From NCBI RefSeq assembly GCF_965208055.1, contig NZ_CBDBNY010000004.1:2814029-2878028 (forward strand): a stretch of 64,000 bases of DNA, given 5' to 3'. The position numbers were made by a program, and so were the translations under genes. Below, piece by piece: positions 1 through 64,000 of the stretch. The notes beneath the pieces were generated by a model. That model saw nothing but the letters and a program-made list of their open reading frames with translations. It had not been told where the DNA came from and did no database searches. Source of the stretch: Candidatus Palauibacter sp. (GTDB lineage: Bacteria > Gemmatimonadota > Gemmatimonadetes > Palauibacterales > Palauibacteraceae). The stretch's first letter is position 1. Each line of letters starts with the position of its first letter.

Positions 1-550
1 CGAGAAGACGTGCGCGACGGCCGACGTGAACAACGACGGCCTGCCCGACCTGCTTGTCGGAGCCTACTTCACCGACGAAGTGCTCACTTACCTGGGCGAC
101 GGGCGTGGCAACCTCGAACTGGGCACGCGCGTGCGCGCCGGCGGCAAGCCGTGGATGATCGTGTCGGGCGACATGAACGGCGACGGGAACGTCGACGTGA
201 TGTCCGCGAACCGCGAGGGGAACAACGTGGCGGTGCTCATCGGCGACGGCGCGGGCGGCTTCGCGGATCCCGTCGAGTACGAGACCGGCGACGCCCCGCT
301 GGCGGTCGACGTGGGCGACATCGACGGCGACGGGGACCTCGATGTCGTCACCAGCGACTTCGAGGGCAACAGCTTCACCGTGCACGAGAACGCCGGCGAC
401 GGAACGCTCGCGAACCCCCGGACGTATCCCGCGAGCACGAATGGTTCGTGCGTCGTCATCCACGACCGGGACCTGGACGGGGACCTCGATCTCACCGGCG
501 TGGATGAGACGGACGACAAGATCTTCATCCTGGAGAACCCCGGCCGGTGA
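1..550 (+). CDS. FG-GAP/VCBS repeat beta-propeller protein (5' truncated by window edge)
   Basis: Repeated DxNxDGxxD Ca-binding loops (DVNNDGLPD, DMNGDGNVD, DIDGDGDLD, DRDLDGDLD); frame is open back to position 2. Confidence 0.85.
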   Translation, partial: EKTCATADVNNDGLPDLLVGAYFTDEVLTYLGDGRGNLELGTRVRAGGKPWMIVSGDMNGDGNVDVMSANREGNNVAVLIGDGAGGFADPVEYETGDAPLAVDVGDIDGDGDLDVVTSDFEGNSFTVHENAGDGTLANPRTYPASTNGSCVVIHDRDLDGDLDLTGVDETDDKIFILENPGR

Positions 551-972
551 TCATGAAGTCGAAATCCACGAAATCGAAGCAGTCGAAGAAGGCATGGCGG
601 GAGGCGCTTCCCGAGCAGGCCTACAAGGTGCTGTTCGAGGAAGCGACGGAACGGGCGGGCACGAGCCCCCTGAACGACGAGAAGCGTTCCGGCACGTTCG
701 CCTGTGCGGCCTGCGGTCAGGCGCTGTTCACGACCGACATGAAATACGACAGCGGTACCGGGTGGCCGAGCTTCTTCGAGACGCTGCCCGAGGCCTTCGA
801 GACGAAACGCGACTTCAAGCTCATCCTCCCGCGTACCGAGTACCACTGCTCCGGCTGCGGGGGGCACCACGGCCACGTCTTCAACGACGGCCCCGAGCCC
901 ACGGGCAAGCGCTTCTGCAACAACGGCGTCGCGCTCCGGTTCATCCCGGACGACGACCGGCAGGACGACTGA
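547..972 (+). CDS. msrB: Peptide-methionine (R)-S-oxide reductase
   Basis: TERAGT, CAAC/CSGC Zn sites, KYDSGTGWPSF, HHGHVFNDGPEPTGKRFCNN; start GTG 547 or ATG 553. Confidence 0.95.
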   Translation: MIMKSKSTKSKQSKKAWREALPEQAYKVLFEEATERAGTSPLNDEKRSGTFACAACGQALFTTDMKYDSGTGWPSFFETLPEAFETKRDFKLILPRTEYHCSGCGGHHGHVFNDGPEPTGKRFCNNGVALRFIPDDDRQDD

Positions 973-1012
973 GCCGGTCGCCCGGGAGGGGCGTGGCGGC
1001 GGATACGGGGCC

Positions 1013-3301
1013 GTGCGCGCCCTGATCCGGCGCCCGGCGCCGGCGCTGACGGCCGGAGCGTTCGGCCTGCTCGCGGCGGCGTCCGGCGTGCAGGGCCAGC
1101 TTCCGGGCTCCAGCGGAGCCTGCGAAGCCCGTGGCGCGGAAACTCGCGCCGCCGGAGCCGCCGGGGCGCTCACGGACACGTCGACGGGGCGGGTCGCGGC
1201 CGACCTCCACTGCATCAGCCTCTACTCCACGGCGCGCGGCGGCGACGCGCAGGGGTTCGTCGAACTGGGGCGGGTGCCGTCGCCGTTCGGCGTCACGGTG
1301 ACGCCGTCCGGCCACCATGTCCGCGCGTTGACCGCGCACATCGAGGGCCTCCCGCCGCCCGGAAGCCTGGGGCCGTTCACGGTCTACATGGCGTGGGCGA
1401 CGCCGCTCGAGCTGGCTCCCGTGGTGCCGCTGGGCCCGGTCGACAACGGCGAACACCGGCTGGGGCGCGTCGCGTTCAACAAGTTCCTCGTGATGGTCAG
1501 CGCCGAGGCGTCGGCCGACGTCACGACGCGCGAGGGACCGCTCGTACTGCGCGGCCGTTCGCCGTCCGCGCTCATGGAGGCGCACGACCTTTTGGCCCTG
1601 GCGCCGTCGGCGACGCGGCGCGCGGCCGACCGGGCCCCGACGCGCTGGGACGCGCCCCCGGCGTACCCCGGCATCGCCATGCTGCCCGGCGTGATGGACC
1701 TGGAGCCGCGCGCCCGCCCCGCGAGCCTCGGAAGCGCGGCGGACCTGCCACCGTGGGAAACGCTCCCCGAGGCAACCGAGCGTCAACTGGTCGACCTTCC
1801 CGACGGGGGCACGCTCGACCTCGAGGCGACGATCGTCCGGCGCGAGATCGAGGGCCGCCGACTCGCCATGCTCGCCTTCAACGGCCAGCACCCGGGACCC
1901 CTCATCCGGGTCCCGGAGAAATCCACCATCTTCGTGAACTTCACGAACCGCACCCCGTACCCCACGGCGGTGCACTGGCACGGCATCCGACTCGACAACG
2001 ACTTCGACGGCGTCCCCGGCCTCACCCAGGACCCGGTCGAACCCGGCGGCTCGTTCCAGTACCGGGTCTTCTTCCGCGACGCGGGCATCTACTGGTACCA
2101 CCCGCACCACCGCGAGGACATCCAGCAGGAACTCGGCCTGTACGGGAACCTCCTCGTCGACCCCGCGGCCGCGGACTACTACGGTCCCGCGAACCGGGAG
2201 GAGGTCCTCATGCTGGACGACATCCTGCTCGACGCGGACGGACTGGTGGACTTCGGGGCGGAATCGGCGAACTACATGCTCATGGGCCGCTTCGGGAACC
2301 GGGCCCTCGTGAACGGCGAGCCCGGCTACAGACTCGAGGTCGACCGCGGCGAAGTCGTCCGCTTCCACCTCACGAACGCCTCCAACACGCGCACCTTCAA
2401 CCTCTCCTTCGTCGACATCGAAGGCGGCGGACTCCCGGATCCCGATCAGCGCGTCGCGGACCCCGACGTCGAGGATCCCCACCGTCTTCCGCTGAAGGTC
2501 GTGGCCTCCGACGTGGGCCGCTTCGAGCGGGAGGAATGGGCCCGGAGCGTCGTCCTCGCGCCGGCGGAGCGCTACGTGATCGACGTCCGCTTCGACCGCC
2601 CCGGCTCCCACGCGCTCGTCAATCACGTCCAGGGGATCAACCACCGCCAAGGCGTGTTCCGCGCCGAATTCCGGACGCTCGGCACCGTGAGCGTCGCGTC
2701 ACGGCCTGCGGCCCGGGACCACGGGCCGGCCTTCGAGACGCTGCGCGAGCACGCCGACGTGATCGCGGATATCGACCGCTACCGGCCACGCTTCGACGAC
2801 GAGCCCGACCGCGAACTCGTGATGACGCTGGAGACCGAGGACCTCCCGCTCTCCATCGAACGATCGATGGCCTACGACTGGGTCTACTTCAATCCGGTCG
2901 AGTGGACCGGGACGATGCCGCGCATGAACTGGGCCACGACCGGAAGCGAGGTTCGCTGGGTGCTGCGCGAGACCGCAACCGGGCGCGAGAACGACGAGAT
3001 CGAGTGGAACTTCGCGGTCGGGGACGTGGTGAAGATCCGCGTCATCAACGACCGCGGCGCCTTCCACGCGATGCAGCACCCGCTGCACATCCACGGCCAG
3101 CGCTTCCTCGTCCTGTCGCAGAACGGCGTGCCGAACCACAACCTGGCGTGGAAGGACACGGTCCTGCTGCCCGCCGCATCGACGACGGACATCCTGCTGG
3201 AACTGTCGAACCCCGGCCGCTGGATGATCCACTGCCACATCGCGGAACACCTCGAGTCGGGCATGAAGATGGTGATGAACGTCGCCGACGCCCCGCCGTG
3301 A
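1013..3301 (+). CDS. Exported multicopper oxidase with extra N-terminal domain
   Basis: Signal peptide; HWHG, WYHPH, HPLHIHG and HCHIAEHLESGM copper motifs. Confidence 0.92.
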   Translation: MRALIRRPAPALTAGAFGLLAAASGVQGQLPGSSGACEARGAETRAAGAAGALTDTSTGRVAADLHCISLYSTARGGDAQGFVELGRVPSPFGVTVTPSGHHVRALTAHIEGLPPPGSLGPFTVYMAWATPLELAPVVPLGPVDNGEHRLGRVAFNKFLVMVSAEASADVTTREGPLVLRGRSPSALMEAHDLLALAPSATRRAADRAPTRWDAPPAYPGIAMLPGVMDLEPRARPASLGSAADLPPWETLPEATERQLVDLPDGGTLDLEATIVRREIEGRRLAMLAFNGQHPGPLIRVPEKSTIFVNFTNRTPYPTAVHWHGIRLDNDFDGVPGLTQDPVEPGGSFQYRVFFRDAGIYWYHPHHREDIQQELGLYGNLLVDPAAADYYGPANREEVLMLDDILLDADGLVDFGAESANYMLMGRFGNRALVNGEPGYRLEVDRGEVVRFHLTNASNTRTFNLSFVDIEGGGLPDPDQRVADPDVEDPHRLPLKVVASDVGRFEREEWARSVVLAPAERYVIDVRFDRPGSHALVNHVQGINHRQGVFRAEFRTLGTVSVASRPAARDHGPAFETLREHADVIADIDRYRPRFDDEPDRELVMTLETEDLPLSIERSMAYDWVYFNPVEWTGTMPRMNWATTGSEVRWVLRETATGRENDEIEWNFAVGDVVKIRVINDRGAFHAMQHPLHIHGQRFLVLSQNGVPNHNLAWKDTVLLPAASTTDILLELSNPGRWMIHCHIAEHLESGMKMVMNVADAPP

Positions 3302-3311
3302 CGGGCATGTT

Positions 3312-3545
3312 ATGAAGACAGTGATTTCCCTCCCCGACGAACTGTTCGCCTCGGCCGAGGCGCTCGCAAAGCGGATGAGGGTCTCGCGAAGCGAACTCTA
3401 CGCGACCGCGGTCGCCGAATTCGTGGCGAAACATCGTGACAAGGACATCACCGAGCGGCTGGACGCCGCGTACGCCGACCTGTCTGGCGACATCGATCCT
3501 GCGCTCCGCCGGACGCAGGCCCGATCCGTCGCCGAAGAGTGGTAG
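3312..3545 (+). CDS. Ribbon-helix-helix antitoxin (MazE/ChpI-like)
   Basis: MKTVISLPDELF...SRSELYATAV RHH pattern, 77 aa, ends EEW. Confidence 0.8.
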   Translation: MKTVISLPDELFASAEALAKRMRVSRSELYATAVAEFVAKHRDKDITERLDAAYADLSGDIDPALRRTQARSVAEEW

Positions 3546-3587
3546 CGCCGGGTCGAAGCCGGACTGCGGCTCGTCCTGGATCTGTAG
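3546..3587 (+). pseudogene. C-terminal remnant of a MazF/PemK toxin
   Basis: Reads RRVEAGLRLVLDL-stop, resembling a typical MazF C-terminal helix; rest of the toxin is absent. Confidence 0.6.
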
Positions 3588-3879
3588 AAACGGAAACAAC
3601 CGTCAAATAAACATCTCGTTATTTGTCAATCAGTTACGACGATTGCGCCTGATCCGGCGGGTTTCCGGTCAAATAAAATCCGCCCCAAACCGGAGCCCCG
3701 TGCGACCCTCCCCCCGGCCATGTAGGCGTCCCCCAAGCGGAGTCTCCGTGTGGCCCGCCGTGTCGCGGACTGCCGCCACCCGGTGCTGTTGCCCGCCGCA
3801 TCGACGGGGAGCATGATGCTTGAGCCGTCGAACCCCGGCCAATGAACGATCCACGGCCACGTCGCGAAAGGACGCCTCG

Positions 3880-5328
3880 ATGACCGCCGCCCGCCTCCAC
3901 CGCGCCCCGCTCCTCGCGCTCGCCGCGACCATCCCGTGCCTCACGGTCGGCCTGCCCTCCGGCGCTCGGGCGCAGGAAGCGATGGAGGATTTCATCGCAG
4001 TGCAGGCGCCCACCGTCGCACTCGCCAACGTGAAGGTGATCGATGGGACCGGAGGCCCCGCCCTCGAGGGGCAGACGGTCGTCATCCGGGACGGCCGCAT
4101 CGCAGACATCGGCCCCGCCGACGAGGTCGCCGACCGGATCCGGAACGCGCAGGTCCTCGACCTGGAGGGCCACACGGTCATTCCGGGTCTCATCGGACTC
4201 CACAACCACAGCTACTACACGGGCGGGAACGGACGTGCCGCGCAGCTCTCCTTCTCGGGGTCACGGCTCTACCTCGCTTCGGGCGTGACGACGATCCGGA
4301 CGACCGGCGCGCGCGCACCGTACGAGGAGATCAACCTCAAGCGCGCGATCGACGAGGGGCGCGCCATCGGCCCCAACATGTTCACGACCGGGCCCTACCT
4401 GACGGGGCAGGAGGGCGCCCAGTCGATGGCGCAGCTCGAGGGGGCGGAGCAGGCGCGCCGTCTCGTCCGTTACTGGGCCGAGGAGGGCGTGCCCTGGTTC
4501 AAGGCGTACACATGGATCAGCCGCGAGGAACTCGGCGCGGCGATCGACGAGGCGCACCGCCACGGCGTGAAGGTGACGGCCCACCTCTGCTCGGTCGGAT
4601 ACCGGGAGGCGGTGGCGCTCGGGATCGACAACCTGGAACACGGCCTGCTCGCGAACAGCGAGTACTTCCCGGGGAAGGAGCCGGACGACTGCCCGTCCGG
4701 GTTCCGGAACGGCTACGCCGACCTCGATGTGAATTCCGAGGACGTCCAGGAGACGTTCCGCATGATGATCGAGAACGACGTCGCGATGACCTCGACGCTC
4801 GCGGTCTACGAGATCTCCGTCCCCGGCCGGGGTCCGATCGACGAGCGGATCTACGACATCCTCGCCCCGGAAATCGCGGCGGAGGTGCGAGAGATCGCGG
4901 ACCTGCGGCGGAACGCGACGCTCGACTCCGGGATCGGGATCCACCCCGACATCTACCGGAAGGCGCTCGAGTACGAGTACGCCTTCGTGCAGGCGGGAGG
5001 CACGCTCGCGGCCGGCGTCGACCCGACCGGATACGGGGCCGCTCCGCCCGGTTACGGCGACCAGAAGAACTACGAACTGCTGCTCGAGGCCGGGTTCACG
5101 CCCGCCGAGGTCGTGCGGATCATGAGCGCGAACGGCGCCAGGGTGCTCGGCATCGACGACGAAACGGGGACGATCGAGGTCGGCAAGATCGCGGACCTCG
5201 TCGTGCTGGAGGGCGACCCGGAAGCGGACGGGCACATCCGCGAGACGCGCATCGTGTTCAAGGGCGGCGTGGGCTGGGACGCGCCCGGGCTCATCGAGTC
5301 GGTCCGCGGCATCGTCGGCATCCGCTGA
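3880..5328 (+). CDS. Exported amidohydrolase family protein
   Basis: Signal peptide from ATG 3880; PGLIGLHNH, GVTTIR, VTAH, LEH, GTIEVGKIADLVVL. Confidence 0.88.
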   Translation: MTAARLHRAPLLALAATIPCLTVGLPSGARAQEAMEDFIAVQAPTVALANVKVIDGTGGPALEGQTVVIRDGRIADIGPADEVADRIRNAQVLDLEGHTVIPGLIGLHNHSYYTGGNGRAAQLSFSGSRLYLASGVTTIRTTGARAPYEEINLKRAIDEGRAIGPNMFTTGPYLTGQEGAQSMAQLEGAEQARRLVRYWAEEGVPWFKAYTWISREELGAAIDEAHRHGVKVTAHLCSVGYREAVALGIDNLEHGLLANSEYFPGKEPDDCPSGFRNGYADLDVNSEDVQETFRMMIENDVAMTSTLAVYEISVPGRGPIDERIYDILAPEIAAEVREIADLRRNATLDSGIGIHPDIYRKALEYEYAFVQAGGTLAAGVDPTGYGAAPPGYGDQKNYELLLEAGFTPAEVVRIMSANGARVLGIDDETGTIEVGKIADLVVLEGDPEADGHIRETRIVFKGGVGWDAPGLIESVRGIVGIR

Positions 5329-5394
5329 CGACGGTCCGGGAGCCGCCGCTCGACCCTCGCGGGTACCCGGGGCCGGCCGTGGAGTAACGGCTCG

Positions 5395-5778
5395 TCATGC
5401 GCACGCCGCGCAGCGACCGAACAGAATCATCTCGTGGCGGTCGACCTCGAAGCCCTCGGGCGCCAGTCCCTCGACTTCATCCGGGCAGCGATCGAAGTCG
5501 AACGCCTGATCGCAGGAGCCGCAGAGGAAATGGTGGTGATGCGGTCGGTCGGCCAACTCGTATCGAAGCCCACCGCCCGGAAGCTCCACTTCACACAACC
5601 ACCCTTCACGCGCGAGGATCTTCACGTTCCGGTAGACGGTGGCCAGCCCGAGCGACGGCACGATCCGTTGGCCGTGCTCGAGGACCTCGTCCGGCGTGAG
5701 AGGCCGTCCGACGCTCATGAACACGCGGCGGATCGCCCGGCGCTGACGGGTGTCTCGCTTGGCGGTGGTCGTTGTCAG
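5395..5778 (-). CDS. Fur-family transcriptional regulator
   Basis: TRQRRAI, LGLATVYRN, HHHHFLCGSC, C-terminal CAAC; start probably CTG 5778 overlapping the upstream stop. Confidence 0.88.
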   Translation of the reverse strand: MTTTTAKRDTRQRRAIRRVFMSVGRPLTPDEVLEHGQRIVPSLGLATVYRNVKILAREGWLCEVELPGGGLRYELADRPHHHHFLCGSCDQAFDFDRCPDEVEGLAPEGFEVDRHEMILFGRCAACA

Positions 5779-6203
5779 CCTCCTCGATCCGGGTGCTCTT
5801 CGTCGGCGCATACCGAGCACGCGCCGGCCTGGCATAGGCGGGCACTCTGCACGAGGGCGCCCGCGAGGGTCAAGCTGCCGGCCGTCGACGTCAGCGTCTC
5901 CGGCAGCGGCGCGAGCCAGCCGGCAAGGGAAGCGGCCCAGAGCACGGCGCCCCCGACAAAGGTGAGGACCAAGGCTGCCTTCCTGCGGGCCGGGCCCGCC
6001 GCGAGCGTCACCGCACCGAGGAAGGCGGTTCCGACCCACACGGCTCGTTCGACGCCTTCGGAGAGCGCGAGCGCCGGTGTTGCCAGGACCAGAACCGGCG
6101 TGAGGGCGCAATGCAAACCGCACAGGGCCGCGGCGTACGCGGCAAGTCGCGACCCGGAAACCAGATACGCGCTCGACGGGACGGTTGCGAAAGAGTCCTT
6201 CAT
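5775..6203 (-). CDS. MerC-domain membrane protein
   Basis: ALCGLHCALTP motif, four hydrophobic segments, C-terminal CSVC/His. Confidence 0.75.
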   Translation of the reverse strand: MKDSFATVPSSAYLVSGSRLAAYAAALCGLHCALTPVLVLATPALALSEGVERAVWVGTAFLGAVTLAAGPARRKAALVLTFVGGAVLWAASLAGWLAPLPETLTSTAGSLTLAGALVQSARLCQAGACSVCADEEHPDRGG

Positions 6204-6254
6204 TGCGGCGCCTCGAGAGCGGTGGCAGTTGGTCACGTGAGCATTCAACCTAAC

Positions 6255-6273
6255 TGATAATGAGTTGTCGATA
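6255..6273. promoter_or_regulatory. Possible Fur-family operator
   Basis: TGATAATGAGTTGTCGATA matches the GATAATGA half of a Fur box, upstream of merC-fur. Confidence 0.35.
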
Positions 6274-6384
6274 CCGTGTCATCAAGGTGCTGCGGGTTTG
6301 CCCTTATCCGCTCTCCCGCGCACTGTCGATGGCGTCACATCGGCGGCAGGAACGGAGCGAGGACGAGAGTGTCTGGCCCCAGCG

Positions 6385-7674
6385 ATGAAGCGCACTGATC
6401 TCCCGGCCAGCGGCGGCCCCGGTCACGATCGACGAGAAGCCTCTGCGGTAGCCTTCGGCGTCGGCGGGTGCCGCGGCTTTCGCGGGCTGATTCTGCGTCT
6501 CGCGGCGGCATGCATGACTCTGGGAGCTGTCACGGTTCCGTCCGCATCGGCCCAGGTCAGCCAGGTGGATTCGGCCGCCGTGCTGGTCGCAACCGCTGCC
6601 GACTTCGAAGCGCGGGGCGCGCTGGAGGTCGCGCGGGCGCTGTACCAGGAGGTCGTGCGCCGATACCCGAATACTCCGGGGGCGGAGAGGGCCCGTGCCC
6701 GGCTGGAGGCGTTGGAGGCGTCGGCGGACCTGGCGCCGGCGGACCCGGCGCCGGCCGCCGCCCCGCTCGACCGGCGCGGCGACACGGAGTTCCGCGTGTG
6801 GTCGACGCTCTACGGACTGTGGCTGGGGGTCGCGGTGCCGATGCTCGCGGATGCGGAGGGCTCCGAGTCCTACGGCGCGGGTCTGCTGCTCGGCGGGCCG
6901 ACAGGCTACCTTGCCGGACGCGTGTTCTCGCGTTCCCTCTCGGTGGGACGGGCACGCACGATCAGTTGGGCCGGCACGTGGGGCACCTGGCAGGGCTTGG
7001 GCTGGGCGCACACCCTGAATCTGGGCGGCGAGCCAGGCTGCGAGTTCTGTGCGGGCGAGAAAGAGGTCGTGGCTACCGCACTGGCCGGCGGCCTGGCCGG
7101 CATCGTCACGGCCGGCCTCCTCTCACGCGACGTCACGGAGGGAACAGCCGCGGCGACCTACCTGGGCAGCCTGTGGGGGACGTGGTTCGGCGTCGCGGGG
7201 GCGACCGTGCTGGATCTGGACGACGAGGCGGCGATGTGGGCGAGTACGCTGCTTGTGGGCAACGCGGGCCTGATCGCCGGAGCGCTGGCCGGGAGCCGCT
7301 TCGACCTTTCCTCCCATCGTGCGCACATGATCAGCCTCGGAGGTCTCATCGGCGGTTTCGGCGGGGTCGGCATCGCGCTCATCACGAAGCCGGACGGCAC
7401 CGGGGCCGCGTTCGCGATTCCGCTTGCGACGAGTCTCGCGGGTCTGGGCTTCGGGGCCCTGTTGACCGGGGAATCGGAGGGCGCGCCTGCGGGAGAGTCC
7501 AGCGCTGCCCGCGCGGCGTCCGGTTCGGCGTCGCCGGCTCTCCTGAACTGGTCCGCGGGAGCACCGCTTGCGGTGGGCCTGCCGCTGCCGTTCCCGACCA
7601 CCGTCCCCGATCCCGAGCGGAACGGACGGCGGTACACCGTCTGGAACGTCCCGCTCCTCCGCCTGCGCTTCTGA
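6385..7674 (+). CDS. Hypothetical exported/membrane protein: TPR-like helix pair plus Gly-rich hydrophobic repeats
   Basis: Signal ending ASA-Q; ARALYQEVVRRYPNT TPR-like segment; repeats YGLWLG/WGTWQG/WGTWFG; start uncertain (6385 or 6514). Confidence 0.7.
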   Translation: MKRTDLPASGGPGHDRREASAVAFGVGGCRGFRGLILRLAAACMTLGAVTVPSASAQVSQVDSAAVLVATAADFEARGALEVARALYQEVVRRYPNTPGAERARARLEALEASADLAPADPAPAAAPLDRRGDTEFRVWSTLYGLWLGVAVPMLADAEGSESYGAGLLLGGPTGYLAGRVFSRSLSVGRARTISWAGTWGTWQGLGWAHTLNLGGEPGCEFCAGEKEVVATALAGGLAGIVTAGLLSRDVTEGTAAATYLGSLWGTWFGVAGATVLDLDDEAAMWASTLLVGNAGLIAGALAGSRFDLSSHRAHMISLGGLIGGFGGVGIALITKPDGTGAAFAIPLATSLAGLGFGALLTGESEGAPAGESSAARAASGSASPALLNWSAGAPLAVGLPLPFPTTVPDPERNGRRYTVWNVPLLRLRF

Positions 7675-7679
7675 AGCGC

Positions 7680-8687
7680 ATGCCGGACCGCCCGCTGAAA
7701 GACCGGGTGGCCCTCGTCGCCGGTGCGACGCGCGGCGCCGGCCGCGGCATCGCCCGCATGCTGGGCGCGGCGGGCGCCACCGTCTACTGCACCGGCCGCA
7801 GCGTCCGGGGCCATCCCGCCACGCCGGGGCGGCCCGAAACCCTGGAGGAGACCGCGGAGTGGGTGACGGCGGAGGGGGGCCGGGGCATCGCCGTCCGCAC
7901 GGACCACACGATCGAGTCCGAGGTCGAACGACTCTTCGCCCGCGTGCGCGACGAGGCGGGGCGTCTCGATGTGCTGGTGAACGACATCTGGGGCGGCGAC
8001 GCGCTGACCGAATGGGGAAAGCCCTTCTGGGAACTCTCCATCGCGCAGGGACAGAGTCTGCTGGAGCGGGCGGTCGACACTCACATCATCACAAGCCGGC
8101 ACGGCGCCCCGCTGATGGTCGAGCGCAACGCCGGACTCATCGTCGAGGTCACCGATGGCGACACGTTCGGCTACCGCGGCAACCTGTTCTACGACCTCGC
8201 CAAGAACGCCGTCGTTCGGCTGGCTTACGCCATGGCGGCCGACCTCCAGGCCCACGGCGTGACGGCACTGGCGATCACCCCCGGATTCCTGCGTTCCGAG
8301 GCGGTCCTCGACCATTTCGGCGTCGCCGAAGCCGACTGGCGCGACGCGATCGAGAAGGACGAGTACTTCGCGGAGTCCGAGACGCCGTGTTTCGTGGGGC
8401 GCGCGGTCGCCGCCCTCGCCGCCGACCCGAAGGTGGCGGCCAAGGCGGGCGGGCTGTTCTCGAGTTGGGGATTGGCGAAGGAATACGGCTTCACTGATGT
8501 CGACGGACGCCAGCCGGACTGGGGCACGTTCTTCCTGCGCAAGGTGCGGGAAATCCTCGAACGGGACGCGCCGCCGGACGAGATGGACGCCTTCGTCGTT
8601 CGCAGCCGGCTCCACCAGGCGGAACTCGATCCGTCCGCCGCCGCGGAAGCCGAACGCCTGCGCGCCTGGCTCGCCCGCCACGAGTAG
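7680..8687 (+). CDS. SDR family oxidoreductase
   Basis: AGATRGAGRG, LDVLVND, YDLAK catalytic motif. Confidence 0.9.
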   Translation: MPDRPLKDRVALVAGATRGAGRGIARMLGAAGATVYCTGRSVRGHPATPGRPETLEETAEWVTAEGGRGIAVRTDHTIESEVERLFARVRDEAGRLDVLVNDIWGGDALTEWGKPFWELSIAQGQSLLERAVDTHIITSRHGAPLMVERNAGLIVEVTDGDTFGYRGNLFYDLAKNAVVRLAYAMAADLQAHGVTALAITPGFLRSEAVLDHFGVAEADWRDAIEKDEYFAESETPCFVGRAVAALAADPKVAAKAGGLFSSWGLAKEYGFTDVDGRQPDWGTFFLRKVREILERDAPPDEMDAFVVRSRLHQAELDPSAAAEAERLRAWLARHE

Positions 8688-8701
8688 CGGGCCTCGGACC
8701 A

Positions 8702-8717
8702 CGTTCCCGCGGGAACG
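8702..8717. repeat. Intergenic perfect palindrome CGTTCCCGCGGGAACG (copy 1)
   Basis: 16-bp palindrome just after a stop codon; same core at 50975-50992. Confidence 0.6.
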
Positions 8718-8741
8718 CGGCGGAGCCCCTTCCGAATCCGG

Positions 8742-9158
8742 CTACGTGACGGTCGGCACTTCGAGTCCCGCCGCCCGGGCCGCCTCGCCGAGCGCCCGAT
8801 CCAGCGTGGCAAGCGGCAGTCGCATCCGGCTGGCCAGTTCCAGATACGTGGCATCATAGACGGAGAGCCCGTGCGCGTGAGCGGTGTCGAGGACGGTTCC
8901 ACGGATGCGGGACGTGGAAACGGGATCGATCGTGAGCGGCAGAGCTTCGAGATTTCGCCAGATCCGCGGCCAATCGGTCTCGGCGATCCGGCTTCGCCGC
9001 GTAGCGACGAGCAGCACGTTCGCGACCTCGATCGGCCACAGGGCCGGAACGAACGCTCGCCCGTCCCTGAGCGCATCCCGGAGTCGAGCCGTCTCCTCGG
9101 TGGCCTCATCCGGAAATACCCAGGCCATCGTGACCGAACAGTCGAGCACGAACGTCAA
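8742..9158 (-). CDS. vapC: VapC PIN-domain toxin
   Basis: FVLDCS, EVAN, YDATY, LATLD acidic PIN residues; ATGA overlap with antitoxin. Confidence 0.92.
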   Translation of the reverse strand: MTFVLDCSVTMAWVFPDEATEETARLRDALRDGRAFVPALWPIEVANVLLVATRRSRIAETDWPRIWRNLEALPLTIDPVSTSRIRGTVLDTAHAHGLSVYDATYLELASRMRLPLATLDRALGEAARAAGLEVPTVT

Positions 9159-9397
9159 TGCCGGCGACCTTCCTGGATCATGTCCCGAACGGAGAGCCCG
9201 CCGAGACTGTGTGTCTCCTGGAACGCCTTCAGGTCGTCGATCGCCGCCTGAACCCGGGCGGGGTCGGTCCTTCGGAAGGGGATCAACTCGGCAACGGGAC
9301 GGCCGTGCCTCGTGATGACGAAACGCTCCCCCGTCTGCACGCGCCGCAGGAGGCGGGGGAGGTGGGTCTTGGCTTCAAAGGCGCCGACGTGCGGCAT
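9155..9397 (-). CDS. Phd/YefM antitoxin
   Basis: EAKTHLPRLLRRVQTGERFVITRHGRPVAEL. Confidence 0.92.
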   Translation of the reverse strand: MPHVGAFEAKTHLPRLLRRVQTGERFVITRHGRPVAELIPFRRTDPARVQAAIDDLKAFQETHSLGGLSVRDMIQEGRRH

Positions 9398-9438
9398 GAC
9401 GTGCTCCTCGCCTGGAATCGAACGCGGGAAGTTTCAAC

Positions 9439-9456
9439 TAGACTGATACTAGTCTA
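9439..9456. promoter_or_regulatory. Putative phd-vapC autoregulatory operator
   Basis: TAGACT-N6-AGTCTA inverted repeat about 40 bp upstream of the antitoxin start. Confidence 0.55.
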
Positions 9457-9545
9457 AACGGAGAATCTCACGCAACAGCTTCCGACAGCGGGGGACGACA
9501 GCCGGGGGAAAACGGCGCGGGGCTCGGCGATCCCGGGAGAGCGGC

Positions 9546-11837
9546 TCAGAAGCCGATGGACTTCGACACCTTCGCGGCGAGGACCCGCTCGACGGTCATG
9601 CCGGCGTCCAGGTCGCGCCGCTCGGTGTAGACGAGGAAGATGTCGCTGAGGGGCGAATACAGGTAGTTGAAGCGCACGTTCGTCACGAACTGGTCCTCGG
9701 CCGCATTGTACTGGACGAAGGCGCTCGCGAAGAGCTTCGTCGAAAAGCCGTAGTCGATCCGCCCTCCGAACACGTCCGCGGTAAAGTCGCCGGTCGGGAG
9801 CGAGATGTCGTTGTGGTTCGCCGACAGATCGACGGAGAGGTGATGGTTCGGCCGCCACATGAGGCCTCCCGACAGCGACGTCAGCGTCCCATCGAAGAAA
9901 CCGCCGCGTTCGACCCGAACAAATCCCGATAGAATTCGCCCGGGCGCGGACCGATACTGCAGCGAACCTGAACCAAACCCGAAACGGCCGACGGGGATCG
10001 TCGCGTCCCTCGAGACGCGAAACGGTTCCCGCAGGAGCTCGAACCGGTCCGTGTAGTTCAGCGTGAGTCCGCTCCCGTTCAGGAACGACACTCCGAATCC
10101 GGCCGTCCGCGTCCGCGTTACGAGGACGGACTCGAGATCCTGGACGTAGTCGATCTCGATGTACGGATTGACCTCCTGAACACCGGGCACCGGCGGTCGC
10201 GGGTGGAGACCCACCGTGGCGTAGCTCTGCCGGATGTCGCGCCGGCGCACGAAGCCCACCGTCGGGTTGAAGTCCTCCCCCACGTGGCGCCACAGCGCCG
10301 ATACATCCCACAGTTCGTCCCGCCACCCCGCCCACATTCGTCCCGCGAAGGCGTCCCCATCGGTATCCGGCGAGCGCGTCCAGGCCAGGAACGGCGCGAA
10401 GAGCAGCGACGGGAGCGGCCTCAGGTTCGCGTCGAAACCCACGCTGCGGTTGAAGTCGGGGTATCCCGCGATGTCCGAGCCGGTCGCTTCCCGATTGACG
10501 AAGATCGCCCCCATGTCCGACGTCCCGAACACACTCCGGCGCGCCCGCATGACCGAGAAGTTCTCGGCCGGCAGGCCCCGCCCGGAGCGGGTCTGGAGGT
10601 TCATGAGGCCGACCTCGAAGCCTCCCGTCCGGCCCGTGAGTCGCGCCCCCCCGAGGATGGGGATCGGTTCCCCCGTCCCCCGGAGGCCGATGCGCCGCGA
10701 GTGAAAGAGCGTGAAGTCGCGCAGCGAGACCCCGGTCCGGTAGCTGCGCTCCGACTGGTCGCCGAAGGCGAACGTGCCGGAGTTCTCGACGAAGAAGTCC
10801 CGTTTCTCGGGGAAGAAGAGCGGGAAGCGGGTCAGGTTGACCTGCTCCTGGTCCACTTCGACCTGCGCGAAGTCCGTGTTGTACGTGAGGTCGAGCGTCA
10901 AGCCGGGCGTGACCCCGTACTTGACGTCGAACCCGATGTCGGCCTGCGTGCCGCCGCCCCCTTCCCGGATCAGCGTGCCCGTCTGGTCCTGCGCGAGCGC
11001 GTAGGGCTTCACCCGCAGGTTGAGCCCCGGTCCCACCCCCCGGAATCCGGTCAGCGTCCCCGCCTTGGACATCTTGTGGATCTGGTCGCGACGGTCGAGC
11101 GGCGCCCAGAACGTGTCCTCCGCCTTGCGCCGGATGCGCCGCAGGATCTGGAGTCCCCAGGTCTGGTCCTCCTCCGAGGGATTGAAACGGAGCGTGGAGA
11201 AGGGGATCTCGATCTCCACCGTCCAGCCCCCGTCGTTCCTGGTGGTCTCGACCCGGATCGGGCCCTCCCACGCCTGGTTCTCGGAGCGGCTGTCGTCGAA
11301 GATCTGCACGTCCTTGAGCGCGCCTCCCGGATTCACGAGGAACATGAACCCGTTCCGGCGGTCGAGGTACGTGTCCAGCGTCACGCCGAAGACGTCGGAT
11401 GATCCGCTGTTGAAGTCCTGCTTGAGGCTGGAGATGAAGTAACGGTCGGGCTCCGAGTCGTGGCAGATCGCGCCGATGTAGAGGGCGCGGTCGTCGTACA
11501 GGAAGTAGACGACCGTCTCCTCGCTGGCGGGCGCGCCGGTGTCGGGACGGGACTGCACGAACCCGGTCAGGGGCTGGGCCTGCTGCCAGATGGGCTCGTC
11601 GAGACGGCCGTCCACGGTGGGCGGCGCGTCCGTGCGCAGGGCGGCGGCCGTCGGGCGGGGCGCTGACTCGACCGCGATCCGGGCGGGTCCCTCCCGAGCC
11701 GGCTCCTGCCCGGTGGCCGCCGAAGGGACGAGCGGCGGGAGCACTGCGGCGAGCACCAGAATGTGCAGAGTGTGCCGGAGCTCGCGCCCTGCCGCGGGGC
11801 CGGACGTGCGGGGATTCCTCAGCGGCGACCCTTTCAG
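9546..11837 (-). CDS. CBM9-like + DUF5916 outer-membrane protein
   Basis: VDGRLDEPIW CBM9-like N-terminus, NTDFAQVEVD, NLTRFPLFFPEKRDFF, terminal Phe; start uncertain (CTG 11837 or 11822). Confidence 0.85.
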   Translation of the reverse strand: MKGSPLRNPRTSGPAAGRELRHTLHILVLAAVLPPLVPSAATGQEPAREGPARIAVESAPRPTAAALRTDAPPTVDGRLDEPIWQQAQPLTGFVQSRPDTGAPASEETVVYFLYDDRALYIGAICHDSEPDRYFISSLKQDFNSGSSDVFGVTLDTYLDRRNGFMFLVNPGGALKDVQIFDDSRSENQAWEGPIRVETTRNDGGWTVEIEIPFSTLRFNPSEEDQTWGLQILRRIRRKAEDTFWAPLDRRDQIHKMSKAGTLTGFRGVGPGLNLRVKPYALAQDQTGTLIREGGGGTQADIGFDVKYGVTPGLTLDLTYNTDFAQVEVDQEQVNLTRFPLFFPEKRDFFVENSGTFAFGDQSERSYRTGVSLRDFTLFHSRRIGLRGTGEPIPILGGARLTGRTGGFEVGLMNLQTRSGRGLPAENFSVMRARRSVFGTSDMGAIFVNREATGSDIAGYPDFNRSVGFDANLRPLPSLLFAPFLAWTRSPDTDGDAFAGRMWAGWRDELWDVSALWRHVGEDFNPTVGFVRRRDIRQSYATVGLHPRPPVPGVQEVNPYIEIDYVQDLESVLVTRTRTAGFGVSFLNGSGLTLNYTDRFELLREPFRVSRDATIPVGRFGFGSGSLQYRSAPGRILSGFVRVERGGFFDGTLTSLSGGLMWRPNHHLSVDLSANHNDISLPTGDFTADVFGGRIDYGFSTKLFASAFVQYNAAEDQFVTNVRFNYLYSPLSDIFLVYTERRDLDAGMTVERVLAAKVSKSIGF

Positions 11838-12820
11838 TTCCAGCTCAGCCCCCGCAACTGTTCCACGTCGAGGTTCCCGCCGCTCAGAACACACGCGACC
11901 TTCGTCCCGGCCGGCGCGTCGATGAGGCCGTTGAGGACGGCGGCGACCGAAGCGGCAGCCGCACCCTCGGTGACGAGCTTGGCGCGCGTCATCAACCACA
12001 GCATGGCGTCAAAAATCTCCTCGTCGGGAAGCGTGACGACGCGCTCCACGAAGCGGCTCACGACGGACGCCGTGTTGTCGCCGACCCGCATCACCTTGAG
12101 TCCGTCGATCGCGCAGTCCACGGTCTCGAGGGTGATCATCTCGCCGGATTCGACCGTCCGCTTCATCGCGGGCGCCCCCGATGATTCCACCCCGATCACG
12201 CGGATATCCGGGTTCACGCTCTTCAGCGCCATCGAATTGCCGGAGATGAGGCCGCCTCCGCCGATGGGGATGACGACGAGTTCGACCTCCGGCCAGTCCT
12301 CCAGAATCTCGAGACCGATCGTCCCCTGGCCCGCGATCAAACGCGGGTTGTCGAAGGGGTGCACATAGGTGAGTCCGCGCTCCTCGACGAGTTCCAGCGC
12401 GCGCTCGTTGGCCTCGTCCCAGATCGACCCATGAAGGACGACCTCGGCGCCGTAGCCCTCCGTGGCCGCGACCTTGGCCGGAGTCGCGTTCTCCGCCATG
12501 ACCACGACGGCCGGGATCCCGTACAGGCGGGCCGCCAGCGCCACACCCTGCGCATGGTTCCCGGCGGAGGAGCAGATGATGCCCCGTGCCTTCTCCTCCT
12601 CGCTCATATGCGCCATCACGTTCAGCGGACCCCGCACCTTGTAGGAACCCCCGCGCTGGAAGAGTTCGGCCTTGAGCCGGATGTCGAAGCCGGAGGCCTC
12701 GCTCAGCGAGCGCGAGGTGAGGAGCGGAGTGTGGTAGACGTGCGGCGCGACGTGCTTCCGCGCGCGCTCGAAGTCCTCGCGCGTCAGCGTGAGTCCGGGG
12801 ATCTCGACGTGTGGCGTCAC
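11834..12820 (-). CDS. PLP-dependent threonine/serine dehydratase (short form)
   Basis: KAELFQRGGSYKVRG, SAGNH, GGGGL, SGGN. Confidence 0.92.
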   Translation of the reverse strand: MTPHVEIPGLTLTREDFERARKHVAPHVYHTPLLTSRSLSEASGFDIRLKAELFQRGGSYKVRGPLNVMAHMSEEEKARGIICSSAGNHAQGVALAARLYGIPAVVVMAENATPAKVAATEGYGAEVVLHGSIWDEANERALELVEERGLTYVHPFDNPRLIAGQGTIGLEILEDWPEVELVVIPIGGGGLISGNSMALKSVNPDIRVIGVESSGAPAMKRTVESGEMITLETVDCAIDGLKVMRVGDNTASVVSRFVERVVTLPDEEIFDAMLWLMTRAKLVTEGAAAASVAAVLNGLIDAPAGTKVACVLSGGNLDVEQLRGLSWN

Positions 12821-13012
12821 TGGGGCCGTCTCTCTCGGCAGGGCGGTCGGCTGGCGGCCGGATCCACGTCCAGGTCCGCAGAAGCGTGGTCGATAATCCC
12901 CGGAACGGGAAGGCCACGCAACGGGAAGCGGCGGTCGCCTTGCGGCGGAAGGCGTCGGTCGGCGACACTCAAGCCTCCTCCCCGCACGGACATCCGGCCG
13001 AGGATCCGCCAC

Positions 13013-14362
13013 TTGAACCAGCCTCAAGATTCACCGAAATCCGCACGCGAGCGCTTCGGCACCCGTGCCGGGTTCGTGCTTGCGGCAGTGGGGTCCGCCG
13101 TCGGGCTGGGCAACATGTGGCGCTTTCCGTATCAGACGGCGGAGGGCGGGGGCGCCGCCTTCCTCGTGGCCTACGTCTGTATGGCGTTCCTCATCGGCGT
13201 GCCAATGATGCTGGCGGAGTTCGCGGTGGGGCGGCGCGCCCGCCAGTCAGCCATCGGAGCGCTGCGGTCGGTCGGAGGCCGGCGCTGGGCCGCAATGGGC
13301 CTCCTCTTCCTGGCGACGTCGACCGTCATCATGGCCTACCTGTCGGTCATCACGGGCTGGGCGCTGCGATACGCGCTCGATGGTCTGGCGACCGGCTTCC
13401 ACGCCGACGCGGCGGGACGATACGAATCCATCGCCTCCGGCCCCTCGGCGGTCGTCTTCCACCTCGTGTCGATCGCCGCGACGGTGGGGATCGTCGTGTT
13501 CGGCGTCCGCAAAGGGATCGAGCGGGCCAGCATGCTGCTCATGCCGGTCCTCTTTCTTCTCCTCATCGGCCTCGCGATCTGGGCCGCGACGCTGCCGGGC
13601 GCCGCGGAGGGATACCGGTTCTATCTCTCGCCGTCACTGAACGAGTTGTTTGATCCGGTCGTGCTGCAGGGCGCGGCCGCCCACGCCTTCTACTCGCTGA
13701 GCGTGGGGATGGGGATCATGGTCACCTATTCCTCCTACCTCTCGAGAAGCGCCAACCTCGGTCGAGAAAGCGCCGTGATCGCGCTCTCGGACTTCTCCGT
13801 CGCCTTCGTGGCGGGGCTGGTCGTGTTTCCCATCGTCTTCGGACTCGGGCTGTCGGAGGACGTGGGGGAGAGCACCCTGGGCGTCCTCTTCATCTCGCTC
13901 CCGAGCGCCTTCGCGCAGATGGAGGCGCTGGGCCGCGTCGTGGGTACGGCGTTCTTCATCGCCGTGATCGTGGCGGCCATCACCTCGGCCGTCTCGCTGC
14001 TCGAGGTGGCGGCCTCGATCCTCATCGATGAATGGGGCTGGACGCGCCGGCGGGCGACGCTTACTTCGGGGTTCCTCATTGCGGCGGTCGGGATCGTGCC
14101 GGCGCTTTCCCTCGGGGCACTGGGCATCATGGATCAGGTGGCGGCGGAACTGCTCACGGTGCTGGGCGTCCTCGCGATCGCCGTGCTCGTGGGTTGGGTG
14201 ATGAAGCACCCGGAGGAGGAACTGCGGATCGGGGCCTCGCCCGGGTTCGCGCGCCTGATTCCGGTGGCGCGGTTCCTGATTCGCTATGTGGCGCCGCCTC
14301 TGCTGGCGTACGTGAGCTGGATCGCGCTGCGTCAGACGATCCGCGTGATCGCCGGCGGCTAA
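13013..14362 (+). CDS. Sodium-dependent transporter, NSS/SNF family
   Basis: GSAVGLGNMWRFPY, GGGAAF, FYSLSVGMG; TTG start. Confidence 0.93.
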   Translation: MNQPQDSPKSARERFGTRAGFVLAAVGSAVGLGNMWRFPYQTAEGGGAAFLVAYVCMAFLIGVPMMLAEFAVGRRARQSAIGALRSVGGRRWAAMGLLFLATSTVIMAYLSVITGWALRYALDGLATGFHADAAGRYESIASGPSAVVFHLVSIAATVGIVVFGVRKGIERASMLLMPVLFLLLIGLAIWAATLPGAAEGYRFYLSPSLNELFDPVVLQGAAAHAFYSLSVGMGIMVTYSSYLSRSANLGRESAVIALSDFSVAFVAGLVVFPIVFGLGLSEDVGESTLGVLFISLPSAFAQMEALGRVVGTAFFIAVIVAAITSAVSLLEVAASILIDEWGWTRRRATLTSGFLIAAVGIVPALSLGALGIMDQVAAELLTVLGVLAIAVLVGWVMKHPEEELRIGASPGFARLIPVARFLIRYVAPPLLAYVSWIALRQTIRVIAGG

Positions 14363-14383
14363 ACCGGACCTCCGGAGCAAGAC

Positions 14384-15469
14384 GTGTCCAACCTCGATCG
14401 ACTCAGAGACGAACTCGCGCGCATCGACCGCGAACTGCTCGAACTCGTGGCACGGCGGCAGGCAGTATCCGCGAAAGTCGGGGAGCGAAAGCGCGCCTCG
14501 CAGATCCCCCCGCGCGACTACCGGCAGGAAAAAACCGTCATCGAGCGGGCCCGCGCTGCCGCGAGCGACCTCGGCCTCCCGCCGCGGCTGGCCGAGGATC
14601 TCGTCCTCTCACTGATCCGTTGGTCGCTCACCGTGCAGGAACGGGGCAGCGTGGCCGCGGCCGCGAGAGGAGGCGGGAAACGCGCCCTCGTCATCGGCGG
14701 TTCCGGGAAGATGGGGGGGTGGTTCGTCCGCTTCCTCGCCTCGCAGGGGTTCAAGGTGGAGAACGCGGACCCGGACGGGGGGGATCACGCGGACTGGACC
14801 GCGACGCCGCTGGACCACGACCTGATCGTGGTGGCGACGCCCATGGTCATCGCCAACGAGATCCTCGCGCGGCTGGCGGAGATCGGGCCGCCGGGCCTGG
14901 TGTTCGATATCGGCTCGCTCAAGAGTCCGCTGCGCTCCGGCCTGCTGGCGCTGTCGGAAGCCGGGGTCCGCGTGACGTCCGTCCACCCCATGTTCGGTCC
15001 CGACACCGAACTCCTTTCAGGGGAACACGTGATCTTCGTGGACGTCGGCTGTCCCGACGCCACGGAAGGGGCGGAAGCTCTCTTCGCCTCGACCATGGCG
15101 ACGCGCGTGCGCATGGACCTGGAGAGCCACGACCGGGTGATGGGATTCGTGCTCGGGCTCTCGCACGCCCTCAACATCACCTTCTTCACGGCGCTGGCGC
15201 GCTCCGGCGAAACGACGCCGCGCCTGGCGGACGTGTCGAGCACCACGTTCGAGGCCCAGCTGGACGTGGCGCGCGCGCTGGCCGGCGAGAACCCGCACAT
15301 GTACTTCGAGATCCAGTCCTTGAACGAGTACGGAGACGCCGCGCTGAGAGAACTCGTGGCGGCGGCGGAGAGGGTCCGCGACGTGGTCGAAGCGGGGGAT
15401 GAGGCCGCCTTCGTCGCCCTGATGTCCGCGGGCCGCGACTACCTGGAGTCCCGCGGTTCCGCGGAATAG
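14384..15469 (+). CDS. tyrA: Chorismate mutase / prephenate dehydrogenase
   Basis: AroQ-type LRDELARID...RDYRQE; GGSGKMG, DIGSLK, HPMFGP. Confidence 0.9.
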
Positions 15470-15614
15470 CCCGGGCCCGGTTCGACTGGCGTTGGGGCGT
15501 CGATAATCCCTATCTTGCACAGGCTGGATGCGGGGAGGGTGAATTGCGTCCAAACGCCGCGCTGGGTCGCGGTGTTTGCCCGGTAGCAGTCGGGCGACAG
15601 CCGGTGAGGTCCAC

Positions 15615-18059
15615 ATGAAGAAGTTCGCGATCGCGGCTCTGGGAACGGCGGCGCTGTATCTCGCCGTTACGGGCAAGGATGCGCCGCTCGGCGCGCCCTC
15701 GCACGCCCTTGCGGTCGCCCCCGCCCCGGACACCGTCGCGAATTCGGTCATCCAGACCGTGTGCACCCGCTGTCACAACGACTCGCGCAGGGCGGGCAAC
15801 CGCTCCTTCCTCGAGTTCGACGCCGCCGCGCCGCAGGCCGACCCCGAGACCGCCGAACAGATGATCCGCAAGCTTCGCGCCGGCATGATGCCGCCGCCCG
15901 GCATCCGGCGTCCGGAAGAGGCGACCCTGACGGCGGTGGTCGAGGAACTCGAGACGCGCATGGACGCGGCGGCGCGCGCGAATCCGAACCCGGGGACGCG
16001 GACCTTCCAGCGCCTCAACCGGGCGGAGTACCGCCGGGCGGCCCGGGATCTGCTCGACCTGGACGTCGACATGGAGGCGTTTCTCCCGACGGAAACGATC
16101 AGCGACAACTTCGACAACATCGCCGATGTCCAGATGATGTCCGCCACGTTGATGGAGGGCTATCTGCGGGCGGCGAGCGAGATCAGCCGCATGGCGATCG
16201 GCGATCCGGACGCGGGCCCGCGCCAGGTCACCTACAAGGTGCCCAAGACGGCGTCGCAGGCGGTTCGCGCCGAGGGCGCGCCCTTCGGCACGCGGGGCGG
16301 GATCTCCGTCATCCACGTCTTCCCCGCGGACGGGGAGTACGTGTTCAAGATGGACATGCACCCGGGTCCGACGGGGTTCCTGTACGGCATGACCGCTCCC
16401 GATGAGAAGATCGAGGTCTCGATCGACGGGGCACGCGTCGCGCTGCTCGAGATCGACCCGTTCATGTCGGAGTCGGACCCGCAGGGGATGGTGATCGAGA
16501 CCGAGCCCATCCATGTGCGGGCGGGTCCACAGCGGGTCACGGCGGCTTTCCTCCTCAACGCCGAGGGGCCGGACAACGACCTCATCAAGCCGATCGACTA
16601 CAAGCTGGCCGACTCGAACATCGGCAGCGCCTACGGCGTGACGACACTCCCGCACCTGCGCGACTTCCTCGTCACGGGACCGTTCGCGGTCACCGGCATC
16701 TCGGAGACGCCGAGCCGCAAGCGGATCTTCTCGTGCCGGCCCACGGCGCCCGAGGAGGAGCGGCCCTGCGCCCGGCAGATCATCAGGACGCTGGCGGCCA
16801 AGGCCTATCGCCGGCCGCTGGAGACCGACGATGTCGAAGACCTTCTGGTGTTCTTCGACCTCGGCGTCGAGGAGGGCGGGTTCGAGATCGGGATCCGCAC
16901 CGCGCTCCAGGCGATCCTCGCGAGTCCCCACTTCGTCTTCCGTCTCGAGGAGATGCCGGCGGACGTGGCGCCCGGGGAGATCTACCGTCTGAGCGACGTC
17001 GATCTCGCCACGCGGCTCTCCTACTTCGTGTGGGGCACGCACCCGGACGAGGAACTCGTGGCGCTGGCCGACGGCGGACGCCTCTCGGATCCGGCGGTGC
17101 TGGAGGCCCAGACGCGACGCATGCTCGACGACGCGCGGGCGGAAGCCATGGCGACGCGCTTCGCCTACCAGTGGTTCCGCCTGCAGGACCTGGAGAAGAT
17201 CCACCCCGACGCGCTGCTCTACCCGTACTGGGATCACCGGCTCGTCGAGGCGATGCTGCGGGAGACGGAACTCTTCTTCGAGCATCTCCTGCGCACGGAC
17301 GCGCCCTTCTTCGAACTGCTGACCGCGGACTACACGTTCGTGAACGAGCGGCTCGCGCGGCACTACGGGATACCGGGCGTGACCGGGGAGGAGTTCCGCC
17401 GGGTCGCGATCCCGGACGAGGCGCGCCGCGGGCTGCTGGGCCACGGGAGCATCCTCACGCTGACCTCGCACGCGGACCGAACATCACCCGTCCTGCGCGG
17501 GAAGTGGGTGATGGAGGTCCTGCTCGGGACGCCCCCGCCCCCGCCCCCGCCCGACGTGCCGGATCTCGAGGCGACGGATGAGGCGGAGGAGGGGCGCTTC
17601 CTCACGGTGCGCGAGCGGCTCGAGATGCACCGCTCCAATCCAGCCTGCCGGTCGTGCCACCGGGTGATCGACCCGATCGGCCTCGCGCTGGAGAACTTCG
17701 ACGTCACCGGGGCGTGGCGGATCAAGGACCAGGGCCGGACGGTGGACACGTCGGGCGAACTCTACGACGGGACGCCGATTCTGAGCGCCCCGGACCTGCG
17801 GGCCGCGCTGCTCGAACGCGAGGACTCGCTCGTCCGGACCTTCATCGAGAACCTCATGGCCTATGCCCTGGGCCGGCGGATCGAGTACTACGACATGTCC
17901 ACCGTGCGGGAGATCGCGCGCGTGGCGGCAGCTGACGATTACCGCATGACGTCGTTCATCCTCGAGGTCGTGAAGAGCGCGCCCTTCCAGATGAGCGCCG
18001 TCGAGATGGTGGCCGAAGACGATATCGACGCGGGCGGCGGGTCGGGCGACGAGCACTGA
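15615..18059 (+). CDS. DUF1592/DUF1588-type multidomain protein with two heme-c motifs (copy 1)
   Basis: Signal peptide, CTRCH, MMPP, RLNRAEY, LATRLSYF, RTSPVLRGKW, CRSCH...IDPIG. Confidence 0.9.
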   Translation: MKKFAIAALGTAALYLAVTGKDAPLGAPSHALAVAPAPDTVANSVIQTVCTRCHNDSRRAGNRSFLEFDAAAPQADPETAEQMIRKLRAGMMPPPGIRRPEEATLTAVVEELETRMDAAARANPNPGTRTFQRLNRAEYRRAARDLLDLDVDMEAFLPTETISDNFDNIADVQMMSATLMEGYLRAASEISRMAIGDPDAGPRQVTYKVPKTASQAVRAEGAPFGTRGGISVIHVFPADGEYVFKMDMHPGPTGFLYGMTAPDEKIEVSIDGARVALLEIDPFMSESDPQGMVIETEPIHVRAGPQRVTAAFLLNAEGPDNDLIKPIDYKLADSNIGSAYGVTTLPHLRDFLVTGPFAVTGISETPSRKRIFSCRPTAPEEERPCARQIIRTLAAKAYRRPLETDDVEDLLVFFDLGVEEGGFEIGIRTALQAILASPHFVFRLEEMPADVAPGEIYRLSDVDLATRLSYFVWGTHPDEELVALADGGRLSDPAVLEAQTRRMLDDARAEAMATRFAYQWFRLQDLEKIHPDALLYPYWDHRLVEAMLRETELFFEHLLRTDAPFFELLTADYTFVNERLARHYGIPGVTGEEFRRVAIPDEARRGLLGHGSILTLTSHADRTSPVLRGKWVMEVLLGTPPPPPPPDVPDLEATDEAEEGRFLTVRERLEMHRSNPACRSCHRVIDPIGLALENFDVTGAWRIKDQGRTVDTSGELYDGTPILSAPDLRAALLEREDSLVRTFIENLMAYALGRRIEYYDMSTVREIARVAAADDYRMTSFILEVVKSAPFQMSAVEMVAEDDIDAGGGSGDEH

Positions 18060-18114
18060 CCGGACCGCCCGCAGTCCCGGAACTGCTTGGGAGAACAAAC
18101 CAGGAGGAGTGAGC

Positions 18115-19515
18115 ATGGAACTCATCACGGGTAAGCACATGTCCCGCCGCACGGCCCTGAAGGGCCTGGGTGCGACGGTGGCGCTGCCGTTCCTGGATGC
18201 GATGCTGCCGGCCGGCCGACTGTGGGCCTCCACGAAGTCGCTCACGGACGTGAAGCGGTTCGTGGGCATCGAGATGGTGCACGGCGCCGCCGGCTGCAAC
18301 GAATGGGGCGCGTCGCAGTTCATGTGGTCGCCCGAGAAGGTGGGGCGCGACTTCGACCTCTCGCCGAGCAGCCTGAGCCCGCTCGAGCCGTGGCGCGACT
18401 ACCTGACGATCATCTCGAACACGGACGTCGAGAACGCGGAGGCGAAGACGCCGAAGGAGATCGGCGGCGACCACTTCCGTTCCAGCGCCACCTTCCTCAC
18501 GCAGGCGCACGCGAAACAGACCGAGGGCTCGGACGTGTTGGTCGGCACCTCGATGGACCAGTACTACGCGCAGCGCTTCGGGCAGGACACGCCGATCCCC
18601 TCCATGCAGCTCTGCATCGAGAACGTGGACCAGGCGGGCGGGTGCGCATACGGCTACGCCTGCGTGTACACGGACACGATCAGCTGGGCGTCGCCGACGG
18701 AGCCGCTGCCCATGATCCGTGACCCGCGGGCCGCGTTCGACCAGTTGTTCGGGGCCGGCGGCACGTCGGAGGACCGGGCCGCGCGCCGGCGCACGGATCG
18801 GAGCATCCTCGACTGGATCGTGGGCGAGGTGAGCGGCCTCAAGCGCGCTCTGGGGCCCACGGACCAGAGGCGGCTGGACCAGTATCTCGACAATATCCGC
18901 GAGATCGAACGCCGCATCGAGCGCATCGAGGCGTATAACAGCAGCGGTGAGACGCGTGAGATCCCCGAGGCCCCGCCTGGCGTTCCGGATGACTTCGCCG
19001 AGCACGTCCATCTCATGTTCGACCTGCAGGCCCTGGCCTTCCAGTCGGACCTCACGCGGGTGTTCTCGTTCAAGCTGGGCCGCGATGGGTCGGGCCGCGT
19101 GTATCCGGGCAGCGGTGTGGACGCCGGCTTCCACCCGGCCTCGCACCACGGCGGCCGCGAAGAGCGCGTGCGGGACTACGAGAAGATCAACCGCTACCAC
19201 GTGAGCATGATGCCGTACCTGCTCGAGAAGCTGGCCAGCATCGAGGAGCCGGACGGAAACCTGCTCGACAAGACCATGATCCTGTACGGCTCGCCGATGG
19301 GTGATTCGAACCTGCACAACCACAAGCGGTGCCCGCTGTTCGTGGTCGGCAAGGCCGGCGGCGAACTCGAGGGCAACATGCACATCAAGGCGCCGGACGG
19401 GACCCCGATGGCGAACGTGATGCTGAGCCTGATGCACAAGCTCGGCCTGGAGGACATGGAGAGCTTCGGCGACAGCACGGGCGACTTCTCGTTCTCGGCG
19501 GTCGCGCAGGACTGA
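18115..19515 (+). CDS. DUF1552 (HXXSHH) Tat-exported protein (copy 1)
   Basis: SRRTALKG...ALPFLDAM, GGDH, CAYGYAC, HPASHH, HNHKRCP. Confidence 0.9.
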   Translation: MELITGKHMSRRTALKGLGATVALPFLDAMLPAGRLWASTKSLTDVKRFVGIEMVHGAAGCNEWGASQFMWSPEKVGRDFDLSPSSLSPLEPWRDYLTIISNTDVENAEAKTPKEIGGDHFRSSATFLTQAHAKQTEGSDVLVGTSMDQYYAQRFGQDTPIPSMQLCIENVDQAGGCAYGYACVYTDTISWASPTEPLPMIRDPRAAFDQLFGAGGTSEDRAARRRTDRSILDWIVGEVSGLKRALGPTDQRRLDQYLDNIREIERRIERIEAYNSSGETREIPEAPPGVPDDFAEHVHLMFDLQALAFQSDLTRVFSFKLGRDGSGRVYPGSGVDAGFHPASHHGGREERVRDYEKINRYHVSMMPYLLEKLASIEEPDGNLLDKTMILYGSPMGDSNLHNHKRCPLFVVGKAGGELEGNMHIKAPDGTPMANVMLSLMHKLGLEDMESFGDSTGDFSFSAVAQD

Positions 19516-19551
19516 GCCGCGAGACCGGGCGGAGGGTCGGAGGCAAGATCG

Positions 19552-21519
19552 ATGTTGAAGAGAACCGGCAAGGCCGGTCTTCGGGCGGCGGTCCTCGTCG
19601 CCTTCTGTGCGACCACCCTGTGGGCGGCCGCGGCGATGGACGCACCGGTAGCGGAAGCGGCGGCACGCGGAGACCTGGAGTCCGTGCGGACGCTCCTCCG
19701 CGATGGGGCGGACGTGAACGCGGCCCAGGGCGACGGCATGACCGCGCTCCACTGGGCGGCTCTCAGGGGCGACGCCGAGATGGTGTCCGTGCTCGTCTAC
19801 GCCGGGGCCAACGTCGCGTCGACCACACGCCTGGGCGCCTACACGCCACTCCACCTCGCGAGCCGGGACGGCCGGGCCAAGGCGGTCACCCTCCTCATCG
19901 AGGCCGGCAGCGACCCTGACGCGGCGACGACGACCGGCGTTACGCCCCTGCACTTCGCTGCGGCGGGCGGGGACGTGCCGACCCTCACGAGCCTGTTCGA
20001 GGCCGGGGTCGAGGTCGACGCGCGAGAGAACTCCAACGGGCAGACGCCGCTCATCTTCGCGGCTGCCGCCGGGCGTCTCGACGCCGTGAAGGCGCTGATC
20101 GCACACGGGGCGGACGTGTCGATCGCCTCGCGCGTGCTGGATTTCGTCGAGAAGGCACGCACCGACAGCGAGGCCCGGGGCCGGCGGCGGGAAGTGCTCA
20201 CGGCGATTCGGAAGGCCGAAGCCGAGGCTCGCGGCGAAACCGCCGAGGTCGGAATCACGCGCACAGACACGCCGTCCGGTCAGGAACCGACCCGGCGCGA
20301 AGCCGCCGACCGGGCGGCTCGGGACCAGACGGGCACGGCTCCCGCGACGCAGGGCGCCGGCGCGACCCCCGGCCAGGAACCCGCGGCCGCCGCGGCCGAC
20401 GAGACGCCGGCCGAGGAGCCTGACGAGGCCCAGGGCGAGGATCCCCCGGAGGGCGAGGATCCTCCCGAGGCTGAAGAAGAGGCCGAAGACGCCGAAGCCG
20501 CGAAGCCTGCGCCGCGGCCATTGGGCTATTCCGACATCGTCGGCAAGCAGGGCGGCATGACGGCGCTCCATTACGCGGTTCGCGAGGGTCACTTCGAGAC
20601 CGTCAAGTCGCTCCTGGAGGCGGGTGCGGACATCGACGGGAGGACCGGGGGGGACGAGAGCACGCCGCTCGTCGTCGCCACCGTGAACGGACACTACGAC
20701 CTTGCCGCGTGGCTGCTCGAGCAGGGAGCGGACCCGAACCTCGCCAGCGAGGACGGCGTGGCGCCCCTCTACGCGACGGTCGCCAACCGCTGGGCGCCGA
20801 AGGCGCTCTATCCGCAGCCCACCGCGTTCCGCCAGCAGGAACTCGACTACATGGAGCTGATGGAGATGCTCCTCGCCGCCGGAGCGGATCCGAACGCACG
20901 CGTGAATACGCACATCTGGTATTCCGCCTACAACTTCGACCTGCTCGGCGTGAACTTCAGCGGCGCGACCCCGTTCTGGCGGGCGGCGAAGGCGCTCGAC
21001 ATCCCCGCCATGGAGATGCTCGTGGCCGCTGGGGCCGATCCGCACATGCCGACGAGGAAGGCTCCCGAGCGCCGGCGCCGTCGTCCCGCGGACGATGAAG
21101 AAGAAGAGGAGGATCCCAGCGGACTGCCGCCGGTCGAGGTCGGGGGTCCGGGCATCCCGCCCCTCGTGGCTGCCGCCGGTTACGGCTACGGACGCTCACG
21201 CACGGGCAACCAGCACCGGCATCGGCCCGATGAATGGATGGCCACGGCCAGATACCTCGTCGAAGAGTTGGGTGCGGACGTGAACGGCCGCGACTCGGAC
21301 GGGTTCGGCGCGCTCCATTACGCTGCGGCGCGCGGCCACAACGAGTTGATCGAGTACCTCGTCGGCAAGGGCGCGGATCCGTTGATCGTGGCCCGCAGCG
21401 GCCAGACGACGGTCGACATGGCGAACGGCCCGATCCAGCGCGTGCAGCCGTTCTTCGAAACGATCGCCCTCCTCGAGGGCATGGGCGCGAAGAACAACCA
21501 CAACTGCCTCAGCTGCTGA
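19552..21519 (+). CDS. Exported ankyrin-repeat protein (copy 1)
   Basis: Signal peptide, many GxTPLH repeats, acidic insertions, ends NNHNCLSC. Confidence 0.92.
   Translation: MLKRTGKAGLRAAVLVAFCATTLWAAAAMDAPVAEAAARGDLESVRTLLRDGADVNAAQGDGMTALHWAALRGDAEMVSVLVYAGANVASTTRLGAYTPLHLASRDGRAKAVTLLIEAGSDPDAATTTGVTPLHFAAAGGDVPTLTSLFEAGVEVDARENSNGQTPLIFAAAAGRLDAVKALIAHGADVSIASRVLDFVEKARTDSEARGRRREVLTAIRKAEAEARGETAEVGITRTDTPSGQEPTRREAADRAARDQTGTAPATQGAGATPGQEPAAAAADETPAEEPDEAQGEDPPEGEDPPEAEEEAEDAEAAKPAPRPLGYSDIVGKQGGMTALHYAVREGHFETVKSLLEAGADIDGRTGGDESTPLVVATVNGHYDLAAWLLEQGADPNLASEDGVAPLYATVANRWAPKALYPQPTAFRQQELDYMELMEMLLAAGADPNARVNTHIWYSAYNFDLLGVNFSGATPFWRAAKALDIPAMEMLVAAGADPHMPTRKAPERRRRRPADDEEEEEDPSGLPPVEVGGPGIPPLVAAAGYGYGRSRTGNQHRHRPDEWMATARYLVEELGADVNGRDSDGFGALHYAAARGHNELIEYLVGKGADPLIVARSGQTTVDMANGPIQRVQPFFETIALLEGMGAKNNHNCLSC
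20432..20467 (+). repeat. 18-bp tandem repeat encoding GEDPPE twice
   Basis: agggcgaggatcccccgg / agggcgaggatcctcccg inside the ankyrin linker. Confidence 0.7.
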
Positions 21520-21534
21520 GGCCGAACGGCTCCG

Positions 21535-21888
21535 TCAGTCGTTGTTGGTCTGATACGGAGCGTTCGTCCGTTCGCGCACGGCGTCGACGATCCAGGAGTT
21601 GATGCTCGTCCGGTGCGCCGCCGCCGCTGCGGCGACCGTCGCGTGAAGCTCCGAGCCGAGGCGCAGGTTCAGCTTGCCGGAGAAAGGCCGCTTCGGCTCG
21701 ACCCCGTCTTCCTCGCACCAGGCGAGATACTCATCGATGGAGCGGTGAAACTCCCGGCGCAGTTGCGACGTGTCCGTGGCTTCGAACGTCGCGATCGGAT
21801 ACGGGCCGCTGTTGATGACCCGCCCATGGAGCACGTTGATCGAGTCATCGAACTCCACGGCCGCCTGATATCCCTTGTATTCCATCAT
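21535..21888 (-). CDS. hicB: HicB antitoxin
   Basis: MEYKGY, LHGRV, PKRPFSGKLNLRL, SINSWI. Confidence 0.92.
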   Translation of the reverse strand: MMEYKGYQAAVEFDDSINVLHGRVINSGPYPIATFEATDTSQLRREFHRSIDEYLAWCEEDGVEPKRPFSGKLNLRLGSELHATVAAAAAAHRTSINSWIVDAVRERTNAPYQTNND

Positions 21889-22139
21889 GGCTCCACTCCC
21901 ACTGCTCGTAGGAAGGCCGCAATGTCTCGAACGGTCTCCCGGCCCACGACGGGCCTGGGATGGGGTCGGTGGATTACGACCCTCTCGTTGTCTTTCTTCA
22001 GGCCGACCCGCGATCCGGACCGCTCCTGAACCTCGACGCCGCAGGCCTCCAGCATCGCCTTGAGCTGATCCCACCGGATATCTGGCGGCGTCGGCTTCCC
22101 GTGGACTCGCGCCAGAGTCTTGCGGTGCTTGGTTCGCAT
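21885..22139 (-). CDS. hicA: HicA toxin
   Basis: KHRKTL, IRWDQL, GSRV, HRPHP. Confidence 0.92.
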   Translation of the reverse strand: MRTKHRKTLARVHGKPTPPDIRWDQLKAMLEACGVEVQERSGSRVGLKKDNERVVIHRPHPRPVVGRETVRDIAAFLRAVGVEP

Positions 22140-22146
22140 GGATCAC

Positions 22147-22183
22147 CAGGATAACCTGATTCTGGTACCATGTACAGTACCAT
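22147..22183. promoter_or_regulatory. Putative hicAB operator region
   Basis: CAGG-N4-CCTG, TGGTACCA palindrome and GTACCAT direct repeat just upstream of hicA. Confidence 0.45.
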
Positions 22184-22223
22184 CTAGAATGCCACGCATG
22201 TGGAGAGTGGGTGAAGCCCTGGA

Positions 22224-22631
22224 CTACGATTCGCTGCCGGAGATGCGCTGGGAGACGGAGATCGGGTAGCCGTCGGGGTCCCGGAGGGTGAACTCGATCG
22301 AGCGGGCGTTCGGGTTCTCGTGCGGTTCGTCGAGGCAGTCGGCGCCCATGGCGCGGGCGCGCTCGAACACGGCCTGCGCATCGTCCGTGTAAAAGTAGAG
22401 GAGGACGCCTCGGCCGGGCGTCCCTTCGCAGGGGTCCGTCATTCCCGGGTGGGCCTTGAACTCACGGTGGTGCAGCATCAGTTCGATGCTTCCGTCCTGC
22501 CCCAGGAGTCGCTCGAAGTGATGGCCGCCGCGTCCGCTCACGAAGCCGAAGAGTTCGACGTACCAAGCTGAACTCGCCGCCACGTCGCGGACGACGAGCA
22601 TGGGCGTGAGGCCTTGACCGGTCGCGGCCAA
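22224..22631 (-). CDS. VOC/glyoxalase family protein
   Basis: LVVRDVAASSAWY...FGF, EFTLRDPDGY. Confidence 0.85.
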   Translation of the reverse strand: MAATGQGLTPMLVVRDVAASSAWYVELFGFVSGRGGHHFERLLGQDGSIELMLHHREFKAHPGMTDPCEGTPGRGVLLYFYTDDAQAVFERARAMGADCLDEPHENPNARSIEFTLRDPDGYPISVSQRISGSES

Positions 22632-22668
22632 CGGTCCGTATCCCCCGCGCCCGTCTTCCGGCTGTCGG

Positions 22669-24072
22669 CTAGTGATTCGAGTGGTTCGTTGCCGCCTTGG
22701 CGGCCCGCCTCGCCTCCTCGCGCGTGGCGACGAGCGCCTCGAACTCCGCGGGATCGAGGTACGTGACGTCCACCCACAGGTGGGCCATCTCGTCCACGGT
22801 CCGGTCCCCGTAGTCGACCCACTGCTCGTGGTCCGGGTTGTTCGGGTTCTCGGGCGTGTTGTCGTGCCAGGCGGTGATGACGAGGGTGGTGCCCGCGGGT
22901 AGGAGCGGGGCGGCGTCTTCTTCGTAGATGTAGTTGATGTGCCAGTTCCACTGGAAGTTGTCGACCTGGTTGATCAACTCCTTGCGGCCATCCGGGTAGA
23001 TCGCCTCGAGCGACATCGCCTTGCCGCGCATGTGCATGTGCGGCTGGAAGTTCTCCAGGCGGGCGGGCCAGCGCAGCGTATGGAAGTCCTGCGTGACCGA
23101 AATCTCGCCCGGCGGGATGTCGAGGCCCGTCCGGCCCGTGGCGTTGTAGAACATGAGCCGGGTGCGGTTCCTGGGCTCCTCCCCCTTCGGATAGAACCAG
23201 ACGCCGAGTTCCACATAGCTGTCCTCGACGAGCTTGCCCATGGCGTGGAGGTGGACCTCCCAGCGGATCCGCGAGCCGGGGAGCATCACCTTGCCCGCGC
23301 CTTCGGGGAAGATCTCGCCCTCCTTGCCCACGGCCCACTCCATGAACAGGCCCGGGCCGCCCATCGCGCCGCCGCGGGTGCTCGCCTCGACGATACCGGC
23401 GCTCATGGGGCTCTCCTCCTCGTCCTGCTGGAGGAAGGCGAGGACGTGATGCGTAATCGTGCGCGCGTCGTTGCCGGCCGGCTTGATCTCGATCGCCTTC
23501 ACCCAGCGGGGCTCCGTGATCCCGGTCGGCGTCACGGGCCGCCACCACTTGTCCATCGTCTCGGCTTCGAGCGTGTAGGGTTCGGACGCGATGACGAGGT
23601 CGGGCTCGCCGAACTCATCGAGGAGGCGCCATTCGTTCGGATCGGGGAACTCGGCGGGAGGCGGCAGATCCGCGGGATCGCCTTCCACGCGGCCGCCATC
23701 GATCCACGCTAGGACGGTCTCGATCTCTTCGCTCGACAGGCTGCGGTCATTCCTGAACTCCTGGATCCCGACAGTCGGGTCGAGGTGCCACGGCGGCATG
23801 ACGCGGTTCGAGACCTTCTCGCGGATCCCGGAAGCCCAGCGGTAGGCGTCCCGGTAGGTGAGGAGCGACATGGGGGCGATGGAGCCCTCCTGGTGACACT
23901 CCTGGCAGTTCGCCTGGAGGATCGGCGCCACGTCCCGGTTGAAGGTCACCTCCCCGGGACCGTTCTCCTGCGCCTGCGCCGGTCCCGCAGCGCCCAGGGC
24001 GCCGAGTGCCGCGCCGAGTACCGTGCCGACTGCGATGGCGGCTCGCTTACGGGAGATCGGTAGCTGTCTCAT
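22669..24072 (-). CDS. Exported heme-c + type II copper (PHM/DBH-like) monooxygenase-domain protein
   Basis: Signal peptide, VAPILQANCQECH, MPPW, HH, HLH, HMH, DEM. Confidence 0.82.
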   Translation of the reverse strand: MRQLPISRKRAAIAVGTVLGAALGALGAAGPAQAQENGPGEVTFNRDVAPILQANCQECHQEGSIAPMSLLTYRDAYRWASGIREKVSNRVMPPWHLDPTVGIQEFRNDRSLSSEEIETVLAWIDGGRVEGDPADLPPPAEFPDPNEWRLLDEFGEPDLVIASEPYTLEAETMDKWWRPVTPTGITEPRWVKAIEIKPAGNDARTITHHVLAFLQQDEEESPMSAGIVEASTRGGAMGGPGLFMEWAVGKEGEIFPEGAGKVMLPGSRIRWEVHLHAMGKLVEDSYVELGVWFYPKGEEPRNRTRLMFYNATGRTGLDIPPGEISVTQDFHTLRWPARLENFQPHMHMRGKAMSLEAIYPDGRKELINQVDNFQWNWHINYIYEEDAAPLLPAGTTLVITAWHDNTPENPNNPDHEQWVDYGDRTVDEMAHLWVDVTYLDPAEFEALVATREEARRAAKAATNHSNH

Positions 24073-24107
24073 GGCTTGATCCTCCAACCTGACTCGGAAA
24101 GCTCGCG

Positions 24108-24950
24108 TCACGGATTGACCATGACCCGAACGAACCCGTTCGTCCAGCAGCATTGGGCGTGCCCGGCGGCGGCGACGCCCGATCCGTCGTTCGCCCGCAC
24201 GCGCAGGATGTATTTGCCTGGCTCGCTGAAGGTGACCGGCGTGATGGCTTCGGCTCCACTGGCCGGGACGCGGGCGGTCGGCTCGGCGAACTCGGCATCG
24301 CCCGGACCCTGGTGCTTGAACCACGTGAGGTTGACCGGCGAGCCGTCGCGACTCCCCGCGACGAAGTGACTGCGTCCCACACCGTCGTCCCGGACGTGGA
24401 CGCTCACATTGAGCGGTTCCCCGACCCGGGCCGCGAGGGGGCCTCCCCAGGCGCCGGCCGGCCCCGCGCCTTCGTCGCCGGCTCCGAAGCGAAGGACGGG
24501 AGGCGTGTTCCCGTCACCGGCTTCGCCCTTGAGCGCGTCAATCTGCCAGTCACGGTGCAAATGGCCCGGGACGCGAAGGGTCTGTCCGCGCATCGTCAGC
24601 GTCCAGTACATCTTCCTCTCGCCGAAGTCCGCCGGGACACGGACGACGAACACGCCGTAGTGGCGCCGCGGCGCAAAGGACGTGGGCTGGACGCCCTGGA
24701 ACTCCGCCGGCTCGATCAGGTTCTCGGGCCCCAGCGCGACCTCGATCGTCTCGTCGAAGTTGCGGTTGAAGTAGCCGAACGACAGGGACAGCGTGCCGTC
24801 CGCGTTCGGATACCAGCCCTCGTAGGCGGGAGTCACCGTCTGCCCGCGGCCGCTGGGGTTGCCGAGGGGAATCTGTGCCGCGAGCGGCAACGTCTCGGCG
24901 CACAGCGCCGCGATGACCGCGGCGGACACCAGGATCCGGGCAGGTCTCAT
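24108..24950 (-). CDS. Exported hypothetical protein with C-terminal PKD/Ig-like domain
   Basis: Signal peptide, PAYEGWYPNADG...FGYFNRN, FSEPGKYILRVRAND, QCCWTN. Confidence 0.75.
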   Translation of the reverse strand: MRPARILVSAAVIAALCAETLPLAAQIPLGNPSGRGQTVTPAYEGWYPNADGTLSLSFGYFNRNFDETIEVALGPENLIEPAEFQGVQPTSFAPRRHYGVFVVRVPADFGERKMYWTLTMRGQTLRVPGHLHRDWQIDALKGEAGDGNTPPVLRFGAGDEGAGPAGAWGGPLAARVGEPLNVSVHVRDDGVGRSHFVAGSRDGSPVNLTWFKHQGPGDAEFAEPTARVPASGAEAITPVTFSEPGKYILRVRANDGSGVAAAGHAQCCWTNGFVRVMVNP

Positions 24951-25861
24951 CGCCCCGCTTCCGCCATGCTCGCCTCGATCGAGGCCCGGATCGCCTTCAC
25001 CGTCTCCTCCACCCGGAAGCGGAGCAGCTTCTTCCCGGTGGCGATCGCCTCCTCCTTCGGGGCGATCGAGACGCCGTTGATGCTGGCCCGGCCGGCGGCC
25101 ACGCGCTCGTCGTAGCGCACCATGGCCGGGTCCTCGACCATCATGATCGCAGTGATGACGAAGTCGTCGTGGATCCCCTCGGGGTCGGTTTCGAAGATGC
25201 CGAGTTCGTCATTCATCCACTGGTGAACGTCGCGATAGCGGTAGAACTCGGGGATGAAGTGCGCCTGCCCGTCGTACCAGCGCTCGTTCAGGCGGGCCGC
25301 GACCGCCTCCATGCCCGACTGGTTCCCGCCGCTGTCGCCGAACAGGATGATATGCTCGAACCCGTGCGCTTTGAGGCTCGACGCCACGTCATCGAGCACC
25401 GCCTCGAATGTCTCCTGGCGAAGGCTGATCGTGCCCGGATACCGCATGTGGCCCGACGGCTCGTCGATGTCGCCTTCGGGGACGAGCTTGACGATCGGCG
25501 CGCAGAGCGCGTTACCGAGTTCGCGGGCCACGCCCTCGCAGGCGCCCTGCAACACGTAGTTGTGCTTGCCGGTGGCGAGGTACGGCCCGTTCTGCTCGAT
25601 GCCGCCCGTCGTGATGATCGCGGTGGTCTTGCCGGCCGCCATCGCGTCCCGGACCTCCATCCACGTCATCTCCTCGATCCACACTGTGTCGAAGGCCTCG
25701 ATGGGCCGCTCCGACACGAGTTCCTCCTGGGTGCGGCGCTCGCGCTCCGCCGCCATCCGGGCGCGCTCTTCCGCCGTCATGTTCCGCTGCTGGCCCGCGA
25801 GCGCCGAGGCCGAAACCGCAAACAGCGCGAGCAGGGGAAGGATCGATCGGGACTTTCTCAT
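24947..25861 (-). CDS. Exported creatininase-family protein
   Basis: EEMTWMEV, GGIEQNGPYL, YPGTISL, DSGGNQ; signal peptide. Confidence 0.85.
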   Translation of the reverse strand: MRKSRSILPLLALFAVSASALAGQQRNMTAEERARMAAERERRTQEELVSERPIEAFDTVWIEEMTWMEVRDAMAAGKTTAIITTGGIEQNGPYLATGKHNYVLQGACEGVARELGNALCAPIVKLVPEGDIDEPSGHMRYPGTISLRQETFEAVLDDVASSLKAHGFEHIILFGDSGGNQSGMEAVAARLNERWYDGQAHFIPEFYRYRDVHQWMNDELGIFETDPEGIHDDFVITAIMMVEDPAMVRYDERVAAGRASINGVSIAPKEEAIATGKKLLRFRVEETVKAIRASIEASMAEAGR

Positions 25862-26000
25862 GGCACACCTCGTTTCCGCAGCGTGGGCGATCGGCGATAA
25901 CTTTCAACGCTAGCATGTCCCTTCCCATCCCGACCAGTCCGGCTCGTGGTTTGGTAGCGGAAGCCCTGCACGAAACCACTTGAGTGGCCAGAAGGGGGTC

Positions 26001-26495
26001 TCAAGGCATACAGTCGGAGAACGACTCGAAATCCATTCGGAAACGGCTCCTCTCGAGAGCCGCCTTCAGTGCATCGGCCTCCGGAACGGTGATGATCTCG
26101 CTGCGGATGGCACGGACAAGTATGCCCGCCGTCGTAAGGATACGTCCCTCGCCGACGCGTTCAACGGCAATGCGACGCACCCGGCGACGCTCATCGCACG
26201 CGAAGAGCCAGCGGCGGTATTCCGCCGCCGCTAGGCAAGCCGCCTCTCCGCGGCCCATGATCCGCTCATGCCCCACGGACAGCAGTAGTTCTGCAGGGTG
26301 CGGTGATGGTGCGGGCCTAACGAATCCCGCCGCTATGGCCTGGGAGAGAATCTCTCGCTGTTTGGATCGCGTGACTTCTTCATGCACTCGAGCGAGCACC
26401 ATGAACCGGTGTTTGGGAAGCCTGCCGAGGAGGTCGCAGCGCTCAAGGATAAGAAAATTGATGAGGACGCTGGCGTCGACCGCTACGTGGTGCAT
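26001..26495 (-). CDS. PIN-domain protein (DUF3368-like)
   Basis: VDASVLINF, VHEEV, GRGEAACL, CDER. Confidence 0.8.
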   Translation of the reverse strand: MHHVAVDASVLINFLILERCDLLGRLPKHRFMVLARVHEEVTRSKQREILSQAIAAGFVRPAPSPHPAELLLSVGHERIMGRGEAACLAAAEYRRWLFACDERRRVRRIAVERVGEGRILTTAGILVRAIRSEIITVPEADALKAALERSRFRMDFESFSDCMP

Positions 26496-26534
26496 GCGCT
26501 GCGGCGGGTCGATGTTTCCGCAGCGGCATCCACC

Positions 26535-27803
26535 CTACAGGGGTTCATGGTCGCCGACCATCACAGGCAGCGATTCCGGCTCGGCGAGACCAGCATCCTC
26601 GAGGATGCTGTCGGGGTCGGCCTCCTCATCGATCAGGCGCACGAGTTCCCGCCATTTCCCGGTCGAGATGTCCTCGCGGCGGTACGCTTCGATTGCGAGG
26701 GACAAGAAGCGGGATCGAGACTGCTTCCGAGCCTCGGCGTGGTCCGGCTCCGGCAGGCTGAGGGTCGCCCTTAGCTGCTTGGTCCGTCCGGCGAGGTCTT
26801 CTTGGGCGAGCTTGGCGCGTTCCTGTTCGCTGATGAGACGCAAAGCTTTGAGACGATAAAGCATCGCGGCACAGCTCACGCGAAACCGATGGGCGAGGCG
26901 AACGACATCGTACAACTGCAGCCGCTGGCTCCCGGGGGGCGTGCGCCCCTCGACGCTAAGTGCCGAGTCCTCATCGAAGATGTCTGCCCGGTTGCGACTC
27001 GCATGGCCCTTGGCGAACCGGTGGATCATGGAACGGATGCCCGCTTCCGGCATAAGAAAGGCCGCGGCGAAGGCGTTGGCGCGAACCTCCTCGAAGCTGT
27101 CCCTTTCGCTTGCCCGGCTTACCGTCCCCCGTCCCTCGCGGTCGCACAGGACATGGGCGTATTCGTGGGCAAAGGAAAACCGCCGCCGGAGAAAATGATG
27201 GTCGACGTTGACGGCGGTCAGGACGCCATGTTCGGGGTCGATCAGGGTTAGCCCGGAAACGTCTTCCGGGAGGCTTTCCTGCGCAGCGACGATACCTTGG
27301 TCCTCAAGAAGTTCCGCCACGTCCGGAAGCGGGGCTTCGCCCAAGTCTAGGCGGCGGCGTTCGTCCGCTGCGGCTCGCGAGCCTTGACGCACCGCTTCCC
27401 ATTTCGTGTCCGGCGTGGAGAAGGCATAACTGGGCGTGCCGAGCGATGCGCGGCGGACTCCGAGAAGTCCCTCCAGATTCGCGACTTCCCGCCCAAGTAC
27501 GACGCACCTGCGCAGGGCCTCCAGCGTGGCTTCGTCAACCGAGGACTCCTGGTGTCGGCGGAACAATGCGGTGATCGGCTCGCGCTCTACGAACTCGTCG
27601 GTCAGGAGTTCCTCTAGGTCGCGCCCGTACAGATAGGCGAGCCGATGCAGCTCGAGCCCGGACACGCGGCGACGCCCCGTCTCGATCTCCGTGACCGCCG
27701 ATCGCGCGATGCCTACGTACTTTGCGACCGCCGCCTGGGTCATGCTGCAGCTCTCTCGAACCTCACGGAGACGGCGGGCAAGCTCCTGATGGTCGATTGC
27801 CAT
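26535..27803 (-). CDS. XRE helix-turn-helix + ImmA/IrrE (DUF955) zinc metallopeptidase
   Basis: RLREVRE...SAVTEIETGRR; RRFSFAHEYAH (HExxH); EVRANAFAAAFLMP. Confidence 0.92.
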   Translation of the reverse strand: MAIDHQELARRLREVRESCSMTQAAVAKYVGIARSAVTEIETGRRRVSGLELHRLAYLYGRDLEELLTDEFVEREPITALFRRHQESSVDEATLEALRRCVVLGREVANLEGLLGVRRASLGTPSYAFSTPDTKWEAVRQGSRAAADERRRLDLGEAPLPDVAELLEDQGIVAAQESLPEDVSGLTLIDPEHGVLTAVNVDHHFLRRRFSFAHEYAHVLCDREGRGTVSRASERDSFEEVRANAFAAAFLMPEAGIRSMIHRFAKGHASRNRADIFDEDSALSVEGRTPPGSQRLQLYDVVRLAHRFRVSCAAMLYRLKALRLISEQERAKLAQEDLAGRTKQLRATLSLPEPDHAEARKQSRSRFLSLAIEAYRREDISTGKWRELVRLIDEEADPDSILEDAGLAEPESLPVMVGDHEPL

Positions 27804-27999
27804 GAGCTGAGCCTCAGTTTGACATGAATCTACGCGATGCACGTTGTCCAGAAACCGTCAAGCAGCCAAAAGCCAATGCCGACAAACGTACAGTTCGCGC
27901 CTGCGACCAAGATCGGGGAGGCAGATGCACGGCTCCGTCCTGCCACAAACACTCCAGTGTTGGTCGAACGAGAGCCGTCACCTGCCCAACCGTGTGCCA

Positions 28000-28287
28000 C
28001 TAGACCGGCTGCTTGCTGTACCGTTTCATAGCTTGGTTGACGCTACGACCATCGACCCAGACCTGAGCAACACGACGGCCGTAAATGTCGCGCGCCTTGG
28101 TCTCGATGTCCACGAACCGGTCGAGGATGAGTCTCTTAAGTGCTGCCTTCGCCTCCAAATACCCAGGCTCACCCTGCTCGGGCGTGTCGACCCCTTCTAG
28201 CCTGACGTCGGGGAGGCTGCTGCTCGTCTCAAAGGTGTCGCCGTCGAGAACGTTCGTGACGTATTCCTTCGTGCGATTCGTACTCAT
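28000..28287 (-). CDS. Minimal thermonuclease (SNase family)
   Basis: VLDGDTF, VRLEGVDTPE, DIYGR, SVNQAM; RBS GAAGGAG; no signal peptide. Confidence 0.85.
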   Translation of the reverse strand: MSTNRTKEYVTNVLDGDTFETSSSLPDVRLEGVDTPEQGEPGYLEAKAALKRLILDRFVDIETKARDIYGRRVAQVWVDGRSVNQAMKRYSKQPV

Positions 28288-28603
28288 GAGTTCTCCTTCG
28301 AGGAGTGGTTGATCGGAGGCGTGTGTCACCTCCGGCTCCCCTCGCGCGACTCCTCTGCGCCTCAAGGTATCAAAAAGATAGCTATGCGGACGGAACACGG
28401 CAATATATGCCATTAGATGTCGCTTTATCCATCAGATCGGCGTTTGTCAAATCACCACCGAAACGGCGAGTGCCGCGTCGCTTTCGTTCCGAGAAACGCT
28501 CCGGCATGTTCAGAAGAGCCACGAGCGGTCTAGTCCAGGGGAACGGGCGGTGATCATCGTTCGGGGGAGTGTCACAAGACGGCGCGATACCGGAGGGTGA
28601 TGA

Positions 28604-29581
28604 ATGATGAATCAGCGGCGGATTCTGTGCTGGCTACTGGTCGTGTCGGCGGGCGGCTGCGGCACGTCGCAGGAAGCTTCGTTAGGTGCCACACGGGCGG
28701 GGCCGGCGACGTCGGATCCCTACGCGCACGGGTTCACGGACGCGGACTATCCGCGCGTGATCGAAGTCGCGGACGACGTCTACGCCTACGAGCAGATCCA
28801 TGCGGCCGGGGGCGAGATCATCACGACGGTGAGCCTCATCGTCATCACGCCGGAAGGGGTGCTCGTCGCGGACGGTCAGGAGAATCCCGAGGAGACCCAG
28901 CGGCTCGTCGACACGATCGCGGGCATGACGGACCGGCCGATCACGCACGTCGTGGTCGCTTCGGATCACGGGGACCACACGGGCGGGAACTCCGCCTTCC
29001 CCTCGGAGGCTCGCTTCCTTGCGCACCCCACTTCCGCGGCGATCCTGGAGGCGAGCGCGGCGGACCCGAACCGGCCGGCGGAGGCGCCCCCGGTCATCGT
29101 CCCGACCGAGGTCGTGGGCGACGATACCGTGCTCGAACTCGGCGGGCGCGAGATCCGGCTCCTTCATCTCGGCCGCGCGCACACCGGGGGGGACCTTGTC
29201 GTGTACGTGCCCGAGGGGAAGGTGCTGTTCATGAGCGAGACGTACCTGAAGCACATCTTCCCGGCCATGCGGTCCGCGTATCCCTCGGAGTGGGTGGCGA
29301 TGCTGGACCGCGCGCTCGAGATGGACGTGGATGTCTACGTCCCCGGACACGGGGTGATGGAGTCGCCGGAGATTCTCGAGGCCGGCCTCGTGTCGTTCCG
29401 CGCTGCGGTGCAGCAGGTTGTGGAGGAGGCGACGCGATTCCACGGCGAAGGGATGAGCGCCGAAGAGGCCGCCGAGGCGGCGATGTTCGGCGCCATCGAG
29501 GAATGGTCGCTGCGAGACAGCCAGAAGCCGCGCGCGATTCAGCGCGTCTACATGGAGCTGAACGGAGAGTTGCCGGGATGA
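28604..29581 (+). CDS. MBL-fold metallo-hydrolase lipoprotein
   Basis: Lipobox-like AGGC, SDHGDHTGGN, AHTGGD, VPGHG. Confidence 0.85.
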   Translation: MMNQRRILCWLLVVSAGGCGTSQEASLGATRAGPATSDPYAHGFTDADYPRVIEVADDVYAYEQIHAAGGEIITTVSLIVITPEGVLVADGQENPEETQRLVDTIAGMTDRPITHVVVASDHGDHTGGNSAFPSEARFLAHPTSAAILEASAADPNRPAEAPPVIVPTEVVGDDTVLELGGREIRLLHLGRAHTGGDLVVYVPEGKVLFMSETYLKHIFPAMRSAYPSEWVAMLDRALEMDVDVYVPGHGVMESPEILEAGLVSFRAAVQQVVEEATRFHGEGMSAEEAAEAAMFGAIEEWSLRDSQKPRAIQRVYMELNGELPG

Positions 29582-31689
29582 GCGAGATCAGCGCGCGGAT
29601 GAGGCGAAGGCTCGGGCTCCTCGCCGTCGCGGTGGGCTTCGCGCTGGGCGTGGGCGGAGTCCGGGGGCAGTCGCACGTAACCGTGGATATCGGGGCCCGG
29701 GATCCCGCGTTCTCGCCGGACGGGTCGACGATCGCGGTCTCCATCCTGGGGAAGATCTGGACGCTTCCCGCCGAGGGCGGCACGGCGCGCCAGCTCACGG
29801 ACGGGGCCACGTGGGACACGCGGCCCGCCTGGTCGCCGGACGGCCGCTTCCTCGCCTACGCCGCGAGATCCCGCCAGGGGGCGGACATTCTCGTCCGCAA
29901 CATGGCCACGGGGGGCGTCCGCTTCCTGCATGGCGTCCCGGGGTCGGTCGGGCACATGCAGTTCCACCCGGACGGAAGCCAACTCTTCTTCGTGGACGAC
30001 CGCTCGCAGTACGAGGCGCACGTGTGGCGGATCCCGCTGGCGGGGGGCGAGGCGGAGCAGATCACGCACACGCAGAGCTGGCACGAGTGGTCGTTCGCCC
30101 TCTCGCCGGACGGGAACCGGATCCTCCTCGAGACGGGGCGCTTCGACGGCACGGACCTGTACGAACTCGACCTGGAGGAGATGTCGCTCGAGCGGGTCAC
30201 GGACACGCTGGAGCGGGAGATGGCCGTAGCGTGGGCCCCGGACGGGACGCGGCGGGCGCACGTCATGACGCACAACGGCGCCGATCAGCTCGTCGTGTCG
30301 GTGCCGGGATGGCGGAAGCTTTTCCTGAGCGCCTTCGACCAGAAGCAGCTCGCGTTCCATCCCTCCGGCGAGTGGCTGCTCGTCCTCGGGGGGCGGCGGA
30401 TGCAGCGGCTGGACCTGGAGAGCGGAGAGTTCACTCCGATTCCCTTCGAGGCTCGCTTCTCGATCGCCGAGGATCCCGCGGACGATCTGCTGATCACGAA
30501 CGTCCGCCTGTTCGACGGCACGGGCGACGAGGCGGTCCCTGCGGCGGCGGTCCTCGTCCGGGACGGGAGGATCGCGGACGTGCGGATGGGGGAGGATGGC
30601 GGGATGCCCGACATCGGGCCGGACACGCCGGTCATCGACGGGGGCGGTCGCATGCTGCTCCCGGGGCTGATGGACAACCACTACCACTACTGGCAGCCCC
30701 TCGCCGGGGCGGATCTGCTCGCGGCCGGGGTCACGGCGATCCGCGATCCGGGCTCGGCGATCCAGGACGCGATGGACTTCAAGGATGCCGTGCGGATGGG
30801 CGTGCTGGCCGGCCCCGACGTGTACACCGCCGGCCCGCTGATCGACGGCCCCGCCGGCTACCACCCCCTGGTGGACGTGAGCATCGACGACCCCGCCGCC
30901 GCCCCGGCGCTGGTGCGCGCGCTCAAGGAACAGGGCGTCGATCTGCTCAAGGCGTACTTCCTCCTCGACCCGGATGTGCTTGCGGCCGTCGTGGCCGAGG
31001 CGCGCGTGCAGGGACTGCCGGTTACGGGGCACATCGGGGTTCGCACGAGTTGGCGGCAGGCGATCGAGGCCGGGATCAGCGGTTTCAACCACATTCGGGT
31101 GTGGCGCGACTTCCTGCCCCCCGAGATCCAGGCCGACGGTCGCGACATGTCGCTCGACGGCGGACGGAACCCGGTCGGGCGCATGCAGGCCGACTGGCGG
31201 GAGATCGATCCGGAGAGCGCCGAGGTCATGTCGCTCCTCGAACTCATGGCCGAGACGGAGACCGCACTCGACCCCACGCTGTTCATCCAGGAGATCGACG
31301 ACGGCGACCGCACGCGCTTCTCGCTGGAGGAGTTCCACAACGGACGGCAGGCCTACGAGCGCATGGGCGAGTTTGTCCGGCGCGCGGTGGAGGTCGGAGT
31401 CCCGCTGCTCGCGGGCACGGACAACGTCGGGCTGTTCAACGAACTCGAGGCGTACGCGAAGGCCGGTGTGCCGAACGCCGACATCCTGCGGGCCGCGACC
31501 GCGAACGGCGCGCGCTGGCTCGGGAAGGAGGACGACTTCGGGACGGTGCAGCCGGGGCGCCGGGCGCACCTGATCCTCGTGGACGGCGACCCGCTGGAAG
31601 ACATTGCCGACCTGCGCAACATCGATCTCGTGGTGAAGGACGGCGTGATCGTCTTCGGCGGTCCCCCGGCGGAGCCGCTGGTCCCGTGA
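29578..31689 (+). CDS. PD40/TolB-like propeller + amidohydrolase
   Basis: PAFSPDG/PAWSPDG repeats; PGLMDNHYH, VTGH, AGTD. Confidence 0.87.
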   Translation: MSEISARMRRRLGLLAVAVGFALGVGGVRGQSHVTVDIGARDPAFSPDGSTIAVSILGKIWTLPAEGGTARQLTDGATWDTRPAWSPDGRFLAYAARSRQGADILVRNMATGGVRFLHGVPGSVGHMQFHPDGSQLFFVDDRSQYEAHVWRIPLAGGEAEQITHTQSWHEWSFALSPDGNRILLETGRFDGTDLYELDLEEMSLERVTDTLEREMAVAWAPDGTRRAHVMTHNGADQLVVSVPGWRKLFLSAFDQKQLAFHPSGEWLLVLGGRRMQRLDLESGEFTPIPFEARFSIAEDPADDLLITNVRLFDGTGDEAVPAAAVLVRDGRIADVRMGEDGGMPDIGPDTPVIDGGGRMLLPGLMDNHYHYWQPLAGADLLAAGVTAIRDPGSAIQDAMDFKDAVRMGVLAGPDVYTAGPLIDGPAGYHPLVDVSIDDPAAAPALVRALKEQGVDLLKAYFLLDPDVLAAVVAEARVQGLPVTGHIGVRTSWRQAIEAGISGFNHIRVWRDFLPPEIQADGRDMSLDGGRNPVGRMQADWREIDPESAEVMSLLELMAETETALDPTLFIQEIDDGDRTRFSLEEFHNGRQAYERMGEFVRRAVEVGVPLLAGTDNVGLFNELEAYAKAGVPNADILRAATANGARWLGKEDDFGTVQPGRRAHLILVDGDPLEDIADLRNIDLVVKDGVIVFGGPPAEPLVP

Positions 31690-32450
31690 TCGACCCGGCC
31701 ATAACCGGCGCCGTCGAAGCCGTCTCCCTCGCGGCCCTGCAGGTGGAGCCGGCGGGCGGGCTCCTCCCGGCGCTCTCCGACAACCCGTTCCTCGCGCTCG
31801 GCGCGCTCTTCGGGGCGGGCGTGCTCACGAGCACGAACCCGTGCATCTGGCCGATGATCCCGATCACGTTCTCCGTCATCTCGGGGACGGCGGGCGAGGA
31901 CCAGCCGCGAAAGCGCACCATCGGACTCACGCTCACGTATGCTCTCGGGCTCGCGCTCCTCTATTCACTGCTGGGTGTCATCGCCGGCCTCAGCGGTACC
32001 GTGCTCGGCTCGATCGGGGCGAGCTTCTGGGCGCTGTTCGCGACCGGCAATCTCCTTCTCTTCTTCTCGCTGTTCATGCTCGACGTGTTCCCCGTCCCGG
32101 TGCCGAAGCGACTCCTGGCCTGGGCGAGCAGCCACGGCGGCGGGTCCTACCGGGCCGTGTTCCTGCTCGGCGCGACCTCCGGCATCGTGGCCGCGCCGTG
32201 CGGCGCTCCCGCCTTCGCCGTGGTCCTGACCTGGGTCGTCGCCGAACAGGCCGGGCTCATGGGGTTCGTCTACCTGTTCACCTTCTCGATCGGCATGACC
32301 GCCGTGCTCATCGCGGTGGGTCTCTTCTCGGGAACGGTCGCGGTGTTGCCGAAGTCGGGAACGTGGATGATCTGGATGAAACGGGCCGCCGCCGCCATCA
32401 TGATCGGGATGGCGCAGTTCTACCTCATCCGGGCGGGATATTTTCTGTGA
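31686..32450 (+). CDS. ccdA: CcdA/DsbD transmembrane electron-transfer protein
   Basis: TSTNPCIWPMIP, AAPCGAP, LPKSGTWM. Confidence 0.88.
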   Translation: MIDPAITGAVEAVSLAALQVEPAGGLLPALSDNPFLALGALFGAGVLTSTNPCIWPMIPITFSVISGTAGEDQPRKRTIGLTLTYALGLALLYSLLGVIAGLSGTVLGSIGASFWALFATGNLLLFFSLFMLDVFPVPVPKRLLAWASSHGGGSYRAVFLLGATSGIVAAPCGAPAFAVVLTWVVAEQAGLMGFVYLFTFSIGMTAVLIAVGLFSGTVAVLPKSGTWMIWMKRAAAAIMIGMAQFYLIRAGYFL

Positions 32451-33001
32451 TCTTTGAATCTGCGAACTCTGAATTCAGGCGGATCGCGTTGCCGGCGATC
32501 GTTGCGTTGGTCGCGCTTGCCGGTCCCCTGAGCGGTCAGGCGGGCGCGGGGCAGGTGAGCCTCGCCACCGGCACGGCGGGACCCGACGCCGCGCTGGAGG
32601 ATCTGGACGGAAACGCCGTCCAACTCCTCGACTACGCCGCCGGCAAGCCCACGCTCATCGAGTTCTGGGCCGCGTGGTGCGAGCAGTGCGAGGGCCTCCA
32701 ACCCGAGATCGACGAAGTGGTGGCCGACTACGGGGAGCAGGTGAACGTCGTCGCCGTGGCCGTGGCCGTGGCCCAGTCGCTGCGGCGGGTGAGGCGACAC
32801 GCAGAGGCGCACGGGGCGGGATACCCCTACCTGTGGGATGCCGAGGGCGAGGCGGTGCGCGCCTACTCCGCGACCACGACCTCGATCGTCGTGATCCTCG
32901 ATGCGGAAGGGAAGGTCGCCTACACCGGCGTCGGCCCCGACCAGGACCTCGTCGGGGCCGTCACCGGAATCCTCTCCGCTCGGCAAGCGGGAGAGGATTA
33001 G
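32447..33001 (+). CDS. TlpA-like thiol-disulfide oxidoreductase
   Basis: Signal peptide, FWAAWCEQC. Confidence 0.88.
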   Translation: MIFESANSEFRRIALPAIVALVALAGPLSGQAGAGQVSLATGTAGPDAALEDLDGNAVQLLDYAAGKPTLIEFWAAWCEQCEGLQPEIDEVVADYGEQVNVVAVAVAVAQSLRRVRRHAEAHGAGYPYLWDAEGEAVRAYSATTTSIVVILDAEGKVAYTGVGPDQDLVGAVTGILSARQAGED

Positions 33002-33004
33002 TTC

Positions 33005-33601
33005 CTACGGGTCCACAGGCTCGGGCGTCACCTCGTCGATGATGGCGGCGAGTTCGTTGTAGGCGGCCGGGTCGACCTGGTTGAAGCTCGGAATGACGCC
33101 CGCCACACGGCCATCGGGCCCCACCACGATCACGGCGCGGCTGTCCACCGCGTTGCTTTCCCTCAGGCCTCCGCCGAAGGCGACGTACGTCCCCCCCTCA
33201 TTGTCCGCGTCGCTCCCGAACAGGAAGGGGAAGTCCTCGTCCTTCAGCCATGACGCGAGTTCGTCGACCGGGTCGTTCGAGATGCCCACGAGAACCACGT
33301 TCCGGCCCTCGTTGAATACGCTTGCGTACTGATCACGGTACGCTCTCATCTGAACCGTTCAGCCACGCGTCCTGACTCTGAAGAAGAAGGCGAGGACGAC
33401 GGTCTCGCCCCGGTAGTCGCTGAGCCGGATCGGGTTCTCCAGCGCCCCGTACCGGGTCGCCCCCGGCAGCGCGAAGTCCGGCGCCATCTCGCCCACGGCG
33501 AGCAGTTGCGAGTCCTGCGCGCTCACCGGGGCCGCGCCTCCGATGGCGAGCGTTCCGGCCAGGCCCAGCGCGAGGGCTGCGGCCAGGACAAGTCTCCGCA
33601 T
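33005..33601 (-). CDS. Exported AhpC/TSA peroxiredoxin-like selenoprotein (Sec at UGA 33361-33359)
   Basis: Two in-frame ORFs joined by one TGA at the TxxC position: GEMAPDFALP...VVLAFFFRVRTRG-U-TVQM...VGISND...SRAVIVVGPDG. Confidence 0.85.
33324..33343 (-). promoter_or_regulatory. Putative bacterial SECIS hairpin
   Basis: GCGUAC-CGUGAUCA-GUACGC stem-loop starting 15 nt after the in-frame UGA. Confidence 0.65.
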
Positions 33602-33747
33602 GTCTCGGTCCTTTCGTGCGGGTGGAAGAACGGTGGAAGAGCCATGCCGAAGGGTGGCGCGCCCCCCGCGTTCGCGCCAGAGTTGAGCAACGCCTCGCCG
33701 CCGGAGGCCGAACTCAGATTCCGACCCTGCCCTCAAGGAGGCGCCTC

Positions 33748-35223
33748 ATGACCCATCGATTCCGAGGCCGTCCGTGGCGTCGCGCCGCCGCCTTCGTCGT
33801 CGCCGTCGTGCTCGCGGCTCCCGCGTCCGGGTGCGCCCAGGGGAACGGCGATCCCGTGAACGATCCGCGCTTCGAGCAGGCGGTGGCGCTGTTCGAGGCG
33901 TGGCTCGACGCGAAGATGGCGTACGAGAAGATCCCCGGCGTGTCCGCGGCGCTCGTGCACGACCAGGACCTCGTCTGGGCCCGGGGCTACGGGTACGCGC
34001 ACCGGGAGACCGAGGTCCCCGCGACCCCGTCGACGATGTATTCGGTGTGCTCGATCTCGAAGCTCTTCACCTCCATCGGCGTGATGCAGCAGCGGGACGA
34101 GGGCAAGCTGGGTCTCGACGACCCCGTCTCCACGCACCTTCCGCGGTACGACCTCGCCCAAGTCTATCCCGACGGTCCGAGCGTGAGCGTGGAGGGAATC
34201 CTCACCCACTCCTCGGGACTCCCGCGCGAATCGGCGCACCCCTACTGGACGGGTCCCGACCATCCCTTCCCCACCGCGGACGAGATCATCGAAGGGCTCG
34301 CGGAGCAGGAGACGCTCTACCCCGGACGCCGCTACTTCCAGTACTCGAACCTGGGCATGGCGCTGGCGGGGCAGTTGGTCGAGCAGGCTTCGGGGATGGG
34401 GTACGACGAGTACATCCGGAGCCGGATCCTGGAGCCGCTGGGGATGTCGGACACGTACCCGGACATTCCCGTCGAGCACAGGGGCGGCCGCTACGCCACC
34501 GGGTATTCGCGGCTCGAGCGGGACGGCCAACGGGCCGAGGCCCCCTTCTTCCAGGCGCTGGGGATGGCGTCCGCGGCGGGGTTCGCCTCCACCGTCGAGG
34601 ATCTGGCGCGCCTCGCCTCGTGGCAGTTCCGGCTGCTGGAGAACGGGGGGACGGAGATTCTCGACGCGAACACGCTGAGGGAGATGCACCGCGTGCACTG
34701 GGTCGACCCCGACTTCGACACGATGTGGGGGCTCGGGTTCGCGGTCTCGCGCCGCGACGGGGAACGCGCGGTGGGCCACGGCGGGAGTTGCCCGGGCTTC
34801 CGCTCGACCTTCCAGCTCATTCCGGCGAAAAAGCTGGCGGGCGTGGTGATGATGAACGCCCTCGCCAACCCCACCGACGTGTGGACGAAGATGATGGCGA
34901 CGCTCGGCGCGGCGTTCGAGGAAATCCGGAGCGACCCGGGCGGCGGCACCGCGCGTCCGGCATCTCTGGCGGAGTACGAGGGACTGTACCAGTCCACGTG
35001 GGGAGAGACGGTCATCCTCCGATGGGACGATGGTCTCGCGGCCCTCGGCGTCCCCTCGAACGATCCGCTCGAAGCGATGACGAAGCTGCGGCACGAGGGT
35101 GGCGATACATTCCGGCGCATACGGGACGACGGCGAACCGGGAGAGGCGTACATCTTCCACCGGGAGGACGGCGCCATCGCCCGGTACAGCGTCCACGGAA
35201 ACTTCTCGAACAAGGTCCGGTAG
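33748..35223 (+). CDS. Serine hydrolase (beta-lactamase family) lipoprotein
   Basis: ASGC lipobox-like, SISK, LTHSSG, YSN, HGG. Confidence 0.9.
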   Translation: MTHRFRGRPWRRAAAFVVAVVLAAPASGCAQGNGDPVNDPRFEQAVALFEAWLDAKMAYEKIPGVSAALVHDQDLVWARGYGYAHRETEVPATPSTMYSVCSISKLFTSIGVMQQRDEGKLGLDDPVSTHLPRYDLAQVYPDGPSVSVEGILTHSSGLPRESAHPYWTGPDHPFPTADEIIEGLAEQETLYPGRRYFQYSNLGMALAGQLVEQASGMGYDEYIRSRILEPLGMSDTYPDIPVEHRGGRYATGYSRLERDGQRAEAPFFQALGMASAAGFASTVEDLARLASWQFRLLENGGTEILDANTLREMHRVHWVDPDFDTMWGLGFAVSRRDGERAVGHGGSCPGFRSTFQLIPAKKLAGVVMMNALANPTDVWTKMMATLGAAFEEIRSDPGGGTARPASLAEYEGLYQSTWGETVILRWDDGLAALGVPSNDPLEAMTKLRHEGGDTFRRIRDDGEPGEAYIFHREDGAIARYSVHGNFSNKVR

Positions 35224-35229
35224 CGGACG

Positions 35230-36486
35230 ATGACGACGGCGACGACAATTTCCGGTGCTTCCGGCAGTCTCATACCCGAGGCGGCGACGCGCGAAGGGAA
35301 CGACCCGATCTTCGCCCTGCACGGGGAGGCGGTGCGGCGGGCCGCGGCGGGCGAGTCGATCCTGAACTCGACGCTCGGGGCGCTGATGAACGACGACGGG
35401 AGCCTCGCGGTGATGCCCGCGGCCGCCGAGGCGCTGGCGCGGGTGCCGCACGCGCGGGCCGCCGGCTATGCGCCGATCTCGGGCGACCCTCCGTACCTGG
35501 CCGCGGTGATCGCGGACCTCTGCGGGGACGGCGGTCTGGCCGGACAGGCGGTCGCCGTCGCCACGCCGGGGAGTACCGGGGCGATCCACCACGCGATCCT
35601 CAACTTCCTCGAGCCGGGACAGGCGGCGCTCACGCCCAGCTACTACTGGGGTCCGTACCACACGATCTCGACCCATTCCGGTCGCGCGATCGAGACCTTC
35701 AATACGTTCGATGCCGCGATCCGCCTCGATCTGGATGCGTTCAAGGCGGCGCTCGAAGGCCAGATCGAGCGGCAGGGGCGGTCGCTCGTCCTGTTCAACT
35801 TCCCCTGCAACAACCCCACGGGCTACTCGCTCGACGAGTCGGAGTGGGAGGCCGTGGCGGAGATCGTGCGGGAGGTCGGCCGCCGGGGTCCCGTCGCGTT
35901 CCTCCTCGACCACGCGTACGCGAAGTTCGGCGACGAGGCGTCCAACCGCTGGATCGACTACATCCCGCGGATGCTGGAGTCGGCGACGGTTCTCGTGGGC
36001 TGGACCGTGTCGAAGTCGTTCGCCCTCTACGGCGCGCGGGTGGGCGCGCTCGTGGCGCTCCACCGGGAGGCGGAGGAGCGGCGGCGGATCTCGAACGCGC
36101 TCGGGTTCTCATGCCGCGCCACGTGGTCGAACTGCAACCACCTCGGCCTGCTCGGCGCCACCGAACTCCTCACGGATCCGGAACTGCGCCGGCGCACCGA
36201 TGAGGAGCGCGCCGGGATGATTCGCCTCCTCAACGAGCGCGTCGCGGTCTTCAACGAGCTTGCCGGGGGCGCGGGGCTGTCCTACCCCCGCTACGAGGGC
36301 GGCTTCTTCGTCTCGGTGTTCACGCCGGACGCGGAGGTGACGGCCGCAACCATGCGCGAGGCCGGGGTGTATGTGGTGCCGATGGGGGGCGCGGTGCGGA
36401 TCGCGCTGTGCGCCACGCCGGCGCACTCGATTCCCCGGCTGGTCAAAGCGCTGGCCGAGGGCATCGCGACCGCCCGCGCCGCCTGA
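35230..36486 (+). CDS. Class I/II PLP aminotransferase
   Basis: NNPTG, DHAY, TVSKSFALYGARVG. Confidence 0.9.
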   Translation: MTTATTISGASGSLIPEAATREGNDPIFALHGEAVRRAAAGESILNSTLGALMNDDGSLAVMPAAAEALARVPHARAAGYAPISGDPPYLAAVIADLCGDGGLAGQAVAVATPGSTGAIHHAILNFLEPGQAALTPSYYWGPYHTISTHSGRAIETFNTFDAAIRLDLDAFKAALEGQIERQGRSLVLFNFPCNNPTGYSLDESEWEAVAEIVREVGRRGPVAFLLDHAYAKFGDEASNRWIDYIPRMLESATVLVGWTVSKSFALYGARVGALVALHREAEERRRISNALGFSCRATWSNCNHLGLLGATELLTDPELRRRTDEERAGMIRLLNERVAVFNELAGGAGLSYPRYEGGFFVSVFTPDAEVTAATMREAGVYVVPMGGAVRIALCATPAHSIPRLVKALAEGIATARAA

Positions 36487-36509
36487 ACGGTCCGTCCGGG
36501 AGAACGACG

Positions 36510-37037
36510 ATGGAACGACACAAGACAGCTCTGGTGCTGGCTCCGGCCCTCGTGCTCGTCGCCGCCGCGGCCGGTTGCGCCGGCCAGGCGCCGCTGACGG
36601 ATGCCGAGAAGCTCGCGCGCGTGGAAGAGATGGTGGAGGAAGTCGAACGGCGCTTTCCGGAGGTGGAAGCGGTCACGGTCGAAGAGGTGGGGCGGCTGCT
36701 CGAGTCCGGAGGCGTGGTGCTCGTCGACGCCCGGGCGGAGCGTGAGCGCGAGATCTCCTGGATCCCGGGCTCCATCACCTCCGAGGAGTTCGAGCGGGAT
36801 CCGGACCGCTACGCGGAGCTGACTGTCGTGGCGTACTGCACGATCGGGCACCGGAGTTCGGAGTACGCGAAGCGGCAGAACGAGGACGGTCGGCGCGTCC
36901 TCAACCTCCGGGGCAGCCTCCTCTCGTGGACCCACGCCGGCGCGCCGCTCGTGGGCCCGGACGGGCCGACCAACCGCCTCCATGTCTACGGGAAGACCTG
37001 GGACCTCGCCCCCGAACGCTACGAAACGATCTGGTGA
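36510..37037 (+). CDS. Rhodanese-like lipoprotein
   Basis: AAGC lipobox, LVDAR, IPGS, YCTIGHRS. Confidence 0.85.
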   Translation: MERHKTALVLAPALVLVAAAAGCAGQAPLTDAEKLARVEEMVEEVERRFPEVEAVTVEEVGRLLESGGVVLVDARAEREREISWIPGSITSEEFERDPDRYAELTVVAYCTIGHRSSEYAKRQNEDGRRVLNLRGSLLSWTHAGAPLVGPDGPTNRLHVYGKTWDLAPERYETIW

Positions 37038-37073
37038 GGACGGCGAAGGCCGCCGCCGGTCCGCGCGGTCCCG

Positions 37074-38609
37074 CTAAGGGACCAGATTCCCCCCGGCCGT
37101 CCGCGTGATGAACCCCGCCAGCGTTTCGCGCCACTGCGGGAGCAGGCTCTCTTCCACGTACATCATGTGTCCGGCGGCGAAGTCCGCGCGGGTGATGTTG
37201 TCGCGCAGCTCCGGCGGCAGGCCGAGTTGCTCCAGCGACCAGACGATGGGGAAGTACGGCGTCGCGAAGTCGTAGATCCCGTTGATGAGCAGGACGTCGA
37301 GGCGCGGGTTGCGTTCGATCGCGTGCGCGAGGTCGGGTCCCACGTTGAGCGCCGAGCCGCCGAACGGTCCGCGGCGGCCCCCCTGTCGCTCCCAGTTCCA
37401 CGGGCGCGCCATCCCGCTGGGCCAGTACTCGCGGTCGCCGTCGTAGCCGAGTTCGTCCCGCACGTAGGTGTTGAAGAGGGAGGTGTAGGCGGAACTGATG
37501 GCCGAAGACTGGGCGTCGTGGTCGGGGGTCAGGTCGAGCAGGTCGCCCGTCGGCCCGGTGAAGCGCGTGTCCAGTCGCGCGAGCGTGAGCCGCCGGTCCC
37601 GCAGCAGTTCCTTCTCGAACTCCGGGGCGGAGACGCGCAGATCGGCCTTGTCGAGGTACTCCATGCTCAGCCCCGTGTACTCGTGCATCTGCCGCAGCAC
37701 CCGCGCGCGCTGTTCGGGATCCACGGCGGTGCCGGCGAGCAGCGCCTGCGCGTAGTCGGTCAGCGCCCACGCCTCGACCTCCTTCATGAACGTCTCGAGG
37801 TCGTCCGGGCGCCCGCCCGGCAGCATGTCGTGGTACTCGGCGGCGACCGCGAAGGAGGGGACGTTCGTGATGAAGCCGATGTGGGAACCGTCCGGGAACT
37901 GGAGCGTGTTGAAGTCGATGACGGCGGAGACGAGGACGACCCCGTTCAGGTCGATGTTCGCGTTCTGCAGGTGCCGGGCCAGCAGCACGGACCGCGTCGT
38001 GCCGTAGCTCTCGCCGAGGATGTAGCGCGGCGAGTTCCAGCGCTGGTTCTCGCTCAGGAAACGGCGGATGAACTGCGTGAGGGAGGCGGCGTCCTCGTCC
38101 ATCCCCCAGAAGTGGGTCCCGTCGGTGTCGCCGGCGGGCCGGCTGAACCCGGTCCCGATCGGGTCCACCATCACGACGTCCGCGATGTCGAGCACCGTGT
38201 ATCCGTTGTCGACGAGCGGGTACGGGGGCGGCGCCTGCTGGCCCACGTTGGGCGTCACCACGCGGCGCGGCCCCATGATCCCCATGTGGAGCCAGAAGGA
38301 GGCCGAGCCGGGCCCCCCGTTGTAGGCGAAGATGATGGGGCGCGTGGAGGGGTCTCCGCCGTTCGTCCGGAAGTATCCCGTGTAGAAGAGTTCCCCGGTC
38401 GCGTTCTCGTCGTCGTCCCGGAGGATGACGCTGCCGACGACCGCCTCGTATGCGACGGTCTCCCCGTTCACGACGATGGAGTGGTTCGACTCCCAGCGCG
38501 AAGGCTCGACCTCGTCCCGGCCTCCGTCGCCGGAGCTTTCCTGCGCGAGCGCGCCCGCGGGCATGAGGCCGAGCGCGACGACCGGGGCGATCAACATGAG
38601 CGACTTCAT
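37074..38609 (-). CDS. Exported peptidase S10 (serine carboxypeptidase)
   Basis: NGGPGS, DPIGTGFS, GESYG, AGHMMY. Confidence 0.9.
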   Translation of the reverse strand: MKSLMLIAPVVALGLMPAGALAQESSGDGGRDEVEPSRWESNHSIVVNGETVAYEAVVGSVILRDDDENATGELFYTGYFRTNGGDPSTRPIIFAYNGGPGSASFWLHMGIMGPRRVVTPNVGQQAPPPYPLVDNGYTVLDIADVVMVDPIGTGFSRPAGDTDGTHFWGMDEDAASLTQFIRRFLSENQRWNSPRYILGESYGTTRSVLLARHLQNANIDLNGVVLVSAVIDFNTLQFPDGSHIGFITNVPSFAVAAEYHDMLPGGRPDDLETFMKEVEAWALTDYAQALLAGTAVDPEQRARVLRQMHEYTGLSMEYLDKADLRVSAPEFEKELLRDRRLTLARLDTRFTGPTGDLLDLTPDHDAQSSAISSAYTSLFNTYVRDELGYDGDREYWPSGMARPWNWERQGGRRGPFGGSALNVGPDLAHAIERNPRLDVLLINGIYDFATPYFPIVWSLEQLGLPPELRDNITRADFAAGHMMYVEESLLPQWRETLAGFITRTAGGNLVP

Positions 38610-38622
38610 CTTTCCTCCTGCG

Positions 38623-39471
38623 CTAGCGGCCGGCGGCGGCCATTCCGAGGGCGACGGCTTCCGGCTGCGTGACGATGATCACGCGGAACCCCTGCTCGAT
38701 CCGCATGGCGATGTCGTCCACGCCCGCCGTGACCCCGCACGGCACGTCGAATTCGAGACAGGCGGCGAGCACGATCTGGATCGCCTCCTCCACCTTCTCC
38801 ATGTCTCCGTCGTAGACGCGCCGCAGATCGCCCGGCCCCGGGGAGACGGCGCTCACGCCGGGGGTGGAGACGATCTCCCGCACGTTGTCGATCCCGACCT
38901 GGTCCTCGATGAGGAGGAAGCTGATCAGGTGGCCGTCCGGATTGCCGGGCCAGGCGGCATCGCCGAGCGCATCCACCGCGAGGGCGGCCTCCTCCGCGGT
39001 CTCGACGTGGGGGTAGACGATCCCCGAAACGCCCGCCGCCAGTCCCTGCGCAGCACGGTCCCGCGCCTCGTCGTGCCCGTCCCGGATCGGCGGGATCCGC
39101 AGCAGCATGGGATGGGGCATCTGGTGCCCCGAGGCCTCCGACATCCCGGCGGCGTAACTCTCGAGCGCGGGGATGTCGAAGGGGCCGGATTCCAGCGAGT
39201 AGAACACGAAGTCGAGCGGACGGTTCGCAGCCATGGCGGCGCCGGCCTCGGGCGTGTGATCGCCGGAGAAGAGTCCGAAGATCGCGTCCCCGGCGGCGAG
39301 TTGATCCACCATCCGCGTGTCGGCGGCCTCCTCGGGCTCGGCCATCGCTTCGGTCTCCTCCTCTCCCGGGGCTCCTCCGCAACCGTCGAGCAATACCATG
39401 CCTCCGGTGACGCTCCCCAGCAGGAGGAGGGTGCGGAGAGAAGGGTTCCTGCGCGTGTTTCCGGCGGCCAT
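38623..39471 (-). CDS. HpcH/HpaI aldolase-like lipoprotein
   Basis: LDGC lipobox-like, LLRIP, PHVETAEEA, LIED, GPGDL. Confidence 0.78.
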   Translation of the reverse strand: MAAGNTRRNPSLRTLLLLGSVTGGMVLLDGCGGAPGEEETEAMAEPEEAADTRMVDQLAAGDAIFGLFSGDHTPEAGAAMAANRPLDFVFYSLESGPFDIPALESYAAGMSEASGHQMPHPMLLRIPPIRDGHDEARDRAAQGLAAGVSGIVYPHVETAEEAALAVDALGDAAWPGNPDGHLISFLLIEDQVGIDNVREIVSTPGVSAVSPGPGDLRRVYDGDMEKVEEAIQIVLAACLEFDVPCGVTAGVDDIAMRIEQGFRVIIVTQPEAVALGMAAAGR

Positions 39472-39575
39472 GGGATACCTCGGGGTTGGGGCAGGCCGGT
39501 TCGAACCCTGGCGACAGACTCTCGCGACCCGCGTCGGGCTTTGATTAGTCTACTTTCCGGAAAGGGGGTCCCGCC

Positions 39576-40676
39576 ATGCGCACGCCGAGAGATTTCGCCC
39601 GCACACGCGCCCGCACACGCAGGAAGTTCGTCGAGGAGGCCGCGCTGGGGGTCGCTGGACTCGGCCTGCTGCCCGCCACCGCCTGGTCCTGCCGGGAGGC
39701 CCCCGATTCGGGGGCGTCGGAGGGTGCCTCGAGCGACGCGGCTTCGAGCCCACCTTCCAGCCCCGCGACGGGGACCGGGCTCCTCTCCGATCCGCGCTAC
39801 CTGGACCACGTCCTGATCCGCCCGGACGGCGGGCGCCCCCCGGAGATTCCCGACCGCCTCGTACGCATCCGGGAGGAACTCGTGGCGCGCGGGCTGGATG
39901 AGGCCACGGTGCCGCTCGCGCCGGCCGCCGAGGCCATGTCGCACATCGAGGCGCACCACACGCCGGAGCACGTGGCATCGATCCGCGAAATCGAAGTCTC
40001 CGGGGCGGTCGCGGAACTCGCCGTGTCGGGCGCGCTGACGGCGATCGATGCGGTCGTGGCGGGGGAGGTGCGAAACGCCTTCTGCGCGATTCGGCCACCG
40101 GGTCACCACGCGAACAACACCGGCGCCGAGGAAGGGTTCTGCTACTACAGCAACGCCGGCGTCGCGGCGAAGTACGCGCAGCAGGTCCACGGGTTCGAGC
40201 GCGTACTCGTCATCGACTGGGACTACCACCACGGGAACGCGACGCAGAACAACTTCTACGATGATCCGTCGGTCCTCTTCTTCTCTGCCCACGACTGGGC
40301 CGCCTACCCGCAAACGGGCGACCCGGCCCTCACCGGTGAAGGCGAGGGGACCGGATTCAACATCAACGTCCACCTCGACTGCGGCGCCACCGACGCAGAC
40401 ATGCTGGGCCGCTGGGACGACATGCTCTCGCCAGCCGTCGCCGCCTTCGATCCCGACTTCGTGATCCTCTCGGCGGGTTTCGACAGCCGGGTCGACGACC
40501 TCCTGGGCTGCTTCGCACTCACGGACGACGCCTTCCGGCGCATGACCCGGATGGCGATGGACTACGCGGACAGCTGCTGCGAAGGGCGCGTCGTCTCGCT
40601 GCTCGAGGGCGGCTACAACCTCGACGGCACGGCGCTCGCGACCGCCGCCCACATCGAGACCCTGCTCGACGGGTAG
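39576..40676 (+). CDS. Histone deacetylase family protein with Tat/lipoprotein signal
   Basis: RRKF...AWSC; RPPGHHA, GFC, DWDYHHGN, SAGFD, LEGGY. Confidence 0.9.
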   Translation: MRTPRDFARTRARTRRKFVEEAALGVAGLGLLPATAWSCREAPDSGASEGASSDAASSPPSSPATGTGLLSDPRYLDHVLIRPDGGRPPEIPDRLVRIREELVARGLDEATVPLAPAAEAMSHIEAHHTPEHVASIREIEVSGAVAELAVSGALTAIDAVVAGEVRNAFCAIRPPGHHANNTGAEEGFCYYSNAGVAAKYAQQVHGFERVLVIDWDYHHGNATQNNFYDDPSVLFFSAHDWAAYPQTGDPALTGEGEGTGFNINVHLDCGATDADMLGRWDDMLSPAVAAFDPDFVILSAGFDSRVDDLLGCFALTDDAFRRMTRMAMDYADSCCEGRVVSLLEGGYNLDGTALATAAHIETLLDG

Positions 40677-40701
40677 CGCCACCACCCAACGTTCCTGTTG
40701 C

Positions 40702-40730
40702 TTGATCTCGTTCGCTGCGCGTTTTAGCTT
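40702..40730 (+). promoter_or_regulatory. Sigma70-like promoter
   Basis: TTGATC-N17-TAGCTT. Confidence 0.5.
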
Positions 40731-40736
40731 GCGTCT

Positions 40737-40798
40737 AACACCCCCTGTGGTTTCGATCGCAGGGCGCGGGGCCTCCTTCGGGGGCCCCTGCTTCTTTT
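40737..40798 (+). ncRNA. Candidate small RNA with two UUCG hairpins
   Basis: Promoter upstream, hairpin 40743-40764, terminator hairpin followed by a U-rich tract. Confidence 0.45.
40766..40798 (+). terminator. Rho-independent terminator
   Basis: GCGGGGCCTCC-TTCG-GGGGCCCCTGC followed by TTCTTTT. Confidence 0.8.
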
Positions 40799-40832
40799 AA
40801 GGGAACCTGCGATGCGGGGGTGGCTGCCCGGG

Positions 40833-41873
40833 TCAGACGTTGAAGCGGATGTGGAGGATGTCGCCGTCCGCGACCACGTAATCCTTGCCTTCGACCTGCA
40901 TCAGGCCGGCCTCCTTCACGGCCCGCTCCGAGCCGTACTTCGCGAAGACCTCGTAGGGGATGACCTCCGCGCGGATGAAGCCGCGCTCCATGTCGGAGTG
41001 GACCCGGCCCGCCGCCCGCCTGGCGCGCGTGCCGCGCCGGATCGTCCATGCACGGACTTCGACCGGCGCGGCGGTGAAGAAGGAGATGAGATCGAGGAGC
41101 CCGTAGGCCGCGCGGATGAAGCGGGCGAGCGCCGGTTCGCGCAGGCCGAGCGCCTCCACGAAGGCTGCTCGATCCTCCGGGTCGAGGTCGGCGATCTCCG
41201 CCTCGACGGGCGCGGACAGCGCCAGGCCGCCGGCCCCCATCCCAGCGAGTCGCGCGGCGAGCGCCGGCGGTAGCGCCTCCCCTGCCCGGTCCTCGCTGCG
41301 GTTCAGCACGGTGAGCAGCGGACGGTCCGTGAGAAGGCCGTAGCCGCGGAACGGCGCGCGGTCCAGTTCCGCCCGGGGCACGGTCCGCAGCGGCTGCTCG
41401 CCTTCGAGTGCGTCAAGCGCGCGTTCGAAGGCGGCGATCTCGACCGCGTCCGCCCCCTCGCGACGCGCCCGGTCCAGCCGGCGCTCGACGAGGTCGAGGT
41501 CGGAGAGCAGACATTCCGTGGCGAAGGCCTCCAGTTCGCCTTCCGCGTCCGGCGGGTCCGCGAGCGCGGGGTTGTCGAAACCGCGGAGGACGAGGCAGAG
41601 CGCTTCCTGATCGCGGATCTGCTGGAGCCCGCGCGGCGACAGGCCTCTGCTCGCCGCGCCGTATTCGCCCGGGATGTCGCAGAACCGCATCTCCGCGTAC
41701 GTCGTCCGGCGCGGGGAGAGGCGGGCTCTGAGGGCATCGATTCGTTCATCCGGGACCCGCACCGTACCCAGCCGCACCTCGCCGCCGAACCCGACCGGGA
41801 CGCCGAGCCCCGTCATCGCGTTGAATACCGTCGTCTTCCCCGAACCCGCGAACCCCACGAGTCCTATCTTCAC
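40833..41873 (-). CDS. ychF: YchF-like Obg-family NTPase (DUF933/TGS domain)
   Basis: GFAGSGKT, VPDERI, DIPG, HSDMERGFIRAE, EGKDYVVADGD. Confidence 0.85.
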   Translation of the reverse strand: MKIGLVGFAGSGKTTVFNAMTGLGVPVGFGGEVRLGTVRVPDERIDALRARLSPRRTTYAEMRFCDIPGEYGAASRGLSPRGLQQIRDQEALCLVLRGFDNPALADPPDAEGELEAFATECLLSDLDLVERRLDRARREGADAVEIAAFERALDALEGEQPLRTVPRAELDRAPFRGYGLLTDRPLLTVLNRSEDRAGEALPPALAARLAGMGAGGLALSAPVEAEIADLDPEDRAAFVEALGLREPALARFIRAAYGLLDLISFFTAAPVEVRAWTIRRGTRARRAAGRVHSDMERGFIRAEVIPYEVFAKYGSERAVKEAGLMQVEGKDYVVADGDILHIRFNV

Positions 41874-41902
41874 CGCGTCCCCTCCCCGCTTATCTTCGGT
41901 GC

Positions 41903-42322
41903 GTGAATATCGAAATCCCCGTCTCCGCCGGCGAACTCATCGACCGGATCACCATCCTCCGGCTGAAACAGGCCCGGATCCGCGATCGCCGGAGGCTCGC
42001 AAACGTCGTCTCCGAACTCGGGCGCCTCGAGGAAATCTGTGAACGGACCATCGGGCCGCTCGAGGAGGCCCCGCTCCGCGTCATGGAACGCGTCGGGGAA
42101 CTGGAAGCCGTGAACCGGGGCATCTGGGATGTCGAGGATAAGTTGCGCGCTCTCGAACGTGCCCGCGAGTTCGGCTCACCATTCATTGAAGCGGCGCGGC
42201 AAGTCTACCGCCTCAACGACGAACGCCACCGCCTCAAGCGCGCCCTCAGCGAGGACTACGGCTCCGGTATCCTCGAAGAGAAGTCACACGCGACCGCGGA
42301 CCCGGAGACCAGCTCAAGATAG
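41903..42322 (+). CDS. DUF6165-like protein
   Basis: PVSAGELIDRITILRLK, IWDVED, ARQVYRLNDER, EEKS. Confidence 0.75.
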   Translation: MNIEIPVSAGELIDRITILRLKQARIRDRRRLANVVSELGRLEEICERTIGPLEEAPLRVMERVGELEAVNRGIWDVEDKLRALERAREFGSPFIEAARQVYRLNDERHRLKRALSEDYGSGILEEKSHATADPETSSR

Positions 42323-42373
42323 TCGCAGGTTTCGGGTCGTCGGGGGCTCCGGGGAGTCGCGGGCTCGGCTCGG

Positions 42374-44161
42374 TCAGGCGCAGAACGGGTCCAGGCGGTC
42401 GGCCACCGCGGCCAGTCCGTCCACGGGAGAGGCTTCGCTCCCGGCCACCTTCGAGATGCGGATCGCGACGATGCCGTTGGGGAAGAGGACGACCCGGTGG
42501 CCGCCCCAGCCCGACATGCGCGTGAGGTCGACGACGCAGCCCCCTTCACCGACGTAGTTCTGGTGCCACAGTGCGAGGTAGTAGCTGGGCTGCCCGATTT
42601 CGGCGGGCGGGCCGAAGGCGGTTCCGCGGACGTCCGTCCGGTAGAGGACCTCGGCGGTCAACTCGGGGTGCAGCAACGGTTCGCCCTCGTGTACGCCGCC
42701 GTTCTGCAGGAGGCGGGCGATCTTCGCGAGGTCGTCCACCGTCGGGTAGTAGCCCTGTGACATCTGGGGCAGCGTGAGCGAGCCGTCCGCCTCGACGAGC
42801 CGATTCGTCGGTGCGTGCGGTACGCCGATGGGGCGGTAGACTTCCTCCTCCAGCATCTTCCAGAGGTCCGCCCCGTCTCCGGCTCGATGCTTGAGGTAGG
42901 CGTCCATCGCCGCGCCGATGAGGAACGCGTCCTGGTCGCGGTAGCGGACGACCTCCCCCGGCCCCCACGGGTGGTTCGAGGCGCGGAACACCTGGCGAAT
43001 CCGGGCGTCCTTCGAGATCGCCGTGTACCAGTCGTCGTAGCCGATCAGGTAGCCGTCGCCCGTGTTGTTGGGGTCGATTCGCGTCGATCCCTCGCCCACG
43101 CCGGTGGCCATGTTGAGGACATCGCGGAAGCGGACGTCATCCCAGCCGTCGTGGTCCGCCGTCACATCGAGGTGGTCGGCGACCCGTTCGTCGAGGACGC
43201 CGCGCCCGTAACGCTGCGCGAGGCGGAGGGCGGCCACGGTGTTGCCGGTGGATTTGGTGACGGACCAGATCCCGAAGCGTTGCTCCCGGCAGAAGGGAAG
43301 CTCCCCGAACGGCGTCGGGCAGGCGGCGACGTAGAGGGTGTCCCGCACGAGAAAGGCCGCGGTGACCATGTTCTCGACATTCATGTCTCCGTGCATGGCG
43401 TCGAACGCGGTGTCTCCCACCCGTGGGCGCAGGTCGGAGATCGGGCGCAGGGGCAGACGCCGCGCCTTCTCGGCGGCGAAGGCCTCGATCACCTCCGCCG
43501 GCGCCGGGCCCGGCGTGTACTCCGCGGCGAGCTGACCCCACATCAGCCGCCGCTGCACGAGGAAGTAGGGCCGTCCCTGGGTCACGGTCTGGAAGCGGAC
43601 GCCCGACACCTCCCGGTCGTTGAAGGCGAAGGTCGCCACGCCGTTGTACGTCTCGTTCTCGACGGAACTCGCGAGTTGCAGCGGGAATGCCGCCCGCGAC
43701 CACGTCTCGCCCGGTTCGGACCACACGGTGCCGGGTCCGACCAGAACGTCCCAGTAACTCCCGGCCTCGGTGCGCGTGCCGGACACGATGAGGTTGCGAT
43801 CCCACGGAATCAGGTCGCGGCCATCCGCCACGAATCCCAACGGCACGTCGGGGAAGCGCTTCGTGTCGCGACCCATGACCCGGCGCGGATCGAGTTCCGC
43901 GGGTTCCGTCTTCATCTCCGCGCCGGTCAACGCGATGGTGCCGGAGAAGGCATGTCGGGCGGCCTCCGCCTCGGACGAGGGAAGGAAGCGGTCGTTGGCG
44001 AGCATGGCGGGCGGCGCCAACGCTCCGCGCGCGAGCTCCGCCAGGGGAACCCCCTCTCCCTCGCCCGATCCCACCCCGTTGCAGGCACCGCACAGGAGAC
44101 TCACGCCGAGACTCGCGGCAAGGCCCGCGACGAGTGGGAGCGGTCGATCTTGAGCCATCAT
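42374..44161 (-). CDS. Serine hydrolase (beta-lactamase family) lipoprotein with large N-terminal domain
   Basis: GAC lipobox-like, WSVTKS, LNMATG, YRD, GWGG. Confidence 0.8.
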   Translation of the reverse strand: MMAQDRPLPLVAGLAASLGVSLLCGACNGVGSGEGEGVPLAELARGALAPPAMLANDRFLPSSEAEAARHAFSGTIALTGAEMKTEPAELDPRRVMGRDTKRFPDVPLGFVADGRDLIPWDRNLIVSGTRTEAGSYWDVLVGPGTVWSEPGETWSRAAFPLQLASSVENETYNGVATFAFNDREVSGVRFQTVTQGRPYFLVQRRLMWGQLAAEYTPGPAPAEVIEAFAAEKARRLPLRPISDLRPRVGDTAFDAMHGDMNVENMVTAAFLVRDTLYVAACPTPFGELPFCREQRFGIWSVTKSTGNTVAALRLAQRYGRGVLDERVADHLDVTADHDGWDDVRFRDVLNMATGVGEGSTRIDPNNTGDGYLIGYDDWYTAISKDARIRQVFRASNHPWGPGEVVRYRDQDAFLIGAAMDAYLKHRAGDGADLWKMLEEEVYRPIGVPHAPTNRLVEADGSLTLPQMSQGYYPTVDDLAKIARLLQNGGVHEGEPLLHPELTAEVLYRTDVRGTAFGPPAEIGQPSYYLALWHQNYVGEGGCVVDLTRMSGWGGHRVVLFPNGIVAIRISKVAGSEASPVDGLAAVADRLDPFCA

Positions 44162-44247
44162 GAACACCCCTTCGATGTCTTGGAGGCGCCGTTGCCCCCG
44201 CGTAGCTTGCGGTAAAACAACTCGACCTGTCACGAGGAGAGTGTGAA

Positions 44248-45528
44248 ATGGGTCATCGAATCGGGGCTGTGCCGCGCAGGCGGGTCCCCGCGCTCGCGGC
44301 GACACTTGCGGCGGCGCTTACGGCTTCGTGCGACGGGAGTACCGGTCCATCCAGCTTCGAACCGGGACCGCTGGGGACGGTCACGGTGCTTCGCGGCGAG
44401 GCGGTGAAGATACGGTCGCTCCTGGCGATGAGCGGGGCTCCTTCCCTGGGGGAACCCGCGCGGCGCGGGATCGAACTCGCGGTTCGCGACGTCGCCACGA
44501 TCCGCGGACGCAGCATCCAGTTGGGCGAGCCCGTCGACTCGGGGTGCTCACCGGAGGGCGGGAGCGCCGGCGCCCGGGAAATCGTGGCGGATCCACAGGT
44601 CGTCGGCGTCATCGGTACGTCCTGCTCGGCGGCGGCTGTGGCCGCCTCGCCGGTGATCAGCCAGGCCGGTTTCGCAATGGTCGCGCCGAGCACCACGTCC
44701 CCGTTGCTGACCTCGGACCTCGCCGGCAACCCGAACCCCGCCTATCACCACGGCTACTACCGCGTCGCGAACAACGACCTCTATCAGGCGCGGGCCCTTT
44801 CCGACTTCGCCTACAACGAACTGGGTCTGCGGCGGATCGTCACGCTCCATGACGGCGATCCCTACACGACGGCCCTCGTGAACGCCTTCGGGGCCGCGTT
44901 CGAGGCGCTCGGCGGTGAGATCCCCGTCGCCACCGGAATCCGGAAGGGCGAGACCGACATGACGCCCGTCCTCTCGGAGTTCGCGGCGGCGGGTCCGGAC
45001 GGGATCTTCTTCCCTCTGTTTCGGGCGGAAGGTTCGCCCTTCGCGGCGCAGGCGCAGAGCTTCGACGGCCTCGATGGGGTGACGCTCATCTCCGGCGCGG
45101 CGCTCCTCGTGTCCGAGTTCCTCGCGACGCCGCAGTCCGAGGGGATCTACTTCGCGGGCCCGGAGTCGGACTACGGCGGCAACGTGAACGAAGTGACCGG
45201 GACGAGCGCCGACGACGCCATCGCCCGGTACGAATCCGAGTACGGAGAGCGGCCCCAGTCTCCCTACTGGGCGCTCGCATACGATGCCGCGACGCTCCTG
45301 CTCAGCGCCATCGAGTCCGCCGCGGTGGAAGAAGGCGGACGACTCTACATAGACCGTGCCACCCTCCGCACGCGGATCGAAGCGGCCCGATTCGGGGGTC
45401 TCGTCGGGCCCATCTCCTGCGACACCTACGGGGACTGCGGCACCGGACGGCAGAACATTTACCACCACACGGACTCGAACGTCACGGACGTATCCCGACT
45501 GCCTGTCGTCTACCGGTTCACGCCCTGA
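44248..45528 (+). CDS. Branched-chain amino acid-type ABC substrate-binding lipoprotein
   Basis: LTASC lipobox, VIGTSCS, YYRVANND, YDAA. Confidence 0.87.
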   Translation: MGHRIGAVPRRRVPALAATLAAALTASCDGSTGPSSFEPGPLGTVTVLRGEAVKIRSLLAMSGAPSLGEPARRGIELAVRDVATIRGRSIQLGEPVDSGCSPEGGSAGAREIVADPQVVGVIGTSCSAAAVAASPVISQAGFAMVAPSTTSPLLTSDLAGNPNPAYHHGYYRVANNDLYQARALSDFAYNELGLRRIVTLHDGDPYTTALVNAFGAAFEALGGEIPVATGIRKGETDMTPVLSEFAAAGPDGIFFPLFRAEGSPFAAQAQSFDGLDGVTLISGAALLVSEFLATPQSEGIYFAGPESDYGGNVNEVTGTSADDAIARYESEYGERPQSPYWALAYDAATLLLSAIESAAVEEGGRLYIDRATLRTRIEAARFGGLVGPISCDTYGDCGTGRQNIYHHTDSNVTDVSRLPVVYRFTP

Positions 45529-46769
45529 TCCACGCCTCGAATCGCGGCGCCGTCGCCGCGCCGGAACTGGACGATCTCTTCGCCGAAGAAGTGATCGCGC
45601 GCCCGTACGCCCATTTCGCGCGGCTGCGGGAGCGCGACCCCGTCCACTGGAACGAGAAGTTCGGACTCTGGGTCGTGACGGGACATGATCCCGTCGTCTG
45701 GATCCTCCGGCACCACGAACTCTTTTCCTCGGCGGTGATACGAGGCGTGGAGGGGGCGCCGTATCCGCCGGTGCTGCCCGAGGACGCGCCGCTGTTCGAG
45801 GAGGTCAAGGCGTTCCGCGCGGACCAACTCGTGGAGCAGGACCGGCCCGAACACCTCGAGCAGCGGAAGACGGTTCACTCGTTCTTCACCCCGACGGCGA
45901 TGGAGGGCTGGCGACCCTTCGTGCGCCGGGCCGTGGACGAACTCCTGGACGAGTTGCGGCCCCGGGGACGCATGAATGTCGTCACCGACCTGGCCGCGCC
46001 GCTCCCGGTGCGGATCATCGCGCGGTTGATGGGCGTCCCCCGCGAGGACATGGACACGCTCCGGGGGCTCGCGGACAGCATCCTCCACCTGAACCGCGGC
46101 GAACCCGACCGGCTGCGACCCCTGACGGAGGGGATCCGCGGGATCGTGGAGTACGCCCGCCCGTTCGTCGAGGAGCGGATCGAGAATCCCGGCGACGACC
46201 TGATTTCGGCTCTGGCGCGGGGGGAGACCGACGGCGTCTTCACGCGGCACCAGGTACTCGTGAACACGGGACTGATGCTGTTCGCGGGACACGAGACGAC
46301 GATGAACCTGATCTGTAACGGTCTCCGCGCCTTCATCGAGCATCCGGCGCAATGGGACAGGCTCAGGGCGGACCCCAACCGCTTCGCGCGTACGGCGACC
46401 GAGGAGTGCCTGCGCTTCGACCCGCCGGTGAAATCGACCCAGCGCATCGTCGCGCGGGAGGCCGAACTGTGCGGGAAGACGCTGTCGCCCGGCGAGCGGA
46501 TCCGGTGGATCATCGCGGCGGCGAACCGGGACCCGTCCGTGTTCGAGGATCCGGACCGGTTCGATATCGGGCGCCAGCCGAACCCTCACCTGTCGTTCGG
46601 GTCGGGGATTCATTACTGCCTCGGCGTCGCGCTCGCGCGCATGGAAGGGCAGGAGGTCTTCCGCGGGCTGGCGCGCCGCTTCGAGCGGTTCGAGCTGGAG
46701 ACGGATGAACTGCGCTACCAGCCGAGCATCCAGTTCCGCTCCATCGAATCCATGCCCGTGACCTGGTGA
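45525..46769 (+). CDS. Cytochrome P450
   Basis: AGHETT, EECLR, FGSGIHYCLG; start CTG 45525 or GTG 45591. Confidence 0.95.
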   Translation: MIHASNRGAVAAPELDDLFAEEVIARPYAHFARLRERDPVHWNEKFGLWVVTGHDPVVWILRHHELFSSAVIRGVEGAPYPPVLPEDAPLFEEVKAFRADQLVEQDRPEHLEQRKTVHSFFTPTAMEGWRPFVRRAVDELLDELRPRGRMNVVTDLAAPLPVRIIARLMGVPREDMDTLRGLADSILHLNRGEPDRLRPLTEGIRGIVEYARPFVEERIENPGDDLISALARGETDGVFTRHQVLVNTGLMLFAGHETTMNLICNGLRAFIEHPAQWDRLRADPNRFARTATEECLRFDPPVKSTQRIVAREAELCGKTLSPGERIRWIIAAANRDPSVFEDPDRFDIGRQPNPHLSFGSGIHYCLGVALARMEGQEVFRGLARRFERFELETDELRYQPSIQFRSIESMPVTW

Positions 46770-46790
46770 GGGCCGCAACGTGAGCGTGAC

Positions 46791-47027
46791 ATGGTGAAGA
46801 TCGACGTCGATCGCGGACTCTGCGTCGGCAACGCGATGTGCGTCGCCACCGCGCCGGGCGTGTTTGCGCACAACGAGAACCGCCAGTCGACGGTCGTCGA
46901 TTCGAAGGGCGACCCGGAGTCGCTCGTCCTCGAAGCGGCGGCCAACTGCCCCGTGAGCGCAATCCGGGTGGTGGACGGCGGGACGGGCCGGTCGTTGTTT
47001 CCGCCCGGGCCGATGGTCCGAGGCTGA
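46791..47027 (+). CDS. Ferredoxin, P450-associated type
   Basis: CVGNAMC...APGVF...CPVSAI. Confidence 0.9.
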   Translation: MVKIDVDRGLCVGNAMCVATAPGVFAHNENRQSTVVDSKGDPESLVLEAAANCPVSAIRVVDGGTGRSLFPPGPMVRG

Positions 47028-47042
47028 CCACAGGATGACCCA

Positions 47043-47909
47043 GTGACGCGAACCATGAGCGTGCCGGGGGGAGGCTCCGGCGGACGCAGGGTGACGACGT
47101 TCGACCTCGTCGGGATGAAGGCGCGCGGCGAGAAGATCGTCGCGATCACCGCCTACGACGCGCTCTTCGCGTCGCTCGTGGACGCGGCGGGCGTGGACCT
47201 GATCCTCGTGGGCGACTCGCTGGCGAGCGTCCTGTGCGGGGAGGAGACGACGCTCTCCGCCACGGTGGAGCAGATGACGTACCACGGCCGGATCGTGGCG
47301 CGGGGAGCGTCGCGCGCGCTCGTCGTCGTCGACATGCCCTTTCTCAGCTACCAGGTCTCGCCCGCGGAGGCCGTGCGGAACGCGGGGAACATCCTCAAGC
47401 ACACCGGCGCCGGCGCCGTGAAGCTCGAGGGCGGGTTCCAGATCGTCGATGCGGTGAAGGCGATCGTCCGCGCGGGAATTCCCGTGATGGGCCACCTTGG
47501 GTTCACGCCGCAGTCGGTGCATGCGCTCGGGGGACACCGAATCCAGGGGAAGGACGACGAGGCGGCGGCACGTCTGGTTGAGGAGGCCGTCGCCCTGGAG
47601 GCAGCGGGTGTCTTCTCCATCGTCCTCGAGTTGATGCCGGCATCCGCGGCCCGTCGAGTGACGGAGGCCGTCTCCGTGCCAACGGTGGGGATCGGTGCCG
47701 GTCCGGACTGCGACGGACAGGTGCTGGTCCTGCATGACATGCTGGGCCTGAACGAAGGGTTCAGCGCCCGCTTCCTGAAGCGATACGCCGAACTCGGGAA
47801 CGCCGCGCGGGAGGCTGTCGCCCGTTACGCCGAGGAGGTGCGGGCGGGAAGCTACCCTGCGGAGGAACACGGCTACGACGCGGCCGGGTCCGAACGGGAC
47901 GGAGACTGA
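47043..47909 (+). CDS. panB: 3-methyl-2-oxobutanoate hydroxymethyltransferase
   Basis: TAYD, LVGDS, DMPF, VKLEGG, GIGAGPDCDGQVLV. Confidence 0.95.
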   Translation: MTRTMSVPGGGSGGRRVTTFDLVGMKARGEKIVAITAYDALFASLVDAAGVDLILVGDSLASVLCGEETTLSATVEQMTYHGRIVARGASRALVVVDMPFLSYQVSPAEAVRNAGNILKHTGAGAVKLEGGFQIVDAVKAIVRAGIPVMGHLGFTPQSVHALGGHRIQGKDDEAAARLVEEAVALEAAGVFSIVLELMPASAARRVTEAVSVPTVGIGAGPDCDGQVLVLHDMLGLNEGFSARFLKRYAELGNAAREAVARYAEEVRAGSYPAEEHGYDAAGSERDGD

Positions 47910-47913
47910 CGAC

Positions 47914-48726
47914 GTGTCCGCGCACGCAGGCCGACGGGTCGTCATCACCGGCGCCGGGGCGGGAATCGGCCAGGCGATCGCATTGGCCTACGTCGACGAG
48001 GGGGCACGGGTGCACGTCTGCGACCGGGACGCCGACGCGCTCGAAGACCTGGTGCGTTCGGCGGAGGGCGACCTCGCCGGAACGGTGGCGGACGTCAGCG
48101 CCGAGGCGGACGTGGAACGGCTGTTCACCGAGGCGCTCGCGGGGCTGGGCGGCCTCGATGTCCTCGTGAACAACGCGGGGACGGCCGGCCCCACCGGGCC
48201 CGTCGAAACGCTCGATCTCGATGGCTGGCGGCGGACGCTGGCGGTCAACCTCGACGGCATGTTCCTCTGCGCCCGGGCCGCCGTCCCGGCCCTGCGGCGG
48301 GTGGGAGGCGGGTCGATCGTGAACCTCTCCTCGACCGCCGGACTGCACGGCTATCCGTTGCGCAGCCCTTACGCAGCGGCGAAGTGGGGCGTGATCGGCT
48401 TCACCCGCACCCTGGCCATGGAACTGGGTCCGGCCGGGATCCGCGTGAACGCGATCTGCCCGGGCAGCGTCCGCGGCGACCGCATCGACCGCGTGATCGC
48501 GGCCCAGGCGGCGACGCGGGGAGTGTCCGAGGAGGCGGTCCGGCAAAACTGGCTGCGGCAGATTTCGCTCCGGCGCTTCGTCGACGCGGAGGACGTGGCC
48601 GCGCTCGTGGTCTTCCTCACGTCCGACGCGGGTGCGAAGATATCCGGGCAGGCGCTCCCCGTGGACGGACACACCGAGGGCCTGAGTTCCGGCGCGGACA
48701 CGAGCAGCGACCCCAGCGGCGCATAG
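47914..48726 (+). CDS. SDR family oxidoreductase
   Basis: TGAGAGIG, NNAG, YAAAK. Confidence 0.92.
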   Translation: MSAHAGRRVVITGAGAGIGQAIALAYVDEGARVHVCDRDADALEDLVRSAEGDLAGTVADVSAEADVERLFTEALAGLGGLDVLVNNAGTAGPTGPVETLDLDGWRRTLAVNLDGMFLCARAAVPALRRVGGGSIVNLSSTAGLHGYPLRSPYAAAKWGVIGFTRTLAMELGPAGIRVNAICPGSVRGDRIDRVIAAQAATRGVSEEAVRQNWLRQISLRRFVDAEDVAALVVFLTSDAGAKISGQALPVDGHTEGLSSGADTSSDPSGA

Positions 48727-48741
48727 CGGGAGAACGAAGAC

Positions 48742-49725
48742 ATGCGAGCAGCATGGTACACGAAACTGGGATCGGCGGACGACGTGCTGGAGGTGGGTGA
48801 GCGGGAGACGCCGGTGCCCGGCCCGGGCGAGGTTCGGGTCCGCGTCCGCGCCTCCGGAATCAACCCGGTCGACGTGAAGCGGCGCGCCGGCGGCCGCGGC
48901 GCGCTCGCCTCCACCCTCGTGGTGCCGCACTTCGACTGCGCCGGGGTCATCGACCAGGTGGGCGACGGCGTCGATGCCGGCAGGCTCGGCAACCGCGTGT
49001 GGGTCTACGAGGCGCAGTGGGGGCGGGACCTCGGTACGGCGGCGGAGTTCACCGCCGTCCCCGAGTCCCGGGCCGTCCCGCTTCCCCCGAATGCGACGTT
49101 CACGGAGGGTGCGTGTCTCGGCATCCCCGCCCTGACCGCGCATCGCTGCGTGTACGCCGACGGTCCCGTCGAGGGGCAGACCGTACTCGTGACCGGCGGC
49201 GCGGGCGCGGTCGGCGCCTACGCGATCCAGTGCGCCAGGCTGGGAGGCGCCCGTGTCCTCGCCACCGTGAGCAGGGACGAAAAGGTGAGGATCGCCCGAG
49301 CGGCGGGCGCGGACGTCGTCATCAACTATCGTGAGGAGGATGTCGCGGCTCGCGTCTCGGAACTGACCGAGGGAGAAGGGCTCGACCGCATCGTCGAAGT
49401 CGAGATGGGCGAGAATCTCGACGCCTCGATCGAGATGTTGAAGGCAAACGGGGTGATCTCCGCCTACGCCTCGGAGGGCGAACCCCAGCCGGCTGTCCCG
49501 TTTTACACGCTCCTCTACAAGAACCTCACGGTGCGCTTCGAACTCGTCTTCCTCATGCCCGAGGAGGCGAAGCAGAAGGCGGTGGAGGACCTCACCAAGT
49601 GGCTCGCCGAAGGGGAACTGCGCCACACGGTCGCGGAGCGCTTCGCGCTCGAGAACATCGTGGCCGCTCACGAGGCCGTGGAATCCGGTCCCGTCGGGAA
49701 GGTCCTGCTCGACCTCGGTCTCTGA
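48742..49725 (+). CDS. NADPH:quinone reductase (MDR/zeta-crystallin family)
   Basis: GINPVDVK, TGGAGAVG, GKVLL. Confidence 0.9.
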   Translation: MRAAWYTKLGSADDVLEVGERETPVPGPGEVRVRVRASGINPVDVKRRAGGRGALASTLVVPHFDCAGVIDQVGDGVDAGRLGNRVWVYEAQWGRDLGTAAEFTAVPESRAVPLPPNATFTEGACLGIPALTAHRCVYADGPVEGQTVLVTGGAGAVGAYAIQCARLGGARVLATVSRDEKVRIARAAGADVVINYREEDVAARVSELTEGEGLDRIVEVEMGENLDASIEMLKANGVISAYASEGEPQPAVPFYTLLYKNLTVRFELVFLMPEEAKQKAVEDLTKWLAEGELRHTVAERFALENIVAAHEAVESGPVGKVLLDLGL

Positions 49726-49728
49726 ACC

Positions 49729-50961
49729 GTGAGAACGGTCGCACTCTCAACCTCGTGGCGCGTCGCGGCCGTCCTGTCGGGCTCGGCGTTCGTCTCGTGC
49801 GGAGGCGTCCCGGGCGGAGGCGACCCCGAGGCGCCGCTCGACCTGGGGACCTCGGCCATCGAGATGGAGGGCACGTCGGACTCCCTCGCGGTCGTCCGGG
49901 ACCTCGAGGTGCTGGCCGACGGCTCCGTCTGGGTTCTGAATTCGCAGGAGCCGTACTTCATGGGATTCGGTGCGGATGGCGGGTCCCTCGGCGCTCACGG
50001 ATCACCCGGAGGAGGACCCGACGAGTTCCCGATGCCCTCGGCCTTCGTCGCGGGAGGTTGGGAGGGCGAGGCATGGGTCCTGGACCTCCTGCACCACGCG
50101 CTGATCCGGATCTCGGGGCCCGCAGCGGAGTGGGAGCAGTTCTCCCTCGCGTCGACGTCGGTCCCCCGGGGCAGCGTGCGAAGCGGGATGAGCATGCTGG
50201 ATGCCTCGGTGCGAACGGCGAGACTCGGCCGCGAGATCATCGTGCCTCGCTCGACCGTGACCATGCAGGGGGGTGTGCTGCAGTTCCGTTTCGGGCTCCT
50301 GGGAGCCGACCTGATGGCCGTGGATCCGGAGACCGGCGAAACGCGGATGTTCGTGGCGCTCGGCGAAGCCCTGGAAGATCCGTCCGCGGGCTTCATCGCG
50401 AGCGACGGCGGTTTTCCCCTGTGGTACCGGCTGTGGGCTTCCTGCGGCGAGAATCTCGTGCGCGTCCACGACAGGGTCAGGAATCAGCTGCGCGGGTTCG
50501 ATGGATCCGGCGCCGAGGTGGATCCCATCGACCTTCCGCCGGTGCCCTTCACGGAGGTCGATCCGCGACAGTTTGCCGGAGCCGTGTTCGCGCTGAGGCA
50601 GGCCGAAGTGACGGGAGATGTCGCGACCCGGCTCAGTGAGGCGGACAGCCTGCGGCTCCTGAATCAAATGGCGTCGATGGTGCAGGGGGCTCCGCACGAA
50701 CTCGCGAGCTACCTGCCCCGGTACGTCGACTTCCGCTGCGGTGAAGACGGGACGATGTGGCTGCAGCCCCTCGATCTGGGTGCGGGCGGATTGGCCGGCG
50801 GTTCCCTGTGGCTGCGTATCGCCCCCGACGGCGCCACGCGCGACGTGCGACTGCCGGAGCGGTTCGACGCGCTTCGCTTCACGACTTCCCGGATTTGGGG
50901 CGTGTACCGGGATGAGTTCGATCGCCCCTCCGTCGCATCGATCCCCCTTCCGGCGCGCTGA
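49729..50961 (+). CDS. Hypothetical lipoprotein, probable six-bladed beta-propeller
   Basis: FVSC lipobox, GSPGGGPDEF blade motif, GVYRDEFD. Confidence 0.7.
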   Translation: MRTVALSTSWRVAAVLSGSAFVSCGGVPGGGDPEAPLDLGTSAIEMEGTSDSLAVVRDLEVLADGSVWVLNSQEPYFMGFGADGGSLGAHGSPGGGPDEFPMPSAFVAGGWEGEAWVLDLLHHALIRISGPAAEWEQFSLASTSVPRGSVRSGMSMLDASVRTARLGREIIVPRSTVTMQGGVLQFRFGLLGADLMAVDPETGETRMFVALGEALEDPSAGFIASDGGFPLWYRLWASCGENLVRVHDRVRNQLRGFDGSGAEVDPIDLPPVPFTEVDPRQFAGAVFALRQAEVTGDVATRLSEADSLRLLNQMASMVQGAPHELASYLPRYVDFRCGEDGTMWLQPLDLGAGGLAGGSLWLRIAPDGATRDVRLPERFDALRFTTSRIWGVYRDEFDRPSVASIPLPAR

Positions 50962-50974
50962 CGACACCTGCCAC

Positions 50975-50992
50975 GCGTTCCCGCGGGAACGC
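50975..50992. repeat. Intergenic perfect palindrome GCGTTCCCGCGGGAACGC (copy 2)
   Basis: Same core as 8702-8717, again just after a stop codon. Confidence 0.6.
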
Positions 50993-51025
50993 CGATGGAG
51001 ACTCCTTGCACGACACCGCAAACCT

Positions 51026-51080
51026 GTACATTGTACTGCGGGGTACATTGTACCTCATAGTATCAGTACTTCACGGTATC
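51026..51080. promoter_or_regulatory. Putative PadR operator array
   Basis: GTACATTGTAC at 51026 and 51043; GTACYTCAYRGTATC at 51050 and 51066. Confidence 0.55.
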
Positions 51081-51104
51081 GGGTCCTGAGCACGGAGTGT
51101 CCGG

Positions 51105-51446
51105 ATGAAGAAGCCCGTCTACAAGGAGCTGGTGGCCGCGTCGTCTCGCCCGATGGTGCTCTCCATCCTCGCCGGAGGAGAGACGTACGGGTACGAGATC
51201 CTCAAGCACGTGAAGCTGCTCTCGGGCGGCGACCTGGAGTGGTCCGACGGGATGCTCTACCCCGTCCTCCACCGGCTGGAACGGGACGGCCTCATCGCCG
51301 GCCGCTGGGAACTCACCGAAGAGGGACGGCGTCGCAAGTACTACCGGCTGACCGCCCGCGGAAAGCGCCAGCTGGCGACGGACCGCGAGAGTTGGCAGGC
51401 CGTGTACGGGGCCCTTCGGATGTCCTGGGGAGGCACCCATGCTTGA
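51105..51446 (+). CDS. PadR family transcriptional regulator
   Basis: YGYEI, LYPVLHRLERDG, RRKYYRLT. Confidence 0.93.
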   Translation: MKKPVYKELVAASSRPMVLSILAGGETYGYEILKHVKLLSGGDLEWSDGMLYPVLHRLERDGLIAGRWELTEEGRRRKYYRLTARGKRQLATDRESWQAVYGALRMSWGGTHA

Positions 51447-52143
51447 ATTCGAGGGGGACATCAGAAGTTGGCGCACGCAGGTGGAACGAAGGTCCTCCCT
51501 CTCGCCTCGCGAGCTGGATGAACTCGAAGATCACCTGCGCGCAAGGGTCGATCTGGAGCTTGATCTCAACCCGGCGCTGACGCCCGCCACGGCGTTGAGA
51601 TCCGCTCTTGAAGGACTCGGCGAGCCCTCCGCCATCTCGAAGGAGTTCGCCAAGGCAGGGCAACGTCGATCGCGGCGCCTGCTGCTGGCGGGCTGGGCCC
51701 TTTACGCCGCGTCGTTTCTCTTCCCGGCCTATGCGTATGCCGGCCCCCACTTCGATCGGACTACCTACGGCTACGAAATCGTCCCTGAACTGGTTCGGGT
51801 TACCGGCAGCGGGCCCGCTCTCGCGATCGCCGGTCTGTGGCTGCCCAATCTGATCTTGCTGACGACCCTTTCGGCGTGGCGGCACCGGCGTCCGTCTCGC
51901 AGAGGGTGGACAGCATGGATCGTCGGGGCGACGGGTGCTCTGCCTCTTGGTCTCGGTCTACTCCGTTTCGGCGACCCCGGCGCCCCGTTTCATGCCGGGA
52001 TTGGCTTCTGGATGTGGTGCGCATCGTTCATCGTTGTGGCGACCGCCCTGTGGCTCCGCAGCCGCGAATGGGCCTCCGTCCAGCCGCACACGGCCGGCCT
52101 GCCTTCGAAGCTTGGTCTGTACTCCGGAGAAAACCATGTTTGA
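51439..52143 (+). CDS. Membrane protein with PadR-associated N-terminal helical domain (paralog 1)
   Basis: ELDELEDHL...LGEPSAISKEF followed by about four TM segments. Confidence 0.75.
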   Translation: MLEFEGDIRSWRTQVERRSSLSPRELDELEDHLRARVDLELDLNPALTPATALRSALEGLGEPSAISKEFAKAGQRRSRRLLLAGWALYAASFLFPAYAYAGPHFDRTTYGYEIVPELVRVTGSGPALAIAGLWLPNLILLTTLSAWRHRRPSRRGWTAWIVGATGALPLGLGLLRFGDPGAPFHAGIGFWMWCASFIVVATALWLRSREWASVQPHTAGLPSKLGLYSGENHV

Positions 52144-52885
52144 ACTGGAGACCGAAGTCACAGGGTGGCGCCGGAAAGTGGAGCGCAGCTCTTCGCTTTC
52201 TCCGCGCGAAGTCGACGAATTGGAGGACCACCTCCGCGCGCGCTTCGAGCTGGAACTCGAGATGACGCCCGAGCAGTCCCCGGCCCGAGCCTTCAACACC
52301 GTCTGCGCTGAACTGGGTGAAGCAGCCGCGCTTTCGAAGGAGTTCGCGAAAGCTGGACGGCAAAGGTGGCGGCCCGTGCTGCTGGCCGGGTGGGCGATGT
52401 TCACGGCCTCGTTCTTTCTCCCACTCTCTCGAACAGTCTGGGTTGAAGCCGGATCGCTCCACCCTGACCTCGTGGCCTTCGTCGGATCGCAACGCCCATA
52501 TGAGTTCCTGCGGGAGCTGATGACGGCGCTGGTCACGATGGGAGACGTGGTGTCGATGGTGTGGATCGGCGCCGCGGTGCTCCTCCCCAATCTGCCGATC
52601 CTCATGACCCTCCCGGCGCTGCTGGGCTCCCGGCGACCCGACCGGCGGTGGCTCCGGTGGATCCTCGGCGGCATGGGCGTAGCGAACCTGGGGCTGGGGA
52701 TGTCTCGTGTCTTCAGTCCGGCGCCCTTCCCGTACGAGGAGGCTGCCGTTGCGCACCAATACCCCGGCGCTGGCTACTGGCTGTGGTCCGCTTCGTTCGC
52801 TCTTGCGGCAGCCGCCCTCTGGCTCCGGGGCCGGAACTGGGCCGCGAGCGGATCGGCGGAATCGGTGGCCGAGAGGGCGGTCTAG
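52136..52885 (+). CDS. Membrane protein with PadR-associated N-terminal helical domain (paralog 2)
   Basis: EVDELEDHL...LGEAAALSKEF followed by about four TM segments. Confidence 0.75.
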   Translation: MFELETEVTGWRRKVERSSSLSPREVDELEDHLRARFELELEMTPEQSPARAFNTVCAELGEAAALSKEFAKAGRQRWRPVLLAGWAMFTASFFLPLSRTVWVEAGSLHPDLVAFVGSQRPYEFLRELMTALVTMGDVVSMVWIGAAVLLPNLPILMTLPALLGSRRPDRRWLRWILGGMGVANLGLGMSRVFSPAPFPYEEAAVAHQYPGAGYWLWSASFALAAAALWLRGRNWAASGSAESVAERAV

Positions 52886-52990
52886 CAAAACCTTCGGCTG
52901 GCCGGGCGCTCTGCGTCGATGGTACATTTTACAGTTGGTGTATCCTTGCGCCCCGCGGGGCGCGGCGCGTTGCTGGAAGAGGCCTCGGAC

Positions 52991-55495
52991 ATGCGAACAT
53001 CGCTTCTCCTGCTGGTCGCAGCGGGTGTTCTCCCGAGCCCCGTCGTCGGTCAGGAGGCTGACGGCGCGAGGGGGCCCGAGCATCCTCCGGCTACCTGGCC
53101 GCAAGCGGTCACGCGACTGACCGGCCCAACACCAACGCCCGCGGTCGACACCCTCTCCGTCGAGGTCGCGCAGGGGGTCGTCGCCGGGACGTGCATGCGC
53201 TGCCACAACCCGCGCCGGGTCAGCGGGGGCATGTCGCTCGAGACCTTCGAGGTGGCTTCGGCCGCCGACAACGCCGTGGTCGCGGAGCGGATGGTGCGAA
53301 AACTGCGGGCCGGCATGATGCCGCCGGTCGGAGTGCGCCGCCCGACGCCCGACAGCCTGCGGACGCTCGCGGCCGTCCTCGAGTCCCGGCTCGACGCCGC
53401 GTGGGACGCCGACCCGAACCCGGGACGGCGGACCTTCCAGCGGCTGAACCGGGCCGAGTACTCGCGCTCGATTTACGATCTCCTCGACCTGGACATCGAT
53501 GCCGGCGACTACCTGCCGTTGGACACGAAGAGCGCGAACTTCGACAACATCGCCGACGTCCAGTTGCTCTCCCCGACGCTCATGGACGGATACCTGCGCG
53601 CGGCGAGCGAGATCAGCCGGCTCGCGGTCGGCGACCCCGAGGTCACGCCGAGCGAGGCGACGTTCCGGGTGTCGCGCTGGACCTCCCAGGCGGAGCACGT
53701 CGAAGGCACGCCGTACGGGAGCCGGGGCGGCGTGGCGGTGGACCACAACTTCCCGGCCGACGGGGAGTACGTCTTCCGCGTCTCCTTCCATCACGAGACG
53801 ACCGGCGCCCTGTTCGGGAACGGCAAGGGCGCCCTGCACACGACCGACGAACCCGAACGGATCGAGGTCTCGATCGATGGCGAGCGGGTCGCGCTCCTCG
53901 ACATCGACCGCTGGATGCATGTCTCGGACCCGGACGGCGTGAACCTTCGGACGGAGCCCGTCTTCATCGAGGCGGGTCCGCACCGGGTGGCGGCGGCCTT
54001 CATCCGCACCTTCGAGGGGCCGTCGCAGGACCTGATGTCGCCGCACGACTGGTCGATCGCGAGCACGAGCATCACGGACGCGTACGGGTTCACGACGCTG
54101 CCGCACCTGCGGGACCTCGCGGTGACGGGCCCCTTCGCTCCGGCGGGGATTTCCTCCACGCCGAGTCGCGAGCGCGTGTTCTCGTGCCGCCCCTCGGCGC
54201 CGGAGGAGGAGACGCCGTGCGCGGAGGCGATCCTCTCGCGGCTGGGGACGAGGGCCTACCGCCGGCCGCTGACGGACGAGAACCTCGCCGCGCTCATGAA
54301 TCTCTACCGCGCCGGGGCCGAAGCGGGCGGTTTCGAGGAGGGGATCCGGCTCGCGGTGGAAGGGATTCTCGCCAGTCCGCACTTCGTCTTTCGGTTCGAG
54401 GAGCGACCGGCGCGGGAAGCGGACGGAGTGTACGCGCTGGACGACTACGATCTCGCCTCGCGACTCTCCTTCTTCCTCTGGGCCACGGGTCCCGACGACG
54501 AACTGCTGGAAGTCGCCGCGGAGGGCCGGCTCTCCGACGCGGCGGTGCTCGACGCGCAGGTGCGCCGCATGCTGGCCGACCCGCGCGCCGAGGCGCTGGC
54601 CACGCGCTTCGCGGGACAGTGGTTCCGGCTGCAGGACCTCGAGGGCATGAACCCCGATGTCCGCCTCTATCCGGATTTCGACCAGCAGCTCAAGGAGGCG
54701 ATGCACCGCGAGACGGAACTCCTCTTCCACACGCTGGTGCAGGAGGACCGGAGCCTGCTCGAACTGCTGACGGCCGACTACACGTTCGTGAACGAGCGCC
54801 TCGCGCGGCACTACGGCATCCCGGGCGTGACGGGAACGGATTTCCGGAGGGTCGAGATCCTCGAACCCGAGCGCCGTGGCGTGCTGGGGCACGGCAGCAT
54901 CCTCACCCTCACCTCGCACGCGAGCCGGACGTCCCCCGTCCTCCGCGGGAAGTGGGTGATGGAGGTGCTGCTGGGGACGCCTCCGCCTCCGCCCCCGCCG
55001 GACGTCTCCGACCTGGAGGCGACGCCGGAGGCCGAGGAAGGACGCCTGCTCACGGTGCGGGAGCGACTGGAGATGCACCGGGCGAGCCCGGCCTGCCGTT
55101 CGTGCCACCGCGTGATCGATCCCATCGGTCTCGCGCTGGAGTACTTCGACGGCACCGGGGGGCGGCGCATCAAGGACAGCGGGATGCCGATCGACGCGCA
55201 GGGCGAACTCTACGACGGCACGCCGGTGACGAGCGCGGCGGATCTGCGCGCGGCGCTCCTCGCCCGGCCGGTGCCGCTCGTGCGCGCGTTCACCGAGAAC
55301 CTGCTCGCCTACGCGCTGGGCCGGCGGGTCGAGTACTACGACATGCCGACCGTACGGTCCATCGCCCGGCAGGCGGCCGCACGGGACCACCGAATGTCCG
55401 CGTTCATCCTCGGCGTGGTCAACAGCCCGGCGTTCCGATTGAAGGGGACCGAGGCCGTGGTCGACGACATGCAAGCGGGATCCCAGGAGGACTGA
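52991..55495 (+). CDS. DUF1592/DUF1588-type multidomain protein with two heme-c motifs (copy 2)
   Basis: Signal peptide, CMRCH, MMPP, RLNRAEY, RTSPVLRGKW, CRSCH. Confidence 0.9.
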   Translation: MRTSLLLLVAAGVLPSPVVGQEADGARGPEHPPATWPQAVTRLTGPTPTPAVDTLSVEVAQGVVAGTCMRCHNPRRVSGGMSLETFEVASAADNAVVAERMVRKLRAGMMPPVGVRRPTPDSLRTLAAVLESRLDAAWDADPNPGRRTFQRLNRAEYSRSIYDLLDLDIDAGDYLPLDTKSANFDNIADVQLLSPTLMDGYLRAASEISRLAVGDPEVTPSEATFRVSRWTSQAEHVEGTPYGSRGGVAVDHNFPADGEYVFRVSFHHETTGALFGNGKGALHTTDEPERIEVSIDGERVALLDIDRWMHVSDPDGVNLRTEPVFIEAGPHRVAAAFIRTFEGPSQDLMSPHDWSIASTSITDAYGFTTLPHLRDLAVTGPFAPAGISSTPSRERVFSCRPSAPEEETPCAEAILSRLGTRAYRRPLTDENLAALMNLYRAGAEAGGFEEGIRLAVEGILASPHFVFRFEERPAREADGVYALDDYDLASRLSFFLWATGPDDELLEVAAEGRLSDAAVLDAQVRRMLADPRAEALATRFAGQWFRLQDLEGMNPDVRLYPDFDQQLKEAMHRETELLFHTLVQEDRSLLELLTADYTFVNERLARHYGIPGVTGTDFRRVEILEPERRGVLGHGSILTLTSHASRTSPVLRGKWVMEVLLGTPPPPPPPDVSDLEATPEAEEGRLLTVRERLEMHRASPACRSCHRVIDPIGLALEYFDGTGGRRIKDSGMPIDAQGELYDGTPVTSAADLRAALLARPVPLVRAFTENLLAYALGRRVEYYDMPTVRSIARQAAARDHRMSAFILGVVNSPAFRLKGTEAVVDDMQAGSQED

Positions 55496-56886
55496 TGGAG
55501 TTCATCACAGGGAAACACCTCTCTCGCCGGACCTTCCTCCGGGGCGCGGGGGCGACCGTCGCTCTGCCGCTGCTCGATGCGATGGTGCCGGCGGGCCGGC
55601 TGTGGGCGCGGGAGGTCGCGGATCCGACGCGGCTGGTCTGCGTCGAGATGGTGCACGGCGCGGCGGGAAGCAGCGGGTTCGGGGCGGCACAGAACTACTG
55701 GTCGCCGGCGGCCACGGGCCGGGGATTCGACCTGTCGCCGACCGCGTTGAGTTCGCTCGAGCCGTACCGGGACTATCTCACGATCATCAGCGACACGGAC
55801 GTCGAGACGGCGGAGGCGACGAAGCCGAAGGAGATCGGGGGGGACCACTTCCGGTCGAGCGCCACCTTCCTCACGCAGTCGCATCCGAAGCAGACCGAGA
55901 GTTCGGACGTGTTGGTCGGGACGTCGCTGGACCAACTCTACGCGCACCGATTCGGGCAGGACACACCGATCCCGTCCATGCAGCTCTGCATCGAGAACGT
56001 CGACCAGGCGGGAGGCTGCGCGTACGGGTACGCGTGCGTCTACACGGATACGATCAGCTGGTCCTCGCCGACGCAGCCGCTCCCGATGATCCGGGATCCC
56101 CGGGTCGCGTTCGACCAGCTGTTCGGGGCCGGCGGGACGCCGGAAGCGCGCGCGGCGCGACAGCGCTCGAGCGCAAGCATCCTCGACTTCCTCACCGGTG
56201 AGGTCGCGAGCCTCAAGGGGCGGCTCGATCCCTCCGACCGGCAGCGCATGGACCGCTATTTGGAGAACGTCCGGGAGATCGAGCGTCGCATCCAGCGGGT
56301 CGTGGCGCGCAACGAGTCGGGCGAGCGCCGGGACCTGCCGGAGGCGCCGGCGGGGGTACCGGATTCGTTCGACGAGCATGTGAAGCTGATGTTCGACCTG
56401 CAGGCGCTCGCCTTCCAGGCGGACATGACGCGCGTGTTCTCGTTCAAGATGGGGCGGGACGCGTCGGGCCGGGTCTATCCGGAGAGCGGAATCGACAAGG
56501 GCTTCCACCCGGCGTCGCACCACGGCGACAACGAGAACAACATCACGGACTTCGCGCAGATCAACCGCTATCATGTCGGGCTCGTCCCGTACTTCCTCGA
56601 CCGGTTGAAGGAGTCGATGGAGGGGGACACGCACCTGCTCGACAAGACGATGATCGTCTACGGATCGCCGATGGGGGATCCGAACGTGCACAACCACAAA
56701 CGGTGCCCGCTCTTCGTGATGGGGGGCGCGCAGGGGAGGATCGAAGGCAACCTGCACCTGCGGGCCGCGCCGGGGACGCCGATGGCGAACGTGATGTTGA
56801 GCCTCATGCACCGGCTGGGGATGGAGGACATGACGAGCTTCGGGAACAGCACCGGAGCGTTCTCGTTCGCGGAGACGGCGGACTGA
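55495..56886 (+). CDS. DUF1552 (HXXSHH) Tat-exported protein (copy 2)
   Basis: SRRTFLRG, GGDH, CAYGYAC, HPASHH, HNHKRCP. Confidence 0.9.
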   Translation: MEFITGKHLSRRTFLRGAGATVALPLLDAMVPAGRLWAREVADPTRLVCVEMVHGAAGSSGFGAAQNYWSPAATGRGFDLSPTALSSLEPYRDYLTIISDTDVETAEATKPKEIGGDHFRSSATFLTQSHPKQTESSDVLVGTSLDQLYAHRFGQDTPIPSMQLCIENVDQAGGCAYGYACVYTDTISWSSPTQPLPMIRDPRVAFDQLFGAGGTPEARAARQRSSASILDFLTGEVASLKGRLDPSDRQRMDRYLENVREIERRIQRVVARNESGERRDLPEAPAGVPDSFDEHVKLMFDLQALAFQADMTRVFSFKMGRDASGRVYPESGIDKGFHPASHHGDNENNITDFAQINRYHVGLVPYFLDRLKESMEGDTHLLDKTMIVYGSPMGDPNVHNHKRCPLFVMGGAQGRIEGNLHLRAAPGTPMANVMLSLMHRLGMEDMTSFGNSTGAFSFAETAD

Positions 56887-58667
56887 TGCGGCGCGCGCGA
56901 TCGGTCGCCTTCGCGGCCGCGGCGCTGCTCGCGCTCGGGGCGGCGGCGCCGGTCGGGTCGCCGGACGGGCCGGCCGGGCCGGATGCGCCGGTCGCCGACG
57001 CGGCCATGCGCGGCGACCTGGACGCCGTGCGGTCGCTGCTCGCCGCGGGCGAGGACGTGAACGGCGCCCGGGGCGACGGAATGACGGCACTCCACTGGGC
57101 CGCGATGAAGGGGCGGCTCGACGTGGCCCAAGTGCTGATCGAGGCGGGCGCGGACCTTGGAGCGGGCACGCGGCTGGGCGGGCACGCGCCGCTCCACGTT
57201 GCGAGCCGGGCGGCGCACGCGCCGCTCGTCGAAGCGCTGCTGGAGGCGGGAGCCGACGCCCTCGCCGCGACGTCGACCGGCGCGACCGCGCTGCACTTCG
57301 CCGCCGCCGCCGGGTCGCCGGAGGCGGTCGCGGCGCTGCTGCGCCACGGCGCCGATCCGAACGCCCGGGAGCCCGAATGGGGTCAGACGCCGCTCATGTT
57401 CGCCGCGGCGGCGGGCCGGGCCGGCTCGGCGAGTGCCCTCGTCGACGCGGGGGCCGACGTTTCGCTCACCGCCTACGTGCTCGACATCGTGGCGCGCGAC
57501 GCGTGGGACCAGCTCGACCGCCGCGAGCGCAATGCCCGCGTGGCCGCGCTCCGGGCGGGCCGCGCGCCGCCGCCCGCGAACGAGCGTGAACCGGCCCCCG
57601 GGCCGACCGCCGCGCCCGGCTCCGGCCCCCAGCCCGTGCGGCTGGCGGACCCGGAGGAGCCGGCCTGCTCCGGCTGCCTGGGCAACTATGCCGACCTCGT
57701 GGGTACGCACGGCGGGCTGACCGCGCTGCTGCTCGCCGCCCGCGAAGGCCACCGCGACGTGGCGCTGGCCCTGCTCGACGAGGGTGCGGACATCGACCAG
57801 CGGAGCGCCGCGGACGACACGACCCCGCTGCTCATCGCGATGATCAACGGGCACTTCGACCTCGCGATGGAACTCTTCGCGCGGGGCGCCGACCCCACCC
57901 TCGCGAGCGATGCCGGCGCCACCCCGCTGTACGCGGCGCTCAACATGCACTGGGCCCCGAAGGCGCGGCATCCGCAGCCCACGGACGTGCACCAGCAGGA
58001 ATGGTCGTACCTCGACGTCCTGCGAACGTTGCTCGAAGCGGGCGTCGACCCCAACCCGCGGCTCAAGAAGTCGCTCTGGTTCACGACCTACAATCGCGAT
58101 CTGCTCGGGGTCGACCGCACCGGCGCCACGCCCTTCTGGCGCGCCGCGCACGCGCTCGACATCGACGCCATGAAGCTGCTCCTGGAGTACGGGGCCGATC
58201 CCGCGATTCCGACGGCGAAGGTGCCGGAGCGGCGTTACGGCCGGGGCGGAGACGACATCGATCATTCCGGTCTCGACCCGATCCCCGTCGGGGGACCGGC
58301 CGTCCATCCGATCCATGCGGCGGCCGGCGTCGGCTACGGGCAGGGCTTCGCCGGCAACTCGCACCGCCATGTGCCGGATGGCTGGCTACCCGCCATGAAG
58401 TTCCTTGTCGAGGAACTCGGCGCCGACGTGAACGCGCGCGACCACAACGGGTACACGCCCGCCCACCACGCCGCCTCGCGCGGCGACAACGAGATGATCC
58501 TCTATCTCGTCGAGCGGGGCGCCGACGTGACGCTCGTGGCCCGTAACGGCCAGACCACGGTGGACCTGGCGAACGGACCTGTGCAGCGGGTGCAGCCGTT
58601 CCCGGAGACGATCGCCCTCCTGGAGAGCCTCGGCGCGAGGAACAACCACCGCTGCGTCTCCTGCTGA
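56886..58667 (+). CDS. Exported ankyrin-repeat protein (copy 2)
   Basis: Signal peptide, ankyrin repeats, internal CSGC, ends NNHRCVSC. Confidence 0.92.
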   Translation: MRRARSVAFAAAALLALGAAAPVGSPDGPAGPDAPVADAAMRGDLDAVRSLLAAGEDVNGARGDGMTALHWAAMKGRLDVAQVLIEAGADLGAGTRLGGHAPLHVASRAAHAPLVEALLEAGADALAATSTGATALHFAAAAGSPEAVAALLRHGADPNAREPEWGQTPLMFAAAAGRAGSASALVDAGADVSLTAYVLDIVARDAWDQLDRRERNARVAALRAGRAPPPANEREPAPGPTAAPGSGPQPVRLADPEEPACSGCLGNYADLVGTHGGLTALLLAAREGHRDVALALLDEGADIDQRSAADDTTPLLIAMINGHFDLAMELFARGADPTLASDAGATPLYAALNMHWAPKARHPQPTDVHQQEWSYLDVLRTLLEAGVDPNPRLKKSLWFTTYNRDLLGVDRTGATPFWRAAHALDIDAMKLLLEYGADPAIPTAKVPERRYGRGGDDIDHSGLDPIPVGGPAVHPIHAAAGVGYGQGFAGNSHRHVPDGWLPAMKFLVEELGADVNARDHNGYTPAHHAASRGDNEMILYLVERGADVTLVARNGQTTVDLANGPVQRVQPFPETIALLESLGARNNHRCVSC

Positions 58668-58740
58668 CCGCGAGCCGTCGACGACTCGTGACGAGAACCC
58701 ATCAACAAGACCGGCGAACTCGGGCCGGCCTGACCTGACC

Positions 58741-60273
58741 ATGCCGGATACCGCTACTGTCTGGGAACTGCTCGCGGGCGGTTCGGGGGAGAGTCCCGCC
58801 ATCGCCGCCCCCGACCGCCAACCTCTCGACTTCGCGGGCCTCTGCCGACACGTCGAGACGACCGTCGGCGCCCTCAACGGCTTCGGCATCGGGCGGGGCG
58901 ATCGCGTGGCGATCGTGCTCCCCAACGGTCCCGAGATGGCTTCCGCCTTCGTCTCCGTGGCGTGCGCGGCGACGGCCGCCCCCCTGAACCCGGCCTACCG
59001 GCAGCCCGAGTACGAGTTCTACCTCTCCGACCTGAGCGCGAAGGCGCTCATCCTCGAAGCGGGCAGCGACTCCCCGGCGCGCACCGCGGCCGCCGACATC
59101 GGGATCCCGATTCTCGAGTTGCACGCCGACGCCGAAGCTCCCGCCGGGACGTTCGAACTCGTGCGGCAGGGACCCGGGGAGGACGGATCCGCCGCCGCGA
59201 ATTCGGGGCTTGGGACGGCGGATGACGTCGCACTCATCCTTCACACCTCCGGAACGACATCGCGCCCCAAGATCGTGCCGCTCTCCCACCGGAACGTCTG
59301 CGCCTCCGCGGGCAACATCCAGCGCACGCTGCGGCTCACGGCTGAGGATCGCTGCCTGAACGTGATGCCGCTGTTTCACATCCACGGACTCATAGCGGCC
59401 GTGCTCGCGCCGCTCGGCGTCGGAGGCTCGATCTTCTGCACCCCCGGCTTCAACGTGCTCCGCTTCTTCTCGTGGCTCGACGAAGCGCGGCCCACGTTCT
59501 ACACGGCCGTTCCCACGATGCATCAGGCGATTCTGGCGCGCGCCCCGAGGAACCGCGACGCGGTCGAGCGGAACCCGCTGCGCTTCATCCGCTCGGCTTC
59601 CGCCTCCCTCCCGCCGCAGGTGATGGCGGAACTCGAGGACACGTTCGGCGCTCCCGTGGTGGAGGCGTACGCGATGACCGAAGCGGCGCACCAGATGACG
59701 TGCAACCCGCTTCCGCCCGCGGCGCGCAAGCCGGGCACGGTCGGGATCGCCGCGGGCCCCGAGGTTTCGATCATGGACGAGGCCGGAGCGCTCCTGCCGG
59801 CGGGCGAGGTGGGGGAGATCGTCATCCGCGGCGCGAACGTCAGCGACGGCTACGAGAACAACCCCGCCGCGAATGCCGAGGCCTTCACCAACGGGTGGTT
59901 CCGGACGGGGGACCAGGGCGTGCTGGACGACGAGGGCTACGTCACGATCACCGGACGCCTGAAGGAGATCATCAACCGCGGGGGCGAGAAGATCTCACCG
60001 CGCGAGATCGACGAGGCGATCCTCGACCACCCGGCCGTGCGCCAGGTCGTGGCGTTCGCGGTGCCGCACCCGAAGCTGGGCGAGGAAATCGCGGCGGCCG
60101 CGGTGCTCCGCGAGGGGATGGAGGCGACGCCGCGCGAACTGCAGGCGTTCGCGGCGGAGCGGCTCGCCGACTTCAAGGTCCCCCGGAAGATCCTTCTCAT
60201 GGACGACATCCCCAAGGGTCCGACCGGCAAGCTCCAGCGCATCGGCATGGCCGAGAAGCTCGGCCTGACCTGA
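58741..60273 (+). CDS. Acyl-CoA synthetase, probable oxalate-CoA ligase
   Basis: HTSGTTSRPK, PLFHIHG, FIRSASASL, EAYAMTEAAH, PKGPTGKLQR. Confidence 0.8.
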   Translation: MPDTATVWELLAGGSGESPAIAAPDRQPLDFAGLCRHVETTVGALNGFGIGRGDRVAIVLPNGPEMASAFVSVACAATAAPLNPAYRQPEYEFYLSDLSAKALILEAGSDSPARTAAADIGIPILELHADAEAPAGTFELVRQGPGEDGSAAANSGLGTADDVALILHTSGTTSRPKIVPLSHRNVCASAGNIQRTLRLTAEDRCLNVMPLFHIHGLIAAVLAPLGVGGSIFCTPGFNVLRFFSWLDEARPTFYTAVPTMHQAILARAPRNRDAVERNPLRFIRSASASLPPQVMAELEDTFGAPVVEAYAMTEAAHQMTCNPLPPAARKPGTVGIAAGPEVSIMDEAGALLPAGEVGEIVIRGANVSDGYENNPAANAEAFTNGWFRTGDQGVLDDEGYVTITGRLKEIINRGGEKISPREIDEAILDHPAVRQVVAFAVPHPKLGEEIAAAAVLREGMEATPRELQAFAAERLADFKVPRKILLMDDIPKGPTGKLQRIGMAEKLGLT

Positions 60274-60286
60274 CCGGCGGCGGCTG

Positions 60287-61267
60287 ATGCGGATCTGCAT
60301 CTACGGGGCGGGCGCGATCGGGGGATACCTCGGCGCGCAACTGTCGCTGGCGGGGCGGGACGTCACGCTCATCGCGCGCGGCCCCCACCTGGAGGCGATG
60401 CAGCGACACGGCGTGCGGCTGCTGATCGACGGCGAGGAGCGCGTCGCCCATCCCCGCTGCACGGACGACCCCGCGGAGGTGGGGCCTCAGGACTACGTGA
60501 TCGTCACGCTCAAGGCACATTCCGTCCCCTGGATCGTGGAACCGATGCAGCCGCTGCTCGGGCCCGGCACGGCCGTGGTCACGGCGACGAATGGCCTCCC
60601 GTGGTGGTACTTCTACCAACTCGAAGGCCCGTGGCGCGACCGGCGCCTCGAGAGCCTCGACCCCGGCGGCGTGCAGTGGGACGAGATCGGCCCGGAGCGC
60701 GTCATCGGCTGCGTCGTGTATGCGGCCACCGAGGTGTCGGAGCCCGGCGTGATCCGGCACCTGAAGTACAACCGGTTCACGCTCGGCGAGCCCGGCGGCG
60801 AGAAGACGGAGCGCGTGCGGCGGCTGGCGCGAGCGATGATCGGCGCGGGATTCCGGGCTCCGATCCGGGGCATCCGAAACGAGATGTGGGTGAAGCTGTG
60901 GGGGAACGTCGCCTTCAATCCGATCAGCGCCCTCACGCTTGGAACCTTGGGCACCATCGCCGGAGACCCCGATACGCGTGCGGTCGCGAAGACGATGATG
61001 CTCGAGGGGCAGGCGGTTGCCGAGGCGCTGGGCGCCCGTTTCTCGATCGACATCGAACGGCGCATCAACGGGATTGCGGCCGTGGGCGAGCACCGGACAT
61101 CGATGCTGCAGGATCTCGACAAGGGCCGGCCCATGGAGATCGACGCCCTCGTCACGGCCGTGCAGGAGATGGGGCGTATGGTCGATGTCCCCACTCCGAC
61201 GATCGACGTGGTCCTCGCCCTCGTCCGCCAGCGCGCCCGCGTCGCCGGCGCCTACCCCTCCGCCTGA
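60287..61267 (+). CDS. Ketopantoate reductase family protein (PanE2-like, possible oxalyl-CoA reductase)
   Basis: GAGAIG, NGLPWWYF, WVKLWGN, TSMLQD. Confidence 0.82.
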   Translation: MRICIYGAGAIGGYLGAQLSLAGRDVTLIARGPHLEAMQRHGVRLLIDGEERVAHPRCTDDPAEVGPQDYVIVTLKAHSVPWIVEPMQPLLGPGTAVVTATNGLPWWYFYQLEGPWRDRRLESLDPGGVQWDEIGPERVIGCVVYAATEVSEPGVIRHLKYNRFTLGEPGGEKTERVRRLARAMIGAGFRAPIRGIRNEMWVKLWGNVAFNPISALTLGTLGTIAGDPDTRAVAKTMMLEGQAVAEALGARFSIDIERRINGIAAVGEHRTSMLQDLDKGRPMEIDALVTAVQEMGRMVDVPTPTIDVVLALVRQRARVAGAYPSA

Positions 61268-61305
61268 ATTCGACCCGGGATCCGACGATCCCACTGGAGA
61301 ACCAT

Positions 61306-61740
61306 ATGAAGAACCCTCCGGACGGCTGGCCGAGAATCACTCCCGCCGTGTTCTACGACGACGCCGGCGCCGCGATCGACTGGCTGGCCGATGCTTTCGG
61401 GTTCGACGTGCGGGAGAGGATCGAGAACGAGCAGGGGCAGGTCGTGCATTCCCAGCTCGCCCTGAACGGTGGCCTCATCATGGTTGGCCAGGCGGGGCTC
61501 ACGCCGGGCCGGACGTACCCCCGATCCCCGCAGGCCGCTGACGGCGCGAACACGCAGTCGCTCATGGTCTACGTGGACGACGCGGACGCGCACTGCGAGC
61601 GGGCGCGCGCGGCCGGCGCCGCGATCACGACCGAACCGGCCACCCAGGACTACGGCGAGGACTACTGGTCCGACCGAAGCTACGAGACCCGGGATCTCGA
61701 GGGTCACTACTGGTGGTTCGTTCAGCGCCTGCGCGGATAA
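61306..61740 (+). CDS. VOC/glyoxalase family protein
   Basis: AAIDWLADAFGF, VDDADAHCERARAAGA, RDLEGHYW. Confidence 0.88.
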   Translation: MKNPPDGWPRITPAVFYDDAGAAIDWLADAFGFDVRERIENEQGQVVHSQLALNGGLIMVGQAGLTPGRTYPRSPQAADGANTQSLMVYVDDADAHCERARAAGAAITTEPATQDYGEDYWSDRSYETRDLEGHYWWFVQRLRG

Positions 61741-61788
61741 CAGGCCCGGTGTGCCGAACGCAGAACGAGCACCGCTCCGGAGTCGCCG

Positions 61789-62535
61789 ATGAACATACGC
61801 GGTATCGTGGAGGGAAGCGTGGGGGGATCGGCCAAAGGGTCCCGCCGATGGTTCGACAAGTGCGTGTTCTTCCTCATCATCGCCTCGCTCGTGTCGATGT
61901 CGTTGTCCACCCTCCACCAGTTGCCACCCGCCTGGAAGGCGACGCTCGCCGTCTGTGAAATCGTCGTCGTCATTCTCTTCACGATCGAGTACGGGCTGCG
62001 GATCGTCGCCGCGGAGAACAAGTGGTCCTTCGTCCGCAGCTTCTACGGCATCGTCGACCTTGTAGCCCTTCTTCCGTTCTACCTCTCGCTCGCAGGGGTC
62101 GGAATCGACCTGCGGGCGGTTCGCGGCCTGCGATTGCTCCGCGTGTTCCGGCTCTTCGAGATCGCACGATACAGCACGGCGGTGACCAGGCTGGTGAAGG
62201 CCGTGCAGTACGCGCGCCACGAGGCCACGGTGTTTCTGTTCGCCACGCTGATTCTGCTGTACGTCGCGGCCCTCGGTATCCATCATTTCGAGCACGAGGC
62301 CCAACCCGAGAAGTTCGAATCGGTGTTCCACAGCCTGTGGTGGGCGGTCGTGACGCTGACGACGGTGGGGTACGGGGATGCATACCCCGTCACGGTGGGG
62401 GGCAAGATCTTCACGTTCATCATTCTGATTTGCGGGATGGGGATCGTGGCCGTGCCCGCCGGACTGGTCGCGTCAGGCATGGCGCGGGCGACGGACGAGG
62501 CACTGCGGAGCGGGCGGCCCGAAGACGAGAGTTGA
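61789..62535 (+). CDS. 6TM voltage-gated-type potassium channel
   Basis: S4-like RAVRGLRLLRVFRLF; filter TTVGYGD. Confidence 0.92.
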   Translation: MNIRGIVEGSVGGSAKGSRRWFDKCVFFLIIASLVSMSLSTLHQLPPAWKATLAVCEIVVVILFTIEYGLRIVAAENKWSFVRSFYGIVDLVALLPFYLSLAGVGIDLRAVRGLRLLRVFRLFEIARYSTAVTRLVKAVQYARHEATVFLFATLILLYVAALGIHHFEHEAQPEKFESVFHSLWWAVVTLTTVGYGDAYPVTVGGKIFTFIILICGMGIVAVPAGLVASGMARATDEALRSGRPEDES

Positions 62536-62536
62536 G

Positions 62537-64000
62537 CTAGGCGCCGAAGAGGGGGATCCGGAACACGCGTGCGAAGATCAGAATGCCGCACAGGCCCATG
62601 AAGATGAGCAGGCTCAATCCCCCGAAGCAGCGGGCGAACCACGACGGGTAGAAGAGTTCGTCCTCCTTCGGGATCACCTTCAGGCAGAAGTAGAGGTTGA
62701 AGAAGTAGATCACGGGCGCGACGAAGAAGGCGAGCGCCGAAGCGACGAGCACGAGGAACACGGGGCGCGGGTCGAAGGTGATGTAAAGGACCGAGGCGAT
62801 GAGCGAGTAGAACATCGTCATCCGGTAGATGTTGTACTCGGAGTTCCACGTCCGCCGCCGTTCGGGATCGGCCCGATCCTCCGGCGATATCCCGCGCAGG
62901 CGCGCCGTCGTGCGGAAGAGGTTCCGGCAGCATGCGCCGACGATGCGGGGCCATCCGTCAAAGTAGTTGAAGGCGGTGGAATACGTGGCCGCGAGGGCCC
63001 CGAGGATGAAGATCATCATCATCCACGGTCCCACGCTGAGCGTGAAGATGCCCGCGATCTCCCCCATGACGGCGCGCCCCTCGATCGGACTCGGATGGAG
63101 CCACACCGCGGCGAGGAGGACGAAGATCGCCGCCAGCGCGAAGGAGACGACGTGGCCCGTCCGGAAGTCCCACAGCCCGATCCGGAACCAGCGGCGGCAG
63201 TACTCCCGCGCGTGCGGGGAGAGCCGCGCGGTATCGACCGCGAGGTCGGATGCGGGCGAGGTGAAGGGGTCGAAGCGAGGCGCGACGCCGGTCGCCTCGA
63301 GATGGGGCCGGACCTTGCTCATGCCCGCGCGCTTCGCCTTCCCCCACTCCGACGCCTGCAGCGAGACATCGATGCCGGTCGGCAGCAGGCCGAGGAAGCC
63401 CGCGATCACGAGCCACGACCCGTCGGGGATCTCGAAGAGGAAGAAGTGCCCCATCTCGGCGAGCGGCGCCGGCTGGACGATATAGACCGCGACCGATGAG
63501 AGGACGAGGACGCCCGCGAGGGCCTTCGTCGTGTTCTCGATGGCCTTGTAGCTGCCCCGGAGGATGATGCCCACGGAGAGCACGCCGAGCAGCGCCGCGT
63601 ACACTTCGAGCGGAACGGCAAGGCCCAGGTATTCGCTGAACAGGTAGTAGAGGACCGCGGCGGCCGCGATCAGACGTCCCGCCTGGCCGATCGCGCACTG
63701 GATGAGCGTCGTGATCATCACGTACCAGAGCGGCCACTTCCAGCGCGCCGTGGCATAGGCCTCGAGGAGACTCTTCCCGGTCGCATTGGTGAACCGGAAG
63801 GCCATCTCGAAGCCGTAATACTTGAAGATGTAGGCGACGGGCAGGCACCAGAGGAGGGCGTGGGCGAACCGGCCTCCGGCGGTGGGCGCCGTGACGACGT
63901 GGCTCGTTCCGATCCCCGTCATCATGAGGATCAGCCCGGGGCCGAAATGAGCGAGAAGATCGCGCGGCCTGAGCGACGGGAGGGCGAAGTCCTCCGGATT
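62537..64000 (-). CDS. Nramp-like/APC-fold transporter (5' truncated by window edge)
   Basis: FGPGLILMMTGIGTSH, RFTNATGKSLLEAY, DGWPR; frame open to the window end. Confidence 0.8.
   Translation of the reverse strand, partial: NPEDFALPSLRPRDLLAHFGPGLILMMTGIGTSHVVTAPTAGGRFAHALLWCLPVAYIFKYYGFEMAFRFTNATGKSLLEAYATARWKWPLWYVMITTLIQCAIGQAGRLIAAAAVLYYLFSEYLGLAVPLEVYAALLGVLSVGIILRGSYKAIENTTKALAGVLVLSSVAVYIVQPAPLAEMGHFFLFEIPDGSWLVIAGFLGLLPTGIDVSLQASEWGKAKRAGMSKVRPHLEATGVAPRFDPFTSPASDLAVDTARLSPHAREYCRRWFRIGLWDFRTGHVVSFALAAIFVLLAAVWLHPSPIEGRAVMGEIAGIFTLSVGPWMMMIFILGALAATYSTAFNYFDGWPRIVGACCRNLFRTTARLRGISPEDRADPERRRTWNSEYNIYRMTMFYSLIASVLYITFDPRPVFLVLVASALAFFVAPVIYFFNLYFCLKVIPKEDELFYPSWFARCFGGLSLLIFMGLCGILIFARVFRIPLFGA

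Follow-up and report, generated by a model that had tools for sequence, protein, structure and literature searches.

Bacterial insertion of selenocysteine (Sec) needs a UGA codon, an adjacent SECIS element and the products of selABCD, and the rule for bacterial SECIS elements combines a G in the loop with the distance from the UGA. The Sec peroxiredoxins, whose prototype is PrxU of Eubacterium acidaminophilum, are an abundant family in marine metagenomes. The Pro of the PxxxTxxC motif is usually called invariant or 'universal' in peroxiredoxins. According to the excerpted literature, Sec peroxiredoxins (PF00578, TxxU) are a long-known selenoprotein family (PMC13188914, PMC2398784), with 253 sequences in the GOS data (PMC2398784) and occurrence in 78 organisms in a 2016 survey (PMC5029168), and a 2026 review of prokaryotic selenoproteins describes them with a 'highly conserved PxxxTxxU motif' (PMC13188914, excerpts). 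For the bacterial envelope, peroxide reduction along the chain ScsB, TlpA and PprX has been shown biochemically in Caulobacter crescentus, where PprX is an exported, PrxQ-type and Cys-based peroxiredoxin (PMC3322552, excerpts).

The locus analyzed here lies in a stretch of 64,000 nucleotides from Candidatus Palauibacter sp. (GCF_965208055.1, NZ_CBDBNY010000004.1:2814029-2878028), hereafter called the window, which belongs to an assembly of 4.09 Mb in 4 contigs that is 94% complete. An earlier note on this DNA had proposed a hidden exported selenoprotein peroxiredoxin, split in two by the ORF listing and interrupted by nothing other than one TGA. Both statements hold: the listing gives 33359..33736(-) and 33005..33349(-) as separate ORFs, and the 198 residues obtained by translation with TGA=U contain one TGA, at residue 81, in the context ...VVLAFFFRVRTRG-U-TVQMRAYRDQY..., with FFFRVRTRG directly before the U. 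The same translation has 0 Cys among its 198 residues, as had been claimed. Because selenocysteine is encoded here by a 'stop' codon, the public annotation retains only the back half of the peroxiredoxin gene, and public protein sets store it, mostly and repeatedly, as a 114-aa fragment named 'peroxiredoxin family protein'. The predicted signal peptide also stands on a reading of the sequence, since the N-terminus has the Sec-type form of MRR, a hydrophobic run and VSA/Q. Among the homologues Gln29 is invariant and the N-termini before it are variable and hydrophobic (alignment A1), while the AF2 model has pLDDT < 50 at residues 1-17. The features of the locus are collected in Table 1.

Table 1. 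Features of the Sec peroxiredoxin gene and of its neighbors, in positions of the window.
Feature	Position	Strand	Remarks and basis
Sec-containing peroxiredoxin gene	33005..33601	(-)	198 codons including UGA-Sec81; translation with TGA=U
Start codon ATG	33599-33601	(-)	Sequence reading
Shine-Dalgarno-like AAAGGA	33609..33614	(-)	7 nt upstream of ATG; sequence reading
Stop codon TAG	33005-33007	(-)	
Signal-peptide-like N-terminus, residues 1-28 (MRR-hydrophobic-VSA/Q)	33518..33601	(-)	Sequence and homologue alignment
Phe74, at the Pro position of PxxxTxxC	33380..33382	(-)	
Thr78 of the TxxU motif	33368..33370	(-)	Invariant in alignment A1
UGA = Sec81, peroxidatic residue	33359..33361	(-)	Alignment with solved BCP peroxiredoxins; TGC in Cys-form orthologues
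Arg155, conserved peroxiredoxin active-site Arg (SRAVIVV)	33137..33139	(-)	Invariant in A1; alignment with 2ywn and 2cx3
SECIS-type hairpin GCGUAC-CGUGAUCA-GUACGC	33324..33343	(-)	6-bp stem, 8-nt loop; fold and conservation
TlpA/ResA-like exported thioredoxin-fold protein, WCEQC	32447..33001	(+)	Pfam Redoxin/AhpC-TSA/Thioredoxin
CcdA-type (DsbD transmembrane domain) thiol-disulfide electron transporter	about 31698..32450	(+)	Pfam DsbD_TM 1.1e-37

The two halves together form a recognizable peroxiredoxin. The Pfam family AhpC-TSA (PF00578) covers residues 36-167, with the TGA inside this span (1.1e-19; 71 bits vs a cut-off of 26), and Redoxin matches at 6.8e-13. The top PDB sequence matches are BCP-type peroxiredoxins (2ywn, 5e-11; 2cx3), and the placement of the TGA at the peroxidatic TxxC position, as first read from the sequence, is borne out by the alignment with BCP peroxiredoxins of solved structure, where Sec81 coincides with the peroxidatic Cys. 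Arg155, proposed as the catalytic Arg of SRAVIVV, is invariant in A1 and lines up with the Arg that is conserved among these BCP-type structures; with it, the active-site triad T78, U81 and R155 is complete in the sequence, in A1 and in the PDB alignment. An AF2 model built on a 15-sequence alignment has a mean pLDDT of 82.3, a pTM of 0.77 and a thioredoxin/peroxiredoxin topology. In a Foldseek search of the PDB, this model retrieves BCP proteins and AhpE first, with target-normalised TM-scores of 0.80-0.86 and a probability of 1.00 to many peroxiredoxins. Among the NCBIfam equivalogs, none scores above its cut-off for the peroxiredoxin: the BCP-type thiol peroxidase PRK09437 reaches 51.5 bits vs 140, the PrxU equivalog NF040737 38.8 bits vs 270 and PrxQ (NF053650) 33.1 bits vs 260. 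By PDB sequence and by structure the nearest subfamily is BCP/PrxQ, but the protein forms a separate, divergent branch. The gene very probably encodes an exported BCP/PrxQ-type peroxiredoxin that has selenocysteine as its peroxidatic residue and is without a resolving Cys, and its sequence is consistent with a periplasmic location and a 1-Sec character.

The TGA is a lasting feature of this family. A search of 61 related genomes finds the gene in 54 at E ≤ 1e-10, and exactly one TGA is present in 54/54 rows at an identity of at least 47%; eight weaker rows, at 31-37% identity, are ordinary BCP paralogues without a TGA. The TGA occupies the same column in 40/40 fetched loci and in 115/115 distinct Sec genes, the protein identity of which goes down to about 50% and in which Thr78 is T in 97%. 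The earlier note had expected Cys or UGA at this column among homologues, and the column indeed holds TGA in 120 of 121 loci (TGC in 1/121), TGC in all five Cys-form loci finally collected, that is, the genome loci without TGA, and C in 13 of 14 full-length database homologues (W in the remaining one). A scan with one genome per GTDB species gives at least 505 relatives; the best 80 of these at least 505 are nearly all named as Gemmatimonadota, Gemmatimonadales or Longimicrobiales, the closest of the 80 being MAGs of Candidatus Palauibacter with an identity of 91-96%. When the phylum was sampled evenly with 401 genomes, 331 of them matched at E ≤ 1e-25; the TGA is present in 149 of the 150 matches listed, beyond which there are 207 further rows. 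A search with a Cys-form query finds, among the matches listed, TGA in 145/150 and none in 5/150. The 401-genome tally takes in the genomes flagged unpublished G235, G212 and G116, and the Cys-form-query tally takes in G235; all results other than these two tallies are independent of the three. The Sec peroxiredoxin is nearly phylum-wide in Gemmatimonadota.

A second feature of the family is found seven residues before the Sec. The claim that Phe takes the place of Pro proved accurate for Phe74 (position -7) at the Pro site of PxxxTxxC, and it extends to the Sec forms at large: the 138 distinct Sec forms present 122 F, 16 Y and 0 P at this position. Of the 18 forms that show C at the peroxidatic column, 17 have Pro, and the remaining one, with Phe, is the doubtful database entry P0002. 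The distribution of both characters was followed on a quick IQ-TREE ML tree of 162 rows and 195 columns with BCP paralogues as the outgroup, in which the Cys forms are interspersed among the Sec forms. Two database entries were set aside. P0002, a candidate Cys form with Phe, is indistinguishable in the tree from the TGA-bearing L090, and its C is probably a stored U; P0077, a candidate Trp form with W at the column, is sister to the TGA-bearing L140, and its W is most simply the TGA=W reading of a gene caller. Minus these two, Pro is present in every Cys row and Phe or Tyr in every Sec row, and the same tree requires 4 changes for Sec/Cys and 4 for Pro/aromatic, where the root within the family and the direction of the changes are not fixed and the Pro/aromatic column is itself among the 195 columns behind the tree. 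Independent pairs on the starred branches change in the same direction in 3/3 cases (p = 0.25), which are too few for significance. We hypothesize a strict coupling of Sec with Phe/Tyr vs Cys with Pro. If true, a selenolate/selenenic acid site would need, or allow, a different first shell than a thiolate site. The natural Sec/Cys pairs of this family, matched also in the change of Phe/Tyr vs Pro beside the active site, are well suited to experiments on the benefit that a peroxiredoxin draws from selenium.

The genes on the other side of the peroxiredoxin stop codon may bear on its function. For the TlpA-like protein the best NCBIfam match is ResA at 65 bits, below the cut-off, and the NCBIfam DsbD-type matches of the CcdA-type protein are likewise below their cut-offs; within the TlpA-like protein, W83, C84 and C87 do not vary among 31 homologues. 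The GTG start of the tlpA-like gene overlaps the TGA stop of ccdA, and the tlpA-like and peroxiredoxin genes are convergent, with stop codons 3 nt apart. The downstream flank reaches 1400 nt or more in 129 distinct Sec-form loci and is too short in 9 others; of the 129, 108 have both tlpA-like and ccdA genes in the arrangement just described, 6 the tlpA-like gene only and 15 neither. The tlpA-like gene hence adjoins the Sec gene in 114/129 loci, and the tlpA-like match ends at a median distance of 74.5 nt from the peroxiredoxin stop. The ccdA/tlpA-like pair is absent within about 3 kb in 5/5 Cys-form loci. A promoter scan of 32800-33800 gives 0 sigma-70-like promoters, and a terminator scan of the same interval gives 1 terminator-like site at 33032-33052(+), inside the coding region, vs 0.4 expected, to which no meaning is attached.

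These observations can be arranged into a putative catalytic route. The sequence of the N-terminus implies that a signal peptide would direct export of the precursor and be removed by cleavage near Ala28/Gln29. With the triad Thr78, Sec81 and Arg155 in place, the Sec81 selenolate would reduce H2O2 or organic hydroperoxides and be converted to a selenenic acid. Since the peroxiredoxin has no second Cys or Sec, an external thiol would have to recycle the oxidized enzyme. The most likely reductant, towards which we lean slightly and with the conserved neighborhood as its sole basis, is the exported TlpA/ResA-like WCxxC protein, which would itself be kept reduced by the co-transcribed CcdA. The gene order suggests a periplasmic electron path from CcdA through the TlpA-like protein to the peroxiredoxin. 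Pairs of ccdA and tlpA-like genes also serve cytochrome c maturation, and because of this, and because the pair is convergent and not co-transcribed with the peroxiredoxin gene, the link to the donor is one of neighborhood only. It is possible, if on the whole rather doubtful, that the two features belong to one picture, in which Sec use is structurally coupled to the loss of the 'universal' Pro, both switching together at 3-4 independent Sec/Cys switches, and in which CcdA, the TlpA-like protein and the [F/Y]xxxTxxU peroxiredoxin form a selenium-dependent periplasmic peroxide-reduction chain that is near-universal in Gemmatimonadota.

A different function for the same exported selenoprotein of Prx fold can be envisaged, namely that it serves mainly as a thiol/selenol-disulfide oxidoreductase or as a peroxide-sensing relay with the TlpA-like protein and CcdA, e.g. 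in envelope protein repair or cytochrome maturation, rather than as a peroxide scavenger. The replacement of the universal Pro by Phe/Tyr in 138/138 Sec forms, the scores far under the cut-offs of the curated peroxidase equivalogs PRK09437 and PrxU, and neighbors of ResA/TlpA and CcdA type all point in this direction, as does a precedent in Caulobacter, where the peroxiredoxin-like ScsB substrate PrxL is without detectable peroxidase activity in the excerpted account (PMC3322552). Against this, the triad of true peroxiredoxins is conserved, active BCP and AhpE peroxidases are nearest to the protein in sequence and in structure, and no oxidoreductase-type CxxC/UxxC motif is found in the peroxiredoxin, so that an oxidoreductase or relay role is unlikely and peroxide reduction is the preferred reading.

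Decoding of the UGA as Sec calls for a SECIS element, and the 6-bp stem-loop described in the earlier note begins, as given there, 15 nt after the TGA (33324-33343) and has a G at loop position 2. Folded by itself, the 66-nt sequence around the UGA does not stand out from its shuffles (z = -0.65), and it is conservation that makes the hairpin significant. The hairpin 20-mer is identical in 111/121 loci; of the 10 variant 20-mers, 9 differ in loop letters only and the tenth belongs to a Cys form (L141). A comparison of 92 distinct 60-nt sequences shows each of the six pairs of the stem to be unchanged in 91-92/92 and the loop to be CGUGAUCA in 84/92. This set contains no compensatory covariation in the stem, which is impossible to observe because the stem never varies. 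A conserved lower stem was sought in the same sequences and not found, the 7th pair being paired in 27/92, and an Rfam scan of 32900-33750 at E ≤ 1 retrieves no SECIS family, its only hit being a chance miRNA match (19.7 bits vs a gathering score of 69). The pattern of a stop codon plus hairpin occurs once in the genome, at the peroxiredoxin gene.

The conservation is best appreciated at the level of codons. Across 115 distinct Sec genes, codons 87-92 (A87-Y92) are spelled GCG in 114/114, TAC in 115/115, CGT in 113/115, GAT in 111/115, CAG in 111/111 and TAC in 115/115, with a synonymous entropy of 0-0.22 bits. Conserved columns elsewhere in these genes reach about 1.0-2.0 bits where they encode Ala, Arg, Gly, Leu, Thr or Val and 0.70-0.81 bits where they encode Asp, Phe and Asp being lower than columns with 4- or 6-fold degeneracy. 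At Arg50, by contrast, CGT accounts for 19/115 codons, and at Asp42 GAT accounts for 21/111. The Cys forms spell AYRDQY (or SYRDRY) with GCC/TCC, CGC, GAC and TAT, and the hairpin is gone in 4/5 of them, with a 5-bp remnant retained in L175. This codon record shows that the hairpin is under selection at the RNA level. The SECIS, nucleotide-invariant over about 50% protein divergence, is a clean example of an RNA signal within a conserved peptide, AYRDQY. By analogy with established bacterial Sec decoding, SelB-GTP-Sec-tRNA(Sec) would bind the hairpin 15 nt downstream and Sec would be inserted at the UGA, giving the 198-residue precursor.

The dependence of such decoding on trans-acting factors had also been raised in the earlier note, and tRNA-Sec (selC), selA, selB and selD are all found in this 94%-complete genome. 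The tRNA-Sec scores 79.7 bits, over the Rfam cut-off, and is called by ARAGORN as tRNA-SeC(tca); selA (496 bits), selB (375 bits) and selD (373 bits) are each above their curated cut-offs. The selD gene is itself Sec-containing, with an in-frame TGA at the canonical GAG-U-ACK site and a 9-bp hairpin 12 nt downstream. Among genomes tested for selA, the gene is present in 5/5 with the Sec form, drawn from five families, and in 1/5 with the Cys form (91-100% complete). In these 5 + 5 genomes, the Sec form and the Sec machinery occur together. The sole selA-bearing Cys-form genome, G087, has a Cys gene in which a hairpin remnant is still present. These data bear on whether near-cognate or recoded decoding might insert an amino acid other than Sec, such as Trp, Cys or Gly, when the UGA is read through. 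The W at the column in P0077 would fit such read-through; it is, however, most simply the TGA=W of a gene caller, and this entry stands beside the TGA-bearing L140 in the tree. A genome with dedicated Sec machinery, the lack of selA in 4/5 genomes that switched to TGC and the inactivity expected of Trp or Gly at the peroxidatic site make non-Sec read-through very improbable, and insertion of Sec remains the favored reading of the UGA.

Three studies each contributed a metatranscriptome library (X15, X16 and X20) with contigs that match the gene at an identity of at least 90%, and some of these contigs bridge the TGA. Record 15 of X20 covers 33245-33414 with 2 differences, and X15 and X16 have 58-nt records at 33323-33380 with 0-1 differences. 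Among the differences listed, none falls within 33321-33421 (there are 25 further differences beyond those listed), and the flanks differ at many places. The TGA is unchanged in the bridging contigs, for which carried-over DNA may account, and the contigs from RNA libraries, which speak to sequence and not to expression level, lend weak support to the read-through gene. That the TGA is a true stop, of a broken gene or of two genes encoding an 80-residue exported peptide and a 114-residue fragment, is hardly credible: it would suit the many deposits of the 114-aa 'peroxiredoxin family protein' and the use of TGA as an ordinary stop elsewhere in the window, e.g. at the end of ccdA, but a nonsense mutation would not persist at one column in 115 distinct genes with protein identities down to about 50%, the Pfam domain and the predicted fold require both halves, homologues have their catalytic Cys at this column, and the frozen hairpin is accompanied by the full Sec machinery.

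The gene is a further, unannotated member of the known Sec-peroxiredoxin class. Four features set it apart from a routine case: its occurrence almost throughout a phylum that has been little studied, a SECIS frozen at the nucleotide level, the strict pattern of Sec with Phe/Tyr vs Cys with Pro and the conserved CcdA/TlpA-like neighborhood, the last two of which are offered as hypotheses. Gemmatimonadota are a widespread soil, marine and sponge-associated phylum, and since the public 114-residue C-terminal fragment is without the active site, the antioxidant capacity and the selenium dependence of the phylum are under-read. To our knowledge, the Gemmatimonadota selenoproteome has not been described. 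The searchable literature, which excludes supplements and subscription journals, contains no account of this Sec peroxiredoxin or of Gemmatimonadota selenoproteins; Gemmatimonadota go unmentioned in the searched passages, supplementary tables excluded, of PMC13188914, PMC2398784 and PMC5029168, with 0 occurrences of the term 'Gemmatimonad' in the first and the last of these, and the Palauibacterales genome paper contains neither seleno- nor peroxiredoxin nor peroxidase.

The protein shares features with several described systems. Like the Sec peroxiredoxins of the PrxU type, it has an AhpC/TSA fold, Sec in place of the peroxidatic Cys in TxxU, Cys homologues and a SECIS hairpin just downstream. 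Unlike the PrxU equivalog NF040737, the Gemmatimonadota protein is BCP/PrxQ-like, has a predicted signal peptide and has no second Cys, and unlike the PxxxTxxU motif given in the excerpted review (PMC13188914), its Sec form has Phe or Tyr for Pro. With AhpE (1xvw/4x0x) it shares the character of a 1-Cys-type enzyme that needs an external reductant. The structures of BCP/PrxQ (2ywn, 2cx3, 3hjp, 5epf) and AhpE are its best sequence and structure matches, at only 20-31% identity, and these solved enzymes are cytoplasmic and Cys-based and keep the Pro, unlike the Sec peroxiredoxin. The closest functional parallel is the PprX/TlpA/ScsB system of Caulobacter, which likewise joins an exported PrxQ-type peroxiredoxin (here predicted to be exported), a TlpA-type exported thioredoxin and a DsbD-family transporter, encoded here by three neighboring genes (PMC3322552, excerpts). 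In the same excerpts, PprX has Cys, keeps PxxxTxxC and possesses a resolving Cys, and the Sec peroxiredoxin differs in all three; the Caulobacter transporter is ScsB and here CcdA, with the donor link drawn here from gene neighborhood alone. The conserved neighbors provide a concrete hypothesis, that of a second envelope peroxide-reduction pathway after ScsB/TlpA/PprX of Caulobacter.

Two further genes accompany the peroxiredoxin gene and its ccdA and tlpA-like neighbours in the window (table). The encoded serine hydrolase has an N-terminus resembling that of a signal peptide or a lipoprotein, and its position beside the peroxiredoxin gene is kept within the genus only. Within the ccdA/tlpA-like pair, the GTG start of the tlpA-like gene overlaps the TGA stop of ccdA (GTGA, 32447-32450), which suggests that the two genes are translationally coupled.

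Further neighbours of the peroxiredoxin gene and the selD gene of the source genome
Feature	Coordinates	Strand	Remarks
Beta-lactamase-family serine hydrolase	33745-35220	+	Divergent from peroxiredoxin gene
PD40 beta-propeller and amidohydrolase protein	29500-31686	+	Upstream of ccdA
selD (locus L018)	G000:C4:526480-527406		Outside window; in-frame TGA, GAG-U-ACK

In metatranscriptome assemblies, the 58 nt that contain the TGA and the SECIS-type hairpin (33323-33380) form high-depth contigs of their own that match the window exactly, whereas the contigs flanking this segment differ from the window at many places. This pattern is as expected if many strains have exactly the same segment in common.

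Among genes with TGC at the peroxidatic column, L175 (G087:C111) still carries what is left of the SECIS hairpin, 5 bp, and its host is the only one of the five Cys-form genomes in which selA is kept; the locus has the appearance of a gene that switched from Sec to Cys recently. A TGA-form gene with 75% identity is also present on three MAG contigs (L076, L077 and L079) whose records are titled 'Gammaproteobacteria bacterium', without tlpA-like or ccdA neighbours. In the tree, where identical proteins were merged and L077 is the sole representative of the three, it groups with L082 and L086 from Gemmatimonadetes MAGs (support 99). The Gammaproteobacteria label of the three contigs may reflect mis-binning, or the gene may have been transferred.

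In the database homologue P0077, the Sec column is occupied by Trp, and position -7, the place of the Pro in PxxxTxxC, by Tyr. This Trp is probably a TGA taken as Trp by a gene caller, a second route by which the Sec peroxiredoxin family is mis-recorded.

The selD of the source genome itself encodes a selenoprotein. A 9-bp GC-rich hairpin begins 12 nt 3' of its in-frame TGA, and its sequence is unrelated to that of the peroxiredoxin hairpin.

Follow-up and report, generated by a model that had tools for sequence, protein, structure and literature searches.

A Five-Copy Triad of Cytochrome, DUF1552, and Ankyrin-Repeat Genes in a Gemmatimonadota Genome

What would a two-haem cytochrome, a DUF1552 protein, and an ankyrin-repeat protein do together, and why would one bacterial genome keep several sets of them? 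The question is raised by a 64-kb stretch of DNA (the window, the whole stretch that was analysed), in which three genes, termed A2, B2, and C2 (52991-58667, + strand), follow the same order as a first copy at 15615-21519. The answer developed below, which the evidence makes probable by a modest degree, is that these genes form a self-contained operon for three exported periplasmic proteins that work together, and that the genome has five such sets, paralogues that diverged long ago. It starts from what the analysis shows: gene order and its conservation, co-divergence, purifying selection, folds, and motifs.

Layout of the Triads

The two copies and the junctions of the second are as follows.

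15615..21519, + strand: copy 1 of the triad (A1 15615-18059, B1 18115-19515, C1 19552-21519)
52991..55495, + strand: A2, predicted exported protein, 834 aa, with two CxxCH motifs (from open reading frame, start, and Pfam)
55493..55497, + strand: A2/B2 junction TGATG, in which the last base of the TGA stop also begins the following ATG (1-nt overlap), read directly
55495..56886, + strand: B2, DUF1552 (HXXSHH) protein, 463 aa, with a predicted alkaline-phosphatase-superfamily fold
56884..56888, + strand: B2/C2 junction TGATG, 1-nt overlap, read directly
56886..58667, + strand: C2, predicted exported ankyrin-repeat protein, 593 aa

The first-pass annotation had described the same gene order with a TGATG overlap at both copy 2 junctions, and the open reading frames and junction letters agree with it. 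A GGAGGA sequence can also be read 4 nt ahead of the B2 ATG. The copy 1 proteins match the same Pfam families as A2, B2, and C2, and their genes are separated by gaps of about 55 nt (A1-B1) and 36 nt (B1-C1) without overlap; therefore, overlap is not a family trait. Among 62 related triads, with start sites chosen by script, overlapping or abutting junctions are a minority feature (8 at A-B and 14 at B-C). B-C junctions overlap in three of the five triads of the source genome.

Copy Number, Linkage, and Distribution

The first-pass annotation spoke of a second copy, a count that the genome does not bear out. The source genome (4.09 Mb, Gemmatimonadota, Ca. Palauibacter-like, marine) holds five complete triads, with five DUF1552 and five PSD4 matches and an ankyrin gene after each. 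Three of the five fall within 83 kb. This sponge-associated genome has six ankyrin-repeat genes, five of which lie within the triad operons.

Linkage was surveyed in 77 loci from Gemmatimonadota and Acidobacteriota, fetched via the ankyrin protein and containing 89 ankyrin genes. All 68 ankyrin genes with at least 4.3 kb of upstream sequence are preceded by A and then B on the same strand (65 within strict distance limits, the other three confirmed by inspection), and each flanking gene family recurs in at most 8 of the 77 loci. DUF1552 is present in 6 of 61 sampled Gemmatimonadota genomes. In the five besides the source, the ankyrin C-terminal half follows 1.1-1.4 kb downstream of 10 of 11 DUF1552 matches, the eleventh being partial (profile positions 6-192 of 307) and on a separate contig. 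The triad keeps its gene order across phyla, being present both in Gemmatimonadota and in bins of Acidobacteriota (Vicinamibacteria/Vicinamibacterales), and some relatives carry triads in tandem (for example, BCABC or ABCABC).

Long proteins in which A and B or B and C are joined amount to 13 records, each a singleton. At the three junctions displayed, a signal or Tat peptide persists inside the protein, and several other records contain stretches matching neither gene. Given these features, the joined proteins look like assembly or gene-calling artefacts rather than fusions.

Divergence and Selection

Comparison of the encoded proteins indicates that the copies are old paralogues, each with closer orthologues in other genomes. 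Paralogue identity is 63% for A, 72% for B, and about 50-58% for C, and the orthologues of each copy in other Palauibacter bins are 87-96% identical. The A, B, and C trees all contain a clade of copy 1 type (T1, 22 rows) and one of copy 2 type (T2, 28 rows), each spanning Gemmatimonadota and Acidobacteriota. The three trees have 41-44 of 64 splits in common; label shuffles reach at most 2. Small clades defined by A are not rejected by the B data (p-AU 0.56 and 0.67). One A-defined clade is rejected by the ankyrin data (p-AU 0.023), so some module shuffling is possible. Taken together, the trees indicate that A, B, and C diverged together.

Measured against orthologues from Palauibacter, NG86 dN/dS lies at 0.09-0.13 for A, B, and C of copy 1; for copy 2, it is 0.06-0.12 for A and B and 0.18-0.20 for C. 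By region, values are 0.05-0.08 in the jelly-roll domain of A, 0.03-0.04 in its PSCyt3 domain, and 0.04-0.12 in the C-terminal half of C. These ratios indicate purifying selection on both copies. The first-pass annotation had proposed that both copies are maintained, putatively as stoichiometric complexes, naming incongruent gene trees or relaxed selection on one copy as refuting results. The maintenance of both copies holds up, as dN/dS is low (0.06-0.20) in both copies, with no relaxed selection found, and the T1 and T2 clades recur in all three trees; neither refuting result was found.

The Cytochrome and Its Jelly-Roll Domain

A2 matches five Pfam models (PF07626, PF07637, PF07631, PF07627, and PF07624), all above their gathering scores and in the usual order: PSD3 (residues 150-213, 73.7 bits), PSD5 (410-470, 78.2 bits), PSD4 (DUF1592; 483-610, 166.5 bits), PSCyt3 (628-728, 119.2 bits), and PSD2 (742-815, 76.9 bits), against cut-offs of 23-34. 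Its structure model has a pLDDT of 82.7 and a pTM of 0.84. Five features of A2 are located as follows.

53192..53206, + strand: haem motif 1, CMRCH, A2 residues 68-72
53648..54145, + strand: central beta-jelly-roll domain, A2 residues about 220-385, CBM36/CBM6/CBM35-like
53777..53860, + strand: class-specific loop 1, beginning SFHHETTGALFGNGKGALHT, A2 residues 263-290, the 'insert' of the first-pass annotation
54038..54094, + strand: class-specific loop 2 of the jelly-roll, A2 residues 350-368
55094..55108, + strand: haem motif 2, CRSCH, A2 residues 702-706, in the PSCyt3 domain

Two CxxCH motifs are present in 66 of 67 related A proteins. Around haem motif 1, Cys68, Cys71, His72, Met110, and Pro111 are invariant in 38 sequences, and Met110 of the downstream Met110-Pro111 pair is a likely Met ligand. 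An invariant His696 lies near haem motif 2, and the PSCyt3 domain that contains this motif shares 89% identity between copies 1 and 2. The genome has two Cytochrom_C_asm matches, making haem attachment possible.

Over 100-113 residues, the region at about 220-385 aligns by VIA-align with jelly-roll structures at borderline Z scores of 8.5-7.0 and an rmsd of 3.0-3.6 A, and CBM6/35/36 modules make up most of the 50 rows listed. A Z of 8.5 is a level at which a common arrangement alone may be shared. The Pfam families listed for A2, with E up to 0.001, include no CBM family. Compared with CBM6, CBM35, and CBM36, the likeness is a jelly-roll of about 120-135 residues that aligns nearly end to end with A 220-385; the difference is an identity of 8-17% and a Z of 8.5 at most.

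The first-pass annotation saw a central insert that differs between the copies. The observation is correct, with FHHETTGALFG in copy 2, MHPGPTGFLYG in copy 1, and a 7-residue gap beside them. In this loop, SF[HY]HETTG...L[HQ][TS] is kept in all 28 T2-type rows, and all 22 T1-type rows vary in sequence and are shorter by 9 columns. Loop 2 has clade-specific residues (H352I, S358D, A362G, and F367V) in patterns that differ by clade. The model has a pLDDT below 50 at residues 270-285 of loop 1 and throughout 350-368. The whole 214-409 region is 58% identical between copies 1 and 2 and so is not the lowest; the N-terminal haem 1 region of A is 41% identical. In CBM6/35/36 modules, the binding site is made by loops. 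Judged from alignment and model, a class-specific loop within a CBM-like jelly-roll domain is compatible with a role in specificity.

The DUF1552 Protein

B2 matches DUF1552/HXXSHH (PF07586) at 293.8 bits (cut-off 30) and contains two motifs shared by its relatives.

55522..55542, + strand: twin-arginine motif SRRTFLR, B2 N-terminus
56506..56523, + strand: HPASHH motif, B2 residues 338-343

An RR pair occurs among the first 25 residues of all 67 B proteins, and B2 scores 22.3 bits against Pfam TAT_signal, marginally below the cut-off of 22.7. The HxxSHH motif is likewise found in 67 of 67. Its residues His338, Ser341, His342, and His343 are invariant in 38 sequences, as are Glu51, Ser99, Asp102, Asp117, His118, His399, and His401.

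A structure model predicts that B has an alkaline-phosphatase-superfamily fold. VIA-align places it with NPPs and sulfatases, aligning 243-292 residues at Z 15.5-14 and an rmsd of 3.6-4.6 A; 418 chains reach a Z of at least 8, and the best Foldseek E is 3.8e-4. The model is middling (pLDDT 69, pTM 0.79), with pLDDT below 50 at residues 107-141 and 168-197, where several invariant residues lie. A PDB profile search with B gave no match at E < 0.03. B resembles members of this superfamily (NPPs, sulfatases, and LtaS) in its core fold and in conserved acid and His residues at strand ends. It differs in an identity of about 10%, a His-rich HxxSHH/HNH cluster, and its constant pairing with a cytochrome. 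A type I sulfatase was considered and rejected, as the [CS]-x-P-x-R formylglycine motif is absent from B2 and found by regular expression in 3 of 67 B proteins. A hydrolase of alkaline-phosphatase fold has no obvious need for a cytochrome, an observation that weighs against the best explanation offered here.

The Ankyrin Partner

C2 matches the Pfam ankyrin models PF00023 and PF12796 above cut-off (182.7 and 186.1 bits). Alignments divide it into an N-terminal repeat block, a variable linker, and an atypical C-terminal block, and its N-terminus, judged by eye, resembles a signal peptide and predicts export. Its tail is listed here.

58647..58664, + strand: C-terminal tail HRCVSC of C2

CxSC ends 119 of the best 120 database matches. 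In 66 of 67 triad ankyrins, NN[H/N]xCxxC stands at or near the end; written more broadly, N-[NST]-x-x-CxxC lies 0-9 residues from it. The Cys pair closes the protein in 50 of the 67, comes 1-9 residues earlier in 16, and is replaced in 1. The first-pass claim that haem, His, and Cys motifs and the terminal CxSC are retained is borne out: A1 and A2 each have two CxxCH, B1 and B2 have HPASHH, C1 ends in CLSC, and C2 ends in CVSC.

A CaaX-type prenylation box was rejected because the distance of the Cys pair from the end varies and the proteins begin with signal-like peptides. Identity as a Legionella Dot/Icm ankyrin effector was also rejected; NCBIfam equivalogs score 24-106 bits against cut-offs of 450-1400, and generic repeats alone match.

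Proposed System and Alternatives

In the proposed operon, A would be a Sec-exported c-type cytochrome whose jelly-roll domain, with its two class-specific surface loops, may hold a substrate while its haems pass electrons. B would be the Tat-exported catalytic part, probably metal-dependent, and has an invariant acid/histidine cluster formed by Glu51, Asp117-His118, His338, Ser341-His342-His343, and His399-Asn400-His401. C would be an exported, class-specific protein that binds its cognate A and/or B, and its invariant His/Cys-x-x-Cys tail may handle metal or a disulfide at that partner. The five sets may serve different substrates. A bolder version, speculative and improbable as it stands, is a new class of periplasmic enzyme in which a CBM-type cytochrome picks a polymer or sugar-derived substrate via class-specific loops, a phosphatase/sulfatase-fold metalloprotein does redox-coupled chemistry, and an ankyrin subunit clamps the pair and adds a metal or dithiol site of His/Cys-x-x-Cys type; in that case, the genome's sets would form a substrate-specific battery like polysaccharide utilisation loci. 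To our knowledge, ankyrin-repeat subunits are rare in bacterial enzymes.

The alternative that deserves most attention, itself on the unlikely side, is that C, rather than being a stable subunit, acts transiently in the periplasm to help A or B mature or be repaired, for example by keeping CxxCH reduced or delivering metal, as an AnkB-KatB-like helper. The tail pair is the sole Cys pair in many of the 67 C proteins and sits on a terminal tail, followed in 16 of 67 by 1-9 Gly-rich residues, as might suit such a factor. The A-B pair of other phyla is described without a third gene in the relevant part of one source, so C may be dispensable elsewhere (PMC5615132). However, all five triads have a C of their own, which co-diverges by class with A and B, and a general factor would not need five paralogues. 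Constraint on the C-terminal half of C (dN/dS 0.04-0.12) is like that on the enzymes, and the B-C overlaps (14 of 62 related triads, three of five here) also weigh against this alternative.

A very improbable reading is that a sponge symbiont directs its ankyrins, as eukaryotic-like proteins, at the host, for example to escape phagocytosis, and that their genes merely adjoin A-B. In its favour, sponge-metagenome bins under the name Ca. Palauibacter are close relatives, runs labelled sponge metagenome contain the stretch, and ankyrin proteins of sponge symbionts are read as host-acting in part of one report (PMC13747020). Against this stand the identical triad order in Acidobacteriota bins and Gemmatimonadota, the constant linkage (68 of 68 readable cases), the co-divergence of C with A and B, and Dot/Icm model scores far under cut-off. 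Since five of six ankyrin genes lie in triad operons and the operon occurs in both phyla, ankyrin counts taken as a 'eukaryotic-like' host-interaction signal would overstate it for such genomes. Hardly credible, and already contradicted by these data, is the idea that the copies are redundant recent duplicates drifting without distinct roles. Three triads within 83 kb and tandem triads in relatives would fit it, but paralogues are only 55-74% identical versus 87-96% for orthologues, the T1 and T2 clades cross Gemmatimonadota and Acidobacteriota, dN/dS is low in both copies, and loops are fixed within class.

Comparison with Known Systems

The katB-ankB pair of Pseudomonas aeruginosa encodes a periplasmic ankyrin protein, AnkB, said to support the catalase KatB. 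Compared by description, it resembles the triad in that the gene of a signal-bearing ankyrin-repeat protein directly follows that of a haem enzyme, and differs in that AnkB is much smaller than C and its partner is a catalase.

The PSCyt/PSD domains were reportedly first described from Rhodopirellula baltica. A second comparison is offered by Cbp2D of Cellvibrio japonicus, which one source describes in part as an exported protein with a c-type cytochrome domain and DUF1587 (PSD3), tied to the reduction of copper LPMOs acting on polysaccharides (PMC8981238). Like A, it is an exported multidomain protein combining these two domains, with the likeness compared at DUF1587 only; unlike A, it has X domains and FN3, and the passage concerned mentions no DUF1552 or ankyrin partner (PMC8981238).

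The closest system is the PSCyt3-DUF1552 pair of Verrucomicrobiota and Planctomycetota. According to a passage on it, PSCyt3 genes usually adjoin a gene of unknown family, some PSCyt genes carry CBMs, and the cytochrome/DUF1552 pair is frequent in some PVC genomes, where its function is likewise unknown (PMC5615132). The A domains (PSD3, PSD5, PSD4, PSCyt3, and PSD2), the B protein (HXXSHH), and the adjacency are the same, whereas that passage includes no third gene (PMC5615132); the triads studied here have a constant ankyrin C, and the source genome has five diverged copies of the unit. The literature searched yielded the A-B pair and no ankyrin third partner. The detail added here is the count of five copies, the tests of selection and of the gene trees, and the reading of the 'insert' as part of a jelly-roll. 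This constant third partner and the class-specific loops provide concrete handles on the cytochrome/DUF1552 pair.

Two Copies of the Triad in the Window

The A2-B2-C2 triad is real, ancient and selectively maintained. Its members are a cytochrome with two CxxCH sites (A), a DUF1552/HXXSHH protein (B) and an ankyrin-repeat protein (C), and the same order is found in the other window copy, A1-B1-C1. Because the window is high in GC (0.63-0.73), the real genes were chosen by third-position GC together with Pfam.

52991-55495 (+), A2: Pfam PSD3, PSD5, PSD4 (DUF1592), PSCyt3 and PSD2, each above its cut-off
55495-56886 (+), B2: Pfam DUF1552/HXXSHH, 293.8 bits
56886-58667 (+), C2: Pfam ankyrin families
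15615-18059, A1: Pfam families as in A2
18115-19515, B1: Pfam families as in B2
19552-21519, C1: Pfam families as in C2

A2 overlaps B2, and B2 overlaps C2, by one base, with stop and start codon combined as TGATG, and GGAGGA lies 4 nt upstream of the B2 start. The Tat signal of B2 is near threshold (22.3 bits against a Pfam cut-off of 22.7). By BLASTP the copies are 63% identical in A (493/783) and 72% in B (335/464); within C, identity is 58% over the C-terminal half (190/330) and 48% over the N-terminal block (102/214). Two CxxCH sites are present in both A1 and A2 and HPASHH in both B1 and B2, and the ankyrin proteins end in CLSC (C1) and CVSC (C2). The first-pass annotation had described a second copy of the module, and the shared gene order, the TGATG at both copy-2 junctions and the retained Pfam families and motifs bear this out. 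The two peptides that it cited for the DUF1592 insert are also present, FHHETTGALFG in copy 2 and MHPGPTGFLYG in copy 1. A promoter/terminator scan of 52400-59000 returned no promoter-like site and one terminator-like site, inside B2, below the shuffled mean of 1.8.

Other genes of the window include the following.

1013-3298 (+), multicopper oxidase: 762-aa open reading frame with Cu-oxidase_3 and Cu-oxidase_2, about 280 residues preceding the first domain
26535-27839 (-), protein with HTH and Peptidase_M78 (IrrE-like), within the lowest-GC stretch (0.633 at 26001-28000)
29811-32447 (+), 879-aa open reading frame: match to the DsbD transmembrane domain over the C-terminal 210 residues, nothing in Pfam at E up to 1e-5 for the 650 at the N-terminus

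Five Triads in the Genome

The genome (4.09 Mb, 4 contigs, 94% complete) has five DUF1552 matches and five PSD4 matches, and tblastn places an ankyrin gene after each of the five A-B pairs. The second copy is thus one of five triads rather than of two, three of them within 83 kb; they are called T1 to T5, with T1 and T2 being the window's copies 1 and 2. The 23 Ank_2 matches of the genome fall in 6 genes, 5 of which are triad members. The sole ankyrin-repeat gene outside the triads (G000:C4:1503407-1503883, outside the window) has an open frame of 290 aa. DUF1501 was not found in this 94%-complete genome.

The first-pass annotation called the second copy translationally coupled, with overlaps at both junctions. 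This fits T2, where both junctions read TGATG, but T1 is gapped. The A-B/B-C spacings, in nt, are +55/+36 in T1, -1/-1 in T2, -4/-4 in T3, 0/-4 in T4 and +47/+2 in T5. Among 62 complete related triads, with start codons chosen by script, A-B junctions overlap or abut in 8 and B-C junctions in 14, and the median spacing is 29 nt (A-B) and 20 nt (B-C). Close operon spacing is a general trait of the triads; overlap is not. Two Palauibacter orthologues (L004 and L005) have the TGATG of T2 at both junctions, and a third (L006) at the B-C junction only.

Linkage in Related Genomes

The best database matches of the ankyrin C-terminal half bear the names Gemmatimonadales, Ca. Palauibacter and Vicinamibacteria, and are 75-99% identical over that half, compared with 58% between the window's own copies. 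A scan with the ankyrin alignment, one genome per species, gave 451 confirmed stretches, of which the best 80 were kept, representing 77 loci in Gemmatimonadota and Acidobacteriota. These loci hold 89 ankyrin genes, 68 of them with at least 4.3 kb upstream, and A followed by B lies upstream on the same strand in 68/68. Strict distance limits are satisfied by 65; for the other 3 (L025, with a 1.4-kb A-B gap, and L042 and L047, matched in the C-half only) the A-B order was seen by inspection. The L025 gap, at about 3890-5290, separates A and B of an otherwise normal triad. No opposite-strand triad match occurs among the 77 loci. Flank clustering found no conserved neighbour; since no flanking family occurs in more than 8 of the 77 loci, the triad is self-contained.

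Several relatives carry tandem triads, in orders such as BCABC and ABCABC. In L027, L030-L032, L041, L043, L057, L059 and L066, a T2-type triad comes immediately after a T4-type one, whereas T4 and T2 of this genome lie 2.7 Mb apart.

Distribution within the phylum is patchy, with DUF1552 in 6 of 61 sampled Gemmatimonadota genomes. In the 5 besides the present genome, an ankyrin C-half lies 1.1-1.4 kb downstream of 10 of 11 DUF1552 matches; the eleventh match is partial (profile positions 6-192 of 307) and on another contig. A search with the ankyrin C-half (2794 representative proteins, E up to 1e-30) is unusable as a measure of family size, because it is swamped by giant generic ankyrin proteins. 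Among longer proteins found with B as query, 13 singleton records of A-B or B-C fusions are read as artefacts, because a signal or Tat peptide persists inside the protein at each of the three junctions inspected, and several further records contain stretches matching neither gene. Among 120 listed of 239 longer proteins matching the ankyrin C-half, none is fused to PF07586 or PF07631, and all are generic ankyrin proteins.

Co-divergence and Selection

Trees of A, B and C (IQ-TREE quick search, LG+G4) were built for 67 triads, with 10 of 72 locus triads excluded as incomplete. The three trees have 41-44 of 64 splits in common, versus at most 2 after label shuffling. A copy-1 clade (T1-type, 22 rows) and a copy-2 clade (T2-type, 28 rows) are recovered in each tree, with support of 100 and 93 in A, 94 and 91 in B, and 99 and 98 in C. 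Congruence thus holds for both window copies, and well-supported conflicts are limited to the deep placement of small groups. Constraining the A-defined groups is not rejected by the B data, under which it improves the score (p-AU 0.56 and 0.67). For C, one such group is rejected, though weakly (p-AU 0.023, lnL difference 39), and the other is retained (p 0.50). In L019-L021 the A genes fall with the T3/T5 type and the ankyrin genes with the T2 type, which may reflect module shuffling or a tree artefact. Occasional shuffling is possible, with the window's copies unaffected.

Distances correlate for all gene pairs (r 0.85-0.88, the pairs not being independent). Partial correlations of 0.54 (A-B), 0.49 (A-C) and 0.36 (B-C), from likewise non-independent pairs, are too soft to pick the partner of C. 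Strictly clade-specific residues number 11 in A, 6 in B and 13 in C.

Maintenance of both copies is supported by NG86 dN/dS, calculated for copy 1 against 4 orthologues and copy 2 against 3 (dS 0.21-0.56). Ratios are 0.09-0.11 (A), 0.08-0.13 (B) and 0.09-0.13 (C) in copy 1, and 0.09-0.12, 0.06-0.08 and 0.18-0.20 in copy 2. It is the linker (0.78) and the N-terminal block (0.27) that raise the values of C2. YN00 ratios, where converged, are lower still. With whole-gene values of 0.06-0.20 throughout, relaxed selection on one copy was not found.

A Jelly-roll with Class-specific Loops in A

The first-pass annotation held that the central insert of the DUF1592 protein differs between the copies and may define specificity. 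Residues 214-409 as a whole are less diverged between copies (58% identity) than the N-terminal haem-1 region (41%) and evolve under strong constraint in both lineages (dN/dS 0.075 and 0.046); what differs by class is the loops. The structure model of A is good (pLDDT 82.7, pTM 0.84), with low-confidence loops at 270-285 and 350-368. Foldseek with this model found no match at E up to 0.001. VIA-align aligned residues of about 220-385 with CBM36, CBM6 and CBM35 (Z 8.5-7.0, rmsd 3.0-3.6 Å) over 100-113 of 120-135 target residues, and these families make up most of the 50 listed rows. In the model this region resembles a jelly-roll of CBM6/35/36 type; it is named by fold rather than as a proven CBM, because Z near 8 may reflect a common arrangement only.

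Loop 1 (A2 residues 263-290, the 'insert') reads SF[HY]HETTG..G.G...L[HQ][TS] in 28/28 T2-type A proteins. In 22/22 T1-type proteins it is varied and 9 columns shorter, and in T3 and T5 types shorter still; its variability among T1-type proteins is why the strict count of clade-specific residues missed it. Loop 2 (A2 residues 350-368) is likewise class-specific. At 30 positions around the loops, including R245, H252, D257, D347 and H372, 64 or more of the 67 A proteins share the same residue. Class-specific loops and a conserved core on a binding-module fold fit a role in specificity without proving it.

A Putative Metal Site in B

For B the model is of middling quality (pLDDT 69, pTM 0.79), and two stretches that contain invariant residues, 107-141 and 168-197, are weak. 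Its core aligns with nucleotide pyrophosphatases and sulfatases (Z 15.5-14 over 243-292 residues), and the best Foldseek E value is 3.8e-4. Unlike the sulfatases that share its core fold, B2 lacks the motif [CS]xPxR. Residues E51, S99, D102, D117-H118, H338, S341-H342-H343 and H399-N400-H401 are invariant, which suggests an unusual, His-rich putative metal site.

The Cysteine Tail of C

In the C proteins a variable linker joins an N-terminal block of repeats to an atypical C-terminal block, in which Trp, Arg and His residues are invariant. The motif N-[NST]-x-x-CxxC occurs in 66 of 67 triad ankyrins, at the very end in 50 and a further 1-9 residues in for 16, and its cysteines are the sole two in many of them. 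A CaaX box was rejected, since the position rule fails when the Cys pair has no fixed place (50 terminal, 16 further in, 1 replaced). A Legionella effector identity was likewise rejected, with matches to effector models far under the cut-off.

The one ankyrin of 67 without the NNHxCxxC tail is that of T3 (G000:C4:2906287-2912938, locus L001, outside the window), which has C-x12-C, several His and a 29-residue acidic/basic extension. In C2, a second CxxC (CSGC; window 57666-57677, residues 261-264) lies in the variable linker, giving four Cys. It is shared by the close orthologues L004-L006, P0019 and P0114; other classes have 'EPxPLNY' at that place.

Proposed Working

The preferred reading is that A, B and C act as a periplasmic three-protein system. 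A would bind substrate through its jelly-roll and relay electrons through its two c-haems; cytochrome c assembly genes are present in the genome. B would be the metal-dependent catalytic partner, exported by Tat in the folded state, and C a cognate partner whose His/Cys pair would handle a metal or a disulfide. The main rival casts C as a transient maturation factor. A general helper, however, would need neither a separate C for each of five triads nor co-divergence by class, and these two observations are the strongest argument for specific contact between C and its triad. A dedicated, cognate C is therefore preferred.

Two RNA-labelled runs (a small share, 0.08) were rejected as evidence that the window locus is transcribed. 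Of 421 contigs aligned from a sponge metatranscriptome run, which gave depth in 28 of 30 bins, 263 are just 90-95% alike. The contigs come from relatives and DNA carry-over is possible, so the run gives no evidence of transcription at this locus.

Comparison with Known Systems

A PDB sequence search with A and B profiles gave nothing at E < 0.03, NCBIfam yielded no family for A or B, and the Protein Atlas held DUF1552 clusters only. The main text of the Palauibacterales paper mentions neither ankyrin, cytochrome c nor DUF. In the accessible parts of the literature on DUF1552/DUF1592, PSCyt3/DUF158x/HXXSHH and DUF1501/DUF1800, no description of the ankyrin partner was found.

Excerpts of earlier work do describe the other components. 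PSCyt3 genes usually adjoin a gene of an unknown family, about whose function nothing is known, and some PSCyt genes carry CBMs (excerpt of PMC5615132). DUF1552 has one entry in a Rhodopirellula stress table (table in PMC2754498). Cbp2D combines DUF1587 with an LPMO-reducing c-type cytochrome domain (passage in PMC8981238), and DUF1588, DUF1587, DUF1592 and DUF1595 are among domains proposed for adding to P. putida for anaerobic respiration (passage in PMC7789669). Added here are the count of five copies, the tests by gene trees and selection, the interpretation of the class-specific loops as part of a jelly-roll, and the assignment to triads of 5 out of 6 ankyrin genes in the genome. The gene pair at its core is known but uncharacterised, and the triad is a variant that adds a dedicated ankyrin protein.
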